Below, one piece after another: positions 1-64,000 of a stretch of 64,000 bases of DNA (positions within the stretch are counted from its first letter, which is position 1; the number at the start of each line of letters is the position of its first letter). The DNA is taken from positions 4,814-68,813 of the forward strand of contig CAZBPC010000002.1 of assembly GCA_964493715.1 (NCBI GenBank), in the 5' to 3' direction. The translations under genes were made by a program, and so were the position numbers. Origin of the DNA: an uncultured archaeon (GTDB lineage: Archaea > Asgardarchaeota > Lokiarchaeia > Sigyniarchaeales > SOKP01). Under the pieces are notes generated by a model that was not told where the DNA came from, searched no databases, and saw only the letters and a program-made list of their open reading frames with translations.

Positions 1-115
1 ACCAAATTTATTATGAATATATTGTATAAATAAATCTTGAAAAAATAAATGGAATTATTAATAGGATAATTGAAAAATTAACTTAAAAATCAAATGAGAT
101 GATTGATTTTTGAAT

Positions 116-130
116 AAATCGATTGAAATA
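116..130. promoter_or_regulatory. Inverted ORB-like element (AAATCGATTGAAATA), possible origin recognition box
   Basis: Near reverse complement of the TTCCAATCGAAATC element found upstream of cdc6 at 4053-4066. Lies in an AT-rich non-coding leader. Confidence 0.2.
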
Positions 131-235
131 ACACTCTCTCTTAAAATATAAGATGTGATGTTTTTTCTTTAATAATAAACAATATAATTATTCATTACAA
201 TACATAATATAAATTCTATCTCGAGAGAATAAACC

Positions 236-1990
236 TTGAATCACGAGTATCTTTCCCATAAGAAGGTATTAATAAATAGATTAGCGAATTCGGGTATAAA
301 TATTTCTCCCAAATCTATCGAAGTCATCATGAAACTTGAAAATCCTCTAATTAAAACCGATATCATTATACAAGAAATGAATACCATCCCCACTTTTAAT
401 GGACATCTTACTTTAAATGTAATGCAAAAAATATCTAATGAAGAAATCCAAAGGGTGTTAAAAAGAGAGAATCTGATAATAAGCAATGATGAAAAAACTA
501 CCTATAATGAAAATAACTTAGAGAGCAATCGAATAGACATTCCTTCTTCAATTAAAAGTGAATATGCGAATTCTATAGAAACTCAAAATCTTATTAATAC
601 TCCTCAGCCAAAAAAACCTGAACTAATAGTTATTAACCCTCTTCCTGCAAAAAAACAACAACCAAAAATTAAACAATTTGATTCCGTAAAATCTTCAATT
701 TCATTTAATCCTATAGCGAAAAATTATGAATTTGAATATAATATTTTAAAGGATCCAAATGGTAAACTCTTCACAAATGGATCCTTCGAAGATTTCTATG
801 AGATGACTGTGGATAAATACAATTCATTGCGTAATTTAATGAGAAATCGAGCTGAAGTGCTCTCATCAACAAATATTGAAAAGATAATTAGATTATCTAA
901 CAATGCTGAAGTATCTACAATGGGGTTGATCAATAGTATACGATTAACAAAAAACAAAAATTATCTTTTATCATTAGAAGATTTAACGGGAGAAATCTCC
1001 GTATTAATTAATAAAAATGATGAAGATCTCAATGAAATGAAAAGAGCTGAACGGCTCATCAATGATCAAATGATATATGTGGAAGGTATATATAATCCAA
1101 GTAATACTAAAGGCAAAGGAATTATCTTTGCAAATAAATTCACGAAGATAGATATTCCTACTAATTTCCAACCTAATAATTCAACTGAACCTCTTGCTAT
1201 TGCATTAATTTCCGATACTCATATCGGAAGTAAAGAGTTTGAAGAACCATTATTTAATAAATTTATCCAATTCTTGAAAGGCAAAGTTGGTGATAATAAG
1301 GTAAGAAAATTAGCTGGAAAAATTAAATATTTGATAATAAACGGAGATCTAATTGATGGAATTGGGGTTTATCCAAATCAGAATGAAGATCTCATCATAT
1401 CAGATATTTATAAACAATACGATAAGGCTACAGAATTTATCAAGGAGATCCCCGAATATATTAAAATTTTTTATGTATCGGGTAATCATGAACCCGTGAG
1501 AAATGCTATTGCGAGACCCGCTGTTCCTAAAAAATATTGTAAAGGATTAGTAGATTTAGGAGTTAAGTGTTTAGGTAATCCTTCTCTAATAAGTACCCAT
1601 AGTGTTAAAACCCTTATATTTCATGGGGAAAGCATGCACGATTTAAATATGGCCGTTCCAGATTTGGATATAAACAATCCAACTGAAACAATGAAAGAAT
1701 TGCTTATTTGCAGACATCTCGCCCCTACATATGGTGGAAAGACTCAAATTGCACCCACAAACAAGGATTGGCTCGTAATCGACACGATTCCCGATATATT
1801 TCATACCGGTCATCTACATATCAATGGATTTAATCGTTATCGAAATGTTAACTTAATCAATTCAGGATGCTTTCAAGCACAAACAGATTTTATGAGAAGT
1901 TTTGGTATAGATCCAACAATAGGAATAGTACCAGTTATTGAATTAGATTCCTTAAAAACAAGTATATTAGATTTTAAAAAGCAGCTTTAA
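236..1990 (+). CDS. DNA polymerase D (PolD) small subunit DP1
   Basis: 584-aa ORF. The C-terminal half has calcineurin-like phosphoesterase motifs in DP1 order (ALISDTHIGS, INGDLIDG, VSGNHE, HTGHLH). TTG start directly follows an in-frame TAA. Confidence 0.8.
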   Translation: MNHEYLSHKKVLINRLANSGINISPKSIEVIMKLENPLIKTDIIIQEMNTIPTFNGHLTLNVMQKISNEEIQRVLKRENLIISNDEKTTYNENNLESNRIDIPSSIKSEYANSIETQNLINTPQPKKPELIVINPLPAKKQQPKIKQFDSVKSSISFNPIAKNYEFEYNILKDPNGKLFTNGSFEDFYEMTVDKYNSLRNLMRNRAEVLSSTNIEKIIRLSNNAEVSTMGLINSIRLTKNKNYLLSLEDLTGEISVLINKNDEDLNEMKRAERLINDQMIYVEGIYNPSNTKGKGIIFANKFTKIDIPTNFQPNNSTEPLAIALISDTHIGSKEFEEPLFNKFIQFLKGKVGDNKVRKLAGKIKYLIINGDLIDGIGVYPNQNEDLIISDIYKQYDKATEFIKEIPEYIKIFYVSGNHEPVRNAIARPAVPKKYCKGLVDLGVKCLGNPSLISTHSVKTLIFHGESMHDLNMAVPDLDINNPTETMKELLICRHLAPTYGGKTQIAPTNKDWLVIDTIPDIFHTGHLHINGFNRYRNVNLINSGCFQAQTDFMRSFGIDPTIGIVPVIELDSLKTSILDFKKQL

Positions 1991-2002
1991 TTAAGAATTA
2001 TC

Positions 2003-2689
2003 ATGGATTTAACAATTCCCCGTAAAAATCTTACAGAATTGGTTTTATATATTTGGAAAATCATTGGATTATCTTTAATATCATTAAATGATCTTCTATA
2101 TCGACTTTCATTCGAATTATTTTTATTTGATCCAAAAGAAGCTAAAAAATTTGTTGAAACTGCGATTTCTCAAAATTATTTAATTTTAGATAGAGACGAT
2201 AATCTCAAATTATCAACGGAACTAAATCAAGAATTGAATATGTGGCAAATAAAAAGAAAGGAAGAAATTTCTGAGAGATTAACTTCCTCTAAAAGGATTA
2301 AAGATTTAAGGGGTGAAAACGGAACACAAAAAAACGCAAATCAATTCAAAAACCTATTTAAAATTTTCGTTGATGAAGCTACAGCGGGAAGATCAGCTTC
2401 TATTTTAAATTCTCATATAAAACTCCTCAGATTTGATGACAAAATTGGAATTCTTAAAGCAACTGTGAAAGGATCTCAAGAAAATAATTATAACGTAGAG
2501 ATAAATGTTGGGTTAAAAATATTAAAACATGATTGTCATGATTTTCAAACAAAAAAATCTAAATCCAAGAAATTTTGTAAACATTTAGCAAGATTATTTT
2601 TTCTAATAAAAGAACAAAATGAAAATTCAGCAACTTATTTCCTAAAAGAAATTGGAGAAAATATCAATGAATGGGAATTTATTGGTTAA
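2003..2689 (+). CDS. Hypothetical protein with C-terminal SWIM-like zinc-finger motif
   Basis: 228-aa ORF, 13 nt after DP1. The C-terminal KHDCHDF...FCKHLARLF resembles the SWIM CxC...CxH pattern, with the first Cys pair imperfect. Confidence 0.4.
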   Translation: MDLTIPRKNLTELVLYIWKIIGLSLISLNDLLYRLSFELFLFDPKEAKKFVETAISQNYLILDRDDNLKLSTELNQELNMWQIKRKEEISERLTSSKRIKDLRGENGTQKNANQFKNLFKIFVDEATAGRSASILNSHIKLLRFDDKIGILKATVKGSQENNYNVEINVGLKILKHDCHDFQTKKSKSKKFCKHLARLFFLIKEQNENSATYFLKEIGENINEWEFIG

Positions 2690-4005
2690 AGAAGCTTTTT
2701 AAATACGTTACTTTTGATTTTTACTTTATCAGTTTGTAATAGTAATGGTTTATAATTCAATAAATCAGCCAATGATATGTGTTTTATTTGAGATAATACT
2801 TTTTCTGTCAATGATAAATCTATATCTAAAGTGATAATTTTGGTCCTCCCATAATGCCCCATTGATCTTGTAGTAGCTGTTATAATACCTGCTAAAGCAA
2901 GTTCATTTATGTAATCTGATATTCTTCTTTTGGTTAATAATTTTGTATTTGTTAGCTTATTTGTAAGTTCTAAATGGATATCATATATTTCACCTGAAGT
3001 GATTATATTATCCCTAGAATACTTTCTCATCAAATAAATCGCGGTAAGTGTTAATTGAGACTGTAAGGGCATCCCTAATATATATTCAACAACATTGTCT
3101 TTCTCAATATCCTGTTGAGCTTTATTTACATCCAATTCAGAGATAAATGCTCGCTGATTTCTTTCTGAATTTTCTCCTGCTTTTCTTAATAATTGAAGTG
3201 CCTTACGAGAATCACCGTGTTCCTTAGCAGCTAAGCCCGCACATAATTTTATGACTCCTTCATTGATGACTCCCTCTTGAAATGCAACTTTCGCTCGTTT
3301 CTCAAGAATATCCGATAATTCATTTGCATTATAAGGATGAAAAACCAATTCTTCTTGTCCCAAACTAGATTTTACTCGTGGATCTAAGTAGTCCTTAAAT
3401 TTCAATTTATTTGAAATTCCAATAACATTAGCCCTACAAAGATCTAAATTTTCATTTAATCTGGTTAGATCGTAAAGAATTTCGTTTCCTCCCTTTTTTT
3501 CAATAAGAATATCAATTTCATCTAGGACAAGAAAACAAACATTTGTATTTATGCATAAATCTAGTAAACCTAATAGTTTCTTAAAAATTATATCTTTTGG
3601 TAAACCCGTGGGAGGAATTTTTTCTTTTCCGGAGATAGTGTTATATATATGTGCTAAAACTCGATAAGGTGTTGAAACTACATTACAATTTATATATATC
3701 CACCAAGGTGGCTTTGAATCACAGTGTTGTGCTAACTTCTGACTAACATATCTTATTGTAGCTGTTTTACCCGTACCAGTCATCCCATAACATAAGAAAT
3801 TTGGAGGAACATCTCCTTTCAATGCACAAGCAGTGAGTCCTGCTATTTTTTCTATCTCAGCGTCTCTATGTGGCAATTCATCTGGGATGAAAGATGGATC
3901 TAATGCTTCCCGATTTCTAAAAATTTTAGGACCATTCATATAATTTTTGTAAAAACGATCAATGTTAAAGCTATAGTTACCATTATTATTTGGGTTAGTC
4001 AACAC
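2686..4005 (-). CDS. cdc6: Orc1/Cdc6 replication initiator (AAA+ plus C-terminal winged helix)
   Basis: 439 aa. N-terminal DELPHRD motif, Walker A GMTGTGKT, Walker B LVLDEID. Length and layout are typical of archaeal Orc1/Cdc6. Confidence 0.9.
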   Translation of the reverse strand: MLTNPNNNGNYSFNIDRFYKNYMNGPKIFRNREALDPSFIPDELPHRDAEIEKIAGLTACALKGDVPPNFLCYGMTGTGKTATIRYVSQKLAQHCDSKPPWWIYINCNVVSTPYRVLAHIYNTISGKEKIPPTGLPKDIIFKKLLGLLDLCINTNVCFLVLDEIDILIEKKGGNEILYDLTRLNENLDLCRANVIGISNKLKFKDYLDPRVKSSLGQEELVFHPYNANELSDILEKRAKVAFQEGVINEGVIKLCAGLAAKEHGDSRKALQLLRKAGENSERNQRAFISELDVNKAQQDIEKDNVVEYILGMPLQSQLTLTAIYLMRKYSRDNIITSGEIYDIHLELTNKLTNTKLLTKRRISDYINELALAGIITATTRSMGHYGRTKIITLDIDLSLTEKVLSQIKHISLADLLNYKPLLLQTDKVKIKSNVFKKLL

Positions 4006-4052
4006 TCACATCATTCCTTTTATGTTTATATATAGGATGAACAGCAAAATAA

Positions 4053-4121
4053 TTCCAATCGAAATCATATTATTTCCAATGCAAGAATCTTATATAAATT
4101 TATTTATTGAAATCATATTAA
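4053..4121. repeat. ORB-like boxes and 12-nt direct repeat upstream of cdc6 (candidate oriC elements)
   Basis: TTCCAATCGAAATC (4053-4066) and TTCCAATGCAAGAATC (4074-4089) resemble the archaeal ORB core TTCCAnTGGAAA. GAAATCATATTA is repeated at 4061-4072 and 4109-4120. They lie in a 290-bp AT-rich intergenic region. Confidence 0.3.
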
Positions 4122-4295
4122 ATATTTAATAAGACCATCTTGCAACAACCTAATCAATAAAATATTATATTATTGTCGGGAATATAAAAGATCATTATTA
4201 GTTGACAAATATTATTAAACTCCTATTAAAAAGGAAAGTAAAACTTAATATTTAATTTCAATAAAAAATTAACTAATCTAATTTTCCCGTCTTTT

Positions 4296-5081
4296 ATGGT
4301 TCTAAAAATGACAGAATACGATAATAATGATCCTTCAAAAAGGAAACACATTAGAATTGCTTTAATTTTAGCTCTTACATGTGCTACGTTGATATTTTTA
4401 AATTTTGTGGTCATTTCAATTATTTTTGATTGGGCCGATTGGGTAGCCATATTAGTTTTTAGCATAATCTTCATCGTACCAGCATATATATCAAATGCGG
4501 GCATGGTAATGGTCGGAGGTGGCAAACCAATAGATGGTGGAAAGTTCTGTAAAGACGGAAGAAGAATCTTAGGCGACCATAAAACAGTCAATGGTCTAAT
4601 AAAGGGACCACTATATGTTGGAATTCCCATTTCTTTAGGAATACATCTTTTATTTTTTATTTTATGGCCTCTGATTCAACTTATTCCCATCCAAGCCGCT
4701 TCTCAAGGGTTTTTTGTTTTATATGCTGATCTTAGATTGTATGAATTTTACTTTATTGGTGGACCTTTCCCCATCGGAATTCTCATATTAGTCCTTAGGA
4801 TTATTCTCTGTTCATATGGCGCTGTTTTAGGGGATCTTGCAGGTTCTTTTTTAAAGCGACGCCTTAATTACGCAAGTGGAGCCCCTTTCTGGGTTGTAGA
4901 TCAATTGGATTTTGCTTTAGGAGCAATCCTTCTTGGTTCAATTCCAGCATTGATCTTTCCTGGAATTTATTTAGCTCCTGACTGGAACATTATAATATTT
5001 TTAATGATAATAACACCTTCTGTCAGCATCATAGCCAACACAATCGCTTATGTTGTCGGATGGAAGGATGTTCCGTGGTAA
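4296..5081 (+). CDS. carS: CDP-archaeol synthase (DUF46/CarS family)
   Basis: 261-aa polytopic membrane ORF with PIDGGKFCKDGRRILGDHKTVNG and the CTP-transferase signature GDLAGSFLKRR. Confidence 0.7.
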   Translation: MVLKMTEYDNNDPSKRKHIRIALILALTCATLIFLNFVVISIIFDWADWVAILVFSIIFIVPAYISNAGMVMVGGGKPIDGGKFCKDGRRILGDHKTVNGLIKGPLYVGIPISLGIHLLFFILWPLIQLIPIQAASQGFFVLYADLRLYEFYFIGGPFPIGILILVLRIILCSYGAVLGDLAGSFLKRRLNYASGAPFWVVDQLDFALGAILLGSIPALIFPGIYLAPDWNIIIFLMIITPSVSIIANTIAYVVGWKDVPW

Positions 5082-5082
5082 T

Positions 5083-5595
5083 TTAAATTCTTACAACCTC
5101 ACATTTTATGTTTATTGGAAAACCATCATCATTATTAAAAATAATATAATTTTCAAATAATTTATTTACCGCTTTGATATACTCTCCTTTACACCCAATG
5201 GCAATCCCCCTTTCTACAAAACTTAAAAAACCAATAATTATATCTTTTTTCCCAGAATACACATTTCGATAAACTCTTATGTCATGAACGTAAGGATCGG
5301 GAAAGAAGTTATACAGGAGTCTTAAAAGTGTTCTTTCATCACGAATAATTAATATCTTTTTATTTTGGATTTGTCGCCTCATGAGAGGTAAGGAAAGTTT
5401 TGCATTAAAATACTCTTGGCTATTTACAAAAAAGAAAACGAAATTACTAATCAAGATGATATTTTTAGGATAAACCTTGCAGCATTGATAAAAGTAATGG
5501 TGAAGGAGTAATTCTTGGTTAGTATATTTTTTTTTAATATGAAGTCTCTGATTTAATGACGAATCCGTAGAATCTGTAGAATTTATATCCAACAT
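5083..5595 (-). CDS. Hypothetical protein, possible KH-type RNA-binding domain
   Basis: 170-aa ORF. The C-terminal GIAIGCKGEYIKAVNKLF resembles the KH GxxG loop region. The N-terminal half is unrecognisable. Confidence 0.3.
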   Translation of the reverse strand: MLDINSTDSTDSSLNQRLHIKKKYTNQELLLHHYFYQCCKVYPKNIILISNFVFFFVNSQEYFNAKLSLPLMRRQIQNKKILIIRDERTLLRLLYNFFPDPYVHDIRVYRNVYSGKKDIIIGFLSFVERGIAIGCKGEYIKAVNKLFENYIIFNNDDGFPINIKCEVVRI

Positions 5596-5697
5596 GTATA
5601 AATAATTTTTTCAACAATCATTTTAAAGTCCTCTAAGAAAAAAATATACAATATGAGTTACTTTTTTAATTCAGAATCAATTTTATAAATTTATAAC

Positions 5698-6150
5698 GTG
5701 AATGAAAAGAAAGTGAAAATTCCCGGATTTGAATACATAGATCACACCGCAGATGTTCAAGCTCGTTGCTACGGACGTACTCTCGAACAAGCATTTGAAC
5801 AAACTGCCTATGCAGTTATGAAAACAATCTCACCTAATTTGGAGAAAATCCTCCCAATAGAGAAAAAAGAAATTACAATTAAAGCAGAAGATAAGCAAGC
5901 TTTATTATTTGATTTTTTATCTGAATTTTTATACATCTTTGATGTTGAAGGGTTAATATTTTCCCAAATAATCGTTGAGAAAATTAAAAAAAGGGGGGAT
6001 GAATTTACCTTAATCGCGAATGCCAGCGGAGAGAAATTTAATAATTTACGTCATGAAATCGGGATAGAAGTGAAAGCAATCACGTATTCATACATGAATA
6101 TTGAAGAAAAAAGTGATAAAACCATAATCGATATTGTTTTTGATATATGA
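5698..6150 (+). CDS. Archease (RtcB activator)
   Basis: 150 aa. N-terminal FEYIDHTADV motif typical of archease. Convergent with rtcB and abutting it with zero spacer. Confidence 0.85.
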   Translation: MNEKKVKIPGFEYIDHTADVQARCYGRTLEQAFEQTAYAVMKTISPNLEKILPIEKKEITIKAEDKQALLFDFLSEFLYIFDVEGLIFSQIIVEKIKKRGDEFTLIANASGEKFNNLRHEIGIEVKAITYSYMNIEEKSDKTIIDIVFDI

Positions 6151-7685
6151 TTATCCCTTAACAACTCCTACTGGCACTAAACGTACGATCTTTTCAATAA
6201 TTCCAAGATCGTGGCTAACTTGAACTACTTGATCAATATCTTTATAAGCTCCTGGAGCTTCTTCAGCAACTACTTCATTCGAAGCAGCTCTTATCGAAAT
6301 CCCTTGATTTTTAAGGCTATCTGTCAATTGTCGAATATTAGGAAGGTACTTTCGTTTTGCTTTAGATCTAGACATCACTCGACCTGAACCGTGTGCTGTT
6401 GAACCAAATGAGAGATCCATAGCTTTTGGTCTTCCAACACAAAGATATGAAGCTGAACCCATGGTACCTGGAATCAACGCTGGTTGTCCAATACTTTTAT
6501 AATCCTGTGACAATTCTGGATGACCTGGAGGAAAAGCTCGCGTAGCTCCTTTTCTATGTACATTTAATAAGATCTTTTTACCATCCACTTCGTGTTCTTC
6601 TATTTTAAGGATATTATGAGCAACGCCATATATCAGCGTGAAATCTAATTCCTCAGCACTCTGTTTAAAATGTGATTGAAATGATTCTCTTAACCAATGA
6701 GTAATTAATTGCCTATTATTAAATCCAAAATTCGCAGCACAAGCCATTTGACTTAGATACATATCTGCTTCTGGTGTATTTGCAGGCACACAAGCGAGCT
6801 CTCTATCGGGAACCTCAATCTTGTATTTTTTCATGGCTTGTTCTATAGCTCTCAACGAATCAGTACATATTTGATGACCTAAAGCTCTTGAACCTGTATG
6901 AACCATCACTGTGACTTGATTTTCTTGAAGAATTCCTAATTTCTTTGCTATATCTCTATTGAAAATTTTATCTACTTTTTGTATTTCTAAAAAATGGTTT
7001 CCACTTCCTAAAGAACCGAGTTGTTTTATACCTCTTTGCTTTGCTTTCTGTGAAACTAATTCTGCATTTGCATTTTTTAAAAAACCATTCTCCTCACAGT
7101 GTTTTATATCTTCTTTCAAGGCATAGCCATTATCAAGTGCCCAGTTTAATCCATTATTTAGAACATCATCTAAATCTGAGAAATTTATGTTTAATTTTCC
7201 TTTTGACCCTAATCCTGAAGGAATATTCTTGAATATTGTGTCTAATAAAGTTGGAATTTTTTTTTGAACATCTTTCATCATTAAATTCGTTCGTAGTAAT
7301 CTTACACCACAGTTAATATCGTCTTTGGCATAAAAGCCTATGCTCTTATGTATCCAACGCCGCCAGGCGAAATCATACCATCTGTGGCATCCGTTCCTGC
7401 AACTCCTCCAATACAAAAACCGTATCCTTGATGAGCATCAGATAATGCGATTGCATGTTTTTGAATGCCCGGCAAACAAGCAACATTACTTATCTGATCA
7501 AGAGTTCTATCTTGTTTAATCTTTTCCATGATATATTCATTGGCGTAAATATGTACTGGGACTTTCATTTCAAATTTTTTAATTGTCCCCTCAACTCGTG
7601 CCATCAAAGTTTGCGGTTCGATCTCATAAATATTTTCAGCAATTTTTTTTACATTCATTATCTTCAATAATTCTACATTTATCAA
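6151..7685 (-). CDS. rtcB: RNA-splicing ligase RtcB, interrupted by a 29-nt BHB mini-intron (exons 7685-7352 and 7322-6151)
   Basis: Two overlapping ORFs (7338-7685 and 6151-7416) in different frames. The first ends [10 protein letters not shown], and the second carries [20 protein letters not shown] and HGSGR motifs. Removing 7323-7351 gives one 501-aa RtcB. Confidence 0.85.
7323..7351 (-). other. Putative bulge-helix-bulge intron in rtcB mRNA (29 nt)
   Basis: Sense RNA: UUGG[AU|A]CAUAA-GAGCAUAGGCUU-UUAUG CCAA[AG|A]. It has a perfect 4-bp central helix, two 3-nt bulges and a 5-bp inner helix. Excision restores GVGY-DINCG in frame. Confidence 0.65.
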
Positions 7686-7828
7686 AAATTTAATTGAAAA
7701 TTGAATAAATTCATTATAAAAACTTATTTATAAGGATGTTTAAATTTTTTGATTATTGAAAAAAAATTAAGATTTTAAGTAATAGCTTAATTATGGCAAG
7801 GATTAATGTACTGTGGTAAAAATCTCTT

Positions 7829-9970
7829 TTAAGTATGAATAAATATTCCAGCAGATAATCCAAAATTATTGGAATCTTCTAAACATAGATTATAGATTTT
7901 CAATGGTTCACACTCGATGATTTCAATACTAATAATTTTATGATTAATCACTTTATGACTTCTGGTCAGATGCCCTGATAATCCTCTCTGTGAGCCAAAA
8001 ATTTTGTCACAAAGAGGACAAGGGAAGCAACCAACTTCTCGTACCTTATGGTCTGGGTTTTCAGGACAGTATCTTATATGAGTACTTAATCCTCCATTTC
8101 CCTTGAATAATTCATTACAAAAAGGACATGATATTAATTCATTGTGAACCTCAGCATAGTGTTTTTTTAATTCACTTGCCCCAATTATCATTTTTCCACA
8201 TTTATGACAAACCATCTTTCCATTTTTTGCCTTTTCTGATTGATTCTTCCGTCCTTTTTCACTCCTTACATATGCTTTTGAAGCTTTTTGAAATTTGTTC
8301 TGCAATTCTAACCAATGAGGTGGATGAGTGTTTTTATAATGCTCAATCATTTCCGCTCTGCCATAAACCAATTGACCACATATCTTACATATCATTTTGC
8401 CTTGTTTTCCTATTTCGGAGGACTTTTTCCGCCCCTTTTCACTTTTATTATATTTTACCAAATACTCTTTACCCCTTTTCCCAGCAGCCCTCGTCATATC
8501 ATAAAAGGCTTCTGATTTTATATAATCACTTATATTTTTCGATGCTCTTTTTGAGTGTCTTTTTTGAAATTGCGGATCTCGATGTAACTTTCTTATATTC
8601 TCTGAAGCCATTTCAGAATAGAAATCTGGATATAATTTATGTGCTCTCCCCCATCCAATTTCCCCTTTTACTGCTCTTTCACTGGCGAATTTACTATGGA
8701 TTTCAAAATGCTCTTTAAAAAATGTTCTCCTGATATTAGAGGGATTATTATTATATTTATCGAAATCGATATGATGCCTTATTTTCCCCATATCTTTTGT
8801 ATAAACATTATCCCTAATATTGTAATCATCAGCTAAATTATGTATATAATCATACGTTCCTGTTCTCGGATTATAGACAACCAGATAATCTTCTAATTTT
8901 AATCGCTTATCTTTATAAGATCTGTTAGCTACGGATATATCTTTAGCATAATAAATTTTTAAAGGCATTAATGAATCTTCATTATGCAAATGAACAACTT
9001 CAATTAATTTATTATTCCTGTTTATAAAAGCACAATTATAATCACAATATATTATGGTAGAATCATCCAAGGTAATTTTTATTAATTTTGATACATCTCT
9101 AATTCTTTTTATTTTTTCTATTTTTGAAATAACAATATTAGAGTATCGATCTAATGAAAAACAATACAATTCATTCCCTAAATTACATTCTTCCATTAAT
9201 TTTAAGAGAGTTAAATCACGTCCATCAGCTAGGTGAATTTTACTACTTCCTATTATACCCCCTTTTCTAAAATTCCTCTTTTCCTGTATATTATTAATGG
9301 TGCTGGACATTTTTGATTGAATTTTGTTAAAATCATAAGTATTTAAATCCCTAAATATCATTGCTTCAAATTTATCAATCAATCCCTTATTCCATAATTC
9401 AGAAACTAATATGAATACTTGTTTTACTAACCATCTTAGGTATATTATGAATCTCTGGCGAAAGATTGGGTACAATTTTACCTTATTGTGTATTTTTGTT
9501 AAATTAGAATAAAAATCTGCCAGGGTTATCTCATTTAATTTATCCAAAAAATCTTCTTCAACATCATTATGTAAAATAGGCATTAGAGCCCCCGATAATA
9601 AATTAAGCAATTTCACATCAAGCTCTACATTATCGAATTTCTTATCTAAAGTTTTTTCAAGATACCTAATATTGAAATAGATCATACGGGCAAGAACAAG
9701 TGTTAAATTGTCGATGAATCCAATCTGAATATCATGATCTTCGGCAATAATCTCAACAGGGTGTTCAATAGAATTGAGAGTAGTTTCGGAATTATTTTCT
9801 TCTGTATTATCCAAATTAGTGAGATTGATTTTATCCAACTTGCTTCCACAACGCTCGCAAAAATGTATCTTATCCTCATAGCCAGATATTTCTCTTATCT
9901 GATTATTTAAAATGCGCCATTCACAATTAGGGCAACTATAATAGTAAAGTCGACTATTGTCTACTACCAT
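7829..9970 (-). CDS. Zinc-ribbon / degenerate Hint (intein-like) / HNH / 4x C2H2 zinc-finger protein
   Basis: 713 aa. N-terminal CPNC...CERC ribbon. Hint block A-like SKIHLADGRDLTLL. HNH motif RHHIDFDKYNNNPSNIRR...H. Four C-X2-C-X12-H-X3-4-H/C fingers. Intein block F/G-like IYNLCLEDSNNFGLSAGIFIHT sits at the very C-terminus. Confidence 0.6.
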   Translation of the reverse strand: MVVDNSRLYYYSCPNCEWRILNNQIREISGYEDKIHFCERCGSKLDKINLTNLDNTEENNSETTLNSIEHPVEIIAEDHDIQIGFIDNLTLVLARMIYFNIRYLEKTLDKKFDNVELDVKLLNLLSGALMPILHNDVEEDFLDKLNEITLADFYSNLTKIHNKVKLYPIFRQRFIIYLRWLVKQVFILVSELWNKGLIDKFEAMIFRDLNTYDFNKIQSKMSSTINNIQEKRNFRKGGIIGSSKIHLADGRDLTLLKLMEECNLGNELYCFSLDRYSNIVISKIEKIKRIRDVSKLIKITLDDSTIIYCDYNCAFINRNNKLIEVVHLHNEDSLMPLKIYYAKDISVANRSYKDKRLKLEDYLVVYNPRTGTYDYIHNLADDYNIRDNVYTKDMGKIRHHIDFDKYNNNPSNIRRTFFKEHFEIHSKFASERAVKGEIGWGRAHKLYPDFYSEMASENIRKLHRDPQFQKRHSKRASKNISDYIKSEAFYDMTRAAGKRGKEYLVKYNKSEKGRKKSSEIGKQGKMICKICGQLVYGRAEMIEHYKNTHPPHWLELQNKFQKASKAYVRSEKGRKNQSEKAKNGKMVCHKCGKMIIGASELKKHYAEVHNELISCPFCNELFKGNGGLSTHIRYCPENPDHKVREVGCFPCPLCDKIFGSQRGLSGHLTRSHKVINHKIISIEIIECEPLKIYNLCLEDSNNFGLSAGIFIHT

Positions 9971-10150
9971 TAAAAATCATTTATTTTTTTATGCAAATTT
10001 GTAGTATTATTTCACCCTCTCTTTAAAAAGGAAAATTTTTTATTCATAAAATAAATTTTTTGTTTATTAAATTGAAGAATCTCAATTTATAACAAGGTAT
10101 TAAATATCATCCTTAAATCACGTTAAAAAAAGAAAAATCAAAAATAACAA

Positions 10151-10885
10151 TCATTTAATATCAATAAATTTCAGTAAACCCAAATCATCCAAGTCATCAA
10201 TAATAACCTCAATCTCAGCTTGAGGAATGCCAGCTTCCTCTGCTATATCTGAAATTGTATGAAATCCATCAGCTAAATGCGCAATCTTGTAAGCATTCTT
10301 ATCCAAAAAACCCTGCGTGATAACTTGCCTAGGTAATCTCTTTGAAGTCCATTCAGGTTTCTGATGTTGTACTGTACGTAAATCTTCTTCCGAAACAACT
10401 AACCCTTTCTTAGAAATTTCTTTGCTTTTTTTTAAAAAATCTTTTTCATATATTTTCAAAATTGGAATTTTGAGGGGTACTTCTGCAACCTTACCATTTT
10501 GTAAGATATTGTCGATGATTGCTTCAAAATCTCTAAACATTCGAACATCTCCTGACCAATTCACAAGTTTATCACCAAATTCTTCTACGAATCTCTCGAT
10601 TATGTCACTCAAGCATTTATGTGTGATTTTTGCATCATCATTCTTATCTGCGGCTGCCGTACAGAGAATTCCAGCTTTAAAAACTAATAACAAGTAAAAA
10701 ACCTGCATATCTATGATTTTTAATTCACCTGATCCCTTCGAGAATTCGACGCTAAAATCTTTAAGGGCAGTTAAAAAACCCGAAACCAAATCTTGGTTAA
10801 ATTCTATATTTCCATAACTTCGATGGACAAGACATATTCCCGAATATTGGTGTATCAGATATAGGTTATGAAGAACTTTAGGCAC
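10151..10885 (-). CDS. Longin/roadblock-like N-terminal domain protein with C-terminal winged-HTH
   Basis: 244 aa. The N-terminal LYLIHQYSGICLVHRSYG...LVSGFLTALKDFS pattern resembles longin/roadblock folds. The C-terminal ISDIAEEAGIPQAEIEVIIDDLDDLGLL looks like a wHTH. Confidence 0.35.
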   Translation of the reverse strand: MPKVLHNLYLIHQYSGICLVHRSYGNIEFNQDLVSGFLTALKDFSVEFSKGSGELKIIDMQVFYLLLVFKAGILCTAAADKNDDAKITHKCLSDIIERFVEEFGDKLVNWSGDVRMFRDFEAIIDNILQNGKVAEVPLKIPILKIYEKDFLKKSKEISKKGLVVSEEDLRTVQHQKPEWTSKRLPRQVITQGFLDKNAYKIAHLADGFHTISDIAEEAGIPQAEIEVIIDDLDDLGLLKFIDIK

Positions 10886-11150
10886 CTCCTAATTCAAATA
10901 TTGCGCTCTTATTACAGAAGCAAGACTTCAATTAATTGTTTTAATATTAATAATATTACCAATATTTATAATTTCTGAATTAAAAAATTTGCTGAATATA
11001 ATATTATTTCCATTTTAAATTAGCGTTGTTGAATTATTAATTTTTTCCCTTCAGCTTCTTTTATTCTGTAGGGTGATAAATTTAAGATATTATCAATTCA
11101 TTTTTCTAAAACGTATGAATATTAATTTCTAAAATATTGTTTAATACTCT

Positions 11151-11318
11151 TCATAGAGGATATGCAAAATCGACACATAATTCTTTACACATTATTATCA
11201 AAGCACCAAACTCTGTAATCCCTTCAATCACTCTCTTCTTTCCCAATACATACTCTTTAATTTCATTTCTGGTTAATCCAGTTTCTTCAATTATTGCCCT
11301 CAAGATTCTTTCATTCAA
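11151..11318 (-). CDS. Small protein resembling the N-terminal helical domain of archaeal RPA-like proteins
   Basis: 55-aa ORF (TTG start, GGTG 10 nt upstream): MNERILRAIIEETGLTRNEIKEYVLGKKRVIEGITEFGALIIMCKELCVDF. It is antisense to the listed ORF 11137-11322. Confidence 0.35.
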   Translation of the reverse strand: MNERILRAIIEETGLTRNEIKEYVLGKKRVIEGITEFGALIIMCKELCVDFAYPL

Positions 11319-11412
11319 TTAATCTCAACACCTGCTGCTTAAACTTTGAATTCGGATTGAATTAATATCCAGAATTAATTATTTAAACTCCGATTAAATT
11401 TTAAAGTCTAAA

Positions 11413-12147
11413 TTAAAATTTGAACCATCTACTATCATTTTTTAACGTTTCATATTCATTTAGATCTCCAAAATCTCCATAGAAGTGATCTTTACTCATT
11501 TTGAATACTCGAACTTGCCAGTTAAGATACTTGATTCCAAATCTTATAGTTTCAGGAATTTCAATTTCACCCCTAGCAGATGGTTTTTGTTTCTTTAATA
11601 TATTAAATATCTTTTTTGAAAGTATAAATATCCCCGCATTGTTTAGATTCGTTGAAGATGTTCCTTTAGGTGGTTTTTCAATAATTTCTGAACAATATTG
11701 ATTATTTAAGTATATAGCGGCACCCTTATAGGGATCATCAACTAAATTCCCCACTAAAATGAAATCTGGGTTTTCTTTTCTATAAATTTCGATTATTTCT
11801 TTATAAACTTCATATGAAACAAGCGTATCTCCCCATGTTAAGAAAAAGACAGAGTTATCAATAAACTTTTCACATAAAAGGACAGCTTCACCTGTTCCAT
11901 TTAACTCCTTCTGTTCTATATAGGATATCTTTATTCCCCAATTACGACCATCTTGAAAATAATCGATAATTTGCTCTTTACGATATCCAACAACTAGTAT
12001 GAAATCAAGAATTCCCGCTCTTTTTATACCTTCAATAATGAATTCTAATACTGGTTTACCCCTAAATGGTATCATTGTCTTTTGATAATCATCCGTATAG
12101 GGTTTCATACGCTTTCCAAAACCAGCACAAAGTATAATTGCCTTCAA
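11413..12147 (-). CDS. Sugar-1-phosphate nucleotidyltransferase
   Basis: 244 aa. N-terminal MKAIILCAGFGKRMKP signature of NTP-transferase (GlmU/RmlA-like) enzymes. Confidence 0.8.
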   Translation of the reverse strand: MKAIILCAGFGKRMKPYTDDYQKTMIPFRGKPVLEFIIEGIKRAGILDFILVVGYRKEQIIDYFQDGRNWGIKISYIEQKELNGTGEAVLLCEKFIDNSVFFLTWGDTLVSYEVYKEIIEIYRKENPDFILVGNLVDDPYKGAAIYLNNQYCSEIIEKPPKGTSSTNLNNAGIFILSKKIFNILKKQKPSARGEIEIPETIRFGIKYLNWQVRVFKMSKDHFYGDFGDLNEYETLKNDSRWFKF

Positions 12148-12160
12148 AAATCATTCCCCT

Positions 12161-13108
12161 TTATGTATAATTAAATAACTTGAATATCCAAGCTTTTCCA
12201 CCAGCATCTCTTATAGATTTTGCAACTTCTTCTTGTTTTCCCGGACATAGTGCGATCATACACCCTCCTCCTCCCGCACCCATTTGTTTCGCTCCTAATG
12301 CTCCCGCTTTCCTTGAAACCTGACATAATTCTTTAATTTTTTGAGTATCTGCTTTCAAGATGGCTTCTTGGTCTTGTTGAGTATTCATTAATAACCCTAA
12401 TTTTTGAAAATCCCCTCTTAGCAATGCTTCTTTTCCTTCATTTACACATTTTTCAATGATATTAAACGCTTTTATTGTTCCGGGTTCTTCCTTTTTAATT
12501 TGAATTTTTATCCTATTTAAAATAGAACTAGCCTTTCTTTCTTCAAGGGAATCGCCTATCACCATTGGTAATTCTTTAATATCTATTCTCTCAACTGTTG
12601 TATTAGCATCCGTATGAATAAAACTTACTCCTCCATGAGCTATGCTATATTGATCCATTCTACCACATTGGATACCTAATTCGTGATTTTCTCCCCAGAA
12701 AGCAATTTCAGCAATATCATTATTTCGTAATCCCAAACTATATGCTCTATTCATTACCTTAAGGAACCCTACTGATATAGCTGCTGATGTTGATAACCCA
12801 CGACCTATAGGAATATTAGAATTTACTTCCAAATAAAATCCCGTATTAATCTTTTCATTCAATCGTTCATATAAAACACTCCAATAAGAAAGATCTTTAT
12901 TTCGGGGAGGAGTATCTCCTAATTGAAATTCTATTTTTTCTTTAGTATTGTGACTATAAAATGTAATTGATGAGTTATCACATTTTATAAAATTGAAATT
13001 CATCATTAAATCGATTGTTGCTGCGATCACGGGTTTCTCCATTAAATCAACTTTATCCCCTAAAATACAAATGCGACCAGGTATTGAAATAGAGAATTTA
13101 TCCGACAT
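12161..13108 (-). CDS. GHMP-family sugar kinase
   Basis: GHMP motif PIGRGLSTSAA and C-terminal GAGGGGCMIAL. The start is moved to the internal ATG (MSDKFSISIPGRICILGD). Forms an operon with the downstream nucleotidyltransferase. Confidence 0.75.
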   Translation of the reverse strand: MSDKFSISIPGRICILGDKVDLMEKPVIAATIDLMMNFNFIKCDNSSITFYSHNTKEKIEFQLGDTPPRNKDLSYWSVLYERLNEKINTGFYLEVNSNIPIGRGLSTSAAISVGFLKVMNRAYSLGLRNNDIAEIAFWGENHELGIQCGRMDQYSIAHGGVSFIHTDANTTVERIDIKELPMVIGDSLEERKASSILNRIKIQIKKEEPGTIKAFNIIEKCVNEGKEALLRGDFQKLGLLMNTQQDQEAILKADTQKIKELCQVSRKAGALGAKQMGAGGGGCMIALCPGKQEEVAKSIRDAGGKAWIFKLFNYT

Positions 13109-13249
13109 TTTATTGTTCAAAACGCAAGATTGCTTTTTAATTGAGATGCTAAATCTTAGGAGTAGATAAATTTTATTTAGAGAAAAAAGTTTGTATTTAA
13201 ACATTCATTATCAATGATAAATCAATAAATTTGCCATTGGTGCAAAAAT

Positions 13250-13576
13250 ATGAAATATTGTATTTTTTTTGTTACTGTCTCGAATATCGAAGAAGGGAAT
13301 AATATCTCAAGAATTTTAGTTGAAGAAAGGCTAGCAGCTTGTGTGAGTGTTGTACCAAATATTATTTCCACTTATTGGTGGAAAAATAACATTGAAGTTG
13401 AGAAAGAAAATTTACTGATTATAAAAACTATTAAAAGTAAAAGTGATTTAATAATTCAAAAGATCCGCGAGATACATAGTTATGAAAATCCCGAATGTAT
13501 CAGAATACCTATAACAAAAGGCTCGGAAAAATATTTAAATTGGATTACCAATGTCGTAATTGATAAAAAGGAGTAA
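13250..13576 (+). CDS. cutA: CutA divalent-cation tolerance protein
   Basis: 108 aa. LAACVSV...STYWWKN...E motif pattern typical of CutA1. Confidence 0.8.
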   Translation: MKYCIFFVTVSNIEEGNNISRILVEERLAACVSVVPNIISTYWWKNNIEVEKENLLIIKTIKSKSDLIIQKIREIHSYENPECIRIPITKGSEKYLNWITNVVIDKKE

Positions 13577-13581
13577 TTTTA

Positions 13582-14382
13582 ATGAGTTTTGATATTTTTC
13601 GAGTCAATTGGATACTAGTTAGCTCAATCGTTATAATTCTTTTAATAATATTTTTAATATGTGTCAAGATTTATAAGATATTAACTCGTTGGAGGTATGC
13701 ATTCGTTAATGAAGATATCTCTTTGTCATCTTATATTTCAATAGAGAAAGAAAATGAGTCTAATATTAAAACTTGTCAGTGGAACTATGCTATAAATAAT
13801 AAACTCATAGATAAAAACGATCCTATAATAATCATCCTTCGGACAAAAAAGAGGATTAATTTATTAAGAGTCATAACTGAAGGACTCAGCAGTTATGGAT
13901 TAAGAGTGATAAATATATTATTTTCAATTAATAAAAAACCCTCACAAGAATTATATACAAATAATATCAACCTTGAGATGAAATCTATAATTAGTTCGAT
14001 AATGGAAATTATATCAGGATCTTTAAACAATAATAAATACATTTTATTATCTTATAATGATAAAAATATAGATCCCATTTACATCACAGATGAAAATGAT
14101 TACCAGGGTCATATAATCATAAATTCTAAGTCAAACATTGAAGAAAACCAGGAAAATTTGATAAGAAAGATAGGAATTAACTCCGTAAGGAATATCTATT
14201 TCATATACAGCGAATATAACATATTAAGGTTTAAAAAAAAAATCGTTAAGAAAAGTTATGGGACCCAAACCTCAACTAATTCAATAATTGTTAGTAATGC
14301 TAGTCGAAATTTTAAATATTTTGAAACTATTTTATTTGGGATAATTCTAACTCTTATTACTAAAATCAAAACCCACGAATGA
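13582..14382 (+). CDS. Hypothetical membrane-anchored protein
   Basis: 266-aa ORF with one N-terminal and one C-terminal hydrophobic segment. No recognisable motif. Confidence 0.4.
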   Translation: MSFDIFRVNWILVSSIVIILLIIFLICVKIYKILTRWRYAFVNEDISLSSYISIEKENESNIKTCQWNYAINNKLIDKNDPIIIILRTKKRINLLRVITEGLSSYGLRVINILFSINKKPSQELYTNNINLEMKSIISSIMEIISGSLNNNKYILLSYNDKNIDPIYITDENDYQGHIIINSKSNIEENQENLIRKIGINSVRNIYFIYSEYNILRFKKKIVKKSYGTQTSTNSIIVSNASRNFKYFETILFGIILTLITKIKTHE

Positions 14383-14383
14383 G

Positions 14384-15091
14384 TTGACAATGGATAATAT
14401 ATTAAGAAATTATAATAGAATCATCAAATATAAAAAAAGTAATTGGGAGCTTCTGAATAACAAAAGACTACAAGCTTTAAAATTACTAAATATTTTTGTT
14501 GAAGAAGGTTTTAATCCATACATTTATGGAAGTTTAGCTCGTGGAGATGTAAATATTGATAGTGATATTGATATTGTATTTCTACAAAGGATATCATCAT
14601 TTCTAATTGAGCATATTTTATTTAAAAAAGGTTATGATAATTATTTTAGAGAAATAGTGATGGCCACTCCAAGAGATACAATAAAATTATATATTTATTT
14701 AAGTGAATTAGAAAGCATCACAATCCCAATATCCCCTTTCGATAAAAAAAACTTAGAATTTTATTCATTTGGAGGAAAAATCAATCAAGTTCAATTAAAA
14801 AATAAAATTCGAGTCCCTGGAATAGATAAACGGTTAGTGCTTATTAACCCTACAAATGATGGTCATGAAGAATCCTCTGTTATAGGGAATGAGCATAACG
14901 TCGCTAAACAGATTAACGTAGATATTGAAACTGTTATAGAAAGAAGGAACGTACTTTTAAGGCGAGAACAATATGGGCGTACAGGGGTCTTCATAAAAAG
15001 ATCTTTAAAACCAGATGAATCTACAGAAGATGTTCTAAAAATACTTGCTAGAAAAAAAACAATTATTAGAAATAAAATGCGGGAAATATGA
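14384..15091 (+). CDS. Pol-beta-superfamily nucleotidyltransferase domain protein
   Basis: GSLARGDVNIDSDIDIVF (GS...D.D) minimal NTase motif. Confidence 0.6.
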   Translation: MTMDNILRNYNRIIKYKKSNWELLNNKRLQALKLLNIFVEEGFNPYIYGSLARGDVNIDSDIDIVFLQRISSFLIEHILFKKGYDNYFREIVMATPRDTIKLYIYLSELESITIPISPFDKKNLEFYSFGGKINQVQLKNKIRVPGIDKRLVLINPTNDGHEESSVIGNEHNVAKQINVDIETVIERRNVLLRREQYGRTGVFIKRSLKPDESTEDVLKILARKKTIIRNKMREI

Positions 15092-16257
15092 GAAAAAAAA
15101 GAATTGTTGATTCAGGAAAAAATAACTTACTAATTAAAGGAAGAGGGATCCCAAAGGGATGTCAAATATGTTTGAAAGGAGCAAAAACAGTCTTATTTCT
15201 AAATGGATTGTGCCAGAATCCAGATCATTGTTACTGGTATTGCCCCATTTCTGAAGAAAGAAAGAATAAATCTTTAATGTTTGCTAATGAGATCCAAATT
15301 ACGACGAAAGAAGAAATTCTTGATGAAATTTATAATACGGATGCCTTAGGTATGAGCATCACGGGAGGAGATCCCCTTTTTCCACCAAATATTGAATCTA
15401 CACTTGAAATAATTAGATTTATCAAATTAAAAATGGGTAAAAAATTCCATATACACCTTTATTCGAATGGTATTAATTTTGATGAGAATTTGGCAGTAAA
15501 TCTTGCGAATGCCGGCCTAGATGAAATCAGATTTAATCCCTCTCGGAATAATTGGAATGTTATCCGTTTAGCACTTAAAAAAGGAATGAAGGTTGGTGCT
15601 GAAGTGCCATTAATCCCTCAAGATAAGTATTTAAATGATATAGAACATCTTATCTTATTTTTAGATAAAATTGGGGCTGATTTTATCAATTTAAATGAAT
15701 TCGAATATAGTGAATCTAATTGTATTCATTTAAAAAATAGAGGTTTTGAATTAAAAAAGGAGACTATAGCTTCGGTTAAGAATAGTAAAGAAATGGCTTA
15801 TGAACTAATAAAGCGTATTTCTCCTAAAGTATCAATTAAAATTCATTTTTGCACAAGTATTACAAAAGATTATTGGCAATTAAGCAAACGATATTATCGA
15901 CGAGCAAAAAAAATACAAAAATCATATGAATCAATTTCTCTTGAAGGTTTATTGATTTACAGTCAAATCGAAGGACCTTTAGACGATTTAAATGAATTGA
16001 AAGAAGAATTACTAAAAATGACGAATTTAAAACCGAAATATTTTGAAATTGATAATTCAGTTTTAAAATTACCCGTTAATACTGCACTGAATGATGAAAT
16101 AATTCAATTAGTTAATAGTAAAGGATTAAAATGTTATATTCAAGAAATCACTCCATTCAGAGAAGAAAAATATAAACAAATAACAGAAAAAACACCAATT
16201 AACGTATTCCGGGAGGAATTAGGATTAAATGAGGATAGAAAAAGTCAAGATCAATGA
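15088..16257 (+). CDS. Radical SAM-like protein (non-canonical Cys cluster)
   Basis: 389 aa. Cys cluster CQNPDHCYWYC, then GGDPLF and EIRFNP segments as in radical SAM TIM barrels. Overlaps the upstream stop by 4 nt. Confidence 0.5.
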   Translation: MRKKRIVDSGKNNLLIKGRGIPKGCQICLKGAKTVLFLNGLCQNPDHCYWYCPISEERKNKSLMFANEIQITTKEEILDEIYNTDALGMSITGGDPLFPPNIESTLEIIRFIKLKMGKKFHIHLYSNGINFDENLAVNLANAGLDEIRFNPSRNNWNVIRLALKKGMKVGAEVPLIPQDKYLNDIEHLILFLDKIGADFINLNEFEYSESNCIHLKNRGFELKKETIASVKNSKEMAYELIKRISPKVSIKIHFCTSITKDYWQLSKRYYRRAKKIQKSYESISLEGLLIYSQIEGPLDDLNELKEELLKMTNLKPKYFEIDNSVLKLPVNTALNDEIIQLVNSKGLKCYIQEITPFREEKYKQITEKTPINVFREELGLNEDRKSQDQ

Positions 16258-16669
16258 TTTGAGCCAAATAAATTCACTTGAGAAAAGTACCTTTAAAAAT
16301 AATTCGTTTTCAGAAGAAACTATTGAACAACTAATTTTCCATAACACTTTTTTTTTGAAAATTGTAAATAACGATGAAAAAATAATCGGATTCGTAATAG
16401 CATTAGAGCAAGAAAGAAATAAACTCAATATTATAAATTTCCTCATAAGAGAAGATTATCGAAATATGGGATTAGGCTCTTATCTCCTAAATCATATATT
16501 AACGGAAGTCAAGAAATCAAAAAATTTTGATCGAATCATATTAAATGTACGAACGTCTAATCTAATCGCTCTTAAGCTGTATAAAAATCATAATTTTCAT
16601 ATTGTCAGAGAAATTGATAATTATTACTACAAAGGGGATAATGCTTACTTAATGGAGCTTAAGTTCTAG
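16229..16669 (+). CDS. rimI: GNAT N-acetyltransferase (RimI-like)
   Basis: 146 aa. The acetyl-CoA binding segment YRNMGLGSYLL fits the GNAT motif A. Confidence 0.75.
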   Translation: MRIEKVKINDLSQINSLEKSTFKNNSFSEETIEQLIFHNTFFLKIVNNDEKIIGFVIALEQERNKLNIINFLIREDYRNMGLGSYLLNHILTEVKKSKNFDRIILNVRTSNLIALKLYKNHNFHIVREIDNYYYKGDNAYLMELKF

Positions 16670-16772
16670 CTTTTTACTATTAACTTAAACTTATAAATAA
16701 AAACTATTATAATATCAGTATAAATAAATGCTTTAAATTCAGATTAATAATCAAAAGAGAGGTTGAGGTATA

Positions 16773-16925
16773 ATGACCCCATTCGATAATGAACTGAAAG
16801 AGGAAATAAAAAAGGGTGTTACTCTCCAAAAAGTAGATGAAGAAGAAATGAAGAAACGTGAGGAAGAAAAGAAGAAGCGGATGGAAGAATTGGAGATGAT
16901 TAAAAAAGCTCTTGGAGATAAATGA
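16773..16925 (+). CDS. 50-aa microprotein with WH2/beta-thymosin-like motif
   Basis: ATG preceded by GAGGTTGAGGT. Product: MTPFDNELKEEIKKGVTLQKVDEEEMKKREEEKKKRMEELEMIKKALGDK. EIKKGVTLQKVDEEE fits the WH2 pattern I-x-x-G-x-x-L-x-K-V. Confidence 0.4.
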   Translation: MTPFDNELKEEIKKGVTLQKVDEEEMKKREEEKKKRMEELEMIKKALGDK

Positions 16926-17050
16926 TTATTTTTTTTTACTATTTTTTTTATTTAGTTTTGTAATTTGAAGTATAAATTTATTGGAAAAATTACTTTTCTA
17001 ATACTATTACTATTTATTTTTAACCCTTTCATAAGAAAGATTGATTGGTT

Positions 17051-18124
17051 ATGAAAATTCTGGAAAAAAATGATAAAACAGGAGAAATAACGGTTCAAAT
17101 TGAGACCTTAAACGATTTATGGAGCCTATACAATGTAATAGCAGAGAATGATCAAGTTGCTGCTCGAACACAAAGAAGAATTGTATTAAAAGAAGGATCA
17201 AAAGGAGAGCGTAAGCCAATGTACCTTAAAATTAATGTAGAAGGTGTCTCATTTCATGAATTTTCTAATCGCTTAAGGATCAAAGGTACAATATTAGAAG
17301 GACCTGAAGATTTTGTAAGTTTTGGGACCTATCATACTTTAAATATTGAAATTGGTCAAACATTAGTTATTAAAAAGGAGAATTGGTTGAGAAGCGAAAT
17401 AAAGAGATTAAATGAAAAATCTAAATTTGAAACAAATTTTAATATGATTATAGTTGCTATAGAAGCAGGTTTGGCCACAATCTCCCTCACAACAAATTTC
17501 AGCCATAAAAGAATTGCTACCATAAAAAAAAATATACCAGGAAAACGATATGAGCAAACACACAGAAATAAAGCATATGAAGAATTTTTTTTAGAAATTG
17601 AAAAAATACTTGAAGAAAATATAAAGATTAATGAAATTAATTTGATTGTTTTATGCGGACCTGGAAGCACCAGAAATCACTTTTTAACTTATTTGAAAGA
17701 AAATGTAAAAGCACCTTACCAGAATAAAATTCAAAACTTTCATGCAAGTTCTGGGACTGAAAGTGGAATCATCGAAATTCTAAAATCTAAAAAATTAATG
17801 AGTATAAAAAATAATGTAAAAATACTACAGGAGAGTCAAAAAATAGAAGAGATCTTTACACTGTTTGACAAAAACCCTGATCTTGTCGCTATCGGCTTTG
17901 ATGAGATAGATGTTGCATCGCAAAAAGGTGCAGTAAAAGAATTATTTCTTGCTGATACCCTAATTAGAGGAGCAATGAAAAATCAAAAACTACAAATTGA
18001 AAGAATAATAAGTAATGTAGAGAGATCACAAGGTATAATCCACATTATGAATAGTGAGCATCCAACTGGCCAACGTATCGATGATTTAGGTTCTCTCGTA
18101 GCAATATTAAGATATAAGGTTTAA
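17051..18124 (+). CDS. pelA: Pelota (Dom34) mRNA surveillance / ribosome rescue factor
   Basis: N-terminal MKILEKNDKTGEITVQIETLNDLW and eRF1-like domain layout. About 357 aa from the ATG at 17051. Confidence 0.85.
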   Translation: MKILEKNDKTGEITVQIETLNDLWSLYNVIAENDQVAARTQRRIVLKEGSKGERKPMYLKINVEGVSFHEFSNRLRIKGTILEGPEDFVSFGTYHTLNIEIGQTLVIKKENWLRSEIKRLNEKSKFETNFNMIIVAIEAGLATISLTTNFSHKRIATIKKNIPGKRYEQTHRNKAYEEFFLEIEKILEENIKINEINLIVLCGPGSTRNHFLTYLKENVKAPYQNKIQNFHASSGTESGIIEILKSKKLMSIKNNVKILQESQKIEEIFTLFDKNPDLVAIGFDEIDVASQKGAVKELFLADTLIRGAMKNQKLQIERIISNVERSQGIIHIMNSEHPTGQRIDDLGSLVAILRYKV

Positions 18125-18142
18125 TCAATAATGGTGTAATGA

Positions 18143-19174
18143 ATGCATCAAGATATTATTTATGTCAATGAAGCATCTAATATCCCCTTGATGGGAGTAG
18201 ATTTTTTAGGTTTAATTGATCGTGGTACAAACATTATTGAGATTAAGCCCATAACATTATGCAATTTGAAATGTAAGTATTGTTTCGTTAGTGCTGGAGA
18301 TTATAGAACAAATTTTATCGTGAGTTCGAAATATATAATAAAAGGAATAAAAAAAATAACAGAAATTAAAGGAGCTCACGATTTAGAGATTCATATTGCG
18401 CCATATGGTGAAAGTTTACTTTATCCTGAATTATATGATTTATTGACGAAATTATGGAATATTGAAGGAATCTCTACAATTTCTATGCAAAGTAATGGAT
18501 TATTATTAACAGAAAAAAAAATCAACATGTTGGAATCATTAAATCTCTCAAGAATAAATATTAGTTTAAACACACTTAATGAAAATCTCGCAAGAAAATT
18601 GTGTGGTTGCAAAGTTTATGGTGTTAATGAATTATTAGATATTTTAAATTTACTTATCGCATCAAAAATAGATGTACTTATTGCACCAGTATGGTTTCCA
18701 GGGAAAAATGACATAGATATTGAAAATATTATTAAATATGTAATCTACTTAAAAAATCAAGGATATAAGCAAATCCCAAAAATTGGGATACAAAAATATT
18801 TAGTTTATAAAACTGGTAGAAAGCTCAGCAGAACTTATCCAAAATCTTGGGGATATTTCTATGAGCAACTTACGAAATTAGAAAAAAAATATGGATTAAA
18901 GTTAAAACTAGGACCTAAAGATTTTGGAATTCATAGAAGAGAATCGATCTCTACCTTAAATTTAAAAAAAAATGACGAAATAAAATTAGTAATAATATCT
19001 AAAGGACGTTGGGAACAAGAATGTATTGGTAAAATTACTAAAGAGATAGGTATTAAGGTACTATTGCAAAAACCCCTTAAATTTACAGATAATATGATTG
19101 GTAAAGAAATTAAAGTAAAGATTATAAAAGCTAATTATAAAGATAATATTCTAACTGCTAGATATCCTACCTAA
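18143..19174 (+). CDS. Radical SAM protein
   Basis: Canonical CNLKCKYCF (CX3CX2C) cluster near the N-terminus. 343 aa. Confidence 0.65.
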   Translation: MHQDIIYVNEASNIPLMGVDFLGLIDRGTNIIEIKPITLCNLKCKYCFVSAGDYRTNFIVSSKYIIKGIKKITEIKGAHDLEIHIAPYGESLLYPELYDLLTKLWNIEGISTISMQSNGLLLTEKKINMLESLNLSRINISLNTLNENLARKLCGCKVYGVNELLDILNLLIASKIDVLIAPVWFPGKNDIDIENIIKYVIYLKNQGYKQIPKIGIQKYLVYKTGRKLSRTYPKSWGYFYEQLTKLEKKYGLKLKLGPKDFGIHRRESISTLNLKKNDEIKLVIISKGRWEQECIGKITKEIGIKVLLQKPLKFTDNMIGKEIKVKIIKANYKDNILTARYPT

Positions 19175-19256
19175 TTAAATCACTTTGAAAAACCTAAAAA
19201 TTATAATATCAAAATGCTATTAAATTAATATTAAATGTAATGATTATTTATTCGAG

Positions 19257-19889
19257 TTGAAAATTATGAGTCCTATTATAACGCATGAAGATGAGCTAGA
19301 ATTAGCCAAAACTGAACAAGAACTCGTTAAAGAAATTAAAAAACTTGCGAAAGCTCAATCAGCACTTGTAAATTCTCAGAAAAAGTATGCGGAAAACTTA
19401 ACTAAAGCGACTCTTGCAAGAGAAATGATGAATCGAACTTATAGAGATGTTTTAAAACAAATGCAAACATTAGTGAGAGAAAGACGATCTAATATTAAAG
19501 ACGAAGAAGTCCAGTTGTTTGATGATATTATTCATCAAAATGATAAATATATTGAAGCTAACAAGAGTTATATTGATTCTATAAAAAATCTTACTCTAAA
19601 AAAGGATTATTTAATTGAAAAAAAAGAAGAATTTGCTGACGCATTAAACGAAGTAGCCCAAAGGAGAAGTGTCATCATAAAAAAAGCTCTATTTGTAGAA
19701 AAAAAGAAAAATAGCTTGGAAGAAGGCGAAAAAATAAAAATTTATGAATCCGAACTAGATGATATCCAAAGAGAATTTGATAGAGCTCGAGACGTAATGC
19801 TTAAAAAAATTAATCAATTTTTACAAGTTAGAGACGAGGTAGACAACTTGTGGTTAAAAGTAAAAGATACAGTATCCAAGTCAAGCTAA
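19257..19889 (+). CDS. Coiled-coil protein, unknown function
   Basis: About 207-210 aa, all-helical and K/E/Q-rich with heptad character. No catalytic motif. Confidence 0.4.
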   Translation: MKIMSPIITHEDELELAKTEQELVKEIKKLAKAQSALVNSQKKYAENLTKATLAREMMNRTYRDVLKQMQTLVRERRSNIKDEEVQLFDDIIHQNDKYIEANKSYIDSIKNLTLKKDYLIEKKEEFADALNEVAQRRSVIIKKALFVEKKKNSLEEGEKIKIYESELDDIQREFDRARDVMLKKINQFLQVRDEVDNLWLKVKDTVSKSS

Positions 19890-20026
19890 CTAATTCTTCA
19901 TTATTTTTTTACCAATTTTGATTTAATGACTTTTCATAGGTCACTACTTAAATTTATTAAACATCTCTAACATATAATTATTAAAAATTTCTATGAAAAT
20001 CAGTAATTAATTATCGGGATTAAAAA

Positions 20027-20494
20027 ATGTGTGCAGAAGAATTTACCAGCTTTTTAGAAAATGCTCGTAAATCTCCGATTGAAGAAAAGATCAATGCTTT
20101 TGGAGACATCGTTGAAAAAATGATGATCATGTTCCTAAGGATTCCAGATCTTGTTGATCAAGCCTTACTTACAATTAATCAGCAAATAACAACAATGGAA
20201 TCACGAATTAATACGATAAATACAGAAGTATCTAATATAAAGACAAAATCTACCCTTTCAACTCCAATTGTAGCCACACCTACCGCTCCGAGTAGTGCGC
20301 CTCCTCCATCAGGAGGACCACCTGGAAGACCACCTGGAGGACCACCTGGAGGACCACCTGGAGGACCACCTGGAGGACCACCGCCTCCACCTGGAGGACC
20401 ACCTGGAGCTGCTCGTCCTGCAAATCCCCAAAGTTTAAGGGGAGCAATAATGGGTGAATTAAAGCAATTATTTGCCAAACGGAACCAAGGTTAA
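20027..20494 (+). CDS. Polyproline-repeat protein (helical N-domain, (GPPG)n tract, C-terminal amphipathic helix)
   Basis: 155 aa. APPPSGGPPGRPPGGPPGGPPGGPPGGPPPPPGGPPGAARP is followed by SLRGAIMGELKQLFAKR. Confidence 0.6.
   Translation: MCAEEFTSFLENARKSPIEEKINAFGDIVEKMMIMFLRIPDLVDQALLTINQQITTMESRINTINTEVSNIKTKSTLSTPIVATPTAPSSAPPPSGGPPGRPPGGPPGGPPGGPPGGPPPPPGGPPGAARPANPQSLRGAIMGELKQLFAKRNQG
20311..20410 (+). repeat. 12-nt tandem repeat GGACCACCTGGA (about 7 units) encoding GPPG repeats
   Basis: Direct reading of ggaccacctgga iterations. It generates the spurious antisense ORF 20179-20478. Confidence 0.9.
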
Positions 20495-20852
20495 TATATT
20501 ATAGCATTTAAGTACTTCATTTATCTTATTAGATGTTTATTCCAATAACTTGTACCACTCTATCTTATTTTTTGACCTAAAACTATTAAAATGAGAAAAT
20601 AATTTAGCTTGCTGAATCAGTTTATCCAGAAGCTGATTCTCAAATTAGAAGATTTGGAGTATATTTAGCAAGTTTTCTAACATCAAGATATAATCCGATT
20701 GGTAATAACCTGATGATTCTCTTTAACAATTGGAGTCAATTCATTCATAAAAATCAATTATACCAAGAGAAAATCATTAAAGAAATTCTGAGCCTGCCGC
20801 TATGGAAGCATATATTAAATCCTGTAAAAGATATTATTTTGAATTTGAAGTA

Positions 20853-21431
20853 TTAAAACTCTAGAAAGCCTGGATCATCAAAAATGTCTTCGATTTTCTT
20901 TTCCCGCTTTACTTTACCTTCAGTTTCATCAAATAATGAATCTTCATCAGTTTTTATACCTTTTTCAAGTTCAAGAGTATCTAATTGCTGTAAAGCTCCC
21001 TTTTCAAGTTGTTTATACTCTTCGGATTTCATGCGCCAATGATTAGCATCTTCTAATTTATTACCTTCTTCCTCTTCCAAGGCGATTGCTGCTTTTGCTC
21101 GGCAAATGTCTGATAAAATAGAATATGATAATGCCAATTCACCCCATTCATTCCCTTTTTTTAATTTAAAGATTCTTTTTTCTAATCTTTGTAACTCTTG
21201 GTCTGCATAATAAACATCGATGAAATCCCCAAATGCATCAACTGGTTCAGATATGGAATTTACTATTACATCCTTATTCAATCCACAATATCCACATTTA
21301 ACCGTTGCAATAGCAGATTTTCTTATATTTTCTACTTTGACGGATTTTTCTCCGCAATTAGGACATGTAAAGATCTTTGGTACTCTCTTTACTCGTTTGT
21401 ATGATTGCTGCTTTCTTTTTCTTCTTCCCAT
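20853..21431 (-). CDS. elf1: Transcription elongation factor Elf1 homolog with long acidic coiled-coil C-terminal extension
   Basis: A basic N-terminus MGRRKRKQ, then FTCPNCGEKS...KCGYCGL...SEPVDAFGDFIDVYY, matches the Elf1 zinc-ribbon family pattern. 192 aa. Confidence 0.8.
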   Translation of the reverse strand: MGRRKRKQQSYKRVKRVPKIFTCPNCGEKSVKVENIRKSAIATVKCGYCGLNKDVIVNSISEPVDAFGDFIDVYYADQELQRLEKRIFKLKKGNEWGELALSYSILSDICRAKAAIALEEEEGNKLEDANHWRMKSEEYKQLEKGALQQLDTLELEKGIKTDEDSLFDETEGKVKREKKIEDIFDDPGFLEF

Positions 21432-21602
21432 AGAACTTCACGTGAAAATGATTACAATAATGATATATAAACCAAAACTAAAAAAATTTAGCTTTTTTAA
21501 TGAGAAATTAAAGTATACCATAAAATTTTTTAGGAATGCTTAATTATGATAAGTACTCTTTTTGATTGAAATGATTAAAATTAAGGTGAGTGGACAATAG
21601 GC

Positions 21603-22703
21603 ATGGAACATAAGTCTCTATCAATAGAAGAAGATGAAAATTTGTTAATCAAGATCCTTGATGATGCAGATATGCGTTACATAATACTGTATATGTATAT
21701 AATTCGAAATGATTTGCTAAAGGATCTTAGTGATTCTAAAATGATAGAATCTTATGAACGTGTTTTAATCTTGGATGAAATATTTAAAAATAATATAATT
21801 GAATTTTGGGATGAAGAATTCATTGAAATAATGATAGATCTGGGTCTATTCAAAAATATAAGAAGTTTGGGAGAGTATAACAAATTAGAAGGAGATTTTA
21901 TCCTAAAGTTAGGAGAAGAAACCATTACAATTGAAAACAACACGATTTCTGTACCCGATGATATTCTCTTCTTAATTATTAAAAAAAAATTCAAATTTTT
22001 GAACAGAAGGAATTTCAATCTCGCACTTACGAGATTAAAAGGAGTCAGTTGTGAAAAAAGCAGTATTATTCATCCTTTTATTTATGAAATTGGAGATCAC
22101 GACTTTACTCTTTCTAATGATCTTTATTATATATTGGATCAATTTGGAAATGTATATCAATCAGTTAAAATTGAAATTACAATTGAAGGATTTTACCAAA
22201 GATTTGAAGAATTACTTGAAAAAGTCAATAATTTTATTGATATATTTGATCCCGTTTTAAATTCTAAACCAGGAATGAAAAGGATTGATGAGGCTCTAGA
22301 ACAAAACAAAGAAGTCATATCATTTCTAAAAGATTCAAAAATTCAACTTTCAGATAAATTTAATTTAGAAAATGTTGAAAAGTCAGATGATACATATAAG
22401 AAGTGGTATACACAATTAACGATTTTACTAAATTCGAGGTATCAATTAAATAAGATTCAAGATAAACTGAATGAATTAAGAAGTTATTATTCAGGAAAAA
22501 AAAAAAAAAATAATTATCTTGAATTTATTGAAAAAATCTCGTTTAATGAAAATGGAATAGTTAATACTATTCAAAACACACTCATCAAATTAAGAAAAGA
22601 AATTGTTGAAATTAATACTCAAATTTCGGATTTTACAAAAAAAAAATTAAAATTATTAAATTTAGATTATGAAAGAATAATTGTTGAAAGCAAGAATGAA
22701 TAA
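21603..22703 (+). CDS. Operon gene 1: hypothetical protein with C-terminal coiled coil
   Basis: 366-aa ORF. AAGGTGAG lies upstream. Contains an A15 tract at 22496-22510. No recognisable motif. Confidence 0.5.
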   Translation: MEHKSLSIEEDENLLIKILDDADMRYIILYMYIIRNDLLKDLSDSKMIESYERVLILDEIFKNNIIEFWDEEFIEIMIDLGLFKNIRSLGEYNKLEGDFILKLGEETITIENNTISVPDDILFLIIKKKFKFLNRRNFNLALTRLKGVSCEKSSIIHPFIYEIGDHDFTLSNDLYYILDQFGNVYQSVKIEITIEGFYQRFEELLEKVNNFIDIFDPVLNSKPGMKRIDEALEQNKEVISFLKDSKIQLSDKFNLENVEKSDDTYKKWYTQLTILLNSRYQLNKIQDKLNELRSYYSGKKKKNNYLEFIEKISFNENGIVNTIQNTLIKLRKEIVEINTQISDFTKKKLKLLNLDYERIIVESKNE

Positions 22704-22705
22704 TT

Positions 22706-23665
22706 ATGATATGTCCATCATGTAATGTTGAAATGGAACCCCTTGTAGCAGGTATCTTTCAATGCCCTAATTGCAGAAAGATAGTAAAATCTAAAGAAAA
22801 AACAAGTAAAAATGTTTCAGACGAGGGTGAAGATAAAGGAGGATTTTTAGATGGAAATTATTTTCATGACCAGTTAACATTAAATAAAGAGTATGAAATT
22901 TGTGAAAAAGGTATAATTATCAATAAAACAGAAACTAGAGTACTGGCTGCTCTAATTTGCCATAGTCCATTGTTAAAGAGTGAAAGATACGTTCGACTTT
23001 CATGGTGGAAAACATATCAACACGCAGGAATGCTTAAAATTTATGAAAGTCACGTTCTAACTAACCTAATTAAAGCCTTAGAAAAATTTGATGAATCTTT
23101 TGATGATTTGTGGAACTGGAAAGGAAAATTTGATAAAAAGGATTCAAAAACTGAAGAGGATCTAGAAAAAGAGAAAAAATTAGACATCATTAAATATCGT
23201 ATATTAGAGAATCGAACATGCCCTAATTGCCAACAGAAAATGGAAAAACATAAATCTCATTATATCTGTCAACATTGTTCAGAAATTGTTATTTTAGAAG
23301 GATATAATCAACCAATTTTTAATATCGATTCTAAAGATCTTGATTTGAGATTTCATAGTAATTTTCCCATTAATTTTTATATGCCTACAAGTGGAATAAC
23401 CATCAAATGGCTTGTAGGTGAATGGAAAGCTATAGTCGTTATTTATTCAAATAATAACCCTAATAGACGCTGGCTTAGATTTTATTGGTGGACTCGGGAT
23501 TTAAGTAAATTAATAAAATATGGACAAAGGGAGATGACTGAAGGTACTCAAATGGGATGGAAAGCGCAAAAGGGAGTGTCTTCTCCAAATATATTTGATA
23601 AAAAGAATATTAGACCATTGATTAATGCTTTGGAAAAGATTTCTAATGAATTAAATTGGAACTAA
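22706..23665 (+). CDS. Operon gene 2: internally duplicated zinc-ribbon protein
   Basis: 319 aa. Two modules each contain a CxxC...CxxC ribbon (CPSC..CPNC and CPNC..CQHC), an R[YW][VL]R[LF]xWW[KT] motif and an [IL]xALEK[FI] helix. Confidence 0.55.
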   Translation: MICPSCNVEMEPLVAGIFQCPNCRKIVKSKEKTSKNVSDEGEDKGGFLDGNYFHDQLTLNKEYEICEKGIIINKTETRVLAALICHSPLLKSERYVRLSWWKTYQHAGMLKIYESHVLTNLIKALEKFDESFDDLWNWKGKFDKKDSKTEEDLEKEKKLDIIKYRILENRTCPNCQQKMEKHKSHYICQHCSEIVILEGYNQPIFNIDSKDLDLRFHSNFPINFYMPTSGITIKWLVGEWKAIVVIYSNNNPNRRWLRFYWWTRDLSKLIKYGQREMTEGTQMGWKAQKGVSSPNIFDKKNIRPLINALEKISNELNWN

Positions 23666-23682
23666 AATAGGAAAGAGAAAAA

Positions 23683-24822
23683 ATGGAAAAAAGAACGAAT
23701 TCTTCATGGCAAAACCTCTTACAATCATTTGAAAAAGGGCTTGAATTGGCAATCGATCAAGTAAAAAAACGTGATGTTGAAAGCATACCTGGAGCAAAAG
23801 ATGCATTAGTTCAACGGCTTGAAAATATGAAATTACACTTTCCTAGGAATAATGGTGATTTATTTAAGAAAGCAGTAAATGAAAAAATCCAATTTTTTTT
23901 TTTCCCTAAAACTAAAAATTTCTCTGAAGCATTTAGTAAGATTTTAAATTCCCGGACCCATGAACAAGATTTTATAATAAATGAGTTACTCAATGGTTTT
24001 GTCACCTCCAAGGCAAAAGCAATCGCCTCGGGAACGCAAGTGCCTATTATAGATAGGATGGTAGAAGCTTTTAGTAAAAGAAATGATTTCCACATAGTGG
24101 ATCATCAATTTTATGCTATGTTTGGGGATCCAAATAAACCTCGACATTATGTTAAAAACCAACTTGAAGAACTTGTCAATATGTTTGGATTAATCTCTAA
24201 GAAGCTTATCATTGAGAAAGATGTAAGACGAAGTGAGGAGAAAGTTTATACTTTTTACACCTTTCCTGATGATATTATTAAAATCCTTGAAGAAAAATAC
24301 CTAATACTTGATACTAAATTAGGATATGCTTATGTTTCTAAAAATTTTGATAGAAATGTATTTATATGTATGTTTTTAGCAAATGTAGCAATTAACAGTG
24401 ATAATATTGAAAAAATTGGAGGTTCTTATACCATAAATGGAATTTGTGCCATTTTTGCATTAATTTTATTACTGAGTTTTATGCCAAAACTATCCGTGGA
24501 CGAAACAAATCCAATTTTAAATGATCCTGGTTATAATGAAAGTAATATGAGTGTTATTCCAAAATCTTGGATGATGCGACAAGTTTTAGAGCCATTATTT
24601 GAACCACTGATTAAAATTATTGCTTATAGATTAGGGGGAGGTTTATGGCTATCAAAAGTTATTGATTCAGAAATAAATAAAAGGATTCACAATCAAATAC
24701 GTTTCTTATTAAAAGATGTCAATAAATGGGTGTTGGGTGAACTAGTACGTGTAGAGATTCCAATTTTTGTAGAAATTGCGAATATCTTTGCAGAAATTGT
24801 AGTTGGATATGATAAAGAATAA
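23683..24822 (+). CDS. Operon gene 3: hypothetical protein with central hydrophobic segment
   Basis: 379-aa ORF, 17 nt after gene 2. No recognisable motif. Confidence 0.5.
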   Translation: MEKRTNSSWQNLLQSFEKGLELAIDQVKKRDVESIPGAKDALVQRLENMKLHFPRNNGDLFKKAVNEKIQFFFFPKTKNFSEAFSKILNSRTHEQDFIINELLNGFVTSKAKAIASGTQVPIIDRMVEAFSKRNDFHIVDHQFYAMFGDPNKPRHYVKNQLEELVNMFGLISKKLIIEKDVRRSEEKVYTFYTFPDDIIKILEEKYLILDTKLGYAYVSKNFDRNVFICMFLANVAINSDNIEKIGGSYTINGICAIFALILLLSFMPKLSVDETNPILNDPGYNESNMSVIPKSWMMRQVLEPLFEPLIKIIAYRLGGGLWLSKVIDSEINKRIHNQIRFLLKDVNKWVLGELVRVEIPIFVEIANIFAEIVVGYDKE

Positions 24823-24845
24823 ATTAACTATTAAAATGAGATATC

Positions 24846-26147
24846 ATGAGTTATTCAAAAAAACCTGCAAGAAAATCTGGACGTAAGCGCGAGAAATGGA
24901 CTGATATTTTACCAAGATACCTTACATTTATTAGTCATATGAGACCAATTCTTAGAGAAACAAGAAAAATTGTTAGTGATTTGGATGCAGATTTATTGAT
25001 AGACACAGAAATCTTAGATAAAATTCGTGAAGAAGAGGAAAAAAGAAATATAAGAAAAGTAAGAGCACTTTCCGAATTCTCTGCAATGTATCGATCTAAT
25101 GTTTATGAAATAATCAAAGGCTTTATTACTAAATATAGAGGAACAATTCCAATTATTGATATTAAAGATTACATCATTGAGTTCTTACATGAATCTATCG
25201 GTGCTCTATATATTTTAAGACATATAACTAATCCAGATCAAAAAAATTTGGATGATACCTACCTTTATTCTCTTAGCAAATTTATAGAAGAGCGTTTATT
25301 TCATAAAGGTGCAAATTTAAGAATGATATATGAAAAACTTCATAAATTTTCGACGGAATACTATGAATGCCAAAGACATTTATTGCAATCACATACCTAT
25401 TACAGAGAGAAACTAGATAATTCTGATTCATTTGAAATACCAGGAATCTCTCCAAAAATGTATCAAATAATAAACAACATTACATCATTGTTTAATCTTG
25501 ATCCTAGTTTCGGGGTTTTTCCAGAACGACCTGATTATGAAATTCCAATGATTTTAAAAAGTGATATATTTTTACCTTATATCGACTCTATAGCTAATGC
25601 AGAAGAGGAATCTATTGAAAATCTAGCTGAACGAATCGGTATGCGATTAATTGATGATCTATTTTTAGCACCTAAAGAGGAATTTGTAAATATATTAGAA
25701 GAAAATAATTATTTAAGAACAAATAAACAATCCGATGGAACAATAAGATATTTACCTCAATTTAGTAATGAAACCCTTATCTTGCATTACCTTGCATTTG
25801 TTTCTCAACGGAGGGGTTTTTTATCAAAAGAATTGATTAATTGGATTTCGATGAATTTTGCATTTTTGATATATATGGGGATTTTAAAATGGAAATTATC
25901 AGATGAGAATATCTTTTATTCAATATTTAAAGATTTACAAACTAATGAAAAAATTTTACCTTATTTAATGAAGCTAATTTGTTTTCCGAATTATCTTGGA
26001 TTAGATAAAATGAAGATAAGAGACTCAGTTCAATATAGGAAGGAAATATTTAATTTTATAGGATCACAAATTGATAATTTAAAAGATCTCATTAATGAAG
26101 TTGCACTATTTTGTGAAAAATTTGATAAAGAAAGAAAGAAAAACTAA
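24846..26147 (+). CDS. Operon gene 4: hypothetical protein
   Basis: 433-aa ORF with a basic N-terminus (KKPARKSGRKREK). No recognisable motif. Confidence 0.5.
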   Translation: MSYSKKPARKSGRKREKWTDILPRYLTFISHMRPILRETRKIVSDLDADLLIDTEILDKIREEEEKRNIRKVRALSEFSAMYRSNVYEIIKGFITKYRGTIPIIDIKDYIIEFLHESIGALYILRHITNPDQKNLDDTYLYSLSKFIEERLFHKGANLRMIYEKLHKFSTEYYECQRHLLQSHTYYREKLDNSDSFEIPGISPKMYQIINNITSLFNLDPSFGVFPERPDYEIPMILKSDIFLPYIDSIANAEEESIENLAERIGMRLIDDLFLAPKEEFVNILEENNYLRTNKQSDGTIRYLPQFSNETLILHYLAFVSQRRGFLSKELINWISMNFAFLIYMGILKWKLSDENIFYSIFKDLQTNEKILPYLMKLICFPNYLGLDKMKIRDSVQYRKEIFNFIGSQIDNLKDLINEVALFCEKFDKERKKN

Positions 26148-26180
26148 ATAATAATATACCGAAAAAAGAGATGAAAGAAA

Positions 26181-27290
26181 ATTTCTAAATTAAAAGATGA
26201 TCTTGAAAAGAAAGTAATATTTACGGATGACGTTATTAGAGAAAGACTTGGGAAATATGGTGTGGTATACTTTCCGGAAGATATTAAAGAATCCGTTGAT
26301 GATATATTAGGGAATGCAAAGATAAAAGAAATACTTGAAGATTTCTTCAAAGCTTTGAACAAGTATTATGATTTTGTGGAACAGTTAAAAAATACCAATT
26401 TAGCTCCAAATCTCACAGTACTTTTATATGGTCCTCCAGGAACAGGCAAAACCTCACTAACTAGAGGATTTGCAAAAAAATATGGCGTGCCAATATGTGT
26501 AGTTGAATCAGATCGCCTTGTTTCACCGTTATTAGGAGATACAATTAAAAACATAAGAAATGTGGTGGAGTTAGCTTCAGAAATTTCTAAAGAGAGAGGT
26601 GCTTTTGTTTTATTTTTTGATGAAATTGATGCTGTTGGTTCAGAACGATCCAACACACATGAAGTAGGAGAAATCAAAAGAGCTGTCATTTCGTTTTTAC
26701 AGGTAATTGATAGAGTAAATTATGAAGGTGTACCATTAGCAATATTCGGAGCCACAAATCACCAACATCAATTAGATTCAGCAATATGGAGGCGCTTTAC
26801 ATTTCATTTTAGATTTGATTTTCCGGATTATAATTTAAGAAAGAAGATAATTGAAGCTTTTTTAGATAAAATCAAACAAGCAAAAATAGGTGTTGATAAT
26901 CAAATTTTTTCTAATTTAAATGAGGAATATAATCGTATGCAAAAAATTGAAAAAGAAATTACAAATAAAATGGGGCAGAACGTCACTGAATTTGATGATA
27001 TAATATTATGGAATGAAATTTCCAAGAAAATTAAAGGAGAGGGGTTATTAAAATTGACTCACGGATATTCTGGATCTGATATCGAAAGAGGAACTAAAGT
27101 TGCATTATTAAAAGCGATTACTATCGAACTCCTAACTTACGATCTATTCTATGATTCCTTAAAGTTAGTTGGAGGTACAGCAATTCATGTCGAACGTCAA
27201 AATACTCTAGCAACTACGAGAGGATTCATATTAAAAGATGAAAGAAATGAGAAAAAATCTAATAGGGATAATAAACCTCCTGAAATTTAA
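26181..27290 (+). CDS. Operon gene 5: classical-clade AAA+ ATPase (start probably ATT at 26181; first GTG at 26262)
   Basis: Walker A LLYGPPGTGKT, Walker B FFDEIDAV, second region of homology GATNHQHQLDSAIWRRF, and YSGSDI near the C-terminus. No MIT or other N-domain. Confidence 0.8.
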   Translation: MSKLKDDLEKKVIFTDDVIRERLGKYGVVYFPEDIKESVDDILGNAKIKEILEDFFKALNKYYDFVEQLKNTNLAPNLTVLLYGPPGTGKTSLTRGFAKKYGVPICVVESDRLVSPLLGDTIKNIRNVVELASEISKERGAFVLFFDEIDAVGSERSNTHEVGEIKRAVISFLQVIDRVNYEGVPLAIFGATNHQHQLDSAIWRRFTFHFRFDFPDYNLRKKIIEAFLDKIKQAKIGVDNQIFSNLNEEYNRMQKIEKEITNKMGQNVTEFDDIILWNEISKKIKGEGLLKLTHGYSGSDIERGTKVALLKAITIELLTYDLFYDSLKLVGGTAIHVERQNTLATTRGFILKDERNEKKSNRDNKPPEI

Positions 27291-27329
27291 TCCTTTAATA
27301 TATGAATATGATAATAAAATTGATGAAAA

Positions 27330-28370
27330 ATGTCAAAAGATTACATTCTTGATTTAAGTAGAATAAAAAGTATCACACAACCTTTATTAACCCTCCAAAA
27401 TGGATTAGGGTCCCTTTCCCCTTTATTAGAGCAAATAGAGCAATCGAAAAATGGTTTTCATAAAATCCTCTTTTTAAATATGGATAAACAACAATTTAAT
27501 CAGATAATAACTCTAATTCAAGAATTACATAAGGAATTAACTCAAATAACACACAAAAATATCACTAATTTCCTTGCTTTTCAAGATAATTTGTTGAAAA
27601 AATATAGGGAGCAATATAGAGATCGTTTATTAAGATTGAAAATCGACCAGGAAAAAAGTAAAAACCTTGGCCTTTACTTAATTGGTCAGAAAAAAATAAG
27701 CAAGGTAGATCATCAGATTTCCTACGTTAACTCTATTATTCTGGATGACTGGTTCAATCTTTTAGATTCTTTAAATCAAAACTCTAATTTTTTGAGTTTA
27801 ATCCCTAAAATAAGAGATTATTACAAAAAAATCACTCACAATAGATTAAAAATGGAATTAGAAAAGATACCTGAGGAATTTGATGTAATGATCAAACGTG
27901 AATTCAAGAATGCTTTTAATGAAGATCCTGATTTATCTTTTGAACAATTTTTCAATGAAAATGAAAAGATGTTAACTGCTGCCGATTTAAACACAAGAAG
28001 AGAAGTGTTACAAAGAGTCAAGGAAAAAGAAGAATTAGAAAAATTAAAATTAAAGCAAGAAGAGCAAAATCAAGGTTATAAAGATTACTTAAAATTATCT
28101 GCAAAAGAATTTGAAAGGCGAAGGAGAAAAAAATCAAGAGAAAAATTAAGTGAGATTGATATTTCTTCCAACCCAAAAGAAGAAATAGAAATTAGTAAAG
28201 AAGTATCTGAGAAAATAGAACAATTTAAATCACAATTCGAAAAAAAATTTCAAGATGATTATTTAACAGGATTAGATCAAGAACTAGATCCACTAGATTT
28301 AATTAGAGAAAGGAAAAAACTGAAAGCTGAAGAGTTTAAGAAATTCAAAAAACATTTTGATCAGGAATGA
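27330..28370 (+). CDS. Operon gene 6: K/E-rich coiled-coil protein
   Basis: 346-aa ORF with a highly charged C-terminal half. No recognisable motif. Confidence 0.5.
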   Translation: MSKDYILDLSRIKSITQPLLTLQNGLGSLSPLLEQIEQSKNGFHKILFLNMDKQQFNQIITLIQELHKELTQITHKNITNFLAFQDNLLKKYREQYRDRLLRLKIDQEKSKNLGLYLIGQKKISKVDHQISYVNSIILDDWFNLLDSLNQNSNFLSLIPKIRDYYKKITHNRLKMELEKIPEEFDVMIKREFKNAFNEDPDLSFEQFFNENEKMLTAADLNTRREVLQRVKEKEELEKLKLKQEEQNQGYKDYLKLSAKEFERRRRKKSREKLSEIDISSNPKEEIEISKEVSEKIEQFKSQFEKKFQDDYLTGLDQELDPLDLIRERKKLKAEEFKKFKKHFDQE

Positions 28371-28374
28371 ATAA

Positions 28375-29991
28375 ATGACAGTTGAGGATGAACATAAACA
28401 AATAACTATAGGAACGCAGAAATATAATATCCAAGATAAGTTAACATTGATATTAGGAAAGATTAAAGACGATGACTTAATCTCATTTAAGGATGAAAAT
28501 TTAGTTGATTTAATCACAAATTTAGATCCTTTACCAGTAGAGAATATTATTAAAAATCTAAAATCAGTTTACCCCGTTATCACAAAATCGATCAATCTCT
28601 TGAAATACTTAAAAGATTATATTAAAACTATCGAATTAAATACTGAAATTATATCAGATTATAATAAATTGGCTCAGAAAATCATTCTTTCATTTCAATT
28701 CGTATTTCTGAACAATGAAAAATCTCAACTCAATGACGAATTAGAGATCGCAAAATTATCCAAGCAATCAAGTGAAATAAAAGCAATTTCAGATTTATTG
28801 GAGAAGTTAAATGAATCTTTAGCACATAATAAAACCAATTTGACTTATTTAGAGCAAGATTACCAAAAAAAGAAAAATCAAATTGATAAAATAAACCAAG
28901 AAATCCAAAATGCAAATGATATTATACAAAGCTTGACAAATAAGAAAAAATTATGTTTTAGGTATATCAATAACATCACACGTAATATGGATTTATCATC
29001 AAAATTAATAATTAATGAAGCAGAAATCAATTCAACATTAGATTTAGATCCTGATTTAACCAATGCTGAAAAAATCAGAAAACTGCAAATTAAAGCAAGA
29101 GAAATACAGCATGACATAAATCAGCATAAATTAAAAATAGACGAAACTAAACTTAAATATGACAATTTATCACCCCAATTTAAAATAATTAGTGAGGATT
29201 ATGAAAAACTTGTTCATTTGATTGAAGAAGATGAAAATAAAGTAAAAAAAAAAGAACATAAACTGAAAGATATGATATCAGGATTAGATCCTAAAATGAA
29301 TGAAAAATTACAAAAAATTGATTTTAGATCTATTCAAACCCCCTCCCAAATAGAATCAGAATTATCAAATATTGAATCGAGATTAAATACAATTTTAACA
29401 AACGAAACCTTCATCCATGATAATTCTTTTATTAAAGTCGAGGAGGTAATAAAGGAGCTTAATAAATTAATTATTTATTCAAAGAAAAATAAAAACCAAA
29501 TTACAATTTCTGATGCAAATCAAAAATTCACCGATATGTTTGAAGGCTACTTCACATTAGAGTCTATTGTTAGTAAATTAGAGGAAATACTTAATTTACT
29601 ATTAAGTGAGATAGATTTACGAGTAAACTTAGAAATATCAATTACCGAAGGATATACAAAATTATTAATTCATCCTCAATTTGCCAGAAATAAGGCACAA
29701 AATTTACAATATGATGACTTAACGACCCCCGAAAAGATATTTTTCGTAATTATAATGTACATATCAATAAAAATGCTCCAAAAATCAAAAACAATACTTT
29801 TTTCAAATGTTTTCATTCCCGAATCTTATAATAAGCGAGGATCGATATTTAGAACAATTAGAAGGTTAGTCCAAATTTTTGAGAGAAATTCTTATTTCAA
29901 TGATTATACTATCGTCTTTATAATTTCAAATTTAGAATTGAAAAAACAAATGGAAAATATAAAAATAATAAAAATTAAAGAAAGTGATTAG
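28375..29991 (+). CDS. Operon gene 7: SMC/Rad50-like coiled-coil protein with degenerate ABC-ATPase head motifs
   Basis: 538 aa. The N-terminal KLTLILGKIKDDD sits where IVGPNGSGKS would be. A coiled coil of about 350 aa follows. The C-terminal LTTPEKIFFVIIMYISI...ILFSNVFIPESYN...YTIVFIISN parallels LSGGEK...ilDEpd..LD...viTH with the catalytic residues replaced. Confidence 0.45.
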   Translation: MTVEDEHKQITIGTQKYNIQDKLTLILGKIKDDDLISFKDENLVDLITNLDPLPVENIIKNLKSVYPVITKSINLLKYLKDYIKTIELNTEIISDYNKLAQKIILSFQFVFLNNEKSQLNDELEIAKLSKQSSEIKAISDLLEKLNESLAHNKTNLTYLEQDYQKKKNQIDKINQEIQNANDIIQSLTNKKKLCFRYINNITRNMDLSSKLIINEAEINSTLDLDPDLTNAEKIRKLQIKAREIQHDINQHKLKIDETKLKYDNLSPQFKIISEDYEKLVHLIEEDENKVKKKEHKLKDMISGLDPKMNEKLQKIDFRSIQTPSQIESELSNIESRLNTILTNETFIHDNSFIKVEEVIKELNKLIIYSKKNKNQITISDANQKFTDMFEGYFTLESIVSKLEEILNLLLSEIDLRVNLEISITEGYTKLLIHPQFARNKAQNLQYDDLTTPEKIFFVIIMYISIKMLQKSKTILFSNVFIPESYNKRGSIFRTIRRLVQIFERNSYFNDYTIVFIISNLELKKQMENIKIIKIKESD

Positions 29992-29997
29992 AAATTT

Positions 29998-30495
29998 ATG
30001 GAAAATCAAGATATTGAAACTACTGTTAGAAAAATAACAAAGCTCATTTTAACAAATCCTCAAAAATTAATAAGAGAAGAAGACTTGAAAACTTTAAGTA
30101 GCGAGCAAGATTTTGAGGATCTTATAAGTAAAGTTTACATTAATTTACAAAATGTTGGATTTGAATTAATCAAAACAAAATTTTTTGACCAAAGCTTCTA
30201 TGTGTTAACCACCGATGGCATGGATGACACTATCTCACCCTCTCAATATGGAATATTAGCTTTAATAACTGCTCTTAGTAAAGAACTAGAAGAAAATTTA
30301 CCAATAAAAGATATTAAAGAATTATTTGCCGAAGTATGGGATTCAGACGTTAAATTGTTAATAGATAATGATTACTTAAGAGAAAATGAGGATTTAGCAA
30401 TTATTAGAGTTTCTCCTCTTGGAAAAGCCATACTAAAGAATATAATTCAAGATCTAAGATTAAAAAACTTGTTAAATGTTTTTGAAGAAGAATAA
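29998..30495 (+). CDS. Operon gene 8: tandem winged-helix protein, ScpB/kite-like
   Basis: 165 aa. The first WH ends in GFELIKTK...FYVLTT. The second begins ISPSQYGILALITAL...IKDIKELF..., paralleling the ScpB pattern LSxAxLEvLAiIaY..It..eIeeirG. Confidence 0.4.
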   Translation: MENQDIETTVRKITKLILTNPQKLIREEDLKTLSSEQDFEDLISKVYINLQNVGFELIKTKFFDQSFYVLTTDGMDDTISPSQYGILALITALSKELEENLPIKDIKELFAEVWDSDVKLLIDNDYLRENEDLAIIRVSPLGKAILKNIIQDLRLKNLLNVFEEE

Positions 30496-30528
30496 CCTTA
30501 TTATAATAAAAAAAAATAGAAGATGCGA

Positions 30529-30942
30529 TTATTTCTCAAGATCCAATATAAATTGCTCATAAATTTTCTTTACTCGATCCGCTGATGGCCCCGTTCCTCT
30601 CACTCCGTTTTCATCAACGATAATTTTACCATTTAAAATTGAAATAATGTTTTGATCTTCTATGTAATTAACGTGTCCAGAGAAGATTGTTCCGATTCTC
30701 TCTGATAAAGCTACCATGGGAAATGGTTCATCTTCTATACTCACAAAATTATAATACGAGCTACGCACTAATAACTTAGGAAAAGATTTATTTTTATCAT
30801 TTTTTGCGTTCACAAGTATAAGGTTTGAATCTTCGGATACTCCTTTTAATTGACCTACAAAAAATCCATCTCCCTCTAAGTAGACCTTAACGATCTTATC
30901 TATGAGTAAACCTAATTCTTGATTATATGATCTAAGCGACAT
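30529..30942 (-). CDS. Sm-like (LSm) domain protein with C-terminal extension
   Basis: 137 aa. The N-terminal KVYLEGDGFFVGQLKGVSEDSNLILVNA fits the Sm1 motif. Confidence 0.55.
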   Translation of the reverse strand: MSLRSYNQELGLLIDKIVKVYLEGDGFFVGQLKGVSEDSNLILVNAKNDKNKSFPKLLVRSSYYNFVSIEDEPFPMVALSERIGTIFSGHVNYIEDQNIISILNGKIIVDENGVRGTGPSADRVKKIYEQFILDLEK

Positions 30943-31043
30943 GTTTATGATTAATTAAGATTATTTTCTATGTTATTAATATTAAATATGATCATTTGCT
31001 TTTATTCTTAATTCAGATCAGTATGCGATTTCTTATATTTATA

Positions 31044-31682
31044 TTAAGAAAGGAGTAAATTAATCAAATTAGATATATTCTCTCCAGTCTGTGCGCTTGT
31101 AGGAATTACTTCTAAATTAGGATTAATCTCTTTTGCATCTAAAATCATTTCGTCAATATCTACATCAATAACATCTAATAAATCGATTTTATTAATTATT
31201 GCTATATCTGACATCTTGAATAGCAAAGGATGTTTTTTTATCACCCATTCTCCTTCTGTAATGGATACAACGACAATTCTTTTATCAGCACCTAAAATAA
31301 AATCAGATGGGCAAATCAAGTTTCCCACATTTTCAATAAAAACAATATCATAATTACTTAAATCGATATTTTTTAGCACTTGATTGATATGATAAGAATT
31401 TAAAGCACATTCCCTTCCAGTATTTATTTGAATCGATTTTGCCCCATATTGTTCGATCCTGTCAGCATCAATTCTTGTTGCAACATCACCATTAATAACA
31501 AGTACGTTGTTATCATTAGAAATTTTTTTAACGATTGCCTCTAGTAAGGCAGTTTTACCTGCTCCAATAGCACCTACAATATCAAACGATTTTATATTAT
31601 GTTTTCTAAATAGTTCACTATTTTTGGATGCTAATCTCTCATTATTATCGATTAAGTCTTCATTTAACTCAATAATTTTCAT
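31044..31682 (-). CDS. hypB: Hydrogenase nickel-insertion GTPase HypB
   Basis: 212 aa. GAIGAGKTALLE P-loop, ENVGNLICP and NKIDL motifs. Confidence 0.85.
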   Translation of the reverse strand: MKIIELNEDLIDNNERLASKNSELFRKHNIKSFDIVGAIGAGKTALLEAIVKKISNDNNVLVINGDVATRIDADRIEQYGAKSIQINTGRECALNSYHINQVLKNIDLSNYDIVFIENVGNLICPSDFILGADKRIVVVSITEGEWVIKKHPLLFKMSDIAIINKIDLLDVIDVDIDEMILDAKEINPNLEVIPTSAQTGENISNLINLLLS

Positions 31683-31709
31683 GATATTTGTTTTTAGTTT
31701 TTTTTGATT

Positions 31710-32636
31710 TTAGTATCTACTTCTTATTTGATATCGAAATACAACATAAGCTCCAATGATTCCACCTAAATCAGGGAGATAGTATATGAAAGAGAGAGGG
31801 CTAAATAATACTGGGAAAATCCTCAGTAATATGATTATAATTAATAAGGTTTTTCCTTTCAACCTTACTGGAATGATCATCATTAGCGCTGTTATTTCTT
31901 GATTCATTACGGGGAATATTGAATATGAAATTAAACCTAAAATACCTCCCCATGCGAATCCTATAGGAATTGCCACTAAATTTATTGGTGCAATACTAAT
32001 TAATGAAAATCTTAAAAGGATAAATAACAAAAGAGAAAAAAAACTTGATATCATAAAAAGTTTGAAAAGAAAGGATGATCCAAATCTTATTTCAATAGAT
32101 CTGGAGAGCAAATACGTGAAAAATAACATTATCGCTAAAAAAAATATATCAATAAATGCATAGTAGCTAAATAAATTAATTTCTGTAATGAATAGAGAAG
32201 TGAGAATCGTTTGAAATGCGTAATTATTTATTAATCCATTCAAACTAAAATAAATAAATAATTGAAGATTGTTTGCTGCAAAGAATGATGCAACTATGGA
32301 AAAGACTAAAATAAAAATTAATAGTGTTTTTGTCCCTCTAAAATTCGTGCTCCAATTATTTGAGCGTTTTACTCTTGGTAAATAATTTTGGTCTTGCCGT
32401 TTTAAGTAATTATTCAATTGTTTTTGCTGCTTGGACTTAGATTTTATTTTTTTTGGTTTAATAAGTAAAGGATCCCCTCCAGTAGAAGTCTTCGGTACTA
32501 AGGGGATATGCTTTAATTCAAACGTACACTGATGATTCTCAGGTAATCTATGCTTCTTACAAAATTGTTTCCCGCAGTATTTGCACCGAAACGGTAAATA
32601 TCCAATTTCTTCTCCACAAAATTTACATAAGGACAT
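31710..32636 (-). CDS. AN1 zinc finger fused to a rhomboid-like (apparently catalytically inactive) membrane domain
   Basis: The N-terminus CKFC-x10-CKYC-x4-CKKH-x5-HQC is a perfect AN1 pattern. The membrane domain has the rhomboid-like SIEIRFGSSFLF segment. It has AWGG where GxSG is expected and LPDLGG where AHxGG is expected. Confidence 0.55.
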   Translation of the reverse strand: MSLCKFCGEEIGYLPFRCKYCGKQFCKKHRLPENHQCTFELKHIPLVPKTSTGGDPLLIKPKKIKSKSKQQKQLNNYLKRQDQNYLPRVKRSNNWSTNFRGTKTLLIFILVFSIVASFFAANNLQLFIYFSLNGLINNYAFQTILTSLFITEINLFSYYAFIDIFFLAIMLFFTYLLSRSIEIRFGSSFLFKLFMISSFFSLLLFILLRFSLISIAPINLVAIPIGFAWGGILGLISYSIFPVMNQEITALMMIIPVRLKGKTLLIIIILLRIFPVLFSPLSFIYYLPDLGGIIGAYVVFRYQIRSRY

Positions 32637-32734
32637 TAGATAGCGATATTCAAATATATTAATTTAAAAATATCATGAAACTCATTGATACTCTATAATT
32701 ATGGTTTATAAAAAAATGATTCTGTTAAATTTTA

Positions 32735-33670
32735 TTATATCGGGATATATGGATTCGATCCAACTGGGGCATATATACTAATCAAGGTTATAACTAATAA
32801 TACCGTTAAAGGTACTATGAGAGTGATATAAACTTTTTTGCTCCATTTCCAGATATTCTGACCATCTAAAATTCCAAAGGGGATCATGTTAAATAAACCA
32901 AGCATGAAATTAAATTGAGCTCCATATCCAATAAAATAATTCAAGGGATATAATACAGGGGGTATTATGTAAGAAATTAATAATAGAATAGAACCATAAA
33001 TCAAATTAACAAGGGGTCCAGCAGCTTTACATAATCCTGTTTTCCTACTTACTTTATCTAACCCTAAAACGACTACCGCTCCGGGTAAAGCCATTCGTCC
33101 CAATGATATTAACGTCATGAGCATCCCGTAAGTAAGCAATCTGAATTTTGTTTGCAAGCCAAAATGAAGTGCTACCTGCCGGTGACCAAATTCATGGAAG
33201 AGAAAAGCGGTCACGTAAAATGCTGAAAGCATGAACCAAGCCCAAATTAAACCATATGATACCACGTCAAAAAACGACACAAGTCCAATAATAAATATTA
33301 GAGTGCTTGCGATCAGAAAATGCACTAATTCCGATTTATGTGCTAATAGAATCCCTTTAAATTTTATCCCCGAATTCGGATCAAATGCATTATCAGGAAT
33401 TTGTTTTTCTTGTTTATACCACGTATATGTACCGTCAGTGGTTCCTCGAATTATAGAACTTCCTGATTCATTTTCAACCATAGATGATCGAATTGAGGAA
33501 GTGACTGATTGAGGGCTTGCTTGAAATATTTGAACAGTTGAAGATTCTTTAACTATATTACATTCATGGTCTATTGGATCTTTATGAAGAAAACAATAAT
33601 TCTGTCCACATTGAATACAATTATGTATTTCTGGAACAACTTCTCCGCAATGGTAACATATTGGTATTAT
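32735..33670 (-). CDS. AN1 zinc finger fused to a site-2 protease (M50) domain; N-terminal AN1 part lacks a canonical start codon
   Basis: HEFGH and NMIPFGILDG M50 motifs. The in-frame upstream 63 codons encode CYHC-x9-CIQC-x4-CFLH-x5-HEC (perfect AN1). The only candidate starts are ATA (33670/33667), 5-8 nt after GAGGT. Confidence 0.6.
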   Translation of the reverse strand: MIPICYHCGEVVPEIHNCIQCGQNYCFLHKDPIDHECNIVKESSTVQIFQASPQSVTSSIRSSMVENESGSSIIRGTTDGTYTWYKQEKQIPDNAFDPNSGIKFKGILLAHKSELVHFLIASTLIFIIGLVSFFDVVSYGLIWAWFMLSAFYVTAFLFHEFGHRQVALHFGLQTKFRLLTYGMLMTLISLGRMALPGAVVVLGLDKVSRKTGLCKAAGPLVNLIYGSILLLISYIIPPVLYPLNYFIGYGAQFNFMLGLFNMIPFGILDGQNIWKWSKKVYITLIVPLTVLLVITLISIYAPVGSNPYIPI

Positions 33671-34094
33671 GAAAAACCTCTTTATGATAATTTAATAAAA
33701 ATATAATATATATTATGATATATAATTTGATATATAAAATTCCATGCTTTTAATTGTCATCAAAATAGATTTATTAGGTCGTAGTTGGATAAATTAATTA
33801 TATTCAAAATTATTGATCTGGATAATAAGAAATTAATTATGAGTGATGAAGAAAATAAACCGACTTCTGAGGATATAAAAAAAGAACGAAAAAATTTAGA
33901 AGAGCTAGGAGTGACTAGCACATGGAATCTTTTATCTGATTTAGCAAAGAAAAAAAAAGATGATGATTAAAGATTCTTATCAAATCTTTTAAAATTCACA
34001 ATTGCTTTTTTGGATTCAAAAAATAAATTAAAGAAGAATAATTTTAGAAAATAATAAAAACATCAACATTTGGTCGATTAATACGGGGAAAAAC

Positions 34095-34313
34095 GTGGTC
34101 TATTGTCCAGTGTGCGAAGCAAACGTAGAGCTAAGGCGTAAAAATTTTGAACATATCTACCACGAAGTATTATGTTTTTTGGTTACACTTACCGCAGGCC
34201 TAGGATTCATCGTCTATCTTATTTTAAAATATAGTAAACCGAAAAATCGTTGCCCAAATTGTGAGTTACAATTTGATTTAAACAACCTACCCAATATATT
34301 GGAGAAAAATTAA
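34095..34313 (+). CDS. Small zinc-ribbon membrane protein
   Basis: 72 aa. CPVC...CPNC pairs flank one hydrophobic helix. Confidence 0.45.
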   Translation: MVYCPVCEANVELRRKNFEHIYHEVLCFLVTLTAGLGFIVYLILKYSKPKNRCPNCELQFDLNNLPNILEKN

Positions 34314-34591
34314 ACATCAACTACTTTTACCTTCATTTCCTTCTTACATCGTGGGCAAATCTTATCGTTATCTTTAAGGTTTTTCTTTCTTAATATTTTT
34401 TTATACTTACACTTCGAATCTGAACAAGTTAATACAAATTTAGTTAATAAATGTGAGTCCTTATTAGTTTCTACAACTGGTGGTTGAAATTCGAATTCCT
34501 CAATTTTATCTTCTATTTTTCTTTTTTTTGGAGGTTTCTTTTGAACTTTTTTGTTATCTCCATTATCTTTTATCCATTTATCTAAGCTCAT
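34310..34591 (-). CDS. Small lysine-rich zinc-ribbon protein
   Basis: 93 aa. Basic N-terminus, with CSDSKC...CPRC at the C-terminus. Confidence 0.45.
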   Translation of the reverse strand: MSLDKWIKDNGDNKKVQKKPPKKRKIEDKIEEFEFQPPVVETNKDSHLLTKFVLTCSDSKCKYKKILRKKNLKDNDKICPRCKKEMKVKVVDV

Positions 34592-34734
34592 AACATAACC
34601 ACTGATTTTATAGCATTTATTCGATCATTGTAATATTACATCTAAATATTATTACTTCATCTTGCTACAAATAATATAATTCTGATCTATATATAAAAAA
34701 ATAGTAAAAATAAAAATTAGGTTTGATTAGAGTT

Positions 34735-35976
34735 CTAAAAAACTTGTTCTTTCCCTTCTATTAAACGTTTTCTTAAAAGTATTAAGCTTTCTTTTCTCAA
34801 CATTTCTTCACTTACTTCAGCCGCTATTTTTTCAATGCTTGTAAAGTTCACATTTTCAGCTGGGATCAATTCAATTGAATTTATCCAAGGGTCAGTTATG
34901 GGACGACCAATCTGAGATAGTAGTTTAACATGTGCCTCTATGATATCTCCTTCTCCTCGGTTTACAATCGCTCTGGCCATGTTTGTTGCTAAGATATTGT
35001 ATATTTTTCCGACATGATTAATCGGGTTCTTTCCACAAACAGCTTCTAAACTCATTGTACGGCAAGGAGTGATCAAACCATTCGATCGATTTCCACGACC
35101 AACTTCACCATCATCACCAGCTTCTGCAGAAGTTCCTGTAATTGTAAGATATACTAATCCCTTTTCGAGGTTATCGCCTACATTTACTTGACAAGTGACT
35201 TCTCTATCTGGAATTATTTTTGCTGCTAAATCCAAAACTGCATCTTTAATTTGGTTAGTGTAGCTTACATATTCATCAAGATCATTAATGTATTTGCTAA
35301 CCATTGCTGCTGCGATTGTAATTCCTACGTTATTCCCAATCCTTTCAGTCATTACCTTTATATCTTCTCCTGAACCTTTACACTTATCTTTAAATTGTGG
35401 AGAATTTAGTAATCTTTCCGCTTCTAAAGTTATATTCTCAACATCAGAGAAGGGAGCAAAACCTACACCGAAACTTGTGTCATTTGCTAAAGGAACTTCA
35501 TTAGAATGATGCGATGAGTCAAAAACTCCTGTCAAGTCAATTGATCCTGGACGAACAGCATAATCAAATTGTATATCTCGATTTAAATCAAGGTTTCTAA
35601 AAATTTTTTCTAATTCAGTTCGTTGGGTTTCGATGCATATTGTCGCAACGGGAATATAATCTAACTTAGTTTCAGTTCCACACTCAGTAAGAATCTGATT
35701 GATAGCTCTCCCTACGATTAGAAAATATTGAGGTTGGATTATCATCCCTCCACCATAAGCAGGTTTCGCAGTTCCTCCAACTAAAGCTGCTTTATCGACA
35801 TTATGATGGTATACGCGATCATAATGTTTTAAATAATATGCACATAACGCTCTTGAGCAAGCATCTGCGACAGCATCACATACAGTGTCTGGATGCCCTA
35901 TTCCTTTCCTTTCAACTATTTCGGGATTTTGACTTTTTTCGATTGGTAAAAAATTTGCATTTGTTATTTTTAACAT
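34735..35976 (-). CDS. mat: Archaeal-type S-adenosylmethionine synthetase
   Basis: 413 aa. The N-terminal [11 protein letters not shown] motif and length are typical of archaeal MAT. Confidence 0.85.
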
Positions 35977-36150
35977 GTTGCTAAACCAAGTTCTTATACA
36001 TATAACTATGTTTTTATTTTAACTATGTTTTTAAATTAATGAGCTTATTTAATAATTATTGAAATGAAAATATCTCTGCAGCATTTTTTATGCATTCAGA
36101 TTATACTAAATAAATTTTATGGATAAGTAATTAGAAATAAAGAAAGAGTT

Positions 36151-36720
36151 ATGAAAATCTTACCAGAATTTAAGGAAATCAAAGCTTTGAGGAAGTCTTT
36201 GAATATCAGCCAGAAAGAACTTGGAAAAATCTTAGAAATTCCCCAATCTACAATTTCTCGAATTGAAAATGAAACCATGGATCCTCCATATTCTAAATTT
36301 AAGAAAATTTACGAATTTTTAGAGATAGAGCGTAGAAAGAGAAAGCAAACAGAAAATATCGCTGGTGATATTATGACAAAAAAAATTTATAGCATTGACT
36401 CGCGCTCAACAATGAAAGATGCGATGGAAATAATGAATAAATATAGCATTTCCCAAATACCAATAATAGAGAATAATGGGCAGAATTTAGGGAGTATAAC
36501 TTCTAAAAAAATCCAAAAACTCATCATTGATAACCCAGAACTTATTAATACCAATGTATTGAATTTTAAAGAATTACCGTTTCCAGAGGTAGAAAAAACT
36601 TGGAATGTTAAGGATATTTCAAATCTTTTGGTGAATTATTCAGCTGTTTTAGTAAAGGAGTTTGATGAATATTTGGGAATCATAACTGATTCGAATTTTC
36701 TTAAATTAACTTTAAGGTGA
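36151..36720 (+). CDS. XRE-type HTH plus CBS-domain regulator
   Basis: The N-terminal LNISQKELGKILEIPQSTISRIEN is HTH_3-like. The C-terminal half has tandem CBS-like segments (IMTKKIYSI..., ISQIPII). Confidence 0.7.
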   Translation: MKILPEFKEIKALRKSLNISQKELGKILEIPQSTISRIENETMDPPYSKFKKIYEFLEIERRKRKQTENIAGDIMTKKIYSIDSRSTMKDAMEIMNKYSISQIPIIENNGQNLGSITSKKIQKLIIDNPELINTNVLNFKELPFPEVEKTWNVKDISNLLVNYSAVLVKEFDEYLGIITDSNFLKLTLR

Positions 36721-36787
36721 TGTGAATCAATTTTAAATCAAAAAAAGAATTTTTTAAGTAATTCATATTTCTAGTAATGTAGATATT

Positions 36788-37792
36788 ATGGATGATATTC
36801 TTGAAAAAATAAATTTCATTTTGAAAAAAGCTAATTTTGAAACATTTTTACTTAATAATTTCTATGAAAAAAAGAATAAATTTTGTTTTGATCTGTTAGC
36901 AAAAAAGCAAGGAACTATTTTTAGTGTTAAAATATTTTCAAATATTGATAATCTTAATAAAGACTTAGTAAATGATATTAAATCACTGTCAATCTTGCTT
37001 AAATCAAAACCTTTACTGATAGGTCTTAGAAATAGATACCAAAACTTAGAGGATAATGCTCTATATATGCGATATGGATTGCCTTTTATTTCGATTAATA
37101 CATTTGAAAAAATTATAGAAAATGACGAATATCCATACATATTAGCTAGGAGAGGAGGTGGCATTATTTTCTTGGATGGGCAACTTATGAAATTAAAAAG
37201 AGAATCTGAAGCAATCTCACGAAAGGAGCTTTCAGAGAAATTGGGTGTTACGAAAAGAACAGTTTGTGCCTATGAAAATGATAGTATGCGGCCTTCAGAG
37301 AGTATTGCTTTAAAAATTCTTGAATTATTACATGATAATATGATCCTAAAGAGAATGAATCCATTTGGCTGGAAGATAAAATTTGACTTTAAAGAAACCT
37401 CTATTAGTGAAGAAAAAGATTTAAACCCTTTTGAAACTCATATACATGACGTCATTGAGGATATTGGAATGTCAACATATTGGTATAGTAAAGGACCCAT
37501 CCCTTTCAAATTTTCTATTTATTCCCCTTCTGAACCCCAGGTTAATGTTTATCCAATCTTTTCAGGGATCTCTGAAGAACAAAAAAAAATATCAGAAACT
37601 AATTTAAAATGCTTGAAAATATTCACAAATTTATTTCAGAAAAAAAGTCTATTAATTGTAACCAACGAAATTAAAGTAACCGATACTATTAAGCAAAACT
37701 TTATTCCAATTGTAAAAATTAAAGACTTAGAAAAAGTAGATAACGAAGATGAATTTATTGAACTCGTCAAAGGAACGACAAACAACATCTAA
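36788..37792 (+). CDS. Conserved archaeal protein with central XRE-type HTH
   Basis: 334 aa. Central ISRKELSEKLGVTKRTVCAYEN HTH motif. Confidence 0.5.
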   Translation: MDDILEKINFILKKANFETFLLNNFYEKKNKFCFDLLAKKQGTIFSVKIFSNIDNLNKDLVNDIKSLSILLKSKPLLIGLRNRYQNLEDNALYMRYGLPFISINTFEKIIENDEYPYILARRGGGIIFLDGQLMKLKRESEAISRKELSEKLGVTKRTVCAYENDSMRPSESIALKILELLHDNMILKRMNPFGWKIKFDFKETSISEEKDLNPFETHIHDVIEDIGMSTYWYSKGPIPFKFSIYSPSEPQVNVYPIFSGISEEQKKISETNLKCLKIFTNLFQKKSLLIVTNEIKVTDTIKQNFIPIVKIKDLEKVDNEDEFIELVKGTTNNI

Positions 37793-37793
37793 A

Positions 37794-38483
37794 TTGATTT
37801 GTGGATTAGATGAGGCTGGCAGAATATAATTCGTATCGAATGATATGTTAACAGGACCTGTTCTAGGCCCAATGGTTATTTGTGGTGTTTGTTTCCTCGA
37901 AGAAAATATCCAATCTCTAGAAACTTTAGGAGTGAAAGATTCAAAAAAACTAACTATAAGAAAAAGAACCGAATTATCCGCAATATTAAAATCAATTTGC
38001 TTTTCTTATCAAAATGTTATAATTTCTCCTCAAGAAATTGATGAGAGGATTTCATTGAGAATTTCATTAAACCGACTTGAAGAATTAAAAATGGCCCAAA
38101 TACTGAATCATCTAAAGCCAGAGTTAGTATATATAGATGCCGCTGATGTGAGAGAAGAGCGATTTGGACGGTCTATAGCTAAATTATTAAATTATTCACC
38201 AAAAAAAATCATTTCCAAACATAAAGCTGATGATCTTTACCCAATAGTTTCAGCTAGCTCAATTATTGCTAAAGATATGAGAGATAGACTCATTGAAGAA
38301 CTAAAAAAAAATTATGGAGATTTTGGTTCAGGATATCCCTCAGACGAACGTAGTACGACATTTCTTCGAAAGTGGATAATAGATAATAAGAAAGCTCCAC
38401 CTATTGCAAGAAAATCATGGGAAACTACGAAAAAAATAATAAGAGAAGAAATATTTAATAAGAAGATTACTGATTATGTATAG
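37794..38483 (+). CDS. rnhB: Ribonuclease HII, interrupted by a 30-nt BHB mini-intron (exons 37794-37822 and 37853-38483)
   Basis: A TTG start gives MICGLDEAGR, followed by an in-frame TAA-containing 30-nt insert and then GPVLGPMVICGV. The joined sequence reproduces the universal G(I/L)DEAGRGPv.GPmV motif. The spliced ORF is 219 aa. Confidence 0.85.
37823..37852 (+). other. Putative bulge-helix-bulge intron in rnhB mRNA (30 nt)
   Basis: UGGC[AG|A]AUAU-A-AUUCG-UAU-CGAAU-G-AUAU GUUA[AC|A]. Central helix UGGC/GUUA (2 Watson-Crick pairs and 2 G.U), two 3-nt bulges, and a 9-bp inner stem. Excision joins AG|A GGA to give DEAGR-GPV. Confidence 0.6.
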
Positions 38484-38546
38484 ATATATTGTAAGATTAA
38501 TTTAGTTTGAAGAAAAATAAAATTTCTTACAGAAGTATTATTTAAA

Positions 38547-39236
38547 TTATTTGTGGGCAACTAAAATGATGTGATTTGCTGCATATCTGTGAATATTTAA
38601 GTTTTCAATTATTTCATAACCTGCCTTTTCCAAAGTCTTTTTCTCTTGAAGATAAATTTTTTCAGGCTTTTGAACACTATCAATTGATTGAGATTTGATT
38701 GCAAGAATTAGAAGTCCTTTATCCTTTAGATAATAATTGCAGTTCGCAATGGCAATTTGTGCTTGGTTTGGTTGAGCTATATCTTGATAAACTAAATCAA
38801 TTTTAGTAAAAACAGAATTAGCATATTTTTCGGGAAAATTAGCATCTCCTAAAATTGGAATAATATTTTTTCTTTTGTTAGTATTCTGAATCAACTGTCG
38901 CATGCTACGTTCAGCAAATTCTACTCCATAGATAATTCCATCACATACTATGTCTGAAAGGTGAGATATTGTTGTACCTGACGATGCTCCTAAATATAAG
39001 CATTTTAATTCACTTGATAAAAAATCCTCTAAAGGTTTTTCCAATATCATTGCAGCTAATTTACTTCTATAAGGATCCCATTCTCGATACTCTTCTCCTT
39101 TAAATGTAACTAACTTCTCCCCGTACACTTTATTACCAGAAACTAAGTTTTTAGAATAAAGTTTTAGGTTATTTGGAGGACCAGATATATAAACATTAGA
39201 ATATTTTGGATGTGCTCTAATGCTTTCGTTGCTCAA
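38547..39236 (-). CDS. flpA: Fibrillarin (C/D box sRNP 2'-O-methyltransferase)
   Basis: 229 aa. REWDPYRSKLAA and LYLGASSGTTISHLSDIV motifs. Confidence 0.9.
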   Translation of the reverse strand: MSNESIRAHPKYSNVYISGPPNNLKLYSKNLVSGNKVYGEKLVTFKGEEYREWDPYRSKLAAMILEKPLEDFLSSELKCLYLGASSGTTISHLSDIVCDGIIYGVEFAERSMRQLIQNTNKRKNIIPILGDANFPEKYANSVFTKIDLVYQDIAQPNQAQIAIANCNYYLKDKGLLILAIKSQSIDSVQKPEKIYLQEKKTLEKAGYEIIENLNIHRYAANHIILVAHK

Positions 39237-39237
39237 A

Positions 39238-40461
39238 TTAATTTTCCCTCCTTCTTTTTTTATTTAATTGCTTTTTATTTGGTTTTATTTTTGGCTCACT
39301 TTTTTTAAGTGGGGGTTTTGTATATTTTTTTTCAAGCTCTTTTATTTTTTCTTCAACTTCGTTTGCTAAAGTTTCTCCTATGAACTCACCATTAAAAAAA
39401 TCTACTTTAGTGGCAATTCCTATTTTCCCTGAAATAACTCTAGAAATCTTTCCACGGTTATATGCTTTACTTCCTCTAATCAAATTCCATTGAAAAATTA
39501 AACCGTGTTTGGGTCGTTTTTCACCAGTTTTAAGGAATCTATACAAGGCTTTTTCAGCTCCTAAAAGTTGAATCCTCGAAGCTGGCATATAAGCTAAGTT
39601 TTTTAAACTTCCTGCTTTTGATATCAATTTTGCTCCTATCAAACTTCCAATAAGTTTAGTAAGATTAGGTGCCGCTTGAGTCATTAAATCTTCAAGATAT
39701 TCCTCCAATACTTCTCGAAAGGCATCTAAATCTAATATTTGTCGAGCGTATTTTTTAATTATAGAAAGATCTAAATCTGCTCCCATAGATCGGGCTGCTA
39801 AATCTTGTAGCATTTGAGTTCGTTTATCTGTAAAAGTAAAATATTCACTAATATTCTCAACAGTATAATTATCTCGATGACCTAATTTGTCAACCATTTT
39901 AGCCAAGATTACATTATCCTCAATTAATTTATCAGTTAATTCCGGAAAATGTAAACCATACCATTCCTTTAACCGGCTTGCAAATAAACTTATTGATTTC
40001 TTTAAAATATCGAGGGATTCGATCACTTGAATTATTATTAAATCTTCTTTTCCCCCTGCTTCTTTTATATTAGTTTTGATTAATTTTTCTTGCACATGTT
40101 TAAAATGCAATGAGATTTCATTAAATTCAAGGTAATTTCCTATTTTTTTTAGCTGTTCTGTCAAATTAAATCGAAAATTTCTGAATTCCAAGTTTTCAAT
40201 AGCATGAGTCGTTTTTAAATCTAATGTCTGGTTCGTAATAGTTGCTAATGCCTCGTTATCAAAAATTAAAACATCAAACCCAGCGGCACTAATTTCTTGG
40301 ACAAATTGTTCAAATTCTTTACTGATAATATTTTCCTTTAATCCATTGAAAAAATCAATAGCTTTATTTTCATTTTTACTAAAATCAATAAAATTGATAA
40401 TTGTTTCTCCTTCGTCCAAGGCATAGATTCCTAATAATGTATCAATTACAAAACACTTCAT
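39238..40461 (-). CDS. nop5: Nop5 (Nop56/58) C/D box sRNP core protein
   Basis: 407 aa. NOP domain motifs (LGAEKALYRFLKTGEKRPKHGLIFQ), a lysine-rich tail, and an operon with fibrillarin. Confidence 0.9.
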   Translation of the reverse strand: MKCFVIDTLLGIYALDEGETIINFIDFSKNENKAIDFFNGLKENIISKEFEQFVQEISAAGFDVLIFDNEALATITNQTLDLKTTHAIENLEFRNFRFNLTEQLKKIGNYLEFNEISLHFKHVQEKLIKTNIKEAGGKEDLIIIQVIESLDILKKSISLFASRLKEWYGLHFPELTDKLIEDNVILAKMVDKLGHRDNYTVENISEYFTFTDKRTQMLQDLAARSMGADLDLSIIKKYARQILDLDAFREVLEEYLEDLMTQAAPNLTKLIGSLIGAKLISKAGSLKNLAYMPASRIQLLGAEKALYRFLKTGEKRPKHGLIFQWNLIRGSKAYNRGKISRVISGKIGIATKVDFFNGEFIGETLANEVEEKIKELEKKYTKPPLKKSEPKIKPNKKQLNKKRRREN

Positions 40462-40530
40462 TTTTCATTAAACTTGTGATATGAATTATCTCAAATAATA
40501 ATAATAATACTTTCTTAAATTATAATAGTA

Positions 40531-41457
40531 ATGCTAGAGGTAAATATTTCTGGTTTAAATTTAAAATCACCATTCATTCTAGCTTCTGGTATCTTAGGAG
40601 TTTCTTTTTCTAGTATGAAGAAACTTATGGATGCGGGCTTTGGGGCTATAACAACTAAATCTATTGGTCCTAAACCCAGAAAAGGATATAAAAATCCTTC
40701 AATAATCGAAATTTTTCCCGGCACTTTCCTGAATAGTGTAGGATTAGGGAATCCCGGAATAGATTATTTCATTTCAGAAATTAAAGAGATTAAAGCGAAC
40801 AATATTCCTTTAATTGTGAGTGTTTTTGGTGATACAAATGAATTATACTTAGAGGTAGCATTAAAAGCACAAGAAGCTGGAGCCGATGCAATAGAAATTA
40901 ACATTTCCTGTCCTCACGCTGAGGTTTCTTCTATAGGCATAAATAAAGATCTCACATTTGACCTAACAAAACTTCTTAAGGAAAAATTATCGATTCCTTT
41001 ATTTGTAAAATTAAACCCTAATGTCACTGATATATGTGAGATAGCTCTCGCTGCCCAAGAGGGTGGTGCAGATGCTGTTGTCGCGATAAATACAATGAAA
41101 GCAATGAAAATCGATGTTAACACTATGAGACCTATTTTATCTCATGGAAGTGGAGGGCTTTCTGGAAAGGGAATTCACCCTATCGCAGTGAAAAAAGTTT
41201 ACGATCTCTACAAAATTTTAAAAATTCCAATAATAGGATGTGGAGGAATATCTAAATGGCAAGATATTATAGAATTTTTCCTTGCTGGAGCAAGAGCTGT
41301 CCAAATCGGTACAGTTTTATATAAAGGCTTAGAAATTATTCCTGATATAATAAAAAATCTTAATACATTTTTAGAAGAACGGTCAATTGATAATATTTCT
41401 AAACTGATAGGTAAAGCACATTATTTTAAAACTCAAGAGGTGCCAGATTTTGACTAA
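40531..41457 (+). CDS. pyrD: Dihydroorotate dehydrogenase 1B, catalytic subunit
   Basis: 308 aa. LKSPFILASG, EINISCPH and GGLSG motifs. Followed by pyrK. Confidence 0.85.
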   Translation: MLEVNISGLNLKSPFILASGILGVSFSSMKKLMDAGFGAITTKSIGPKPRKGYKNPSIIEIFPGTFLNSVGLGNPGIDYFISEIKEIKANNIPLIVSVFGDTNELYLEVALKAQEAGADAIEINISCPHAEVSSIGINKDLTFDLTKLLKEKLSIPLFVKLNPNVTDICEIALAAQEGGADAVVAINTMKAMKIDVNTMRPILSHGSGGLSGKGIHPIAVKKVYDLYKILKIPIIGCGGISKWQDIIEFFLAGARAVQIGTVLYKGLEIIPDIIKNLNTFLEERSIDNISKLIGKAHYFKTQEVPDFD

Positions 41458-42304
41458 TTACTCTATAAAAATTGTACCTATTATTGAATCTTATGAAGTA
41501 TGTAAGGATATAAAGAATATCACCTTTAATATTAAAAATCTTAAGGACTATAAGTTTGAAAAGCCTAAACCTGGTCAATTTGTAATGGTGTGGGTACCTG
41601 GCATTGATGAGATTCCGATGTCAATATCAAGTTTCGATGATGATGGAAATTGCAGTATTCTTGTGAAAAATATTGGAGAATGCACCAATGCCCTAAATAA
41701 TCTAAAAACTGGAGATTATATAGGTGTGAGAGGACCTCTTGGGAATTGGTTTGAAATACCAACTGAAAGTTTTAAAAAGATTTTCTTAATCGCTGGGGGA
41801 GTGGGTATAGCACCATTGAAATTTTTAATTATTGAACTAAATAATCTGAAAAAAAATTATGTCTTGATCAAAGGTGCTAAAGCAAAAAATGAACTAATCT
41901 TTATCCATGAACATCAAAACTTTGATAAAGAAATCGCAGAAATTTTTTATTGCACTGATGATGGAAGCTATGGTACTGAAGGATTTGTTTCTGATGTTTT
42001 CAAAAACGTTATTAATGATTTTTCTGAAAAACAATTATCAAACGCACTTGTTTATACCTGCGGACCAGAAAAAATGATGTATGAAATTTTTCAGATATGT
42101 GAACAAAATGGAATGGAATTACAAGCAAGTTTAGAGAGAATTATGCGCTGTGGTTGTGGATTATGTGGTTTATGTGCTTTAGATCCTCTTGGATTTCTTG
42201 TTTGTAAGGACGGTCCAATATTTAATTCCGAAAAGTTAAGGAAAATAGAAGATTTTGGTAAATATCGCCGAGATTTTACTGGAAAGAAAAATCAAATCGA
42301 TTGA
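41450..42304 (+). CDS. pyrK: Dihydroorotate dehydrogenase electron-transfer subunit
   Basis: 284 aa. FAD/NAD-binding fold (AGGVGIAP) and a C-terminal CGCGLCGLC 2Fe-2S cluster. Overlaps the pyrD end. Confidence 0.8.
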   Translation: MTNYSIKIVPIIESYEVCKDIKNITFNIKNLKDYKFEKPKPGQFVMVWVPGIDEIPMSISSFDDDGNCSILVKNIGECTNALNNLKTGDYIGVRGPLGNWFEIPTESFKKIFLIAGGVGIAPLKFLIIELNNLKKNYVLIKGAKAKNELIFIHEHQNFDKEIAEIFYCTDDGSYGTEGFVSDVFKNVINDFSEKQLSNALVYTCGPEKMMYEIFQICEQNGMELQASLERIMRCGCGLCGLCALDPLGFLVCKDGPIFNSEKLRKIEDFGKYRRDFTGKKNQID

Positions 42305-42409
42305 ATCATATAATTTATAATATTTATATAAAAGTTTATCTCGATTAATGATACGAAAAATTTGCTTTAGAACATAAAAATTGGGTTCCTATTTTTAACG
42401 TAAAATTCT

Positions 42410-44791
42410 CTATATCATTAATTCAAACTTTTTCAAGTAAAAAAACTTAATCTGATCGTTCAACAAAAGACATGTTACAAATGTATAACCTATTATAAAT
42501 AAAATTGTTATTATAGGTATAGGAGTAATTCCTGGCAGCCCTATTGAAGAAAGTAATAATATAATAATGGAATTAATAATAATCACAATAGCTAAAGGTT
42601 TACTCGGTTTTGAATTCCAAAAGTGCTTTCTTTCTCTAACGGTGAGTACCGTAAAATATCCTGAATACACCAAAAACACAAGTACAAATGTATGTAAGGC
42701 ATTTACATTTCCCAGTATTCCAAACATTAAATCCCCAATAAAGACTAGAAATATCCCCTCAATAACCATTAGAACGCCTAAAATCGCTCCTATTTTTACC
42801 ATTCCGTTAACATTCCAAGTTTCTGGTTTTTTAGAATAACGAACATTATCGGTAGAAAGAGATAAAGTGACATAATCACTTAAAAACAAAAGAATGATAA
42901 TATCTAAAGCAGAAACAATATAAATTCCAAAGATAACAAAAGCAAGAATTATAAATAGTACTCGTTTAAATGTTCTAATCATTTTATTTATTATCCAGGT
43001 TGCAATCCTTTGATAAATCATTCTTCCTATTATTATTAAATCAATGATACCCTCTAACCCCTCAGTAGTAAGCACCGCACTTGAAGATTTCTTTGCAACA
43101 TCTGTAGCATTACTAACAGCTATTCCAACCTCTGATTGCTTTAGCGCAGGAGCGTCATTGACGCCATCTCCGGTCATACCAACGATATGATTATAATTTT
43201 GTAAATCTTTTACAATTAAATATTTATCTTCAGGATAAATTTCAGCAAATCCTATGGCATTTTCAATAATATCGTTTTTATCTTTATCTGTTAAACTTTT
43301 CTTTAATTCTGTTATTCTGATTACATTTTTACCTAAATCAAGCTCCGATGCAATCTCTTGTGCTATAGGTAAAGCATCTCCCGTTAAAATTTTTACAGAA
43401 ATACCTAAATCATTAAGTTTCTTGATTAATTGGGAGGCATTTTCTCGAATTTTATCATATAGCATTACATATCCTACCAATCGTAAATCTTGCTTTTGAA
43501 TCCCATATGCAACAGCAAGAAATCTATATCCTTTTGCTATGTAAGAATTAATTTCTTGAGTTATATTATCAAGTTCAATAAAATCATTTTGAACTAAATC
43601 TTGAATTTCCTTTACAGCACCTTTAAAAACGTAGAATTCAGCATTATTTTTTTTAATGAAAGCTTCTGTTTTTCTTGTTGATGGATCAAAAGGGATGAAA
43701 TATTTTTGCTCACAGTCATTAATTTTTATGTTTTTATATTTTGTCATCGATATAAAAGCATAATCAATGGGATCTTGGTTTGCTTCTTGAGATGCCAAGG
43801 CTCCATAGAAGAGAACATCATTTTCTTCAAATCCAGGACGTGGTAAAATCTTTACAATAGAAAGTTTATTAATAGTGAGAGTTCCGGTCTTATCCACACA
43901 AACAATATCCATAGTTGAAGCATCTTCAGTTGCATCCAACCTTGTTATTAATACACCTTTTTTAGATAATTCCAAAGATCCTAAAGCCATACTTAATGTA
44001 AACATAGTAGGCAATGCAACGGGAATAGAAGCAACTAAAAGTATTGCAATTAAAGGGAGAATCTGGAACACAAATTCAATTCCTTTTAACAATGATATGC
44101 TTATTGCTATAAATATTGATATAAATACAATTGCAAGAAGCCACTTAACTACTTTTGATATAATTTCTTGAATATGGAGTTTAGGTTTAGCAATTTGAAC
44201 AAGTTCAATAGTGCGTCCAAAAAAAGTTTTCGTTCCAGTTTTAGTAATGAATCCTGTAATTTCTCCACGTTTTACAATGGAGCCTGAATACAACTCATCA
44301 CCTTTTTTTTTCTTAATAGCCATGAATTCTCCCGTTAATGTAGATTGATCTATTTCCAAATTGCCCTCTAATATATTTAAATCGGCCGGAACGAAATCCC
44401 CGCCTCTTAATCTTACAATATCGCCCGGAACTAACTCTCTTGCAGGAATTAATGTCCAAACTCCATCCCGTTTAGTCCGTGCTTTAATACTAAGCTTTTC
44501 CTTAAGAAGATCCACTGCGCTATTAGCTTTCTCTTCTTGATAATAACCGATTATAGCATTAAACAGGAGAAGCCCCATAATTATATAACCTTCAATATAT
44601 TTACCTAATAGGAATTCTAATATAATCGTAAATTCTAACATCCATGGAGTAATACCCCAGAATTTTTTTAAAAATTTTTGAAGTAAGTTTACTTTTTTTT
44701 CAGGAACCTCATTATAACCATATATATTTAATCTGGTCTTAATTTCCACTAAATCTAATCCCTTTTCTAAATCATTAGAAATTAAATTCAA
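42410..44791 (-). CDS. P-type cation-transporting ATPase (type III H+-ATPase-like)
   Basis: 793 aa. TGE-like LTGEF, phosphorylation site CVDKTGTLT, and MTGDGVNDAPALK hinge. Confidence 0.85.
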   Translation of the reverse strand: MNLISNDLEKGLDLVEIKTRLNIYGYNEVPEKKVNLLQKFLKKFWGITPWMLEFTIILEFLLGKYIEGYIIMGLLLFNAIIGYYQEEKANSAVDLLKEKLSIKARTKRDGVWTLIPARELVPGDIVRLRGGDFVPADLNILEGNLEIDQSTLTGEFMAIKKKKGDELYSGSIVKRGEITGFITKTGTKTFFGRTIELVQIAKPKLHIQEIISKVVKWLLAIVFISIFIAISISLLKGIEFVFQILPLIAILLVASIPVALPTMFTLSMALGSLELSKKGVLITRLDATEDASTMDIVCVDKTGTLTINKLSIVKILPRPGFEENDVLFYGALASQEANQDPIDYAFISMTKYKNIKINDCEQKYFIPFDPSTRKTEAFIKKNNAEFYVFKGAVKEIQDLVQNDFIELDNITQEINSYIAKGYRFLAVAYGIQKQDLRLVGYVMLYDKIRENASQLIKKLNDLGISVKILTGDALPIAQEIASELDLGKNVIRITELKKSLTDKDKNDIIENAIGFAEIYPEDKYLIVKDLQNYNHIVGMTGDGVNDAPALKQSEVGIAVSNATDVAKKSSSAVLTTEGLEGIIDLIIIGRMIYQRIATWIINKMIRTFKRVLFIILAFVIFGIYIVSALDIIILLFLSDYVTLSLSTDNVRYSKKPETWNVNGMVKIGAILGVLMVIEGIFLVFIGDLMFGILGNVNALHTFVLVFLVYSGYFTVLTVRERKHFWNSKPSKPLAIVIIINSIIILLLSSIGLPGITPIPIITILFIIGYTFVTCLLLNDQIKFFYLKKFELMI

Positions 44792-45095
44792 AACTTATTT
44801 CTCCTTTACATAATGCTATAAGATCTTTCATTCTAAACATTTTAGAATAAATCTATTATAAATACCTTTTTCTTATAATATTTAAACGATTTTTAAGTTA
44901 AAAGTTTTATAAACCAAAAAGAATCACAATAAATTTTTGATTAGATGGTATTTAATTAATTATGAAATGATCCTAATTACTCTAAAACAATAATATGTTT
45001 ATTCTCTAATGTTATCATTGATGTTTCTATAAATAATTAAAATATTGATTTCAAAATCATAAAATTTATCCTATTATAAAAACTATGTTTACTAA

Positions 45096-46721
45096 ATGGC
45101 TGAAGATCTTGATGATTCTGAAAAGTTGGAAAAGATATCTCGAGAAATAATAAATTATTTAATTAAAAATCCTAACATAGCACGTCATAGAATTACAAAT
45201 TTAAAGGGAAAAATTGGAAAAAAATATCATCTTGATAACGTCATAAAGAATGCAACTATTTTACAATTTGCCACAATTGAAGAAAGAAGAATCATTGTAC
45301 CACTACTTAAAAGAAGAAAGACACGAACAATCTCAGGAGTATCAGTAATTGCAATTATGACCAAACCACTTCCGTGTCCCGGCACGTGCATTTTTTGTCC
45401 TGGTACAAGCTCTCAACCAGGTCAAAAAGTTGCTCAATCTTATACAGGACAAGAACCCGCTGCACTCCGTTCTATCCATAATCAATATGATTCCTTTAAA
45501 CAAGTCCAAAGCAGAATATCTGATCTAGAAGCAATTGGTCACGTTATAGACAAGATTGAACTTATTTGTATGGGTGGTACCTTTTTGTCAGCACCTTTAG
45601 ATTATCAACAACAGTTCATTCAAGGAGCCTACGAGGGTATTCTAAATAAAAAAGTATCTGATTTAAATGAAGCGAAACTATTAGCCGAAAATTCAAAACG
45701 TCGGTTAATTGGATTAACTATCGAAACAAGACCCGATTATTGCAAAGAAGAACATGTTGATAGAATGTTATCGTATGGTGTAACAAGAGTAGAACTTGGT
45801 ATTCAAACTGTATTTGATGATGTTTTTGAGTTGGTAAAACGAGGTCATACTACAAGGGACAATATAGAAGCAATCAGGATTGCTCGTGATGCTGGTCTCA
45901 AAATTAATGCCCATATCATGCCGAATTTGCCGGGTTCAGATTATAATCGAGATCTAAATCTATTTCGGACATTATTTTCTAATGCGGACTATAGACCAGA
46001 TATGCTAAAAATCTATCCATGTTTGGTAATAAAAGGTACGGAACTATATAAATGGTGGAAAAACGATTTATATCATCCATACTCAACTGATCAATTAATT
46101 GATTTGATCGCTCAAATTAAAAAAGAGATCCCACCTTATGTTAGAATTCAGAGGATTATGCGAGATATACCAGCGCCATTAATCGAAGCAGGATGTAATA
46201 AAAGTAACCTAAGACAATTGGTAAAGGCGAGATTAGATGAAAATAAATCAAAATGCAATTGTATAAGATGTCGAGAGTATGGCATAGCTCTAAATAAAGA
46301 ACAATACGCTGATAATAAATTTGAAGATTTTAAGCTAGAAAGACTAGATTATAAAGCATCCCAAGGAGAAGAAATTTTTCTTTCGTTTGAAAATGAAGAT
46401 TTACTAATAGGTTATTTGAGGTTAAGAAAACCTTCTGAATTTTCTCATAGATCTGAGTTAAATGATGGAAATACCTTAATTGTTAGAGAAATTAGAATTG
46501 TTGGTGAGATTGTTCCAATAGAAACTGTTCCAAGTTATTTTAACCAAATTCAACATCGTGGCTTTGGAAAGATGCTTATGGAAGAAGCAGAAAAAATATC
46601 AAGAGAAGAGCATGATGCAAAAAAATTAGCAGTCATTAGTGGAGTTGGGGCGAGAAACTGGTTCTATAAATTAGGTTATGAATCAGATGGACCATACGTT
46701 TCAAAAAATTTAGTTTTTTAA
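45096..46721 (+). CDS. elp3: Elp3 homolog (radical SAM plus GNAT tRNA wobble-uridine modification enzyme)
   Basis: 541 aa. KPLPCPGTCIFCPG cluster. Radical SAM core followed by a C-terminal acetyltransferase-like domain (QHRGFGKMLMEEAE). Confidence 0.85.
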   Translation: MAEDLDDSEKLEKISREIINYLIKNPNIARHRITNLKGKIGKKYHLDNVIKNATILQFATIEERRIIVPLLKRRKTRTISGVSVIAIMTKPLPCPGTCIFCPGTSSQPGQKVAQSYTGQEPAALRSIHNQYDSFKQVQSRISDLEAIGHVIDKIELICMGGTFLSAPLDYQQQFIQGAYEGILNKKVSDLNEAKLLAENSKRRLIGLTIETRPDYCKEEHVDRMLSYGVTRVELGIQTVFDDVFELVKRGHTTRDNIEAIRIARDAGLKINAHIMPNLPGSDYNRDLNLFRTLFSNADYRPDMLKIYPCLVIKGTELYKWWKNDLYHPYSTDQLIDLIAQIKKEIPPYVRIQRIMRDIPAPLIEAGCNKSNLRQLVKARLDENKSKCNCIRCREYGIALNKEQYADNKFEDFKLERLDYKASQGEEIFLSFENEDLLIGYLRLRKPSEFSHRSELNDGNTLIVREIRIVGEIVPIETVPSYFNQIQHRGFGKMLMEEAEKISREEHDAKKLAVISGVGARNWFYKLGYESDGPYVSKNLVF

Positions 46722-46792
46722 TAATAAATTTAAATTTTCCTACTTGATTAGTTATTGCATTATTATATTTAACATTAAAATGATGATTTTTA

Positions 46793-48712
46793 ATGAAACA
46801 ATTTAATTATAAAGATTTAGGGCTTAAATGTGGTCTTGAAATACATCAACAACTTGATACTGAAACTAAGCTGTTTTGCAGATGTCCAACTAATCTCCAA
46901 GGAACAAGAGAACCTGATTTCACTCTCAAAAGACTAATGCGACCCGTGTTAGGAGAAATGGGCACGTTTGATAAAGCAATGCTAACTGAATATGAAAAAG
47001 GTATGGAGGTTGTTTATGAGGGTTATAATGACGTGATCTGTACTTATGAAATGGATGATACCCCTCCGTTTTCATGCAATGAAGAAGCGAGAAAAATTGC
47101 TTTGGAATTGGCAATGCTATTAAACGCTAATATAATTGAAGAAATGCATGTTTGCAGGAAAAACTATTTAGATGGGAGCGTACCTTGCGGATTTCAAAGA
47201 ACGATGATCTTAGGAACAGATGGATACGTGGAACTTAAAAATGGCAAAAAAATTGGAATTGACATTTTAAGCTTAGAGGAGGAAGCTGCTAGACGAATTA
47301 AAACTGAAAACAGAACAAATTATTTTAGGTTAGATAGATTAGGAATTCCCTTAGTTGAAATAACTACTAATCCTGATATAAATCATCCCGATGAATGTAG
47401 AGAATGTGCTGAACGATTGGGATTGCTTTTATGGTCAACAAAAGTAAAAAAAGTTCTCGGTTCAATACGTCAAGATATTAATGTTAGTATTAAGTTAGGA
47501 ACTCGAATCGAGATAAAAGGAGTACAAAAATTAGGATGGATACCCGTTCTAATTAATCATGAAATCTCCCGGCAACTTGGATTGGTACATATTAAAGAAG
47601 AGTTAAAAAAAAGAAATCTTAAACCAATTGATATTCCTTCTAATGGTCAAGATTTAACAAAGTTAATTAAAGCAAATACCAGTTTCATAGGGGCGGGAAT
47701 AAAAAAAGGTAAAACACTTTATGGTCTTAATTTGAAAGGTTTTAAGGGTATATTCGGTACCGAGCTGATGGAAGATTATAGATTTGGTACAGAAGTCAGT
47801 AGTAAAGTAAAAACTCTAGTAGGATTGAAAGGGTTGATTCATTCAGATGAAATTCTTAACAAGTATAAATTTTCAAATGAGGATCTTAAGAAAATTAGAA
47901 AATATTTACACTCTGACTCTCAGAATGATTGTTTCCTGTTGATTTTAGGTTCATTGAAAGATGTCGAAAAAGCCATTGATATCATTATTCAACGGGTAAA
48001 ATTATCATTCAAGGGGGTCCCTCCCGAAACTCGAAAAGCATTAGAAAATGGTAATACTGAATTTTTGAGAGAATTACATGGCGGAGCACGATTATATCCT
48101 GATACCGATTCTAAAGCTATCTTTAATCCGCCTAAAGAAGCAGAACTTATAAGAAAAAATCTTCCAGAATATCCTTGGATAACGATAAAAGAATATTCAA
48201 AGAAATACTCTTTAGAAGAGAAACTGATTAAGAAATTGATCTTCAATGATAAACTTGAATTATTTGAAAAATTAATCAAGATATTTTCTGAAAATCCTGG
48301 TCTTATAATAAATGCAATATTAGAAATAACTACTGCCTTACGAAGAGATGGTAAAAATATGGAGAATATATCCGATTCAGATTTTGAAGATATATTTATG
48401 GAAATAAAAAGAAGAGAAATAAGTAAGGAAGCAATTGAGGAAATTTTGATAATGAAAGCAGATAACCCCGCTCTATCTATTGATGATATTAAAAAAAAAT
48501 TAAAACTTGAGAAAATGACTGTAGATCAACTAAAAAAAATAATAGAAATGGTGGTTATCAACAACTTGGAAATTATAAAAAGTAAAGAAATGCGAGCAAT
48601 AGGACCTTTAATGGGAGAAATTATGAAGGAAGTGCGAGGTAAAATTGATGGAGCAATTGTTTCTGAGGAATTAAAAACAGCAATTCAAAATAAATTGGAG
48701 GAATTAAAATAA
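46793..48712 (+). CDS. gatE: Glu-tRNA(Gln) amidotransferase subunit E
   Basis: 639 aa. N-terminal GLKCGLEIHQQL. Immediately followed by gatD. Confidence 0.85.
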   Translation: MKQFNYKDLGLKCGLEIHQQLDTETKLFCRCPTNLQGTREPDFTLKRLMRPVLGEMGTFDKAMLTEYEKGMEVVYEGYNDVICTYEMDDTPPFSCNEEARKIALELAMLLNANIIEEMHVCRKNYLDGSVPCGFQRTMILGTDGYVELKNGKKIGIDILSLEEEAARRIKTENRTNYFRLDRLGIPLVEITTNPDINHPDECRECAERLGLLLWSTKVKKVLGSIRQDINVSIKLGTRIEIKGVQKLGWIPVLINHEISRQLGLVHIKEELKKRNLKPIDIPSNGQDLTKLIKANTSFIGAGIKKGKTLYGLNLKGFKGIFGTELMEDYRFGTEVSSKVKTLVGLKGLIHSDEILNKYKFSNEDLKKIRKYLHSDSQNDCFLLILGSLKDVEKAIDIIIQRVKLSFKGVPPETRKALENGNTEFLRELHGGARLYPDTDSKAIFNPPKEAELIRKNLPEYPWITIKEYSKKYSLEEKLIKKLIFNDKLELFEKLIKIFSENPGLIINAILEITTALRRDGKNMENISDSDFEDIFMEIKRREISKEAIEEILIMKADNPALSIDDIKKKLKLEKMTVDQLKKIIEMVVINNLEIIKSKEMRAIGPLMGEIMKEVRGKIDGAIVSEELKTAIQNKLEELK

Positions 48713-50074
48713 ATGTTCGATAAATTGCAAGGTTATAAGGGAAAAGTTAAAAAGTATTTGGAAGAAAACAAAATAGAAATCTGGGATATAGTTGAAATTG
48801 AAACCATCAAAACAACATTAAAAGGTATTCTTCTTCCTCGAAATGAATACGCAGATCCTAATTTTATTGAAATTAAACTTAAAAATAATTACAATTTGGG
48901 AGTAAATCTCAACGAAGTTAATAAGATTACTAAAACTGGGAAAAAAGAGGCTATATACAAGATCCCTGAAAGAAAGTTCCCCATTAATAAGGAACTCCTA
49001 AATGTTAGGCTCCTTGGAACAGGTGGGACGGTTGCTTCAAGGTTAGACTACACAACGGGAGCAGTAATTCCCTCATTTACTCCTGAGGAGTTATTTAGTT
49101 CTGTTCCAGAATTAGCTGAAATATGTAATCTTGATTGTGAAATTGTATTTGAAATATTATCCGAAAATATGAAACCCGAATTATGGCAACAGTTAGCTAT
49201 TAAAATTAAAAAAGCAGCGGATGAGGGAATAGATGGGATTATCATTGGGCACGGAACAGATACGATGAGTTTTACTAGCGCAGCATTATCTTTTATGTTA
49301 GAAAATTTATCAATTCCCATTGTATTGACCGGCAGTCAAAGAAGTTCAGATAGACCTTCCTCTGATGCTGCACTGAATCTTATCAACTCGGCAACAGTTG
49401 CAACATCAGATATAGCAGAAGTCGTAGTAGTAATGCTTGGATCAACTTCTCATGATTATGGATTAATTCATAGGGGAACACTAGTCAGAAAAATGCATTC
49501 TTCTGTAAGAGATACGTTTCGCACAATCGATGATATTCCAATTGGAATGATCAAAAGGAATAGAAAAATAAAACTGTTTAAAGATGATGTCCAGAAGCGA
49601 AATAATCGAGAAATAATTCTCAAAACAAATTTCGAAAACAAGATAGCTCTTATCTATTCATATCCTGGTATGGAAAATGAATTGATTGAATTTTATATAG
49701 ATAATGGATATAAAGGGATAGTTTTTGCTGGCACGGGATTAGGTCACCTCAGTACCGATATATACAAGGCAATCAAAAGAGCGATAGAAGAAAACATCAC
49801 AATTTTTATGACTACTCAAACTCTCCATGGTTTCGTGGGTATGGATGTCTATTCAACAGGAAGAGAACTCCAAAATCTTGGGGTAATACCTGGAAAAAAT
49901 ATTTTACCCGAAGTTGCTTATGTTAAACTTGGATGGGTTCTTGGACAAACCAAAGATCCTAAGAAGATTAAAGACTTATTATTAGCAAATATCGCAAGGG
50001 AATTTATTGAGCGAGAATTGCCCATTGCATTTAATTATAATATTGATGAATTGCTCAAAAATAATAAGCTCTAA
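48713..50074 (+). CDS. gatD: Glu-tRNA(Gln) amidotransferase subunit D (asparaginase-like)
   Basis: 453 aa. LGTGGTVAS and HGTDTM asparaginase motifs. Its start abuts the gatE stop. Confidence 0.85.
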   Translation: MFDKLQGYKGKVKKYLEENKIEIWDIVEIETIKTTLKGILLPRNEYADPNFIEIKLKNNYNLGVNLNEVNKITKTGKKEAIYKIPERKFPINKELLNVRLLGTGGTVASRLDYTTGAVIPSFTPEELFSSVPELAEICNLDCEIVFEILSENMKPELWQQLAIKIKKAADEGIDGIIIGHGTDTMSFTSAALSFMLENLSIPIVLTGSQRSSDRPSSDAALNLINSATVATSDIAEVVVVMLGSTSHDYGLIHRGTLVRKMHSSVRDTFRTIDDIPIGMIKRNRKIKLFKDDVQKRNNREIILKTNFENKIALIYSYPGMENELIEFYIDNGYKGIVFAGTGLGHLSTDIYKAIKRAIEENITIFMTTQTLHGFVGMDVYSTGRELQNLGVIPGKNILPEVAYVKLGWVLGQTKDPKKIKDLLLANIAREFIERELPIAFNYNIDELLKNNKL

Positions 50075-50181
50075 GAATTTTTGCTTTATTTATTTGAAAT
50101 TTTATGAGATAACTCAAAATAATAAAAAATTTATACTTTATTTAATTAATAAAGATAATTCTACTTTGTCTAGTGATATAT

Positions 50182-50910
50182 ATGGGAAAACGAATACTTG
50201 TTCAGAGAAAAGGATACGGGCACTTGTGGGCACAATCTCCAAGTCATCGACATATGGGAGAAGTTAAATACCGATCGTTTGAGAAAGGGGAGAAAAAAAT
50301 CACATTTAGTGTAACAGAATTAGTTCATTCCCCGGGAAGAGGAGCTCCATTAGCACGAATAAAATATGAAGACGGCAAGAAGGGATTGTGGTTACCCCCT
50401 GAAGGAATTTATGAAGGTCAAGAATTTATTCAATCTAAAAAAGGTTATGGCGTTCCTGTCGAAGTAGGAAATATTATCCCTCTTAAAAAAGCGCCTCTTG
50501 GAGCATTAGTGTTCAACATTGAAGGTACACCTGAAGATGGTGGAAAATTTGCTCGAGCTTCTGGAGTTTCTGCTATTGTTAGGGATAAATTAGACAATAA
50601 GGTACAATTATTATTTAGATCGAAAAAAATGCGTTGGTTTAATGATAGTTGTCTATGTACCATTGGAGTGGTAGCAGGAGGAGGAAGGACAGATAAACCA
50701 TTTTTAAAAGCTGGAACCAAATTCTATGCCTATCGATCAAAGGCAAAAAAGTGGCCTATTGTGAGAGGAGTTACTATGAATGCATGTAGTCATCCTTACG
50801 GTGGAGGCGCAAAGCAATCTCCTCATAAACCAACAACAACTTCTCGTAATGCTCCTCCCGGTAGAAAGATTGGGCAGATAGCAGCAAGAAGAACAGGTCA
50901 TCAAAACTAA
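50182..50910 (+). CDS. rpl2: Ribosomal protein uL2
   Basis: MGKRILVQRKG... and C-terminal HPYGGG...KPTTTSRNAPPGRKIG motifs. The gene stands alone, without the usual uL3-uL4-uL23 / uS19 neighbours. Confidence 0.9.
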   Translation: MGKRILVQRKGYGHLWAQSPSHRHMGEVKYRSFEKGEKKITFSVTELVHSPGRGAPLARIKYEDGKKGLWLPPEGIYEGQEFIQSKKGYGVPVEVGNIIPLKKAPLGALVFNIEGTPEDGGKFARASGVSAIVRDKLDNKVQLLFRSKKMRWFNDSCLCTIGVVAGGGRTDKPFLKAGTKFYAYRSKAKKWPIVRGVTMNACSHPYGGGAKQSPHKPTTTSRNAPPGRKIGQIAARRTGHQN

Positions 50911-51039
50911 AAATTTAATTTTCTGATTTTCTCGATGTCTTTGAATCATAATAATAAATCAATTCTGGCAAAGTCTAAAGCTATCATTAAAAAATCTAAA
51001 ATTCCTGAATTTAGACCGTAAAAATATCAAAAAAATCCC

Positions 51040-51060
51040 CTAAGATTTTTTTAATCTTAG
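51040..51060. terminator. Hairpin with T-run between convergent rpl2 and tfb
   Basis: CTAAGATT-TTTTT-AATCTTAG perfect 8-bp inverted repeat. Confidence 0.3.
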
Positions 51061-51129
51061 AAAATATAAATTTAAAAATATAGCTTTAATAAAATTTAAA
51101 ATTAAATAAGAAAAATTAAAAGAGAGAGT

Positions 51130-52011
51130 TTAAAAAGAAAATTCGACTGAAGTCAAAAGCTCCTTATATCTTGATCTTAGGGTAACTTCTGTCACTCCAA
51201 TTATTCGTGAAATGTCTTTCTGACTAACTTTCACATTTCTTAGCTTGGAAATTAAATATATCGAACCAGCACATAGACCTTTTGGATCCTTGCCCGAAAT
51301 CGATGTTTTTCTAATAAAGTTCTGAAGCACTCGCATGGCTTCTTTCTCAACCTCAATTCCAAGACTTAAATCCGCACAATAACGAGGAATTAGTGAAACG
51401 GGGTTAATATGTGATATTTTTAAATTAAGTTCTCTTACTAAGATTTTATAACATTTTTTAACAATATTATCATTTATCGATGCTTCTTCTAATATTTCTT
51501 GAAGCGTAATAGGAACTTTCTCATCTTTACAAGCATAATAAGCGCAAGCAGCAATCATCCCATTAATTGAACGACCACGGAGTAATTGGCGTTTAAATAC
51601 TTCTTTGTATAAACGTACTGCAGATTTCTTGACACGATCAGGAAAATTGAGATTTCCTCCAATTCTTTTTAGCTCAGTTATTGCCATCAACATATTTCGT
51701 TTTTCCCATGATAAGTGAGTATTCCATTTTGCAGCTCGACGAAGATCAGGACTTTTAATTTTAGAACGATCAATTACAGTACTTAATCCAATATCAGGCA
51801 TTAAGATGGACATTGGAGAACCTGTACGTTCTTTTTTGTCTTTTTCTGATTTAGAATAAGCTCTGATCCCACTATGATTAATATCAAGACCCCTTTCAAA
51901 AATAACAAGCCCACATTGCATGCATACAGTCTCTCCTCGCTCTTCACTTGCAGTTGTGCTTCCACTACATTCTGGACATATGTTTGTTACGATATCAATC
52001 TCGACAACCAT
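51130..52011 (-). CDS. tfb: Transcription initiation factor TFB (TFIIB)
   Basis: 293 aa. N-terminal zinc ribbon CPECSG...CMQCG, two cyclin-like repeats and a C-terminal HTH (IGVTEVTLRSRYKEL). Confidence 0.9.
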   Translation of the reverse strand: MVVEIDIVTNICPECSGSTTASEERGETVCMQCGLVIFERGLDINHSGIRAYSKSEKDKKERTGSPMSILMPDIGLSTVIDRSKIKSPDLRRAAKWNTHLSWEKRNMLMAITELKRIGGNLNFPDRVKKSAVRLYKEVFKRQLLRGRSINGMIAACAYYACKDEKVPITLQEILEEASINDNIVKKCYKILVRELNLKISHINPVSLIPRYCADLSLGIEVEKEAMRVLQNFIRKTSISGKDPKGLCAGSIYLISKLRNVKVSQKDISRIIGVTEVTLRSRYKELLTSVEFSF

Positions 52012-52633
52012 TTTTTTTACCCTTTTATAATTCTTTTACAATAATATATTTAAAATTCTTGTTTGTCCCGTGTTAAATTGGGATAACAAAAATTAAATGT
52101 TTACACACAACAATTTTTTTGTTATGATACAAATATTATGCTTTTGTATTTAAATCTTGTGATTTGAATTTGAAAATTGTGGCGATCTATATCCCATTGA
52201 TAGGCAGTTATCTATATTTATTTACTTTTTTGATAATTTTTATTTTTATAACAAAATAAATATAATCACATATGTTTTTATAAAAAATATAATTTTTAGT
52301 GTGCCATCCATACTAAAAAAATGATATATTATGTTAGTGATAATTTTCATAGGACCATAGGGCCTTCTATTCCACACGAAAAAAAATTCTATTTTAATTG
52401 TGGGTTAAGAAGAAAAAAAGATACTAGAAAATAAAAAAACTTGACTTAAAAGAGACTAGTCGATTTGTATTAAAAAAAATAAATTATCATTATAGGGAAA
52501 CGAAAAATTAATTATTACAACTCTAACGTAGGAGAAGAGATAAAAATAAATTTAAATAATTTATCTCTTATCATCTTTTTGAACAAAAAAAAAAAATGTG
52601 GTAAAAAACCTTTGTTCGAATGACTCTCTTATC

Positions 52634-52639
52634 AGGTGA
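52634..52639 (+). promoter_or_regulatory. Shine-Dalgarno AGGTGA, 7 nt upstream of a putative ATT start
   Basis: AGGTGA-aatttaa-ATT. The same arrangement recurs at 53786-53801. Confidence 0.5.
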
Positions 52640-52646
52640 AATTTAA

Positions 52647-53684
52647 ATTATAAAAAAGGCTCCAAATTCCAAAGAAGAAGCAAATGAGCCCGAAAAAGGG
52701 GATGAAAAAGAGCAAAAGGTTTCTGATAAATCTTCAGAATCAAAAGATGAGGATTCAAATGATGACAATCGTCCTCATTTCACAGAAGAACAAATAGAAA
52801 ATCTTGACTTGGAAAGTGAAATGCTAAAATTTTATATGCGTATGTATGAAGATGAGACTGATAGATATGCAATTTGGAGAAATACGATAACGGAGGGTTT
52901 TAAAAGATGGCTAAAAGGAGAAAAGATCTACATGCGCGACAAAGAAAGAATCTCGCTATACGTGTCTGAAGAAACGAAATTAGAATGGCAAGATTTTCTC
53001 AATCAAAATAAAGATGATTATAGTTCATTTTCAAAACTCATTCGAGAAAGTGTTAAAACATTCATCGAAGATTCACTTAGAAATAGTGATGATATTTCAA
53101 GAATTGATACTAATACAATTGCAAACATATCTCATGCATTGAAAGAACCTTTAACATCAATAAAAGGATATTCTCAACTCCTTCTTGAAAGCAAGGAATA
53201 TGAAGATAAACTCACTGATATCGTGAAAGATACTATCAAGAATATTTTTGATCAAAGTAATATCCTCGAAAACAAAATTAAAGACTTTTTGGATAATATA
53301 AAAGTCCAAGCTAATCATATTGATGTTCTTTTAATTGAAGATGATCTACCAACAATTCGATTAATAACTAAAATCATTGAAAGTAGGGGTTATGTATGCA
53401 AGGGAGTTATTAGCGGTTCAAAAGGATTAGAAGAATTAGGAAGAACTTCTCCAAAGGTAATCTTATTAGACATTATTTTGCCTGATCTTAGTGGATATGA
53501 TATATGTAAAACAATCAAGTCTGATAACGAATGGAATCAAATTCCCGTATATTTCTTAACAGCTATTTCTGGATCTGAAGTCAGAAAACACCTGAATGAA
53601 ACAAAAGCAGATGGTTATGTTCTCAAACCTTTCAATTTTTCTGATTTTGAAGTCATTTTTGATATTTTAAATGGTGAAGCCTAA
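52647..53684 (+). CDS. RHH - HisKA(DHp) - receiver domain protein, paralog A (putative ATT start)
   Basis: RHH-like RISLYVSEE...SKLIRESVKTFI. H-box ISHALKEPLTSIKGYSQLL. REC motifs (LLIEDD, LLDIILPD, LTA, LKPF). No HATPase domain. The frame is open from 52647 with no ATG/GTG/TTG before 52809. Confidence 0.7.
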   Translation: MIKKAPNSKEEANEPEKGDEKEQKVSDKSSESKDEDSNDDNRPHFTEEQIENLDLESEMLKFYMRMYEDETDRYAIWRNTITEGFKRWLKGEKIYMRDKERISLYVSEETKLEWQDFLNQNKDDYSSFSKLIRESVKTFIEDSLRNSDDISRIDTNTIANISHALKEPLTSIKGYSQLLLESKEYEDKLTDIVKDTIKNIFDQSNILENKIKDFLDNIKVQANHIDVLLIEDDLPTIRLITKIIESRGYVCKGVISGSKGLEELGRTSPKVILLDIILPDLSGYDICKTIKSDNEWNQIPVYFLTAISGSEVRKHLNETKADGYVLKPFNFSDFEVIFDILNGEA

Positions 53685-53785
53685 CTTAAAATTTTTGTAA
53701 AAAATTTTATATAAAAAGCACAAATTTGTTGTTATAACAAGATCTAATTTTTTGCACAATAACACAATTACTTTTAAACATTATT

Positions 53786-53791
53786 AGGTGA
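53786..53791 (+). promoter_or_regulatory. Shine-Dalgarno AGGTGA, 7 nt upstream of a putative ATT start
   Basis: AGGTGA-ttaggct-ATT. Paralogous to 52634-52649. Confidence 0.5.
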
Positions 53792-53798
53792 TTAGGCT

Positions 53799-54743
53799 AT
53801 TAAAAAAGGAGAGAAAGATGCTAAAGAGGAATTTTACGATTCTCCTCATTTGAGCGATGATGAGATTGAAAAATTAGATTTGAATAGCGATAAAGCGAAA
53901 GATTTAATGAGAAAGTATCAAAAATCTTTTGATAAATATGCAATTTGGAGAGATTCAATAACTGAAGGCTTTAAGAAATGGCTTAAAGGAGAAAAAATAT
54001 ATGATCGAGATAAAGAGCGAATTTCTCTTTATGTATCAGAAGAGATGAAAAATGATTGGCAAGATTTTATAAAAGAAAACAACTACACTATCTCAAAATT
54101 AATAAGAGAGAGCGTAGATTTCTTTATAAATAAAAAATTAAGAAGATTCAATGGAGATGTTCTTAAAACGGAGAGTCAAGCAATTTCTAACATATCACAT
54201 GCACTCAAAGAACCGTTAACTTCTATTAAAGGCTTTTCACAATTATTGATTGAAAATTATAAGGATGATTTAAATGAAGATGTTTTTAACACCATTCAAA
54301 ACATATTTGAACAATCTCAACTCTTAGAGAATAAAATCGTAAATATCCTTGATAATATCAAAACCGAAAAAACTCAATATGATATTTTGTTGATTGAAGA
54401 TGATCAAGCAACTATTCGACTCCTCACGAGTTATTTCGAGAGCAAGGGATTTAATTGCCAAGGTGTTGTTAGCGGTACTAAAGGGTTGGAAGAATTGAAT
54501 AACAATATTCCCAAAGTTATCTTATTGGATATAATTCTTCCCGATTACAGTGGGTATGAAATTTGTAAGATAATAAAATCCAATAACAAGCTAAAAGATA
54601 TAAAGATTTTTTTATTGACCGCCATCCCTGGTTATGAAGTAAAAAAACACATGGAAGAAACTAAAGCTGATGGGTACATCCTAAAACCCTTTGATTTCTC
54701 TGACTTCGAGATTCTTTTCGATTACCTCAAAAAGGATGAATAA
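53799..54743 (+). CDS. RHH - HisKA(DHp) - receiver domain protein, paralog B (putative ATT start)
   Basis: Same architecture as paralog A. Homology to A (SPHLSDDEIEKLDL vs RPHFTEEQIENLDL) extends upstream of both listed TTG starts. Confidence 0.7.
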   Translation: MKKGEKDAKEEFYDSPHLSDDEIEKLDLNSDKAKDLMRKYQKSFDKYAIWRDSITEGFKKWLKGEKIYDRDKERISLYVSEEMKNDWQDFIKENNYTISKLIRESVDFFINKKLRRFNGDVLKTESQAISNISHALKEPLTSIKGFSQLLIENYKDDLNEDVFNTIQNIFEQSQLLENKIVNILDNIKTEKTQYDILLIEDDQATIRLLTSYFESKGFNCQGVVSGTKGLEELNNNIPKVILLDIILPDYSGYEICKIIKSNNKLKDIKIFLLTAIPGYEVKKHMEETKADGYILKPFDFSDFEILFDYLKKDE

Positions 54744-54775
54744 TTGAAAATATCACTGGGATTTATATAAGAGAA

Positions 54776-54882
54776 TGGCGGGCTATGAGGGAATTTCGCA
54801 ATCATCCTATTCGGACGAATCTATCGAACCCCCGACCCCCCGGTTAAGAGCCGGATGCGCTACCTAGCTGCGCCAATAGCCC
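54776..54882 (-). tRNA. tRNA-Lys(CUU) with 30-nt intron in the T-loop (59/60) and encoded CCA
   Basis: Cloverleaf read by hand: acceptor GGGCUAU/AUAGCCC, D arm GCGC-AGCUAGGUA-GCGC, anticodon arm UCCGG-CUCUUAA-CCGGG, T stem GGGGG/CCCUC. Intron 54793-54822 with BHB UUCG[AU|A]...CGAA[AU|U]. Confidence 0.85.
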
Positions 54883-54920
54883 TGATTTTATATATTTTTT
54901 TACTACACCATTAATCAAAA

Positions 54921-55021
54921 CGCAGACGGAGGGATTCGAACCCCCGAGCGCTCACGCGCACCGGTTTACTCGAATATGAAAACACTCAAGACCGGCGTCT
55001 TACCAACTAGGCTACGTCTGC
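54921..55021 (-). tRNA. tRNA-Ser(UGA) with 18-nt canonical 37/38 intron
   Basis: Acceptor GCAGACG/CGUCUGC, anticodon stem CCGGU/ACCGG, loop CUUGAG..A, long variable arm GCGC-GUGA-GCGC, T arm GGGGG-UUCGAAU-CCCUC. Intron 54967-54984 with BHB CUUG[AG|U]...CGAG[UA|A]. Confidence 0.85.
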
Positions 55022-55281
55022 GTGTTTGAGATAATAAATGGTGTTGATACTTAATCATGAATAATTAAGTTAAATTAGATTATATTCAATTAAATAAATT
55101 TTTTTTTATTTTATCTTCATTTTTTCCTCGAAAAAAATTAAGATGTAATTTCTCTGACCGAATGTGCATTACTTGCACCATTTATATCAATAAGGCACAA
55201 GACTGAGAGAGATTTACGAATTTCATGAGTAGAACCAAATTTTTCGTAAAATATAAATTTTGTTGTATATTAGAATACTAC

Positions 55282-55764
55282 ATGAGTGCCGCTAAAGACT
55301 TTAGATATTTAATTCCTCAAAAAATATTTGATGAAATAACAAAAAAAGCCACAGAAGCATATCCTAATGTCGAACATTATTGGATATTTGCAGATCGCAA
55401 GGAGAATTTTGGTATTGTGACTAAATTCATTCCGAACCCTGACTTGAAAAAATCTAGAACTCATATGAAGCCTAGAAGTTGGATGCGATACAAAAAATCT
55501 AAAATCTATAACATGCGTAAATTTAAGCAAGAATTAGGTGTTGATATTGTTTGGCAAGCTCATACACATCCCTCTGGTAACGAAAAACTCCACCAAATCG
55601 ATAAAAGAATACTTAAATACCTTTCTAATGGAGTGATGATTGTGGTAATACCTGAAATCCCAGATCAGAATTTAAAAGGAAATCTAATTGGCTGGTATTA
55701 TGATAAGCGGTATACAAAAAAACCCATAATTGAGCGCATGACATTTGAGATCATATCCGAATAA
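55282..55764 (+). CDS. JAB1/MPN/Mov34 (JAMM) metalloprotease domain protein
   Basis: An upstream Glu (YPNVEHYW) and AHTHPSGNEKLHQID fit the JAMM E...HxHx(7-10)D pattern. The start is set at the internal ATG (MSAAKD). Confidence 0.6.
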   Translation: MSAAKDFRYLIPQKIFDEITKKATEAYPNVEHYWIFADRKENFGIVTKFIPNPDLKKSRTHMKPRSWMRYKKSKIYNMRKFKQELGVDIVWQAHTHPSGNEKLHQIDKRILKYLSNGVMIVVIPEIPDQNLKGNLIGWYYDKRYTKKPIIERMTFEIISE

Positions 55765-55971
55765 TTTGTGAATCAATTTTACTCTTTAAAATCTATCAAA
55801 AAATTATAATCAATTTCGACGTGTTTCAATTAACTCCAAATGATTATGAATGATATTTTCCCTATTTCTTATTTTTCTTTACCACTTAATTGGGAGACGT
55901 TTTAGTAGTTATTTATAAGTTTACGATAATTACTGTAAAAATAATTATTTTATTTATGAAAAGTAATAACA

Positions 55972-57174
55972 ATGGAACAATCTACAGAAATATTGAATGT
56001 AAATTCGAAACAAGAAAATAAAATTACCTCTTTTTTCCAAGTTGATGTTCTGAAAACAATAATGATTTTTCTTGTGATTTTTGATCATACCATTCCGTGG
56101 GATATAAAAAATCACTTAGGAGTGGCTCTCTGGGAAAGGATCTCCATTCCCGTGTTTTTGGTCATAATGGGGTTTAACATGGGTCTTTCATTTCAAAAGA
56201 AAAAAAACCAGTCTTTAAAGCAGCTTTATTCCTGGAAATACTTTCGGCACAAAATTATACGCTATGTCTTACCATTTCTTCTCCTATATCTTATTTCTTC
56301 CATAATTGGAGGATTATTTTATGGACCAAGTCTTCATAATATAGCAACTGGACAGTGGGGTACAAGTTGGGATGATCGTCACTTGTTCATAGGAATATTG
56401 CCCTTTTGGGGACCGGGTAATTGGTTCATACCAGTGATTTTTGGAAGTATTATCATTATGCCTTTAATTTATAAAGGATTCTCAGGATCGACATTCAGGG
56501 CAACTATTTCTTTAATTATATGTTTTTTAATTGAATTTAGCCTGCAATTATTTGTCTATTATGCATTGAAAAATCCTAACCCACCTCCAACATTTATTAC
56601 GTGGGATGATTATTATAATTATCTTATCATAGCTTGTAGTATATTTTTTTATCTTTCAGCAATTGGTTTAGGAATGTGGTTTTCCCAGAACCATAATATT
56701 TTTAATGTTCATAACTGGTTTATGTGGGTGCTATTTCCCTTGAGTCTAGCCTATCTCATAGCATACCAATTTTTTGATTTTAGGTTTAGGAATGAAAATG
56801 GAGTTTCTTTTATATCTGGTGATTATAATTTCTTAGTCTTTCCTTATTCAGCTTTCTTGGTTTTAATCGCATTGAAGCTGTTACCTCACGAATCTAAGAA
56901 TTGGTTTTCAAAGGGGATAAAAATGATAAGCAGATCAACTTATCACATCTTATTAACACAAATATTGTATTTTGCTATTGTAGTAGCATTGTATGGAGAT
57001 CATTATAGAGCAAGTATCATTGGAATTAACCCTGATCAAGATATAGTTGCGTTTTTATATCTCATAATAAATTGGGTCATTTGTATTCCGATTGGAGTAT
57101 TTTGGTGGTATGTAGAGACGAAATTAAAAAATATTATTAGCACAAAAATCATACTCAAAAGAAACCTAAAATAA
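55972..57174 (+). CDS. Acyltransferase-3 family integral membrane protein
   Basis: 400 aa with about 10 hydrophobic segments. The N-terminal FFQVDVLKTIMIFLVIFDH is typical of the acyltransferase_3 family. Confidence 0.6.
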   Translation: MEQSTEILNVNSKQENKITSFFQVDVLKTIMIFLVIFDHTIPWDIKNHLGVALWERISIPVFLVIMGFNMGLSFQKKKNQSLKQLYSWKYFRHKIIRYVLPFLLLYLISSIIGGLFYGPSLHNIATGQWGTSWDDRHLFIGILPFWGPGNWFIPVIFGSIIIMPLIYKGFSGSTFRATISLIICFLIEFSLQLFVYYALKNPNPPPTFITWDDYYNYLIIACSIFFYLSAIGLGMWFSQNHNIFNVHNWFMWVLFPLSLAYLIAYQFFDFRFRNENGVSFISGDYNFLVFPYSAFLVLIALKLLPHESKNWFSKGIKMISRSTYHILLTQILYFAIVVALYGDHYRASIIGINPDQDIVAFLYLIINWVICIPIGVFWWYVETKLKNIISTKIILKRNLK

Positions 57175-57265
57175 ATTCTTTTTTTATTTTTTTTTACATA
57201 AATTGGTCTACAATTCACAATAAAAAAGTATTAAAAATTTAAAACGTTATATAATTATATAAAAA

Positions 57266-57346
57266 GCAATCGTCGCCTAGTGGTATGGCGCTGGTCTGCT
57301 AAACCGGTGTCCGACGGACTCGTGGGTTCGATCCCCACCGATTGCG
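57266..57346 (+). tRNA. tRNA-Ser(GCU), intron-less
   Basis: Acceptor GCAAUCG/CGAUUGC, anticodon arm CUGGU-CUGCUAA-ACCGG, long variable arm GUCC-GAC-GGAC, T arm GUGGG-UUCGAUC-CCCAC. Confidence 0.85.
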
Positions 57347-57365
57347 TTTATATGATAAAAACATC

Positions 57366-57468
57366 GGGCCAGTGGTCTAGTGGCTATAAATCGTGAGATC
57401 TTCTTATAATTGATTAGGACGCCACGCTTACACCGTGGATATCGGGAGTTCGAACCTCTCCTGGCCCA
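57366..57468 (+). tRNA. tRNA-Val(UAC) with 31-nt intron in the D-loop
   Basis: Acceptor GGGCCAG/CUGGCCC, anticodon arm CCACG-CUUACAC-CGUGG, T arm GGGAG-UUCGAAC-CUCUC. The D arm GUCU-AGUGG/UA-GGAC is split by 57384-57414, with BHB UAGU[GG|C]UAUAA...UUAUA AUUG[AU|U]. Confidence 0.8.
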
Positions 57469-57480
57469 TTATTTTTATTC

Positions 57481-58275
57481 CTAATGGCATAATTCTCTAA
57501 TTCTAGAAGGTCTAATCGCATTTAGTTTACAATTCCGTAAATATTTTCCTATATCAGCGATTATCCCAGGAGCTTCAGTATTATCTGAGAGAAGAACTAC
57601 GTTATCTATAAAATTGTGCCTATAAATGGAAACGATATCTCTTAGATGTCCCGTTTTTATCAAAGCTTTTTTTAATTGACCTTTTGTTTCTCCGCTAACA
57701 TAAACAGCCTCGAGATCTTCATCAAGAACTTTTTTAAAGAAATTTAAAGTTGGAATATCTAACTCACCTTGAGCATTTTGCTTTTCAAGATCTATTTTAT
57801 TAATTTTTACGTGAACAGGAAATTCATTTATGAAATCATATGCTTTAATAATTTCAGGTAAAGATTTTTCTTTAAAATTACATAATTGATCCCTAAGCGT
57901 ATGTAAAGAAATTAAAACATCCGTTTTAGGATTTAAGATCCCACAATCTACAAATAACCCAAATCCTACTTTTCCGACATCTACTAAATTTCCTTTCAAA
58001 CGCATTCCATTTTCTAAATTCTTGAATTCCTGGATCGTACCAATTTCTTTCTTTAACATGTTAACGATAAACACTTCCTCAGGACCTGATATCGTGATTT
58101 CCACTCGTTGGTCAAACTTTCTTACTTTATTGAAAATTATTTTTGTGTTAGGAAACCCTTGAGTTAATTCAAGGATGTATTTTTGATACCTTGAAACCAA
58201 ATCTTTTGAATTTTGATCATTTCTACTATTATAAAGTCTATCGAATAAAACAATCTGCTTTACGATTAAAATCAC
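57481..58275 (-). CDS. Hypothetical protein with S1/OB-like segment
   Basis: 264 aa. GMRLKGNLVDVGKVGFGLFVDCGI resembles an S1-type RNA-binding strand pattern. Confidence 0.3.
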   Translation of the reverse strand: MILIVKQIVLFDRLYNSRNDQNSKDLVSRYQKYILELTQGFPNTKIIFNKVRKFDQRVEITISGPEEVFIVNMLKKEIGTIQEFKNLENGMRLKGNLVDVGKVGFGLFVDCGILNPKTDVLISLHTLRDQLCNFKEKSLPEIIKAYDFINEFPVHVKINKIDLEKQNAQGELDIPTLNFFKKVLDEDLEAVYVSGETKGQLKKALIKTGHLRDIVSIYRHNFIDNVVLLSDNTEAPGIIADIGKYLRNCKLNAIRPSRIRELCH

Positions 58276-58433
58276 CAGAGGAAAAAATTAGTATGATATA
58301 ATTAATAATCTAAACGAAATAAAATACTTTCTCCTAAGCTCATTTTTCTCTTGTACATTCTATTCCAGTAAATTTAAATTACTTTTCTTTTATTGTAATG
58401 GATAGAAAAAAATATTAATGAGAAAGATTACCC

Positions 58434-58805
58434 ATGGAAGAACATAGGTTTTTTAATATCGTAGAAAAGCTAAAAGAATATGAAGGAATGGATGAGATAT
58501 TTCTATTAAATTCTGAAGGAGAAGTGATCTATAAATCGGAAGATTTTACTTTAACAAGCGATGAAGCAAAGACACTTTTAAAAGCGTGGAAAGAAAAAGA
58601 ACCTGCTATTATTTTTCACGATCTGCGTTTTGCGATTCTTAAAAATGATGAAATTCAATTAGCTGCAAAAAATATAACAGGTGGAAAGGGAAATATAGTA
58701 GGATCCATAACTAAAGAAGGAGATTATCTTGTTGCGCATACAAGGGATGAAGGATTGATCCTACTAGAATGGTCAATTTTTATAAATAAAGTGGCATGGA
58801 GTTAA
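58434..58805 (+). CDS. Profilin-like protein (Asgard-type)
   Basis: 123 aa. IFLLNSEGEVIYKSEDFTLTSDEAKTLLKAW...LRFAILKNDE...AKNITGGKGNIVGSITKEGDYLVAHT follows the profilin pattern (dG.vwa.s.gF.l...E...l...F...G.ky..l..d...gkkG..G...t...lv). Confidence 0.55.
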   Translation: MEEHRFFNIVEKLKEYEGMDEIFLLNSEGEVIYKSEDFTLTSDEAKTLLKAWKEKEPAIIFHDLRFAILKNDEIQLAAKNITGGKGNIVGSITKEGDYLVAHTRDEGLILLEWSIFINKVAWS

Positions 58806-58877
58806 TTACCATTTTCTTTCTTAAGATAAAATAAAACTAATTCGAAAACACTATCTATTTATTTTAATGTAGAAAAA

Positions 58878-59693
58878 ATGAAAGTTGAAATCCGGGAAGC
58901 TAAAAGTATTATAACTAAAAGTAATATCCCTTCAATAGATTATGTGATAAATCCATATACAGGGTGCCAACATGGTTGTATTTACTGCTATGCGGAATTC
59001 ATGATTAGGTTTACTGGTCATAAAGGAGAGAAATGGGGCGCTTTCTTAGATGTTAAAAATTATGACTTTGGAAAGATTAAACCTTCAAGATATGATGGTA
59101 AATCAATTCTGTTAAGTTCTGTGACAGATCCATATTTACCATTAGAAAAGAAATATCAAAATACCAAAAAGATTTTAGAAAGTCTTGTTGGAACTAGTGC
59201 TAATATTCAAATCCTTACAAAATCAAAATTAGTAACCAGAGATATAGAGTTATTCAAAAAATTTGAAAACATAAAAGTTGGAATTTCGATAAACACATCA
59301 AGCGATAATTTTGCCAGAATTATCGAACCCGCTGCGTCTAAACCTTCAGAAAGATTAAGTGCAATAGAGCAAATTTCTAGAGAAAATATAGAGACTTATG
59401 TATTTGTGTCCCCCTTTTTTCCAGAAATTACTGATTTTAAAGCTATATTAGAAAAAGCTGAGAATTATACTAAGAATTTTATTTTTGAAAATTTAAACTT
59501 TAGACCCCATAATGTTCCAAGAATTTATCAGATAATTGATAAGTATTATCCAACATTACTCCCTAAATATAAAAAAATTCGACAAGATCAGAGTTATTGG
59601 GACTTTGTTGAATTAGAAATTAAAGAATTCTGTGAAAGTAAACAACTTAATTATGAAATTGAATTTCATCATGGTGGATTTTCAAAAAGCTGA
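58878..59693 (+). CDS. Radical SAM protein (SplB/DNA-photolyase-like family)
   Basis: 271 aa. INPYTGCQHGCIYCYA cluster and VTDPY motif. Confidence 0.7.
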   Translation: MKVEIREAKSIITKSNIPSIDYVINPYTGCQHGCIYCYAEFMIRFTGHKGEKWGAFLDVKNYDFGKIKPSRYDGKSILLSSVTDPYLPLEKKYQNTKKILESLVGTSANIQILTKSKLVTRDIELFKKFENIKVGISINTSSDNFARIIEPAASKPSERLSAIEQISRENIETYVFVSPFFPEITDFKAILEKAENYTKNFIFENLNFRPHNVPRIYQIIDKYYPTLLPKYKKIRQDQSYWDFVELEIKEFCESKQLNYEIEFHHGGFSKS

Positions 59694-60045
59694 GTTAATG
59701 TATTAATGTCATTATGAAATAATAAGAAAGAGAATTATTATGAACAAGATTCTTTTTTAAGGACCTCCTTCATTCCTTTATTTTTTCAAATTAATAATTG
59801 TCACAATTTTTTGTACAAAAAGCAATGTATTGGAGAATTGAATCAAAATGTATGTATTATAAAAACAAAATATAAATTATTTGATTTATTACTTCTTTTT
59901 AACAGAATTAAAATACAAGAAAAAATTAACGCAAATAAAAATCTGTATTCAGAAGTGTTTAGGTTCTGATTAGAGTTTTGCGGTTTATACAATTCCATAA
60001 TATTTGAGCTAACATCTGTTGTAATATAAAGAAGGTGCATGAGAA

Positions 60046-60762
60046 ATGTTCAGTCAACAAGGTCGTGGATATGATATGGCTATAACGCAATTTTCGCCTG
60101 AAGGAAGATTATTTCAGGTAGAATATGCTATTGAAGCCGTTAGACGCGGTACTACTGCTATAGTTTGTACCAACAAGCATTCTGTTGTATTTGCAGTAGA
60201 AAAGAAAAGTTTAGAACTTCAAGAGGTTCGCGGTTCAGAGAAAATTTTTAAGATTGATGACCATATTGGTGTAGCTATTGCTGGACTCACGGCAGATGCC
60301 CGCGTGTTGGTTGACCGTGCAAGAGTTCAAGCACAAGTTAATTTATTAAATTATGATGAAAAAATTTCAGTAAAAGATTCAACCTTGAACATATGTGAAT
60401 ATCTTCAAATGTTTACCCAGAATGCTGGGGTTAGACCTTTTGGAGTAAGTCTTCTGGTTGCTGGAATTGATTCAGATGGAAGCACTTCCTTATACTTAAC
60501 AGATCCAAGTGGAGCAATGTGGGGATATAAAGCTTTTGCGATAGGGGCAGGTGCAAATGAAGCAAGAGCATACCTTGAAGAGAATTATAAAGAAGATATG
60601 AGTGATGAAGAATTAAAATTATTACCATTACGAACTTTAAAAGAATTAATGGGTGAAAATTTAACATCACGCACATGTGATGTAACTTATATTTTGAAAG
60701 ATGATGTGAAGTTTAAATTATTGAGCGTTGAAGAAAAAGAAGAATTATTAGGTATGCTATAA
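60046..60762 (+). CDS. psmA: Proteasome alpha subunit
   Basis: YDMAITQFSPEGRLFQVEYAIEAV signature. 238 aa. GAAGGTG lies 8 nt upstream. Confidence 0.95.
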   Translation: MFSQQGRGYDMAITQFSPEGRLFQVEYAIEAVRRGTTAIVCTNKHSVVFAVEKKSLELQEVRGSEKIFKIDDHIGVAIAGLTADARVLVDRARVQAQVNLLNYDEKISVKDSTLNICEYLQMFTQNAGVRPFGVSLLVAGIDSDGSTSLYLTDPSGAMWGYKAFAIGAGANEARAYLEENYKEDMSDEELKLLPLRTLKELMGENLTSRTCDVTYILKDDVKFKLLSVEEKEELLGML

Positions 60763-60868
60763 TATAGAAACATCCTCAAGGTAACCCTTTATAATTATAA
60801 TCAATAACATAGACAAAGAATAGACGAGATAAAAATTTATAATTAAAGAGCAATATTTGATAAAGCGT

Positions 60869-61660
60869 ATGATTGATAGAGCAAGAATTGATTTAGGTGG
60901 ATATATCATTGGACGCATCGAAAAAGAAGGAAGGACTTTTGAAATGTTATTAGACCAAGAAAAAGCATGGGATGCAAAAAAAATCATACGAGATGAAATA
61001 AGCAATAACCTAAAAAGTGGAAGTGATAAATCTCGTCTTTCCGTTCAAGATATATTAAACGACCCTAGAATTTCCGTAGATCTCATTTTTGAAAGTTTTT
61101 CGGTTTTTGAAGATCTTAAAAGAGGAAAAAAAGCTACTGATGGTGATATGGAGGCAGTTTTTAACTCTACTGAGGGCAGGACGATTGCTGCTCATATTTT
61201 ATTAGATGGAGAGATTCATTGGACTAAGACACAGAGAGAAGAAGAAAGAGAGAAAAAACTAAAGCAAATAATTACGATTATAAGCAAGAATGCGATAAAT
61301 CCACAGAATAAAAAACCCCATCCATATCAGAGAATTGAAAAAGCTATAGAAGAAGCAAAAGTTAAAATCTCTTTGATGAAAAATGCTGAGGAACAAGTTG
61401 AAGATGTTGTAAAAAGTCTACAATCTATTATCCCAATTCGAATGGAACAAGTAGAGATTGCACTTAAAATTCCATCATCATTTACCGCAAAAGGATATAA
61501 TGTTGTTGCTCAAATGGCTCAAATTAAAAAAGAAGAATGGCAAGCTGACGGATCATGGGTATCTGTAATTAACATTCCTGCAGGTCTTCAAATGGAATTG
61601 ATTGATAAACTGAATAAGCTCACACATGGAAGAGTTCAAACAAAACTCTTAAAATCCTAA
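60869..61660 (+). CDS. sdo1: SBDS (Shwachman-Bodian-Diamond) ribosome maturation protein homolog
   Basis: The N-terminal GRIEKEGRTFEMLLDQEKAW FYSH-domain pattern, and its position between psmA and rrp4 as in the conserved archaeal superoperon. Confidence 0.8.
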   Translation: MIDRARIDLGGYIIGRIEKEGRTFEMLLDQEKAWDAKKIIRDEISNNLKSGSDKSRLSVQDILNDPRISVDLIFESFSVFEDLKRGKKATDGDMEAVFNSTEGRTIAAHILLDGEIHWTKTQREEEREKKLKQIITIISKNAINPQNKKPHPYQRIEKAIEEAKVKISLMKNAEEQVEDVVKSLQSIIPIRMEQVEIALKIPSSFTAKGYNVVAQMAQIKKEEWQADGSWVSVINIPAGLQMELIDKLNKLTHGRVQTKLLKS

Positions 61661-61745
61661 ACTTTCGTAGTTTAACTAATTTTTTTAGCGCTATATTTTT
61701 TCATTTAGACAAAAGAAAAAACGTAAAGAGTGTGAAATTATACAA

Positions 61746-62576
61746 ATGAGTTTTAAAGATGAAGAACAAAGACTTAAAGATGATAATCAAGAAGAAGAGG
61801 CGGTAAATACTGAAGAAGATTCTGATCCTGATGAATTTGAGGATGAGGAAACCACTCGTAATTTAGTTGTACCAGGTGAAATCCTTACTACAGATACAAA
61901 AACTTACTTACCCGGAAGAGGAACAATACTTAGTCAGGATCGCTCTAAAATAATATCACTTAATATTGGATTAAAACAAACAAAAAAGAATTACATCAAC
62001 GTTATCCCTCTAAGAGGATTCTATACTCCACGTCCCGGAGATAAAGTATTAGCATTGGTAATTGATAAAAATCCTGTAAAATATAGGTGTGATATTAACG
62101 CTAAAGATGATGCTATTCTTAAACCTAAAAATACAATGAAACGGGGGAGAATATCCAGAGGAATGAGAGGAGGTCCTCCAGATCGTGATAATTCAAATGC
62201 TGAAATGTATGATATTGGGGACATATTGATTGCCAAGATAGTCTCTGCAGATAGATTAAATGCCCCTGAATTAACTACCGTTGGTAAGTATTTAGGAAAA
62301 AAGAATAATGGGATTGTTATATCAATTGATCCCCCAAAAATTCCTCGTGTTATAGGAAGAGACGGATCTATGATTAAAAATTTAAAAAATTTAACTAAAA
62401 GCACAATTTTCGTAACACAAAATGGGCGTATCTGGTTAAAAGGTGAAGATATTGCTCACGAGCGATTATTAATTGATGCAATAAGAAAAATCGAACGAGA
62501 AGCCCATACAGTTGGATTAACAGATAGAATGGTAGATTATATTGAAAATGAAAAAAAAAAGAGAGGTTTGAAATAA
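61746..62576 (+). CDS. rrp4: Exosome RNA-binding subunit Rrp4 (S1 plus KH) with acidic N-terminal extension
   Basis: VVPGE...L, an S1 segment (GDKVLALVIDKN), a KH segment (KIPRVIGRDGSMIKNL), and superoperon context. Confidence 0.85.
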   Translation: MSFKDEEQRLKDDNQEEEAVNTEEDSDPDEFEDEETTRNLVVPGEILTTDTKTYLPGRGTILSQDRSKIISLNIGLKQTKKNYINVIPLRGFYTPRPGDKVLALVIDKNPVKYRCDINAKDDAILKPKNTMKRGRISRGMRGGPPDRDNSNAEMYDIGDILIAKIVSADRLNAPELTTVGKYLGKKNNGIVISIDPPKIPRVIGRDGSMIKNLKNLTKSTIFVTQNGRIWLKGEDIAHERLLIDAIRKIEREAHTVGLTDRMVDYIENEKKKRGLK

Positions 62577-63338
62577 ATGCCGTTAGTAATTAATGATGAA
62601 TATCCTGAAAAGTTATTTCGTGATGATGGAAAAAGGTTAGATGGGCGAGATAAGACTGAATTAAGACCGATTAAAATGGAAGTAGGCGTTATAGAGAATG
62701 CAGATGGTTCTGCTTATTTGGAATGGGGAAATAATAAGATTTATGCAGCTGTATATGGTCCACGAGAAGTACACCCGCATCATTTAGCCAAACCTGATAG
62801 TGGAATTTTACGCGTCTTTTATAGAATGACAACATACTCCGTATTCGAGAGAAAGCGACCTGCTCCAGGTCGTAGAGAAAAAGAGATTTCTATGGTGATA
62901 ACTGATTGCTTGAAACCACTTTTATTTCTAGAATTATATCCCGGCACATCTTTCGAAGTTTTTATTGAAGTTATGGATGCTGACGGTGGAACAAGATGTG
63001 CAGCAACTACAGTAGCAGCTCTAGCTTTAGCAGATGCAGGAATTCCGATGAAAAGTTTGGTGACAGCAGTAGCTGTTGGAAAGATTGATAACGAATTAGT
63101 CGTGGATCTATCAGGTATCGAAGATAAAGCAGGACAAGCGGATTTGCCATGTGCTATAACATGGTTTAATGAAGAATTATCTTTATTACAGTTTGATGGA
63201 GATATGAATCTTGAAGAAATGGAAGAATTTCTGTCATTAGCAAAATCTGCCTTATCAGATATATACGAAATACAATTAGCCGCCTTGAAAAAGAAATACA
63301 TTGACATTCAAGAAGAAGTTAGTGGAGGTAATAGTTAA
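62577..63338 (+). CDS. rrp41: Exosome catalytic-ring subunit Rrp41 (RNase PH)
   Basis: RLDGRDKTELRPIKMEVGV...ADGSAYLEWGNNKIYAAVYGPRE RNase PH signature. Confidence 0.9.
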   Translation: MPLVINDEYPEKLFRDDGKRLDGRDKTELRPIKMEVGVIENADGSAYLEWGNNKIYAAVYGPREVHPHHLAKPDSGILRVFYRMTTYSVFERKRPAPGRREKEISMVITDCLKPLLFLELYPGTSFEVFIEVMDADGGTRCAATTVAALALADAGIPMKSLVTAVAVGKIDNELVVDLSGIEDKAGQADLPCAITWFNEELSLLQFDGDMNLEEMEEFLSLAKSALSDIYEIQLAALKKKYIDIQEEVSGGNS

Positions 63339-63339
63339 A

Positions 63340-64000
63340 ATGATGAATATAAAGCGCGTCATTTCTGCAATAGAAAAGAATTACATAATTCAAAATCTTA
63401 GAAAAGAAGAACGGTTTGATGATCGAGGTCTATGGGATTACCGAAAAATTTCTATTAAGCACGATGTCATTGCTTCAGCTGAGGGATCTGCTGATGTGTC
63501 TTTAGGTAAAACAAGAATAGTCACTGGATTAAAATATGAAGTCGGGGAACCCTTTCCAGATATGCCTAATGAGGGTGTATGTACAGTTATGGCGGAGTTG
63601 TTGCCTATAGCATCCCCACTCTTTGAAAGAGGTCCGCCTGATGAACAATCTATTGAATTAGCACGCGTAGTCGACCGAGGAATCAGACATGCTGATTGTG
63701 TTCAAACTAAGAAATTATGCATAGAACCTAATAAAGCAGTTTACATTCTCTTTGTTGATATGTATGTGTTGAATTATGCGGGAAATTTAATTGATGCAGG
63801 AGGAATAAGTGCGTTAACCTCATTGATATCGAGCCATATTCCAGAAGGTAAAATGGAAGAGGGAAAACTCGTGTGGACTGGGAAATATTTAGATGGAGAA
63901 TATATTGTAAAGGAACTTCCTTTAGTTTTAACTTACGGTAAGATTGATAATATGATCTTTCTGGATCCTAGTTTACCCGAAGAATTAATCTGCGACGGAA
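63340..64000 (+). CDS. rrp42: Exosome ring subunit Rrp42 (RNase PH-like), 3'-truncated by window edge
   Basis: An open frame from ATG 63340 to the window end: RFDDRGLWDYRKISIKHDVIASAEGSADVSLGKTRIV. Follows rrp41. Confidence 0.85.
   Translation, partial: MMNIKRVISAIEKNYIIQNLRKEERFDDRGLWDYRKISIKHDVIASAEGSADVSLGKTRIVTGLKYEVGEPFPDMPNEGVCTVMAELLPIASPLFERGPPDEQSIELARVVDRGIRHADCVQTKKLCIEPNKAVYILFVDMYVLNYAGNLIDAGGISALTSLISSHIPEGKMEEGKLVWTGKYLDGEYIVKELPLVLTYGKIDNMIFLDPSLPEELICDG

Follow-up and report, generated by a model that had tools for sequence, protein, structure and literature searches.

Two neighbouring genes on the minus strand, designated here A and B, lie in the middle part of a 64-kb stretch of DNA from an Asgard archaeon (hereafter the window), and the product of each begins with an AN1 zinc finger and continues into a polytopic membrane domain. 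The location of these genes, of their motifs and of the HypB gene found downstream is given in Table 1. A search of the six reading frames of the window for the AN1 pattern returned two occurrences in total, one in gene A and one in gene B. A sequence-only reading of this DNA had proposed that the two genes fuse AN1 to intramembrane-protease folds of two different kinds, a proposal borne out here by Pfam and pattern matches, by profile searches and, for gene A, by fold comparison.

Table 1. Features of the gene A/gene B region (positions are those of the 64-kb window)
Feature	Position	Strand	Basis or remark
HypB nickel-insertion GTPase	31044..31682	-	TIGR00073 equivalog, 239 bits vs cut-off 121
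Gene A: AN1 finger, basic linker and rhomboid-fold pseudoprotease	31710..32636	-	308 aa ORF, ATG start
Gene A, AN1 zinc finger (residues 4-37)	32526..32627	-	Pfam zf-AN1, PDB profile matches
Gene A, basic linker, predicted cytosolic (residues 41-99)	32340..32516	-	charge count, AlphaFold helix
Gene A, six-TM rhomboid-like core (residues 100-308)	31713..32339	-	pLDDT, Foldseek, hhalign
Gene A, TM2 F166 and M170 in place of the His/Asn oxyanion pair (GlpG H150/N154)	32127..32141	-	alignment
Gene A, EIRFG (E-x-R-x-G motif, TM2/TM3 turn)	32079..32093	-	E182 and G186 invariant
Gene A, TM4 GFAWGG, W229 (31950-31952) in the Ser column (GlpG S201)	31944..31961	-	column mapping
Gene A, R272, invariant arginine within TM5	31821..31823	-	alignment of orthologues
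Gene A, TM6 LPDLGG, D289 (31770-31772) in the His column (GlpG H254)	31761..31778	-	column mapping
Gene B: AN1 finger, linker and predicted M50/site-2 protease	32735..33667	-	310 aa counted from ATA
Gene B, ATA at the Met start position of homologues	33665..33667	-	comparison across loci
AAGAGG, Shine-Dalgarno-like, upstream of ATA	33677..33682	-	AA[G/A]AGG conserved in ATA-start lineages
Gene B, AN1 zinc finger	33560..33658	-	eight ligands invariant in the family
Gene B, juxtamembrane RGTTDGTYTWY.QEK.IP..AFDP.SGI	33329..33448	-	many invariant columns; pLDDT <50
Gene B, HEFGH, zinc-binding/catalytic motif	33182..33196	-	H158, E159 and H162 invariant
Gene B, NMIPFGILDG with third zinc ligand D268	32861..32890	-	N260, P263 and D268 invariant; covered by the Pfam M50 match

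The finger of gene A scores 43.1 bits against the Pfam zf-AN1 model (PF01428; cut-off 27.9) over residues 4-40, its ligands match the pattern C-x2-C-x10-C-x2-C-x4-C-x2-H-x5-H-x-C exactly, and it is the best-conserved part of the protein, with a mean major-residue frequency of 0.89. When compared with PDB sequences at E up to 10, the gene A family HMM matched AN1 domains only, among them those of a plant SAP (3.7e-9) and of Cuz1 (4e-8), and no rhomboid. The following linker carries 14 K+R versus 2 D+E and includes a conserved YLKRQ[E/D] helix; AlphaFold models a helix at residues 67-84 and gives low pLDDT over residues 40-63. By the positive-inside rule, the AN1 finger of gene A would be located in the cytoplasm.

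The membrane part of gene A has no match to the Pfam Rhomboid family (PF01694) when the sequence is taken by itself, and 19 of 37 family members display weak ones (best 2.3e-6). Its AlphaFold core is a six-TM bundle with pLDDT mostly above 90, for which the best 15 PDB matches returned by Foldseek are all GlpG or Der1 (target TM-scores of 0.51-0.69), GlpG (0.57-0.69) being a better match than Der1 (0.55). A gene A profile run against 1.84 billion (1.84e9) proteins gave 137 matches and reached canonical rhomboids at E values down to ca. 1e-7; the weaker matches (ca. 35-48 bits) are mostly canonical rhomboids having the H..N/GASG/AHLGG motifs, with their columns in register. Comparison by hhalign of the gene A family with 24 canonical rhomboids extended over 193 columns, with a probability of 99.6% and an E value of 2e-24; a comparison with a single GlpG sequence gave a local match of 33 columns near ExRxG with a probability of 1.7%. 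The EIRFG motif of gene A aligns with VEKRLG of GlpG and with canonical rhomboids. Taken together, the weak PF01694 matches of family members, the fold comparison, the profile search and hhalign establish gene A as rhomboid-like, as noted previously, and the three segments then singled out as xIExRFGSxF, GFAWGG and LPDLGG are all found, at residues 180-189 (as SIEIRFGSSF), 226-231 and 287-292, respectively.

The canonical rhomboids that the search of 1.84 billion proteins had brought up served as a bridge for mapping the catalytic columns. In the resulting profile-profile comparison, GlpG residues S201, H254, H150 and N154 stand opposite W229, D289, F166 and M170 of gene A. Alignment of the catalytic positions with GlpG, which had been suggested as a check, revealed no intact dyad, so that the earlier claim that gene A lacks one holds, with W229 and D289 occupying these columns in a gene that is nonetheless conserved and under purifying selection. 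The His/Asn pair of TM2 is also missing, as stated at that time, but its location was misplaced at FITEIN (residues 149-154), whereas the aligned positions are 166 and 170. More than 90% of the orthologues have Trp in the Ser column, and each of the 37 aligned ones has D or E in the His column, with P288, L290, G291 and G292 being invariant. R272, a position that varies in canonical rhomboids, might be a buried partner of D/E289. With AN1 presence among relatives scored by HMM, the catalytic His occurs in none of the 44 AN1-bearing relatives or representatives having an aligned His column, and the representatives having both Ser and His are all devoid of AN1 (38 of 38); 17 relatives without His retain Ser at the nucleophile column. 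Gene A displays dN/dS values of 0.11-0.24, indicative of purifying selection. Within its membrane domain, conservation is highest in the helices of the former active site (0.80, 0.74 and 0.76 for TM4, TM5 and TM6, compared with 0.59-0.69 for TM1-TM3). Since the catalytic residues are gone while selection and the conservation of these helices persist, gene A is a real rhomboid pseudoprotease, whose product, as judged from its residues, is predicted to be unable to act as a rhomboid serine protease.

The situation of gene B is complicated by its start. The mechanically called ORF begins at ATG 33481 and encodes 248 aa, the AN1 finger being encoded in frame further upstream, and no ATG, GTG or TTG start was found for the AN1-containing frame. 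Homologues of gene B start with MPICYHCG, and the codon equivalent to their initial Met is here an ATA, on which translation of the finger would depend. Across loci, this position reads ATA in four lineages (those of the window, of L005/L010, of L008 and of L009), ATG in 61 other loci and TTG in 3. As these four lineages were assembled separately, a sequencing error was rejected as the cause of the missing start codon. The AN1 region has no stop codon in four lineages, with dN/dS values of 0.02-0.44. The previous delineation of gene B as 32735-33670 with an AN1 finger is correct for the finger and for the M50 part but not for the end, which corresponds to the ATA at 33665-33667.

The AN1 finger of gene B has the exact ligand pattern, and its Pfam zf-AN1 score (18.5 bits) is below the cut-off of 27.9; the gene B family profile matches AN1 structures with an E value of 0.005, PF01428 is on record for many homologues, and Foldseek matches this finger to the AN1 domain of Cuz1 with a probability of 0.97. 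Downstream, Peptidase_M50 is detected with 34 bits (Pfam cut-off 27.2), and the family profile matches the structure of the M. jannaschii S2P (3b4r) with 1.1e-6. The structure model has a pLDDT of 67, and its best Foldseek match, SpoIVFB, is weak (E 1.8, TM-score 0.3). The HEFGH and NMIPFGILDG motifs, from which gene B had initially been called an intact S2P/M50 protease, are present and invariant in the family, and gene B most likely encodes a catalytically competent site-2 (M50) metalloprotease. It shares HExxH, NxxPxxxLDG and the Pfam M50 match with site-2 proteases such as M. jannaschii MJ0392 and SpoIVFB, and differs by the absence of PDZ/CBS domains and by the presence of an N-terminal AN1 (replaced by FHA in one lineage) and of the invariant juxtamembrane segment. 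Neither protein has a model in NCBIfam.

Homologues of gene A amount to 326, all named ones being from Asgard archaea, and the AN1 fusion occurs in every complete family member checked. In all 72 loci of GTDB Asgard species representatives with enough flank, among which protein identity is only 35-50%, gene B is located directly upstream of gene A in the same orientation, and HypB lies directly downstream of gene A in 70 of these. In one locus (L089), the order of A and B is inverted, the M50 protein has FHA instead of AN1 and the two genes are still adjacent; HypB no longer adjoins them there, and its adjacency is interrupted in another locus (L090), while the A-B pairing is kept in both. The same B-A arrangement was also found for very divergent orthologues (60-80 bits against the family TM-domain profile). 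The pair is best explained as a core one inherited vertically, and it was found only in Asgard archaea. The phyletic distribution, which the first reading had left to be established, shows a pairing that all the Asgard archaea examined have kept and that survives local rearrangement, thereby supporting a functional link between A and B.

AN1 clades scoring 60-90 bits and having "SQW" motifs were also considered as paralogues or as eukaryotic pseudoproteases. This was rejected in favour of divergent orthologues because their named members are all Asgard and because the three examined occupy the same syntenic slot.

The two genes are part of a syntenic block of ca. 10-13 kb composed of unrelated housekeeping genes, including AdoMet synthetase, HypB, Lsm and an AAA operon. 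Lokiarchaeial, Hermod and Thor loci have the whole of this block, with the AdoMet synthetase at one end and the AAA operon at the other. Several small zinc-ribbon proteins are also encoded within it. In the window, intergenic gaps are of 98 nt between genes B and A and of 27 nt between gene A and HypB, and a T7 run and a TATA-like box found between B and A suggest that the two genes have separate promoters. A scan of the ORFs located at 1-30500 and 34000-39300 and, from the ca. 39.3-64 kb portion, of the P-type ATPase at 42410-44791 detected no gene for Cdc48, PAN, a proteasome subunit or a ubiquitin-like protein. The sole AAA nearby among the scanned ORFs is a single-domain ATPase that belongs to a separate convergent operon, four genes away in the conserved block. 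Its best solved relatives are the D1 domains of Cdc48/p97 (E 1e-34) and it also resembles the defence ATPase IetA; it is the only gene to be matched by PADLOC.

The reading that we favour, with confidence about evenly poised, is that the dead rhomboid encoded by gene A serves as a non-catalytic partner of the S2P protease encoded by gene B, in an Asgard membrane-proteolysis module. Gene A would most likely be a client-binding or membrane-thinning partner, either recognising transmembrane segments and passing them on to the S2P or regulating it, and through the highly conserved AN1 fingers the two proteins would be docked to one and the same cytosolic partner. The data show the domain architectures, the loss of the catalytic residues, the selection, the phyletic range and the adjacency, whereas the coupling of A to B, the hand-over of substrates and the nature of the AN1 partner are what we infer from them. 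Such a role resembles that of iRhoms for ADAM17, of Derlins for Hrd1 and of YqgP for FtsH.

An alternative is that A and B are functionally unrelated, each AN1 protein working alone (gene A, for instance, as a scaffold, a lipid-distorting chaperone or a regulator), and that they have stayed together only because gene order changes slowly in this housekeeping region. Adjacency may indeed partly reflect frozen gene order because the surrounding unrelated block is syntenic as well, and HypB, which serves in hydrogenase maturation and has no obvious connection to the pair, is just as tightly adjacent. The probable terminator and separate promoter in the gap that divides B from A point in the same direction, with gene A being closer to HypB than to gene B. 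However, adjacency in all 72 loci despite such divergent proteins, its persistence through the inversion that separated HypB in L089, and the presence on both proteins of the same rare N-terminal domain, found nowhere else in the 64 kb, render this explanation rather unlikely.

The sequence-only reading had gone further, in describing gene A as Derlin-like and the locus as a possible quality-control module in which AN1 would recruit a Cdc48-like unfoldase, a possible forerunner of ERAD components. Spelled out, the model is one of ERAD-like dislocation and quality control, in which the unfoldase or the proteasome, recruited by AN1, would extract and degrade membrane proteins. Several elements agree with this, namely the rhomboid fold without its dyad, as in Derlins, the Asgard host, and the Cdc48/p97 D1-related AAA of the conserved block. 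AN1 in eukaryotes marks proteasome/Cdc48 adaptors, and the AN1 fingers described here match those of ZFAND5, of which there is a structure on the proteasome, and of Cuz1 ("Cdc48-associated ubiquitin-like/zinc finger protein 1"). In addition, archaeal Cdc48-20S complexes are documented (cited in PMC13328587). In Cuz1, ZFAND1 and ZFAND5, it is the 26S proteasome that the AN1 domain contacts, whereas Cdc48/p97 is bound by separate UBL, UBX-like or VIM elements; the initial description of AN1 fingers as p97 adaptors was loose. To our knowledge, archaea have neither the proteasome lid and base subunits that AN1 targets nor, in particular, Rpn2/PSMD1. Eukaryotic AN1 proteins (Cuz1, ZFAND1/2/5 and plant SAPs), close to the Asgard fingers in sequence (3.7e-9 to 4e-8) and in fold, are soluble adaptors having A20, UBL, UBX-like or UIM elements, whereas the Asgard AN1 fingers are carried by polytopic membrane domains.

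Similarity specific to Derlins was not detected in gene A. DER1 (PF04511) is not among the 25 families listed, out of 29, for 37 orthologues at E up to 1, and therefore at most one of the 37 could match it; in 10 divergent members, only Rhomboid and weak DUF1751 matches were obtained at E up to 0.01, and none to DER1. The WR motif of L1 is absent from the family and is replaced by [H/Y/W/Q] and an invariant T (Q142-T143 in the window), columns at which canonical rhomboids have W and R/Q/T. Gene A also has no C-terminal tail that could accommodate an SHP box, as it ends ca. 8 residues past TM6 (…VVFRYQIRSRY). Since the DER1 match, the WR motif and the SHP-type tail are all missing, likeness to Derlins is an analogy, with a loss of activity that looks independent. 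What gene A has in common with Derlins (Der1, Dfm1, Derlin-1/2/3) is the six-TM rhomboid fold devoid of its dyad and a small-xxx-small packing in TM6 (G291-x3-G295 and G292-x3-A296 in LGGIIGA), and Derlins likewise are non-catalytic partners of another membrane enzyme, with a cytosolic handle for a degradation machine. They differ by their C-terminal SHP box and RING E3 ligase partner, as opposed to an N-terminal AN1, an S2P neighbour and a prokaryotic host. Also against a forerunner of ERAD, an earlier proposal derives its Derlin arm (Der1/Dfm1) from the bacterial symbiont (PMC2691004).

Together with the better structural match to GlpG than to Der1, with the location of the IetA-like AAA in a separate operon and with the absence of Cdc48, PAN, 20S and ubiquitin-like genes among the scanned ORFs, these differences make an ERAD-like module unlikely. 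A broader version, in which the pair would be a module dedicated to the extraction and degradation of membrane proteins and common to the Asgard lineages in which it was found, connected through AN1 to a ubiquitin-like system or to Cdc48/PAN and the proteasome, and a functional precursor or close analogue of ERAD, is held to be more doubtful still. If true, it would imply that the combination of a rhomboid pseudoprotease with an AAA unfoldase adaptor predates eukaryogenesis.

A role of the module in Zn/Ni homeostasis, with AN1 acting as a cytosolic metal sensor regulating the membrane proteolysis of transporters, in the manner of the metal-binding N-domain of B. subtilis YqgP, would account for the constant HypB neighbour, tightly spaced here, and for the small zinc-ribbon proteins of the block. 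We nevertheless consider it very unlikely because the zinc of AN1 is structural, with eight Cys/His ligands, because we know of no AN1 finger acting as a metal sensor, and because HypB adjacency is lost or interrupted in L089 and L090 with the A-B pairing intact. A precedent in its favour is YqgP, a rhomboid and FtsH adaptor controlling MgtE (PMC7231995). Finally, that gene A is still an enzyme with an unconventional site, for example the invariant Asp/Glu289 and another nucleophile, could be argued from the conservation of the substitutes (W229, D/E289 and R272) and from the Ser kept in some relatives, but is highly improbable given the Trp at the nucleophile position and the Phe and Met at the oxyanion positions of the window protein, a Ser column that varies among W, S, N, Y, T, G and I, which is unexpected for a catalytic residue, and the fact that no rhomboid-fold enzyme working without the Ser-His dyad is known to us.

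Rhomboid pseudoproteases (Derlins, iRhoms, UBAC2 and TMEM115) have been discussed almost solely as eukaryotic inventions, and the Asgard family consists of diversified ones that are always paired with an AN1-bearing (once FHA-bearing) S2P. A parallel to the partnership with gene B that we favour is offered by iRhom1/2, which are rhomboid pseudoproteases, obligatory non-catalytic partners of the metalloprotease ADAM17, with a long, regulatory cytosolic N-terminal region. Their hallmarks (GPxG, seven TM helices and, on the luminal side, the iRhom homology domain) are absent from gene A, which has an L1 of ca. 38 residues, six TM and GFAWGG without Pro, and the iRhom partner is an ADAM sheddase whereas the neighbour of gene A is an intramembrane S2P. 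Among prokaryotes, the rhomboid YqgP of B. subtilis serves as an adaptor for FtsH in the control of the transporter MgtE and resembles gene A by its rhomboid fold, its cytosolic N-terminal domain and its function of substrate adaptor for a second membrane protease in quality control (PMC7231995); it differs in being catalytically active and in having an AAA protease as its partner, gene A being dead and the neighbouring protease having no ATPase.

AN1-rhomboid fusions are themselves already known: RhoII of Haloferax volcanii (HVO_0727) and other haloarchaeal proteins have an N-terminal AN1 followed by a six-TM rhomboid core (PMC4343526), and the protease RhoII is regarded as a rhomboid with a working Ser-His dyad (PMC9263693). 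The Asgard family shares this architecture but has neither the Ser, the His nor the His/Asn pair of TM2. RhoII-type AN1 proteins having the His are too distant to occur among the 137 profile matches, and no S2P pairing has been reported for RhoII. Neither a dead Asgard rhomboid family nor its S2P pairing is described in the literature searched, mostly outside subscription journals, and the conserved adjacency of A and B suggests a membrane-proteolysis module for which no description was found there. It raises the questions of whether a dead rhomboid can serve an intramembrane metalloprotease and of what an archaeal AN1 binds.

In public databases, members of the gene A family are annotated as "AN1-type zinc finger domain-containing" only or, wrongly, as "rhomboid family intramembrane serine protease". 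In the lineage of the window, gene callers remove the AN1 finger from the S2P protein because of its ATA start.

Two genes in tandem on the minus strand of this low-GC (ca. 30%) Asgard genome carry the only two AN1 patterns that a six-frame search of the 64 kb window revealed (see table). In gene A, residues 4-37 match exactly the pattern C-x2-C-x10-C-x2-C-x4-C-x2-H-x5-H-x-C, and are followed by a strongly basic linker (residues 41-99, 14 K+R versus 2 D+E) and by ca. 210 hydrophobic residues. Judged by this linker and by the positive-inside rule, the AN1 fingers of both genes would face the cytoplasm.

Positions, in the window or in the gene A protein, of the features of the AN1 gene pair and of its neighbours
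Feature	Position	Strand	Description
Gene A	31710-32636	-	308-aa ORF, ATG start
GlpG S201, catalytic Ser, TM4	gene A W229		in GFAWGG; alignments
GlpG H254, catalytic His, TM6	gene A D289		in LPDLGG; alignments
GlpG H150, TM2 oxyanion pair	gene A F166		alignments
GlpG N154, TM2 oxyanion pair	gene A M170		alignments
GlpG VEKRLG, structural turn	gene A EIRFG		kept; alignments
Gene B	32735-33667	-	HEFGH and NMIPFGILDG; Peptidase_M50 34 bits, cut-off 27.2 (Pfam)
Gene B AN1-like N-terminus	33560-33658	-	CYHCGEVVPEIHNCIQCGQNYCFLHKDPIDHEC, in frame
Gene B ATA codon	33665-33667	-	where homologues begin
AAGAGG upstream of gene B ATA	33677-33682	-	
Gene B juxtamembrane segment	33329-33448	-	between AN1 linker and TM1
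Spacer between genes B and A	32640-32735	-	98 nt
HypB	31044-31682	-	27 nt 3' of gene A
Single-domain AAA	26262-27290		
Convergent operon	26262-30495	+	start probably 21603
LITAF-like protein	34095-34313	+	72 aa
Second small zinc-ribbon protein	34310-34591	-	
C2H2 zinc finger protein	7829-9970	-	713 aa, eukaryote-type finger
Elf1-like zinc-ribbon protein	20853-21431	-	192 aa

Among the Pfam domains expected from the sequence-only reading, zf-AN1 in gene A (43.1 bits, cut-off 27.9) and M50 in gene B scored above their cut-offs, and Rhomboid was not detected in the gene A protein of the window itself; nor did a search of PDB sequences with the family HMM return any rhomboid. The question was settled in favour of a rhomboid membrane domain by several analyses. 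When 37 orthologues were scanned singly, 19 gave weak matches to PF01694 (best 2.3e-6). An AlphaFold2 model based on the family alignment (mean pLDDT 79.7, most membrane-core blocks above 90) displays six TM helices plus the L1 helices, and its top 15 Foldseek matches in the PDB are all GlpG or Der1 (target TM-scores of 0.51-0.69). An exhaustive search of 1.84 billion representative proteins with a profile of the TM domain alone yielded 137 proteins (E up to 1e-3). Most of the weaker ones, at about 35-48 bits, are canonical rhomboids with H..N, GASG and AHLGG that match the gene A family column for column, and hhalign of the family against 24 of them gave a probability of 99.6% (E 2e-24, 193 columns). 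Gene A had been read as rhomboid-like but devoid of catalytic residues, and the alignment to the GlpG positions agrees, with W229, D289, F166 and M170 in the corresponding columns and no Ser-His dyad. The TM2 pair had been sought at FITEIN, ca. 15 residues off, but the conclusion that no His/Asn pair exists holds at the correct positions.

An AN1 HMM detected the finger in 56 of the 137 representatives. None of the 44 AN1-bearing representatives with the catalytic His column aligned has a His there and, conversely, the 38 representatives having both Ser and His all lack AN1. Across gene A orthologues the His column is occupied by D/E, S, N or Q and the Ser column varies (W in 21, S in 17, then N, Y, G, T, I and others). 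Since the His is absent from AN1-bearing relatives while the Ser column is variable, the loss of the His looks ancestral to the family, with the Ser probably lost several times thereafter. Every family representative with a source name is Asgard, named homologues belonging to Promethearchaeota, Lokiarchaeota, Thor-, Hermod- or Hodarchaeota. When one genome per GTDB species was scanned, 91 loci were confirmed by tblastn; the 80 retained all correspond to Asgard MAGs or to bins labelled "uncultured archaeon", with Thor-, Hermod-, Hod- and Odinarchaeota among the isolate labels. Public labels for the family are either incomplete, as "AN1-type zinc finger domain-containing protein" (homologues P0007, P0038 and others), or wrong, as "rhomboid family intramembrane serine protease" for members without the catalytic His (P0288, which also lacks the Ser, and P0299, which retains it).

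Gene A is a functional gene under purifying selection rather than a decaying one, with pairwise dN/dS of 0.11-0.24 when the window is compared with five related lineages. Its conservation peaks in the AN1 finger (0.89) and, within the membrane domain, is highest in TM4 (0.80), followed by TM6 (0.76) and TM5 (0.74), helices from which genuine rhomboids build their lateral gate and active site. More than 90% of the orthologous set keep W229, position 289 is D or E throughout, and P288, L290, G291, G292 and, within TM5, R272 are invariant. The conserved replacement residues and helices fit a new function for the old active-site cavity; R272 and D/E289 may form a buried pair.

Gene B had been described as an M50/S2P protease, which is confirmed by its motifs and Pfam score. 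Its catalytic motifs are invariant in the family and its family profile recovers, at 1.1e-6, the S2P structure of M. jannaschii; by its sequence, gene B is a competent S2P. With a pLDDT of 67, its AlphaFold model is poor and gives weak fold support (SpoIVFB in Foldseek at E 1.8), and the AN1 part of this same model matches the Cuz1 AN1 with a probability of 0.97. An invariant 40-residue juxtamembrane segment (RGTTDGTYTWY.QEK.IP..AFDP.SGI) had no family match and, in a region of low model confidence, no assignable fold.

The AN1 part of gene B precedes the first ATG, GTG or TTG codon, so that a mechanical ORF comprises only 248 aa. Homologues begin with MPICYHCG, at which position the window has ATA. 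The ATA and an upstream AA[G/A]AGG also occur in three more separately assembled relatives (loci L005/L010, L008 and L009), and the start codon in other loci is ATG in 61 and TTG in three. In the four ATA lineages, the AN1 codons contain no stops or frameshifts and keep all eight ligands; dN/dS over these 40 codons is 0.02-0.44, and the internal Met chosen by gene callers is not conserved in relatives. It was concluded that the finger is most likely translated from a conserved non-canonical start. Because of ATA instead of ATG, gene callers predict for gene B a protein of 245-248 aa that lacks the AN1, and the public gene call in the lineage of the window (P0121, 245 aa) is truncated.

A gene B homologue lies directly upstream of gene A, on the same strand, in all 72 loci of the GTDB species scan with enough flank, and HypB directly downstream in 70 of these 72 (tblastn), with a gene A identity of only 35-50% in these loci. 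Representatives scoring just 60-80 bits against the profile sit in the same genomic slot and are thus divergent orthologues. Three points speak against functional coupling, namely that the surrounding block (AdoMet synthetase, LITAF-like zinc ribbon, HypB, Lsm and AAA operon) is conserved too, that only 27 nt separate gene A from HypB, and that a T7 run followed by the TATA-like TTTTTAAATTAATATAT occurs between genes B and A, ca. 25 nt before the gene A ATG, suggesting that gene A, perhaps with HypB, may have its own promoter. On the other hand, in one divergent Asgard lineage (locus L089, 6001-8610) the M50 gene is found downstream and not upstream of the rhomboid-like gene, and HypB is no longer a neighbour; that the adjacency outlasts such a rearrangement favours a functional link over a frozen gene order, and argues for coupling of genes A and B. 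The M50 protein of L089 retains the family signatures HExxH, ALPGA, AGPLSNL and FNMIP…LDG and has an N-terminal FHA domain where others have AN1, pointing to a cytosolic N-terminal domain that serves for protein docking and can be exchanged.

Two AN1-tethered polytopic proteins are thus adjacent in every Asgard locus with enough flank. By analogy with rhomboid-fold proteins that serve a second enzyme, such as iRhom with ADAM17 and Derlin with Hrd1, the dead rhomboid would bind or destabilise transmembrane clients and cooperate with the gene B S2P protease, a proposal to which we give an even chance. The AN1 fingers of A and B would dock to a common cytosolic partner. A further rhomboid-fold protein in this analogy, YqgP, serves FtsH (PMC7231995).

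The sequence-only reading went further, AN1 recruiting a Cdc48-like unfoldase in a forerunner of ERAD, which is possible but unsupported. Its Derlin-like logic stands as regards catalytic loss in a rhomboid fold, but DER1 is absent from the families listed in Pfam scans of family members, and gene A has neither the WR motif nor an SHP-type tail. Eukaryotic AN1 domains contact 26S proteasome subunits, p97 being bound by something other than AN1. Of the window ORFs that were scanned, none was recognised as a Cdc48, PAN, proteasome or Ubl gene. The single-domain AAA, four genes from the pair in the conserved block, has Cdc48/p97 D1 as best solved relatives (1e-34) and is a candidate partner, not evidence; its gene lies in a separate, convergent operon, and it has a further similarity to the defence ATPase IetA (PADLOC IetA at 1e-58, beneath the NCBIfam IteA cut-off).

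The bare architecture of gene A is not new, since haloarchaeal AN1-rhomboid fusions are on record: H. volcanii RhoII joins an N-terminal AN1 finger to six TM segments (PMC4343526) but, unlike the dead gene A, is treated as an active protease (PMC9263693). In the searchable literature, incomplete as it is, no description was found of a diversified Asgard-only AN1-rhomboid family without catalytic apparatus, of a perfect association of AN1 with His loss in this sequence space, or of a partner S2P protease with AN1 (or FHA) that is invariably paired with such a rhomboid; an earlier computational mention may exist. We classify the gene A family as a prokaryotic rhomboid pseudoprotease. As a description the finding is solid, and it bears on the debate about how ERAD arose; the function is inferred.

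The convergent operon is itself conserved, the AAA, a single-domain classical ATPase, being followed by proteins of 346 aa, 538 aa (SMC-like coiled-coil) and 165 aa, none of which received a family assignment, and the set flanks the A-B pair in Lokiarchaeial, Hermod and Thor loci alike. HypB is bona fide (TIGR00073, 239 bits) and its identity, about 70-88%, is far above the conservation of gene A or B. On the other side of the pair, a protein in which a hydrophobic helix separates two CxxC motifs matches the LITAF-like domain (24.3 bits, cut-off 23.8), a zinc ribbon that inserts into membranes and is typical of eukaryotes; this protein is conserved in the same block of another Asgard locus (L001). 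Finally, the window encodes the other zinc-finger or zinc-ribbon proteins of the table, and the other scanned genes are housekeeping: Orc1/Cdc6, PolD small subunit, RtcB, RNase HII, fibrillarin, archaeal SAM synthetase and a three-domain eRF1-family protein (aRF1 or Pelota).

What the first reader, a model, noticed from the sequence alone, without database searches (positions are those of the whole stretch)
37823..37852. RNase HII gene interrupted by a 30-nt in-frame, stop-containing BHB mini-intron after codon 10
**Seen in the sequence.**
- A TTG start at 37794 gives MICGLDEAGR.
- It is followed by ATA TAA TTC GTA TCG AAT GAT ATG TTA ACA and then GPVLGPMVICGV.
- The universal RNase HII motif DEAGRGPvlGP is therefore cut between R and G by 30 nt that carry an in-frame TAA.
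- The RNA reads GAGGC UGGC AGA AUAU A AUUCG UAU CGAAU G AUAU GUUA ACA GGACC.
- The central helix is UGGC/GUUA (U-A, G.U, G.U, C-G).
- It is flanked by 3-nt bulges AGA and ACA, and by a long inner stem of AUAU/AUAU plus AUUCG/CGAAU.
- Cutting AG|A and AC|A removes 37823-37852 and yields GCU GGC AGA GGA CCU, a 219-aa RNase HII.
- The outer exon-exon helix is weak, as in rtcB.

**Inference.**
- This is a second endonuclease-dependent mRNA intron, so rtcB is not an isolated accident.
- The listed ORF start (ATG 37845) lies inside the insert and would delete the catalytic DEAGR aspartate.
Basis: partly seen in the sequence, partly recalled or inferred. Interest (0 to 1): 0.85.

Follow-up and report, generated by a model that had tools for sequence, protein, structure and literature searches.

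The report
Tiny tRNA-type intron inside RNase HII
The RNase HII gene of this Asgard (Lokiarchaeia-like) archaeon is split inside its catalytic motif by a 30-base insert shaped like a tRNA intron, and the same insert sits at the same spot in 56 of 80 related species, so it is almost certainly a real, old mRNA intron that gene callers miss.

Summary
At 37823-37852 a 30-nt, stop-containing insert separates ...LICGLDEAGR from GPVLGPMV.... Removing it restores a gapless match to solved RNase HII structures.

The insert sits at the same codon boundary in 56 of 80 species-representative Asgard genomes. It is 30 nt in all but two, where it is 29 nt and shifts the frame. Every copy that could be read through (55 loci plus the window) has an in-frame stop. 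Five independent assemblies of the window's own allele also carry it.

Across 54 distinct sequences the bulge-helix-bulge (BHB) geometry holds:
- The 4-bp exon-intron helix is 93.5% paired.
- The two 3-nt bulges never change length.
- The inner stem is 89.9% paired, with compensatory changes in 7 of its 9 pairs.

Exon 1 shows synonymous variation with fixed amino acids. Its last three codons are frozen only in intron-bearing genes.

Best reading (about 0.87): an mRNA intron cut by the tRNA-splicing endonuclease and sealed by RtcB.

Correction: exon 1 most likely starts at ATG 37749, not TTG 37794, giving 234 aa.

Caveats:
- Single-sequence folding gives no support.
- The outer helix is weak.
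- No transcript evidence was found.
- No EndA gene lies in the window.

The kind is known (crenarchaeal cbf5). The gene, the phylum and the breadth appear unreported.

The parts
37749..37822 (+). rnhB exon 1: ATG ... GGC AG, encoding MNLLNSSKERQTTSKLICGLDEAG and the first two bases of the Arg codon. It overlaps the 3' end of the upstream HTH ORF (36788-37792) in another frame.
   Evidence: The in-frame ATG and peptide are. The same N-terminal extension, M(M)K.N.LNSSKN...ICGIDEAGR, is present in intron-bearing and intronless homologs. Codons C, G and D vary synonymously while the amino acids stay fixed.
37823..37852 (+). 30-nt BHB mini-intron (A AUAUAAUUCGUAUCGAAUGAUAU GUUA AC). It has an in-frame UAA at 37827-37829 and the miscalled ATG at 37845.
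   Evidence: Searches show the sequence. Removing it restores DEAGRGPVLGP. It is conserved in 56 of 80 loci. The covariance model scores 44.2 bits here against 17.1 bits for the next best hit in the window.
37853..38483 (+). rnhB exon 2: A GGA CCU ... to the stop, encoding GPVLGPMV...ITDYV.
   Evidence: ORF list, Pfam RNase_HII and PDB RNase HII matches at E = 7e-55.
37817..37820 (+). 5' strand of the central 4-bp helix (UGGC, in exon 1). It pairs with 37847-37850.
   Evidence: Alignment columns 8-11 with 38-41 are 93.5% paired across 54 distinct sequences, and two of the pairs show changes on both sides. RNAalifold predicts this helix. Codons are frozen here only in intron-bearing genes.
37821..37823 (+). 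5' bulge AGA. The predicted cut lies between 37822 and 37823.
   Evidence: AGA occurs in 56 of 56 intron-bearing genes. In intronless genes the Arg position is AGA in 18 of 24, with AGG, CGG, CGT or AAA in the rest.
37824..37846 (+). Inner intron hairpin (AUAU-A-AUUCG UAU CGAAU-G-AUAU).
   Evidence: It forms in the MFE structure. Mean pair probability is 0.89. It is 89.9% paired, and 7 of 9 pairs have compensatory changes.
37847..37850 (+). 3' strand of the central helix (GUUA, in the intron).
   Evidence: Relatives carry GCCA, ACCA or CCUU, matching exon UGGY or AGGG.
37851..37853 (+). 3' bulge ACA. The predicted cut lies between 37852 and 37853, and the last A becomes the third base of the Arg codon.
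   Evidence: The bulge is always 3 nt: AAA 40, ACA 10, AUA 5, ACG 1.
6151..7685 (-). Context: the rtcB gene for the RNA ligase expected to seal the exons. It is itself split by a 29-nt frame-shifting BHB insert at 7323-7351.
   Evidence: The MFE structure forms UUGG/CCAA, a 3-nt bulge and a 9-bp inner stem. Only 1 of 75 relatives shares the insert.
5698..6150 (+). Context: Archease, the RtcB cofactor, next to rtcB.
   Evidence: Pfam PF01951, E = 1.6e-41.
54780..54882 (-). Context: tRNA-Lys(CUU) with a 30-nt BHB intron in the T-loop (54793-54822): GGGGG UUCG AU|A ... CGAA AU|U CCCUC.
   Evidence: The spliced sequence gives a clean 73-nt cloverleaf in ARAGORN.
54921..55021 (-). Context: tRNA-Ser(UGA) with an 18-nt intron at the canonical 37/38 site (54967-54984): CUUG AG|U ... 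CGAG UA|A.
   Evidence: Rfam tRNA at 45.9 bits with a 21-nt insertion in the anticodon loop. The spliced form is called tRNA-Ser(tga).

Best explanation
**What it is**
rnhB in this Asgard archaeon is a two-exon gene. The pre-mRNA folds locally into a relaxed bulge-helix-bulge motif made of four parts:
- A 4-bp helix between the last exon-1 bases (UGGC) and the last intron bases (GUUA).
- A 3-nt bulge on each strand (AGA and ACA).
- A 9-10 bp intron hairpin on the inside.
- A weak exon-exon contact on the outside.

**How it most likely works**
1. The archaeal tRNA-splicing endonuclease (EndA) cuts after the second base of each bulge, at 37822|37823 and 37852|37853.
2. RtcB, helped by Archease, joins the two exons. 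It probably also circularises the 30-nt intron.
3. The joined mRNA reads GCU GGC AGA GGA CCU and encodes a full 234-aa RNase HII with its DEAGRG catalytic motif intact.
4. Unspliced mRNA terminates at the UAA two codons into the intron, so no enzyme with an insertion is made.

**Shown and inferred**
- Shown: the anatomy, its conservation, covariation, the coding constraint on both exons, and the presence of rtcB, archease and BHB tRNA introns in the same window.
- Inferred: the actual cleavage and ligation, the enzymes responsible, and whether splicing is constitutive or regulated.
For: **Exact restoration of the conserved motif**
- Removing the insert gives a gapless RNase HII alignment and a full-length Pfam match.

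**Distribution**
- The same site is occupied in 56 of 80 GTDB species-representative loci: 55 resolved directly, plus L076 by the covariance model. In the 56 readable copies (55 loci plus the window) the length is 30 nt in 54 and 29 nt in 2.
- The window's allele was assembled identically in 4 of 5 independent samples. The fifth carries an A-to-G change that keeps a U.G pair.

**Structure**
- 83.7% of cells are paired, against 23-45% when partners are slid by 1-3 columns.
- 9 pairs show changes on both sides, against 3.1 +/- 1.3 in shuffles (0 of 500 shuffles reach the observed value).
- The central helix is 93.5% paired and the inner stem 89.9%.
- RNAalifold independently returns the central helix and hairpin.
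- Bulge lengths never vary.

**Constraint on synonymous sites only where the intron is present**

| Codon | Intron-bearing | Intronless |
|---|---|---|
| Ala GCT | 49/56 | 7/24 |
| Gly GGY | 53/56 | 9/24 |
| Arg AGA | 56/56 | 18/24 |

**Exon 1 is translated**
- Cys, Gly and Asp codons vary synonymously while the amino acids are invariant.
- The N-terminal extension is conserved.

**The insert cannot be read through**
- All 56 readable copies have an in-frame stop, and in 54 of them it is the second codon.

**Same geometry elsewhere in the window**
- It recurs in rtcB, tRNA-Lys and tRNA-Ser.

**Published background**
- Asgard archaea have the (alpha-beta)2 EndA with the L1 loop, the type linked to relaxed BHB recognition (PMC5829648).
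- Crenarchaeal cbf5 is a proven precedent with the same relaxed motif and the same pattern of gain, loss and misannotation (PMC2738675).
Against: - No RNA evidence. The ten predicted spliced proteins are not in the 15-billion-protein collection, and no RNA-seq tool was available.
- Thermodynamics alone does not predict the BHB:
  - The window's MFE structure uses another pairing (-9.3 kcal/mol against -6.3 for the BHB core).
  - The central-helix pair probability averages 0.14 across relatives and exceeds 0.5 in only 8 of 56.
  - Fold z-scores are -0.88 and +0.10.
- In the window's clade the central helix is the weakest of all, with two G.U pairs (four in L004).
- The outer exon-exon helix is one C-G pair followed by an invariant G.G mismatch.
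- No EndA gene lies in the 64 kb (Pfam scans).
- The RtcB that should do the ligation is itself interrupted in this genome.
- The covariation counts come from related sequences, so shuffle control (a) overstates significance. The slid control (b) is the fairer comparison.
Confidence: 0.87

Rival explanations
1. Translational bypassing (hopping), as in phage T4 gene 60. The ribosome takes off near the end of exon 1, skips the hairpin and the stop codon, and lands downstream, so no RNA processing is needed.
For: There is a stable hairpin directly after the take-off region, a stop codon two codons in, and Gly codons on both sides (GGC ... GGA). A 29-nt gap would also be tolerated by hopping.
Against: - The codon before the gap (AGA) and the last codon of the gap (A[ACU]A) do not match.
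- Hopping from GGY to GGN would delete the universally conserved Arg-Gly of DEAGRG.
- Hopping does not explain two bulges of exactly 3 nt on opposite strands, 4 bp apart, in 56 of 56 sequences. It also does not explain the invariant A that completes the Arg codon only after cutting at the BHB positions.
- The same geometry is used by tRNA introns in this window.
- Efficient bypassing is known from very few systems (my own knowledge).
Confidence: 0.03
2. There is no joining at all. The gene makes a 212-aa protein from the internal ATG 37845, or is decaying, and exon 1 is a leftover or a separate short upstream ORF.
For: Every gene caller picks the 212-213 aa ORF. An in-frame ATG lies near the 3' end of the insert in 36 of 56 copies.
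Against: - The ATG is missing in 20 of 56 copies.
- The truncated protein lacks the Asp-Glu of the DEAGR motif, which are catalytic residues in archaeal RNase HII (my own knowledge, consistent with the alignment).
- Exon 1 is conserved as protein with synonymous drift across lineages whose RNase HII is only 60-70% identical. A leftover would not show this.
- Insert length and structure are conserved.
Confidence: 0.05
3. The insert is removed at the RNA level, but by something other than EndA and RtcB, for example another structure-specific nuclease with a different ligase. Alternatively the element is mainly a regulatory switch rather than a constitutive intron.
For: The BHB here is relaxed (weak outer helix, G.U-rich central helix). 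The intron sequence is more conserved (85% mean column identity) than structure alone would seem to need. rtcB is itself interrupted in this genome.
Against: The geometry is exactly the EndA substrate geometry, and the predicted cuts fall at the canonical bulge positions. No other archaeal system is known that excises such elements (my own knowledge, plus literature searches).
Confidence: 0.05
4. Sequencing or assembly artefact, or a recent mobile-element insertion.
For: None beyond the palindromic look of the insert.
Against: - The insert is present in five independent assemblies of the same allele.
- It is present in 56 species-level genomes from many studies.
- No further copies appear in the window or in 497 kb of flanking sequence.
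Confidence: 0

Closest known systems
cbf5 pre-mRNA intron of Crenarchaeota (Watanabe 2002; Yoshinari 2006; Yokobori 2009, PMC2738675)
   Same: It is a short BHB intron inside a protein-coding gene, often with a relaxed motif. It occurs in a lineage with a hetero-oligomeric EndA, has an ancestral gain followed by lineage-specific precise losses, and is routinely misannotated by gene callers.
   Different: The host gene differs (RNase HII, not the pseudouridine synthase Cbf5) and so does the phylum (Asgard, not Crenarchaeota). The size is fixed at 30 nt. The position is only 25 codons from the start, exactly inside the catalytic DEAGRG motif. A stop codon is conserved two codons into the intron.
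Archaeal tRNA BHB introns at canonical and non-canonical positions (Marck and Grosjean 2003; PMC5829648)
   Same: The geometry and predicted cut positions are identical. The window's own tRNA-Lys carries a 30-nt intron in its T-loop and tRNA-Ser an 18-nt intron at 37/38.
   Different: The outer helix in tRNAs is a real stem (T-stem or anticodon stem). In rnhB it is one C-G pair followed by a G.G mismatch. The exons are coding sequence, so splicing competes with translation.
HAC1/XBP1 unconventional mRNA splicing in eukaryotes (IRE1 cleavage, with RtcB or Trl1 ligation)
   Same: It is spliceosome-independent excision of a very short intron (26 nt in XBP1) from an mRNA, followed by RtcB-type ligation. 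It changes what protein is made.
   Different: The nuclease is IRE1 acting on two 7-nt loops, not EndA acting on a BHB. It is stress-regulated, whereas regulation here is unknown. It works like this only at the level of cut-and-ligate logic and is not a member.
BHB intron in the 5' UTR of HVO_1309 mRNA, Haloferax volcanii (PMC7714728)
   Same: An EndA substrate in an mRNA outside tRNA and rRNA, confirmed in vitro.
   Different: It lies in the untranslated leader and does not interrupt the reading frame.
Phage T4 gene 60 translational bypass
   Same: There is a hairpin and a stop codon at a gap in the coding sequence, and the gap is not translated.
   Different: There is no matching take-off and landing codon pair that would keep the conserved residues. 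The twin 3-nt bulges have no role in bypassing.

Membership tests
Archaeal bulge-helix-bulge (BHB) intron | Two 3-nt bulges on opposite strands, separated by a 4-bp helix | tested here: met
   In the window: UGGC/GUUA with bulges AGA and ACA. Across 54 distinct relatives the helix is 93.5% paired and the bulges are always 3 nt.
Archaeal bulge-helix-bulge (BHB) intron | Flanking helices on both sides (strict hBHBh' form) | tested here: inconclusive
   The inner helix is strong (89.9% paired, probability 0.89). The outer exon-exon helix is one invariant C-G pair, then an invariant G.G mismatch, then partial pairs (64.8% paired). It therefore fits only the relaxed form.
Archaeal bulge-helix-bulge (BHB) intron | Cutting after the second base of each bulge gives the functional mature RNA | tested here: met
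   The predicted junction GGC AG|A GGA restores DEAGRGPVLGP with no gap against PDB RNase HII and gives a full-length Pfam match.
Archaeal bulge-helix-bulge (BHB) intron | Structure maintained in evolution by compensatory changes | tested here: met
   9 of 18 pairs show changes on both sides (0 of 500 shuffles reach this). Slid controls give 23-45% paired against 83.7%. RNAalifold agrees.
Archaeal bulge-helix-bulge (BHB) intron | The host encodes a splicing endonuclease able to cut relaxed BHB motifs outside tRNA | not tested
   No EndA domain is found in the ORFs of the window. PMC5829648 reports an (alpha-beta)2 EndA with the L1 loop in Asgard archaea. The non-canonical T-loop intron in tRNA-Lys implies such an enzyme.
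Archaeal bulge-helix-bulge (BHB) intron | RtcB-type ligase present | tested here: met
   rtcB is at 7685-6151(-) with Archease next to it. However, rtcB itself needs removal of a 29-nt insert.
Archaeal bulge-helix-bulge (BHB) intron | Cleavage and ligation demonstrated on RNA | not testable with these tools
   No transcript data are available. Exact look-up of 10 predicted spliced proteins found none.
cbf5-type archaeal pre-mRNA intron (as a homologous intron) | Located in cbf5 of Desulfurococcales or Sulfolobales | tested here: not met
   The host gene is RNase HII and the organism is Asgard. It is analogous, not the same intron.
Programmed translational bypass (gene 60 type) | Matching take-off and landing codons that yield the conserved protein | tested here: not met
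   AGA before the gap against AAA, ACA or AUA at its end. The GGY-to-GGN alternative would delete the conserved Arg-Gly.

The most novel reading that the evidence does not exclude
The rnhB intron is not just tolerated baggage but a conserved checkpoint.
- Production of RNase HII, the enzyme that removes ribonucleotides from DNA, would be gated by the activity of the tRNA-splicing machinery (EndA, RtcB and Archease).
- Unspliced mRNA would be stopped by the conserved UAA.
- The 30-nt excised circle might have a role of its own, given its unusually conserved sequence.
- In the window's lineage rtcB has acquired its own BHB intron. RtcB would then be needed to make RtcB, closing a feedback loop.
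- If true, Asgard archaea would have a regulated, spliceosome-independent mRNA splicing circuit of the XBP1/HAC1 type, predating eukaryotes.
Probability: 0.12. Interest if true: 0.85.

Novelty: new member of a known kind. Interest (0 to 1): 0.68.

Why it matters
**How it compares with what is published**
- Protein-coding BHB introns are documented for essentially one archaeal gene, cbf5 in Crenarchaeota, plus one 5' UTR case in Haloferax. Reviews up to 2025 still cite only these (PMC7714728, PMC12397907).
- Here a second housekeeping gene carries one, in the archaeal group closest to eukaryotes.
- It has been held for a long time across dozens of species and lost precisely several times.

**Practical consequence**
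- RNase HII in these genomes is systematically annotated as an N-terminally truncated protein without its catalytic residues. Examples are the 212-213 aa entries P0001-P0015, P0018, P0088, P0097 and P0106.
- Gene callers will miss any similar introns elsewhere.

**Biological consequence**
- It shows that the tRNA-splicing machinery acts, or is needed, on mRNAs in Asgard archaea.
- It gives a well-defined 30-nt substrate for testing Asgard EndA specificity.
- Together with the interrupted rtcB, it raises the question of regulation and feedback.

Tried and rejected
1. **Structure-only scan of the window for other BHB mRNA introns.**
   - There were 1270 raw hits, and 62 passed an ORF filter.
   - The shape is too common in 30% GC DNA to be used alone. 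Only rnhB and rtcB are backed by homology.
   - A candidate at 1973-1996 would fuse the PolD small-subunit ORF to the next ORF. It looks like chance, because the Metallophos/DNA_pol_E_B domain match (residues 322-529) lies wholly within the 584-aa ORF.
2. **Covariance model of the intron (R1) searched for paralogous copies.** It found nothing besides the rnhB site in the window or in 497 kb of relatives' flanks. There is therefore no sign of a mobile intron family, and the tRNA-Lys intron, although it shares AUUCG...CGAAU, did not score.
3. **Exact look-up of 10 predicted spliced proteins as a proxy for transcript evidence.** None was found.
4. **Pfam scan of about 59 ORFs for EndA and for further truncated genes.** No EndA was found. 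Partial N-terminal matches in SBDS (60857-61660) and ribosomal protein L2 (50173-50910) turned out to be normal proteins on inspection.
5. **L082, an rtcB locus with 284 extra bases.** This is a duplication of the first 39 codons, not an intron.
6. **Single-sequence folding as evidence.** It was rejected as uninformative.
7. **Literature.** Seven searches found no report of rnhB or rtcB mRNA introns in Asgard archaea. The library is incomplete, so this is absence of evidence only.
Full report
**1. The observation**

The window is about 30% GC archaeal DNA. The sequence at 37794-37880 reads TTG ATT TGT GGA TTA GAT GAG GCT GGC AGA, then ATA TAA TTC GTA TCG AAT GAT ATG TTA ACA, then GGA CCT GTT CTA GGC CCA.

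- The mechanical ORF list starts the gene at ATG 37845, inside the insert, and gives a 212-aa product.
- With the 30 nt removed, the product matches Pfam RNase_HII over all 199 profile positions. The called ORF matches only positions 8-199.
- The spliced product aligns without a gap across the junction to Thermococcus kodakarensis RNase HII (E = 7e-55): IAGIDEAGRGPVIGPMVI against icgldeagrgpvlgpmvi.

**2. Is it more than chance?**

Taken alone, it is not.
- The local fold is unremarkable (z = -0.88 for 76 nt; z = +0.10 for 58 nt).
- The MFE structure forms the inner hairpin but not the UGGC/GUUA helix. The BHB core costs -6.3 kcal/mol against -9.3 for the MFE structure.
- A scan for the bare geometry finds 1270 hits in the window. 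The criteria were a 4-bp helix with at most two G.U pairs, 3-nt bulges, an inner stem of at least 4 bp, an outer pair of at least 1 bp, and a length of 14-60 nt.

What makes the case is that homology fixes the boundaries to one or two registers. The BHB cut sites fall exactly there, and the chance of that is roughly 2e-4 per position and length (my arithmetic). The comparative evidence below adds far more.

**3. Who carries it**

The closest proteins in the large collection are Asgard (Promethearchaeota/Lokiarchaeota) RNase HII.
- The nearest ones (79-100% identity) are all 212 aa and begin MLTGPVLGP or MLKGPVLGP. A more distant set of 213-aa proteins begins MPKGPV, MQKGPV or MRKGPV. All of these start inside an insert.
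- Other relatives of 220-238 aa read straight through VICGIDEAGRGPVLGP.

A scan of one genome per GTDB species returned 80 loci.
- 55 of them, plus the window, have an insert at exactly the DEAGR|G boundary. It is 30 nt in 54 of these 56 sequences and 29 nt in two, L027 and L036, where it shifts the frame.
- 24 loci have no insert.
- L076 is broken by Ns but is recovered by the covariance model, so 56 of 80 loci carry the insert.
- All 56 readable inserts have an in-frame stop. The second codon is TAA in 47, TAG in 5 and TGA in 2.
- The window's own allele was assembled in five independent samples. Four are identical over the region. The fifth has one A-to-G change that turns a U-A pair into U.G.

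Artefact and recent insertion are therefore excluded.

**4. Structure under selection**

I used a gap-free 58-column alignment (A2) and counted pairs for the BHB model.
- 83.7% of cells are paired, against 23-45% when the 3' partners are slid by 1-3 columns.
- 9 of 18 pairs show changes on both sides, against 3.1 +/- 1.3 in column shuffles (0 of 500 shuffles reach the observed value).
- The central exon-intron helix is 93.5% paired. Exon UGGY pairs with intron GUUA, GCCA or ACCA. AGGG pairs with CCUU. GGGG faces ACCU with three of four pairs.
- The inner stem is 89.9% paired, with compensatory changes in 7 of 9 pairs, for example AUAU/AUAU to ACAU/AUGU, and AAUUC/GAAUU to AAUCC/GGAUU.
- RNAalifold, which was not given the model, returns the same central helix and hairpin.
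- Both bulges are 3 nt in every sequence. The first is AGA in 56 of 56. The second is AAA, ACA or AUA, with ACG once.
- The outer helix is poor: one invariant C-G pair, an invariant G.G mismatch, then partial pairing.

**5. Both exons are coding and are read together**

- In intron-bearing genes the eight codons before the intron keep their amino acids (C, G, D, E, A, G and R invariant). The Cys, Gly and Asp codons drift synonymously.
- The last three codons, which form the helix and bulge, are frozen only when the intron is present.

| Codon | Intron-bearing | Intronless |
|---|---|---|
| Ala GCT | 49/56 | 7/24 |
| Gly GGY | 53/56 | 9/24 |
| Arg AGA | 56/56 | 18/24 |

The peptide MNLLNSSKERQTTSK is clearly homologous to the M(M)K.N.LNSSKN... 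extension of relatives with and without the intron.
- Exon 1 is therefore most likely 37749-37822 and the mature protein 234 aa. It overlaps the upstream HTH ORF by 44 nt.
- The in-frame ATG near the 3' end of the insert is present in only 36 of 56 copies. An internal start is not the conserved solution, and such a protein would lack the Asp-Glu of the active site.

**6. History**

On a neighbour-joining tree of the spliced proteins, the intronless genes fall into at least six separate groups nested among intron-bearing ones (a rough tree). For example, L005-L010 are sister to the window's own intron-bearing clade. The simplest reading is an old intron with repeated precise loss. This is the pattern described for cbf5 (PMC2738675).

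The covariance model finds no second copy in the window (44.2 bits at rnhB, 17.1 bits for the next hit). It finds none in 497 kb of relatives' flanks either. There is no sign of mobility now.

**7. The machinery and sister substrates in the same window**

- rtcB (7685-6151, minus strand) is split between ISPGGVGY and DINCGVRLL by 29 nt at 7323-7351.
  - Its MFE structure is a textbook BHB core: UUGG/CCAA, a 3-nt bulge and a 9-bp inner stem.
  - The cuts AU|A and AG|A restore the frame.
  - Among 75 resolvable metagenomic relatives, only L127 (90% identical) shares the insert. L081 (91% identical) does not. This insert is therefore young and narrow.
- Archease lies next to rtcB.
- Two tRNAs carry BHB introns:
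  - tRNA-Ser(UGA) has an 18-nt intron at 37/38.
  - tRNA-Lys(CUU) has a 30-nt intron in the T-loop, and ARAGORN and Rfam mishandle this gene.
  - Both give clean cloverleafs once cut at the predicted bulge positions.
- A T-loop intron implies an endonuclease with broad specificity. PMC5829648 reports the (alpha-beta)2 EndA with the L1 loop in Asgard archaea.
- No EndA gene is in the window.

**8. Mechanism**

The most likely mechanism has four steps.
1. The pre-mRNA forms the relaxed BHB, probably stabilised by the enzyme, since free-energy models do not favour it.
2. EndA cuts at 37822|37823 and 37852|37853.
3. RtcB and Archease join the exons to give GGC AGA GGA.
4. The 30-nt intron is released, probably as a circle.

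Ribosomes on unspliced RNA stop at the UAA at 37827. All steps after the folding are inferred.

Rivals:
- Gene-60-type bypassing fails on codon matching and does not explain the twin bulges.
- A truncated protein from the internal ATG fails on the missing ATG in 20 of 56 copies and on coding conservation of exon 1.
- An unknown nuclease cannot be excluded, but there is no positive evidence for one.

**9. Comparison with what is known**

- This works like, and by anatomy belongs to, the class of archaeal BHB introns. Within that class it is a pre-mRNA intron like that of crenarchaeal cbf5.
- It is not the same intron, since the gene and phylum differ.
- Reviews and primary papers up to 2025 still list cbf5, plus a Haloferax 5' UTR case, as the only mRNA examples (PMC7714728, PMC12397907).
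- Seven full-text searches found nothing on rnhB or rtcB introns in Asgard archaea.
- I therefore rate it a new member of a known kind, with wide phylogenetic support.

**10. Verdict**

- Splicing remains to be shown on RNA.
- Interest is moderately high. The kind is known, so a specialist would not be astonished. But this is a conserved mRNA intron in Asgard archaea that depends on the tRNA-splicing machinery, is systematically misannotated, and sits in the same genome as an interrupted rtcB. It opens a directly testable question about mRNA splicing and its regulation in the closest relatives of eukaryotes.

Noticed in passing
window 7323-7351 (minus strand), within rtcB 6151-7685: rtcB, the tRNA/mRNA ligase, is itself split by a 29-nt frame-shifting insert with a near-perfect BHB (G UUGG AU|A CAUAAGAGC-AUAG-GCUUUUAUG CCAA AG|A CG). 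RtcB would be needed to make RtcB. Only 1 of 75 related metagenomic rtcB loci (L127, with 2 base differences) has the insert, and a 91%-identical relative (L081) lacks it.
   Followed up: partly
window 54780-54882 (minus strand), intron 54793-54822: tRNA-Lys(CUU) has a 30-nt BHB intron in the T-loop, a non-canonical position. ARAGORN calls a distorted 86-nt tRNA, and Rfam scores it below threshold (23.3 bits). After cutting at UUCG AU|A ... CGAA AU|U it folds into a clean 73-nt cloverleaf. Its intron shares AUUCG...CGAAU with the rnhB intron, but the rnhB model does not detect it.
   Followed up: partly
window 54921-55021 (minus strand), intron 54967-54984: tRNA-Ser(UGA) has an 18-nt intron at the canonical 37/38 site. 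ARAGORN's default run on the window missed it, and in intron mode on the excised precursor it miscalled it as tRNA-Thr.
   Followed up: yes
window 37749-37793: The rnhB reading frame is open upstream of the TTG to an ATG at 37749. The 15 extra residues are homologous to the N-terminal extension of relatives. The real start therefore overlaps the end of the upstream HTH/PDDEXK-like ORF (36788-37792) by 44 nt.
   Followed up: yes
L005-L013, L015, L016, L018, L022, L025, L026, L032, L035, L038, L044, L047, L058, L059, L074, L079: These 24 intronless rnhB genes fall into at least six separate groups on a rough protein tree, nested among intron-bearing ones. This suggests repeated precise intron loss.
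   Followed up: partly
L082:1501-1617: In this metagenomic contig the first 39 codons of rtcB are duplicated about 290 nt upstream of the complete gene.
   Followed up: no
L035 (DATKTW010000134.1): A 62-kb contig deposited as 'Candidatus Nanopelagicaceae bacterium' carries an Asgard-type rnhB that is 70% identical to the window's. The contig is probably mis-binned.
   Followed up: no
window 1973-1996 (+): A 24-nt BHB-shaped stretch spans the stop of the PolD small-subunit ORF (236-1990) and would fuse it in frame to the next ORF (2003-2689, no Pfam match). It is probably chance, given how common the shape is here.
   Followed up: partly
window 20853-21431(-), 45096-46721(+), 60857-63338(+), 7829-9970(-): The window holds several eukaryote-like information-processing genes: an Elf1-like zinc ribbon, Elp3, SBDS followed by the exosome subunits Rrp4 and Rrp41, and a 713-aa protein with a C2H2 zinc finger. 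This is consistent with an Asgard origin.
   Followed up: no
L165:~60-70 (JGI 3300031277): One environmental variant of the window's own rnhB intron has CGAAU changed to CGGAU. This converts a U-A pair of the inner stem into U.G rather than breaking it.
   Followed up: yes

Follow-up and report, generated by a model that had tools for sequence, protein, structure and literature searches.

Genes that initiate at AUU are known in bacteria, infC and pcnB of Escherichia coli being examples. Two tandem paralogous genes of an Asgard archaeon (Promethearchaeota/Lokiarchaeia-like), here called P1 and P2, are like them in that a near-cognate AUU stands behind a Shine-Dalgarno (SD) sequence, in that the gene concerned is regulatory or dosage-sensitive and would be initiated weakly, and in that automated annotation misses the start. 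However, the two situations also differ. The archaeal machinery has eukaryote-type aIF1, aIF1A and aIF2 in place of IF3, AUU, AUC and AUA interchange by lineage, and several unrelated genes are candidates within one 64-kb window (the whole stretch of DNA that was analysed, with a G+C content of 30%). Nor is an autoregulatory link to an initiation factor evident here.

Another bacterial comparison is Deinococcus deserti, for which non-canonical starts verified by N-terminal proteomics have been reported (PMC2830850). The likeness lies in a lineage-specific, above-usual frequency of non-canonical starts that leads to mis-annotated N-termini, whereas the D. deserti case is bacterial and was demonstrated proteomically (PMC2830850). 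In the archaeon Haloferax volcanii, near-cognate codons made up about 30% of the putative alternative sites of initiation seen by ribosome profiling (PMC7261190). However, those sites are alternative or additional ones, the authors set them aside as possible false positives, and dependence on an SD was not shown (PMC7261190). The AUH codons considered here (AUU, AUC or AUA) would instead be the sole conserved starts of essential-looking open reading frames.

The archaeal literature yielded one suspected ATT start, that of an Asgard tubulin gene, and no other. AtubA of the Kariarchaeaceae was given a 'likely rare ATT start codon' with a ribosome-binding site at a plausible distance (PMC13394414). 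It is like the present genes in that an upstream ATT restores a conserved N-terminus behind a plausibly spaced ribosome-binding site. Nevertheless, it is an anecdotal methods remark on a single gene from another Asgard class (PMC13394414), whereas the present work covers three gene families in at least eight lineages, applies tests of coding constraint and explicitly excludes rivals.

Start regions of P1 and P2

Comparison of sequences makes it most likely that P1, P2 and one or more further genes of the window start at AUU, AUC or AUA behind a ribosome-binding site. For the paralogs in particular, translation probably begins at the first AUH of the open frame, which is the AUU at 52647 in P1 and the AUU at 53799 in P2. 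The features of the two genes are as follows.

52620..52646, plus strand: upstream open reading frame of 8 codons (ATG to TAA) that abuts the P1 ATT; not conserved on ortholog comparison
52634..52639, plus strand: SD AGGTGA of P1, unchanged in 9 aligned upstream regions from 8 lineages
52644..52646, plus strand: in-frame TAA closing the P1 frame just 5' of the proposed start (read from the sequence)
52647..52649, plus strand: proposed AUU start of P1, the first codon of the open frame, with ATH at the matching SD distance in orthologs
52647..53684, plus strand: proposed P1 coding sequence, 345 codons and a stop (Pfam domains, constraint on the extension, homolog lengths)
52809..52811, plus strand: TTG picked by ORF finders for P1, taken here for a Leu codon within the gene (the lineages L002 and L006 have TTA instead)
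53786..53791, plus strand: SD AGGTGA of P2 (read from the sequence; GGTG spacing in orthologs)
53788..53808, plus strand: rival elements of P2, namely a GTG within the SD (53788-53790) and a slippery A_AAA_AAG (53802-53808), in phase
53793..53795, plus strand: in-frame TAG closing the P2 frame upstream (read from the sequence)
53799..53801, plus strand: proposed AUU start of P2, the sole near-cognate codon from the stop to the conserved DSPH motif
53799..54743, plus strand: proposed P2 coding sequence, 314 codons and a stop (Pfam HisKA and Response_reg, homolog lengths)
53850..53852, plus strand: TTG picked by ORF finders for P2, where the conserved motif SP-H-[LM]-S-D-E-E-I has its Leu or Met

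Both products appear to be putative regulators that combine an RHH-like region with HisKA and receiver domains. HisKA and Response_reg score above the Pfam gathering thresholds in P1 (43.6 and 70.5 bits) and in P2 (37.6 and 68.4 bits), and a homolog is labelled in one source as an 'Arc/MetJ-type ribbon-helix-helix transcriptional regulator'. In P1 the order is an acidic/Lys-rich N-terminal tail, the RHH-like region, HisKA and the receiver. The two proteins are 61% identical, and the gene order TFB, P1, P2 is kept across lineages. Orthologous loci were taken from independent JGI, ENA, NCBI MAG and Logan assemblies; the orthologous DNA was found mostly by exact-protein look-ups, and scans of genomes and metagenomes with P1 gave few close relatives.

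A preliminary description of this DNA had pointed to a layout common to the two genes, AGGTGA followed by 7 nt, ATT and an A-rich stretch ending in GG, and this is found at 52634 and 53786. In P1 the spacer is aatttaa, the final three bases of which are the in-frame TAA, and the ATT is followed by ATA AAA AAG G. In P2 a single codon, GCT, lies between the TAG and the ATT, which is followed by AAA AAA GG. The description was also right that each frame opens after a stop and has no ATG, GTG or TTG for 54 codons (P1, up to TTG 52809) or 17 codons (P2, up to TTG 53850), and that the similarity of the paralogs extends 5' of the TTG codons. The BLASTP alignment of the two begins at PHFTEEQIENLDL / PHLSDDEIEKLDL, upstream of the P1 TTG. 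As had been claimed, the two TTGs are not equivalent, that of P2 being an internal Leu codon inside the alignment.

What do the orthologs have at these positions? In eight diverged lineages, P1 has AGGTGA, 6-7 nt and then ATT (five lineages), ATC (two) or ATA (one). An in-frame stop lies 0-4 codons 5' of the ATH in 8/8, and no ATG, GTG or TTG occurs over the 47-114 codons that follow it. Canonical P1 homologs, 332-349 aa long, have an initial Met and a tail of comparable length, and it is from these similar tail lengths that the ATH is matched, approximately, to their start position. The P2 start is kept as ATT in L013, L015, L002, L010, L038 and L023. Orthologs of P2 in four lineages have no canonical start before the conserved coding sequence, and homologs of 313-320 aa begin 13-25 residues 5' of the conserved SP-x-[LM] motif. 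In the canonical P2 ortholog L039 the arrangement is AGGTG, 6 nt and ATG, and in other lineages it is GGTG, 5 to 8 nt and ATT. The earlier proposal of AUU as the start codon appears to be the only one to fit all orthologous loci, but the class of codon would be AUH and not AUU alone. Similarly, the expectation that the ATT is conserved holds for P2 in these six lineages and for P1 in 5/8, but not for the remaining 3/8, which have ATC or ATA. Among sister lineages, AUU, AUC, AUA, AUG, GUG and UUG swap at one start position. ATT, ATC and ATA are also synonymous Ile codons, so that interchange among them is by itself no proof of start function.

Constrained extensions and a conserved SD

The sequence between the proposed and the canonical starts behaves as coding sequence. 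Over the 58-codon extension of P1, dN/dS is 0.19-0.47 at dS 0.22-0.57 (NG86, nine diverged pairs). All indels inside the extensions are in frame, including a tandem triplication in the P1 extension of L038. The P1 gene of L010 has a 12-nt in-frame insertion within the extension, yet a 1-nt deletion in the spacer between SD and ATT. Moreover, a family-wide motif, [ST]P-x-[LMF]-[ST]-[DE]-E-E-I, sits 5' of the starts adopted in gene calls, and in P1 it takes the form RPHFTEEQIENLD, upstream of TTG 52809. It is because dN/dS is low, the indels are in frame and the family motif lies upstream that the extensions are taken as coding. By arithmetic from the composition of the window, the chance of a 54-codon open stretch is about 0.011 and that of a 114-codon stretch about 8e-5. 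The length of the open stretch before a canonical start was dropped as a genome-wide indicator, since canonical starts are rare by chance in AT-rich DNA.

AGGTGA is the only contiguous invariant block in the alignment of P1 upstream regions (9 regions, 8 lineages), while its flanks vary; the AT of the start codon is also among the few invariant upstream columns. Canonical genes of the window have GGTG followed by 6, 7, 7 or 8 nt and then ATG or TTG, or AGGT followed by 9 nt and ATG, and the P1 spacing (GGTG and 8 nt) falls within the canonical SD-led range of 6 to 8 nt. An SD-like motif precedes 3/3 AUH genes and 9-11 of 56 canonical genes, against 5.7% of random positions (Fisher p = 0.011). 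A genome-wide comparison of the SD-N7-ATT arrangement with background had been suggested earlier, and a count for ATH was run in the window. AGGTGA-N7-ATH occurs 6 times against 1.9 expected, an excess in the predicted direction, but at least 6 occurrences were also seen in 2 of 100 shuffles, so that the count by itself is weakly significant. The significance of the two sites comes instead from their position at the openings of long frames and from the arrangement being kept in orthologs. The SD is presumed to be complementary to the 16S rRNA 3' end of the host, by reference to the general archaeal anti-SD, as for the P. abyssi SD GGAGGUGA.

TATA-like elements identified from sequence are conserved some 80-90 nt 5' of the P1 and P2 starts. 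In a leaderless transcript the start codon would stand at the 5' end, about 25 nt downstream of a TATA box. The spacing found here would point to transcripts with leaders, and the conserved SD likewise speaks against a leaderless mode. An Rfam search for known RNA families in the leaders returned tRNAs alone.

A third gene, on the other strand, encodes an AN1 zinc finger and an M50 protease domain.

33676..33681, minus strand: SD-like AGAGGT of the AN1-M50 gene, 8 nt 5' of the ATA
33665..33667, minus strand: proposed AUA start of the AN1-M50 gene (homolog alignment; ATA in orthologs)
32735..33667, minus strand: coding sequence of the AN1-M50 gene if it begins at the ATA (Pfam Peptidase_M50, and zf-AN1 covering residues 13-45 of the open frame)

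The window has ATA CCA ATA TGT TAC CAT TGC at this point, and about 118/120 of the homologs listed start M-P-x-C-Y-H-C-G where the AN1-M50 gene has the ATA. In the window no ATG, GTG or TTG stands between the stop that opens this frame and the conserved coding sequence. The canonical ortholog L041 has AAGGT, 7 nt and then ATG CCA. The ATA is kept in L030 and in L031-L033, where a canonical start is absent for 74 and 122 codons, and in three lineages it is kept together with an SD 8 nt upstream. The region before the canonical start has dN/dS of 0.38-0.59 with every Zn ligand kept, eight out of eight in three lineages. That annotations of such genes would be cut at the N-terminus had been predicted, and it is borne out by public gene calls for all three: 271-287 aa against 345 from the ATT for P1, 296-297 aa against 314 for P2 (the exact TTG-start product is present) and 196-245 aa against about 310 for AN1-M50.

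Other readings of the start regions

One alternative is that the gene finders are correct. Translation would then begin at TTG 52809 or ATG 52821 in P1 and at TTG 53850 in P2, with the upstream sequence an untranslated remnant of lost N-termini. Public gene calls adopt these codons, the downstream ATG of P1 (in 'ESEM') is common to the window, L002 and L006, and position 53850 of P2 is TTG or ATG across all lineages. However, in eight lineages at 30% G+C the P1 extension runs open over 47-114 codons, with the low dN/dS and in-frame indels given above, and the family motif (RPHFTEEQIENLD or DSPH) stands 5' of the downstream codons. The P1 TTG is TTA in L002 and L006, L010 has Leu in place of the 'ESEM' Met, and no SD precedes these internal TTG and ATG codons. 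A downstream start in the AN1-M50 gene would leave an entire zinc finger untranslated although its ligands are all conserved. This reading is improbable. An idea confined to P2, that an out-of-frame mini-ORF from ATG 53818 is coupled to TTG 53850 through a TTGA overlap, was rejected; L015 lacks that ATG, the rest being kept. Decaying pseudogenes or assembly errors are a very remote prospect. There is some turnover between lineages at the P2 start region (they differ by 2 nt behind the GTG, and in L006 the insertion of 1 nt creates a new ATG), but the architecture recurs with natural variation in JGI, ENA, NCBI MAG and Logan assemblies, the gene bodies are under purifying selection (dN/dS 0.04-0.12) and the synteny of TFB, P1 and P2 is conserved.

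Programmed -1 frameshifting of the dnaX type occurs on A_AAA_AAG, and a stimulator lies 10 nt away in dnaX. What if the GTG within AGGTGA (53788) starts P2, with a -1 frameshift on A_AAA_AAG or transcriptional slippage on the A-run? Such a route would give V-I-R-L-L-K-K-G-E-K-D. P2 resembles dnaX in that the heptamer shares the phase of a GTG further 5' and follows the end of the SD-like AGGTGA by 10 nt. The phase is right, with no intervening stop, in P2 of the window, P2 of L038 and P1 of L002. In P2 of L002 and L010 a GTG that is part of GGTG is directly in frame three codons upstream (VLIIKKGEKD and VFIITNGEKD) and could be the real start there. On the other hand, the GTG frame stops before or at the A-run in 7/8 P1 lineages, blocking the route there (P1 of the window reads GTG AAA TTT AAA TTA TAA), and in P2 of L023 a TAA directly follows the GTG. 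The GTG lies inside an SD and has none of its own, L039 uses AGGTG as an SD 6 nt before ATG, the offset between the GTG and the gene frame varies among lineages, and the heptamer phase is not conserved. Unlike dnaX, no hairpin or other structure is predicted downstream of the heptamer or elsewhere in the initiation regions of P1 and P2 (fold z-scores 0.11 and -0.20). On balance the frameshift reading is unlikely, although for P2 in this window GTG initiation with a -1 shift is possible. Reinitiation after the short upstream ORF (ATG 52620 to TAA 52646), with termination coupled to the adjoining AUU, seems still less probable. Reinitiation tolerates non-AUG codons better, and in two groups of lineages, the window/L013/L014 and L006-L007, the ORF is in frame and its stop directly precedes the ATT or ATC, which happens nowhere else; in L038 it ends one codon (TTA) short. 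But the upstream ATG is absent in L002, L035 and L037 and in another, overlapping frame in L010, the ORF has no SD, no equivalent exists at P2 or AN1-M50, and reinitiation would need the AUU as a start codon anyway. Finally, P1 shares its frame with ATG 52620, and the lone barrier between them is TAA 52644, which might suggest readthrough or recoding of the stop. There is next to no chance of this. In P1 it is contradicted by the 1-nt deletion in L010, which splits the frames of ATG and ATT, and by L002, which has no ATG. P2 has a second stop (TAA 53775) six codons further 5' with no start between, and the stops vary in type (TAA, TAG, TGA) and position across lineages.

A possible mechanism and its reach

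How might initiation at AUH work? AGGUGA, 7 nt 5' of the AUU, would pair with the 3' end of 16S rRNA, and this pairing would set the P site of the small subunit onto the AUU. The initiator Met-tRNA could then pair with the first two bases of AUU, the mismatch at the third position being tolerated, and the resulting protein would start with Met and be initiated at a low rate. The AUA at 33667 (minus strand) would serve the AN1-M50 gene by the same mechanism. A strong SD would offset the weak start codon, which in turn may keep expression of the regulators low and perhaps make it factor-sensitive. What the sequences show is the lack of canonical starts, the coding constraint on the extensions, the conserved SD with its spacing, and the correspondence of the AUH position to an ATG in orthologs. 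The reading of AUH by the initiator tRNA, the nature of the first residue and a purpose in regulation are points that we infer.

Gene finders restricted to ATG, GTG and TTG shorten or miss such proteins, at the cost, here, of a conserved motif, a 58-residue tail and the entire AN1 zinc finger. Systematic N-terminal errors are therefore probable in Asgard proteomes, which matters because these proteomes feed inferences about eukaryogenesis. Archaeal initiation joins eukaryote-type aIF1, aIF1A and aIF2 to SD pairing of the bacterial type. If the AUH reading is true, such starts, natural and conserved in the archaea most closely related to eukaryotes, would be a tractable system for asking how start-codon fidelity is set in this hybrid machinery. 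They would also allow one to ask whether weak starts regulate, as in bacterial infC and at eukaryotic near-cognate starts.

A broader and more tentative idea is that this Lokiarchaeia-like clade has a genome-wide relaxed stringency of start selection, with a few percent of genes started at AUU, AUC or AUA and always behind an SD. Perhaps so, but we would hesitate to favour it. If it is true, start codons would change freely from one sister lineage to the next within the set AUG, GUG, UUG and AUH, and prokaryotes would have a counterpart of the near-cognate initiation that is widespread in eukaryotes. A point against AUH starts in general is that archaeal aIF1 reportedly discriminates against start codons other than the canonical ones (PMC6237735). 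Under relaxed stringency the level of aIF1 might tune such starts and set the expression of the regulators low.

The estimate of a few percent is 3-4 of about 60 genes in the window, the fourth candidate being a gene for an AAA ATPase.

26175..27290, plus strand: AAA ATPase gene, with ATT at 26181-26183 or an out-of-frame ATG at 26171-26173 as possible starts

Its conserved TDDxIxExLxKYG motif lies 5' of the first canonical start, a GTG at codon 30. It is a weaker AUH candidate than the other three, and scoring found no SD-like motif in its start region. Genes at 21597, 39242 (minus strand) and 58266 (minus strand) also have an ATH near an SD, with canonical starts nearby as well.

Start regions of two tandem regulator genes

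P1 and P2 are paralogous regulator genes in tandem; a TFB gene, transcribed divergently, lies upstream of them. Base composition is 30% G+C, and the nearest relatives of the window genes in a protein database comparison come from Promethearchaeota/Lokiarchaeota metagenome-assembled genomes. The P1 and P2 proteins are 61% identical. In both products, a conserved N-terminal region (YAIWR..ITEGFK.WLKGEKIY.RDKERISLYV; Arc/MetJ-type ribbon-helix-helix according to one source) comes before a HisKA phospho-acceptor and a receiver domain. The preliminary description proposed that both genes initiate at AUU behind a Shine-Dalgarno (SD) sequence. Its coordinates and sequence statements for the pair are all correct on re-check, and the layout of AGGTGA, 7 nt and ATT is present at both genes:

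52634-52639 (+): P1 SD AGGTGA, followed by aatt and then an in-frame TAA
52644-52646 (+): TAA closing the P1 frame, directly before ATT
52647 (+): proposed P1 start ATT, followed by ATA AAA AAG
52809 (+): TTG, first in-frame canonical start of P1 (ATG, GTG or TTG), 54 codons past ATT
53786-53791 (+): P2 SD AGGTGA, followed by t and then TAG
53793-53795 (+): TAG closing the P2 frame, followed by GCT and then ATT
53799 (+): proposed P2 start ATT, followed by AAA AAA GGA
53850 (+): TTG, first canonical start of P2, 17 codons past ATT

The P1/P2 alignment opens at PHFTEEQIENLDL / PHLSDDEIEKLDL. It bears out the remark that the TTGs chosen by the ORF finder are not equivalent: they occupy different positions, each inside or after conserved sequence. 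A conserved D-S-P-H motif lies upstream of the called P2 TTG, and P2 homologs of 313-320 aa start 13-25 residues ahead of it. The motif AGGTGA-N7-ATH (ATH being ATT, ATC or ATA) occurs six times in the window versus 1.9 expected, a count that by itself proves little. At the window base composition, the chance of an open stretch is ~0.011 for 54 codons and ~8e-5 for 114 codons.

Conservation and turnover of the starts in orthologs

Orthologs of P1 were collected by exact-protein look-ups and two collection scans. The loci, from independent assemblies, are syntenic for TFB, P1 and P2. The SD-ATH arrangement is common to eight diverged lineages.

P1 start regions by lineage (L numbers are orthologous loci in other assemblies): SD; spacer; first codons
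Window, L013, L014: AGGTGA; aatttaa; ATT ATA
L002-L005: AGGTGA; aacataa; ATT ATT
L006-L009: AGGTGA; aatataa; ATC ATA
L010: AGGTGA; aattaa; ATT ATT
L038: AGGTGA; atagtta; ATT ATA
L035, L036: AGGTGA; aacatag; ATA AAA
L037: AGGTGA; gatact; ATC ATA
L028, L029: AGGTGA; atttgga; ATT ATA

Conservation of the ATT had been suggested as a check, and an ATH indeed follows AGGTGA in all eight lineages. In each, an in-frame stop closes the frame 0-4 codons before ATH, and the 47-114 codons after it include no ATG, GTG or TTG. The longest stretch belongs to L038 (1545-1886, MAG GCA_054386535.1), whose N-terminal tail has a unit of ~38 residues tripled in tandem and in frame, which brings it to 114 codons. 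The sole contiguous invariant block in the upstream multiple alignment is AGGTGA plus the AT of ATH.

The extension, i.e., the P1 frame between ATH and the first canonical start, evolves like coding sequence. Its NG86 dN/dS is 0.19-0.47 at dS 0.22-0.57 (nine diverged pairs), against 0.06-0.12 in the rest of the gene (all pairs). In L010 the extension has gained 12 nt in frame, while the SD-ATT spacer has lost 1 nt. More distant orthologs (~63-73% identity) start with Met, or with Leu/Val from TTG/GTG, and have a similar acidic/Lys-rich tail, e.g., MPDENKNPKEENSSES...

The P2 start region AGGTGAttaggctATTAAAAAAGGAGAG is common to the window, L013 and L015. The counterparts are aaGGGTGttaattATTAAAAAAGG in L002 and aAGGTGtttattATTACAAACGG in L010, the GTG of GGTG being in frame in both, and GGGGTGtttttATTATTAAAAAAGG in L038, with 44 codons lacking a canonical start. 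The canonical ortholog L039 reads AGGTGtcgagcATG GTG AAA, and therefore GGTG is the P2 ribosome-binding site, 6 nt ahead of the start. ATT lies 5-8 nt past GGTG in all start-less P2 lineages. P2 of the L023-L027 clade (2425-2445) reads AGGTG TAA AAA ATT CCT, and a homolog begins there with M-Y-K-I-P. Here a GTG-TAA 'start-stop' precedes the ATT, in a widespread clade whose exact P2 protein is found on at least 24 contigs. In L006-L009, GGTG has been lost (now AGGGTA). There, ahead of the gene called at L006:3001, a 1-nt insertion has brought an ATG into frame, with GGAGAG before it. The window has this ATG too (53818), but out of frame. This is turnover of the P2 start site.

An AN1-M50 gene and further candidates

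A scan of every long open frame in the window for codons ahead of the first canonical start singled out one minus-strand gene (32735-33691), with 70. The product of these codons is an AN1-type zinc finger (Pfam zf-AN1, residues 13-45), and an M50 peptidase domain follows. M-P-x-C-Y-H-C-G or a close variant opens ~118 of 120 homologs among the matches listed. The window reads ATA CCA ATA TGT TAC CAT TGC, and its ATA (33667-33665, minus strand) therefore lies exactly at the start codon of the family. ATA CCA is likewise present at the loci of the two closest database proteins, L030 and L031-L033, where canonical starts are absent for 74 and 122 codons and all eight zinc ligands are kept. The ATA is preceded, at a distance of 8 nt, by an SD-like AGAGGT (as in the window) or AAAGGT, and the canonical ortholog L041 has AAGGT, 7 nt and ATG CCA. 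ATA has here directly taken the place of ATG, and the ribosome-binding site is kept. Probable AUH starts (AUU, AUC or AUA) reach beyond the two paralogs. The proposal of AUU as start codon fits window P1 and P2 but is too narrow, given AUC and AUA in other P1 lineages and ATA here.

The predicted N-terminal truncation in annotation is also seen. Every gene call among the nearest database P1 proteins (89-98% identity) is truncated (271-287 aa), as are the two closest AN1-M50 proteins (88% and 96% identity; 245 and 196 aa). Public AN1-M50 calls for this clade are without the zinc finger.

An AAA ATPase gene (26175-27290) is possibly a fourth case. The first canonical start in this gene is a GTG at codon 30, and a conserved TDDxIxExLxKYG motif is encoded ahead of it. 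Translation might begin at ATT 26181 or at ATG 26171; the ATG is one base out of frame and overlaps the frame-closing TGA as ATGA. No SD-like motif was scored at this start. At 21584-21605, AGGTGA, 7 nt and ATA GGC ATG open a 373-codon frame; the ATA (at P1/P2-like SD spacing) and the ATG (13 nt from the SD) are both candidate starts. The called GTG of a minus-strand gene (57481-58287) is part of GGTG and lacks its own SD, and an ATC lies 6 nt past GGTG (58266-58290), which leaves this start as ambiguous as that of P2 in L002 and L010.

Alternative routes, mechanism and setting

Could the downstream canonical starts, as chosen by gene finders, be the real ones? In that case conserved sequence under constraint, a complete zinc finger among it, would go untranslated. 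Readthrough would have to begin at the in-frame ATG 52620, but a frame-breaking indel in L010 and the lack of this ATG in L002 exclude it. Independent assemblies and a gene-body dN/dS of 0.04-0.12 rule out both assembly error and pseudogenisation. An 8-codon upstream ORF abuts the P1 ATT and might take part in the P1 start, but it is not conserved. For P2 only, ribosomes might initiate at the GTG inside the SD and then shift by -1 on A_AAA_AAG. This fits window P2, L038 P2 and L002 P1. However, a stop blocks the route in seven of eight P1 lineages and in L023 P2, the GTG has no ribosome-binding site and no stimulatory structure is predicted, so this route is improbable.

Initiation at AUH is the likely reading for these genes, and the ortholog comparison supports the AUU proposal to the same degree. 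The comparison establishes the missing canonical starts, the coding constraint, the conservation and spacing of the SD, and the positional homology to ATG. An SD-like tetramer lies 4-11 nt upstream of 9-11 of 56 canonical window genes, versus 5.7% of random positions, and of all three AUH genes (P1, P2 and AN1-M50; Fisher p = 0.011). SD-led canonical genes have GGTG plus 6, 7, 7 or 8 nt, or AGGT plus 9 nt, before ATG/TTG. Spacing at P1/P2 (GGTG plus 8) and AN1-M50 (AGGT plus 8) is within this range. Fold z-scores of the P1/P2 initiation regions are near 0, i.e., the A-rich surroundings are unstructured. SD/anti-SD pairing would set the 30S P site on AUH, where initiator tRNA would pair with A and U, leaving the third base mismatched. 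Weak initiation would be offset by the strong SD and the unstructured surroundings. The tRNA reading AUH would presumably be the initiator, with Met as first residue, and the weak codon may keep these regulators at a low level.

In bacteria, AUU is an established start codon behind an SD (infC, pcnB). Archaeal start codons are regarded as AUG, GUG and UUG (PMC7531240), and archaeal aIF1 discriminates against non-canonical ones (PMC6237735). Near-cognate alternative sites appeared in H. volcanii ribosome profiling and were set aside (PMC7261190). For AtubA, a methods section mentions 'a rare ATT start codon' as 'likely', and a ribosome-binding site at a plausible position (PMC13394414); this is the only Asgard precedent found in the literature. 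What the genes studied here add is conservation across lineages with interchange of AUU, AUC and AUA, the presence of three gene families in one window and the explicit exclusion of alternatives. The finding bears directly on Asgard genome annotation.

P1 and P2 are preceded by two short motifs, (T)GTGGTAAAAA and CTAATTTTTTG(G) (52597-52607 and 53745-53755), which recur in the upstream regions of L023, L028, L035, L037, L038 and L039 and are kept even in distant clades. Perhaps they are an autoregulation operator or promoter element. Beyond P2, a 101-nt tRNA (54921-55021, minus strand; Rfam 45.9 bits), missed by ARAGORN and probably containing an intron, adjoins tRNA-Lys(CTT) at 54796-54881.

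Follow-up and report, generated by a model that had tools for sequence, protein, structure and literature searches.

A probable non-canonical BHB intron of 30 nucleotides in the D-arm of a tRNA-Val(UAC) gene from Promethearchaeota

The D-arm of the tRNA-Val(UAC) gene at positions 57366-57468 (plus strand) of the analysed DNA, a stretch of 64,000 nucleotides of about 30% GC from an uncultured archaeon (the window), is interrupted by an insert of about 30 nt. The insert is real, and its identification as an intron stands even where the exact placement originally proposed for it fails. It is best explained as a non-canonical BHB intron that interrupts the D-arm in a functional Promethearchaeota tRNA gene, hence as an element of a known kind, and we assign this explanation as a whole, including 57387/57388 and 57417/57418 as its likeliest borders, a probability of about 0.6. 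The explanation is carried by the insert itself, by exons that are conserved while the intron diverges, by a covarying hairpin and by a homology-based placement, all of which are demonstrated. The features concerned are listed in Table 1.

Table 1. Positions within the window of the tRNA-Val(UAC) gene, its predicted intron elements and related features. A slash within a bulge marks the predicted cut.
Feature	Position	Strand	Remarks
Archease gene, RtcB cofactor	5698-6150	+	Pfam PF01951, E = 1.6e-41; adjoins rtcB
rtcB BHB intron, 29 nt	7323-7351	-	exon 1 7352-7658, exon 2 6151-7322
rnhB BHB-type insert, 30 nt	37823-37852	+	exon 1 37794-37822, exon 2 37853-38483
tRNA-Lys(CUU), encoded CCA	54776-54882	-	30-nt T-loop intron 54793-54822, position 59/60
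tRNA-Ser(UGA)	54921-55021	-	canonical 37/38 intron 54967-54984, 18 nt; used to verify the BHB register rule
tRNA-Ser(GCU), intron-less	57266-57346	+	19 nt upstream of tRNA-Val
tRNA-Val(UAC) gene including insert	57366-57468	+	discriminator A at 57468; CCA not encoded
Proposed central helix, 5' strand	57382-57385	+	G18 G19 C20 U20a
Proposed 5' bulge AU/A	57386-57388	+	predicted cleavage 57387/57388 by the BHB rule
Likeliest intron, 30 nt, AAAUCGUGAGAUCUUCUUAUAAUUGAUUAG	57388-57417	+	tRNA position 22/23
Intron hairpin (inner helix h')	57389-57411	+	57389-57398 with 57402-57411; loop UCU 57399-57401
Proposed central helix, 3' strand GAUU	57412-57415	+	last base C in locus L003, pairing with G18
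Proposed 3' bulge AG/G	57416-57418	+	predicted cleavage 57417/57418

In its unspliced form, the gene was missed at 57366-57468 by ARAGORN in both default and intron mode, and the match of the Rfam tRNA model was restricted to its 3' two-thirds (57415-57460, 20 bits). Deletion of 57384-57414 in silico resulted in a clean 72-nt tRNA-Val cloverleaf, and each of three alternative removals (30, 31 and 28 nt) gave a tRNA-Val accepted by ARAGORN. A covariance model of the orthologs scored the tRNA with 52.5 bits. Apart from the insert the tRNA is complete, and its cloverleaf returns upon removal. Downstream of the gene, the open reading frame 58434-58805 looked profilin-like and was set aside, Pfam giving no support.

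Orthologs were collected by a neighbor-gene scan with the proteasome alpha subunit, which returned 80 loci, mostly from Promethearchaeota and related Asgard archaea (the closest 97% identical), and further tRNA-Val copies were added by a pattern scan of metagenomes; the resulting loci were numbered L001-L091. In most of the 80 loci, tRNA-Val(UAC) is syntenic, 1.6-2.8 kb upstream of the proteasome alpha gene. An insert at the site of the window occurs in nine distinct orthologous genes (alignment A1). With the borders at 57388-57417, only 2 of the 73 exon columns vary among these nine, as opposed to about 22 of the 30 insert columns, and the helices of the drifting intron are preserved by compensatory changes. 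At least 22 distinct orthologs are insert-free, with the D-arm GGUUAUGAC or a close variant; in others, 23/24, 33/34, 53/54 or 59/60 are occupied, with a maximum of three inserts in one gene. A single orthologous tRNA-Val gene thus holds from zero to three introns, distributed over five sites (22/23, 23/24, 33/34, 53/54 and 59/60). The contrast between exons and insert, together with the empty and shifting sites, indicates a functional gene and a dispensable insert, and presence and absence among close relatives indicate a fast turnover of introns in this lineage. Since eight of the nine insert-bearing orthologs are close kin, the arguments from conservation rest heavily on the remaining one, L025. 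A different metagenomic tRNA-Val(UAC) at L085 (2249-2350) has a 22-nt D-loop insert (GGUUAU UUGCCCUUGGCAAAACAAAAAU GAC), for which none of the registers tried agreed with the BHB rule.

The BHB rule applied here was derived from the known pairing between anticodon region and intron, that of nucleotide 32 with intron position -3. It requires a 3-nt bulge located 3' of each strand of a 4-bp central helix, with the cut after the second base of each bulge. The canonical intron of tRNA-Ser(UGA) in the window fits the rule as CUUG[AG/U]...CGAG[UA/A]. The T-loop insert of tRNA-Lys(CUU) reads UUCG[AU/A]...CGAA[AU/U], with a central helix UUCG/CGAA paired at 4 of 4 positions and an outer helix of 5 bp; the borders given by ARAGORN for the unspliced form of this gene were wrong. 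Calibration was based on the tRNA-Val orthologs, which hold 57 distinct introns, nine of them at the window's own site. Throughout this set, the register that restores a canonical tRNA is the register predicted by the rule. The central helix is paired at 4 of 4 positions in 39 introns and at 3 of 4 in another 17, the inner hairpin mostly comprises 7-10 bp, and the intron is exactly 30 nt long in 37. The commonest 5' bulge is AU/A, and the 3' bulge begins with A in every one of the 57.

To place the insert, a covariance model was built from 16 intron-less orthologs. It aligned the window as GGCUA[31]GACG against GGUUA[1]GACG of the model, so that the extra bases fall at positions 21-23 and not at 19/20. 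Removal of 57388-57417 leaves GUCU-AGUGGCUA-UGAC, one base off the D-arm of the intron-less orthologs; the product is GGCUAUGAC, compared to GGUUAUGAC in the latter, the canonical D-arm being GGYUAUGAC. The length of 30 nt is the mode of the calibration set. The hairpin starts one base past the 5' cut of this register and ends six bases short of the 3' cut, and RNAalifold returned the same hairpin of 9-10 bp. Its helix (columns 24-33 with 37-46) is paired to 91% across the nine orthologs, with exchanges between U-A, U.G and C-G, between G.U and A-U, and between G.U and G-C. A covarying hairpin of 9-10 bp that abuts the splice bulges matches what BHB geometry requires. In the central helix of the window, GGCU/GAUU, the pairs are G.U, G.U, CxA and U.G; in L025 the helix is GGCU/AGUU and pairs at 4 of 4 positions, the CxA mismatch being compensated by C-G, and in L003 the last pair turns into G-C. 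The outer helix consists of two base pairs, G15-C25 and U16-A24. Over the entire structure 88.8% of the cells are paired, a value matched by none of 500 shuffles, while slid controls gave 34-54%; shuffled inserts at the same borders attained the observed pairing in 0.07% of cases for the window and in 0.004-0.5% for the orthologs. The calculated stability of the BHB is higher than at the originally predicted borders in seven of the nine orthologs. Against these borders, the central helix of the window is weak, with three G.U pairs and one CxA, and the hairpin likewise has a CxA mismatch in the region of its third pair (C57392 x A57408). Moreover, the energies calculated for the window sequence favor the BHB at the original borders by 2.5 kcal/mol.

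The original prediction had the same D-arm split by a 31-nt intron at 57384-57414 (plus strand, position 19/20). The split was borne out, and the pairings described for it are present: a central helix UAGU/AUUG, paired at 4 of 4 positions with two G.U pairs, the bulges GG/C and AU/U, and a 5-bp inner helix UAUAA/UUAUA. The 7-nt D-loop AGUGGUA left after removal is indeed that of tRNA-Ser(GCU). The register has the top score in the window, gives the window sequence its most stable BHB conformer and is rare among shuffles (0.08% at the fixed site, 1.4% at any site leaving a valid tRNA). Its central helix is paired at 4 of 4 positions in eight of the nine orthologs, 89% of the cells are paired, and AUUG and CUAUAA are kept in eight orthologs. 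Nevertheless, we consider these borders unlikely and probably displaced by three to four bases from the true ones. Covariance-model folding, the check that the prediction itself had named, located the extra bases away from this site, by which the exact placement fails and not the intron. As the register has no outer helix, its 3' bulge is effectively one of 5 nt. The inner helix is reduced to 2-3 bp in most orthologs, with pair 23-40 occurring in only three of the nine, and it competes with the covarying hairpin of 9-10 bp for the same 3' strand. The central helix drops to 2 of 4 positions in L025, and in L088 the 3' bulge would start with U, as opposed to A in all 57 introns of the calibration set, of which the 31-nt length and the GG/C bulge are also atypical. 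The mature D-arm would differ from that of all intron-less orthologs by one deletion and one substitution, and it would vary (UAG, UAA or CAA) between near-identical genes. Finally, the first five bases assigned to the intron, CUAUA, are invariant in all nine orthologs, whereas two of the first three columns assigned to the 3' exon vary while the remaining exons are near-invariant.

A further alternative, a 28-nt intron at 57389-57416 with the central helix GCUA/UGAU and the bulges UA/A and UA/G, would share its inner helix with the 57388-57417 register and comes close to it in energy, and inserts at the same site in L048 and L054 form 4 of 4 central-helix pairs in this way. However, it would leave a 10-nt D-loop, AGUGGCUAUA, two bases above that of any intron-less ortholog, it has no outer helix, and its length is less typical of the calibration set; we regard it as improbable. 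Other removals of 30 nt that lead back to a D-loop of 8 nt (AGUGGCUA or AGUGGUUA) were discarded, as their central helices pair badly by hand inspection. The insert might also be retained, the gene being either a pseudogene or a tRNA with an expanded D-loop bearing an extra hairpin. The most stable calculated fold does consist of the D-stem with the hairpin as an extension of the D-loop, and in every ortholog a plain cloverleaf with the hairpin has a lower calculated energy than each BHB conformer. Against retention, strong purifying selection holds the exons constant while the insert drifts, comparable inserts of orthologs sit within stems (23/24 and 53/54), where removal is obligatory, the borders follow BHB spacing, and the ligase system (rtcB and archease) is encoded, which leaves retention very improbable. 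An excised intron with borders at 57387/57388 and 57417/57418 remains the preferred reading.

A strict hBHBh' motif, with two 3-nt bulges, a fully paired central helix of 4 bp and a further helix at either end, was not found in tRNA-Val at any position compatible with a valid tRNA; the 31-nt register has no outer helix, and the register at 57388-57417 has CxA in its central helix. The gene does contain the relaxed form (HBh'/hBH), with at least one well-formed bulge between two helices and the 4-bp spacing of the cleavage sites. The minimum-free-energy fold of the precursor had a non-tRNA shape from which the BHB was absent. RNAalifold and RNAfold returned an alternative helix at 57373-57386 (columns 8-21 of A1), in which U8-C12 pairs with G18 G19 and CUA; as this helix does not vary among the nine orthologs, they neither support nor contradict it, and it might compete with folding of the tRNA prior to splicing.

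In the archaeal pathway, EndA cuts both bulges of the BHB and RtcB ligates the products with the help of archease. Accordingly organized splicing of tRNA-Val would start from a precursor that is probably transcribed jointly with the upstream tRNA-Ser. The D-arm region would then refold so that exon and intron form the relaxed BHB, a broad-specificity EndA would cut each 3-nt bulge behind its second base, and RtcB with archease, both encoded in the window, would join the exons and circularize the intron; cleavage at the predicted bonds and exon ligation would thus yield the mature tRNA. The host does encode RtcB and archease, and rtcB itself requires removal of a 29-nt insert. No endA gene was found among the ten open reading frames checked in the window. 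Between tRNA-Ser(GCU) and tRNA-Val lie the nucleotides 57347-57365, where visual inspection revealed no separate tRNA-Val promoter at a suitable distance, and an oligo-T run is located 3' of tRNA-Val; the two tRNAs are probably co-transcribed. Asgard EndA is reported as an (alpha-beta)2 enzyme with an L1 loop, which is linked to cleavage of relaxed motifs (PMC5829648).

Two protein-coding genes of the window are interrupted in a similar way. The rtcB insert follows the BHB rule as UUGG[AU/A], a 9-bp hairpin and CCAA[AG/A], and its removal gives a 492-aa protein that aligns gap-free with the Pyrococcus RtcB structure across the catalytic motif GGVGY/DINCG. A search with the exon-1 peptide returned numerous N-terminal RtcB fragments of 104-111 aa, some of them on contigs of 30-103 kb, and in all six loci fetched (L094-L099) a 29-nt insert is located at the same codon. 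Across these and the window, seven loci with exon-1 identities of 74-99%, the BHB is 98% paired and five pairs show compensatory double changes, a level reached by none of 500 shuffles. In L092 rtcB is uninterrupted while the RtcB protein is 94% identical, so the intron site can be empty. A restored frame and motif, a covarying BHB and an empty site in a relative are hence all observed for this intron. Next to rtcB, 7829-9970 (minus strand) encodes a 713-aa open reading frame rich in zinc-finger-like Cys-x2-Cys/His repeats, the middle segment of which resembles an inserted domain by eye, and the gene preceding rtcB in L095 gave faint zf-C2H2 hits. The insert of rnhB (RNase HII) is located after DEAGR and contains an in-frame stop; its removal restores the catalytic motif DEAGR/GPV, gap-free compared to a solved RNase HII. 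It has the motif and borders of a BHB intron, UGGC[AG/A], a hairpin of 10 positions with one mismatch and GUUA[AC/A], as judged from the window sequence alone. As the inserts of rtcB, rnhB and the tRNAs obey one rule, their common architecture is genuine, and for the tRNA-Val intron the 30-nt register agrees with it better than the 31-nt one.

It had originally been proposed that the tRNA and mRNA inserts form one family of about 30-nt elements. This holds for architecture and size (29 nt in rtcB; 30 nt in rnhB, tRNA-Lys and tRNA-Val), the common plan of about 30 nt being 1 nt, a hairpin of 9-10 bp, 4 nt and 2 nt. It does not hold for sequence: pairwise local alignments of the window introns were no better than shuffles, and over 1415 cross-site pairs of ortholog introns the mean z was 0.05, the only convincing outliers being orthologs that the script had assigned to a different site class. 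A transposing sequence family of the Thermoproteales type was accordingly not recovered among these introns. The likeness of UAUAA/UUAUA to the inner helix of the rtcB intron does not indicate homology, and UUAUA varies among the tRNA-Val orthologs. The resemblance of the first 10 nt to the start of the rnhB insert amounts to 8 of 10 positions (nominal p 0.0014 for a comparison picked post hoc), and four of the ten bases are probably exon. Such parallels are best read as AT-richness and helix constraints, and the shared design would follow from all of these introns being substrates of one endonuclease and ligase. A mechanism of spread common to them, as was also proposed, is possible. More broadly, we tentatively consider it possible that near-uniform BHB introns of about 30 nt colonize and leave tRNA and protein genes, rtcB included, in Promethearchaeota.

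Non-canonical BHB introns of tRNA genes have reportedly been described for Crenarchaeota, in particular Thermoproteales, by Marck and Grosjean in 2003 and Sugahara in 2008. Positions 20/21 and 22/23 are already listed as non-canonical sites and are textbook for Crenarchaeota (PMC4090602). The introns described here resemble those of Crenarchaeota and Thermoproteales in that they are short and located outside 37/38, with 3-nt bulges, a 4-bp helix, a relaxed form and predicted processing by EndA and RtcB, and also in that several introns per gene are possible (PMC4090602). They differ in their host, a member of the Promethearchaeota of about 30% GC, and in a strikingly uniform length, 37 of 57 being exactly 30 nt. 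Intron-rich tRNA genes have also been described in the Asgard lineages Atabeyarchaeia and Freyarchaeia (PMC11291895); the Asgard affiliation, an abundance of non-canonical and multiple introns and a predicted endonuclease of broad specificity are shared (PMC11291895, PMC5829648), whereas the parts consulted deal with counts and endonuclease types only, the tRNA-Val intron, its polymorphism and its borders being worked out here. For rtcB and rnhB, a precedent is the BHB intron in the Cbf5 pre-mRNA of Crenarchaeota, which also interrupts a protein gene and has been gained and lost among relatives (PMC2738675); here, however, other genes in another phylum are concerned, and the rtcB mRNA encodes its own sealing ligase. 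The notion of BHB introns spreading between sites and genes is shared with the families of transposed introns in Thermoproteales (Fujishima 2010, cited in PMC4090602), yet those comprise near-identical introns at different sites, a similarity not seen here. A tRNA-type endonuclease and ligase acting on mRNA is reminiscent of HAC1/XBP1 splicing, where the animal ligase is RtcB (PMC4090602, PMC3400036). Unlike in the present case, Ire1 and not the tRNA endonuclease makes the cut in eukaryotes, where it is regulatory; there is no sign of regulation here. A literature search for BHB introns in Asgard protein genes returned nothing specific, and no description of the conserved rtcB intron or the 30-nt uniformity was met in a limited library, which is no proof of novelty. 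Non-canonical BHB introns and the richness of Asgard archaea in introns are already known.

Taken singly, the tRNA-Val intron is a matter of annotation: the gene escapes standard tRNA finders, so that tRNA-Val(UAC) will appear to be lacking from genomes of this lineage, and if the borders favored here are correct, the most obvious fold does not give the real splice sites. The broader pattern, with zero to three introns over five sites, nearly all built on one 30-nt plan that also occurs in rtcB and rnhB, is of more interest and provides a tractable system for the gain and loss of archaeal introns spliced by proteins. Specialists may be surprised by the conservation of the rtcB intron and by the constancy of the 30-nt length. 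As the rtcB intron lies in the mRNA of its own sealing ligase, maturation of that mRNA would need the ligase it encodes, and the question is raised whether mRNA splicing by the tRNA machinery is routine in Asgard archaea. If introns of this type do colonize genes, the tRNA-Val intron would belong to a colonizing population of about 30-nt elements, which would mean that the archaea most closely related to eukaryotes gain introns by an active, size-constrained process, on DNA or via RNA intermediates.
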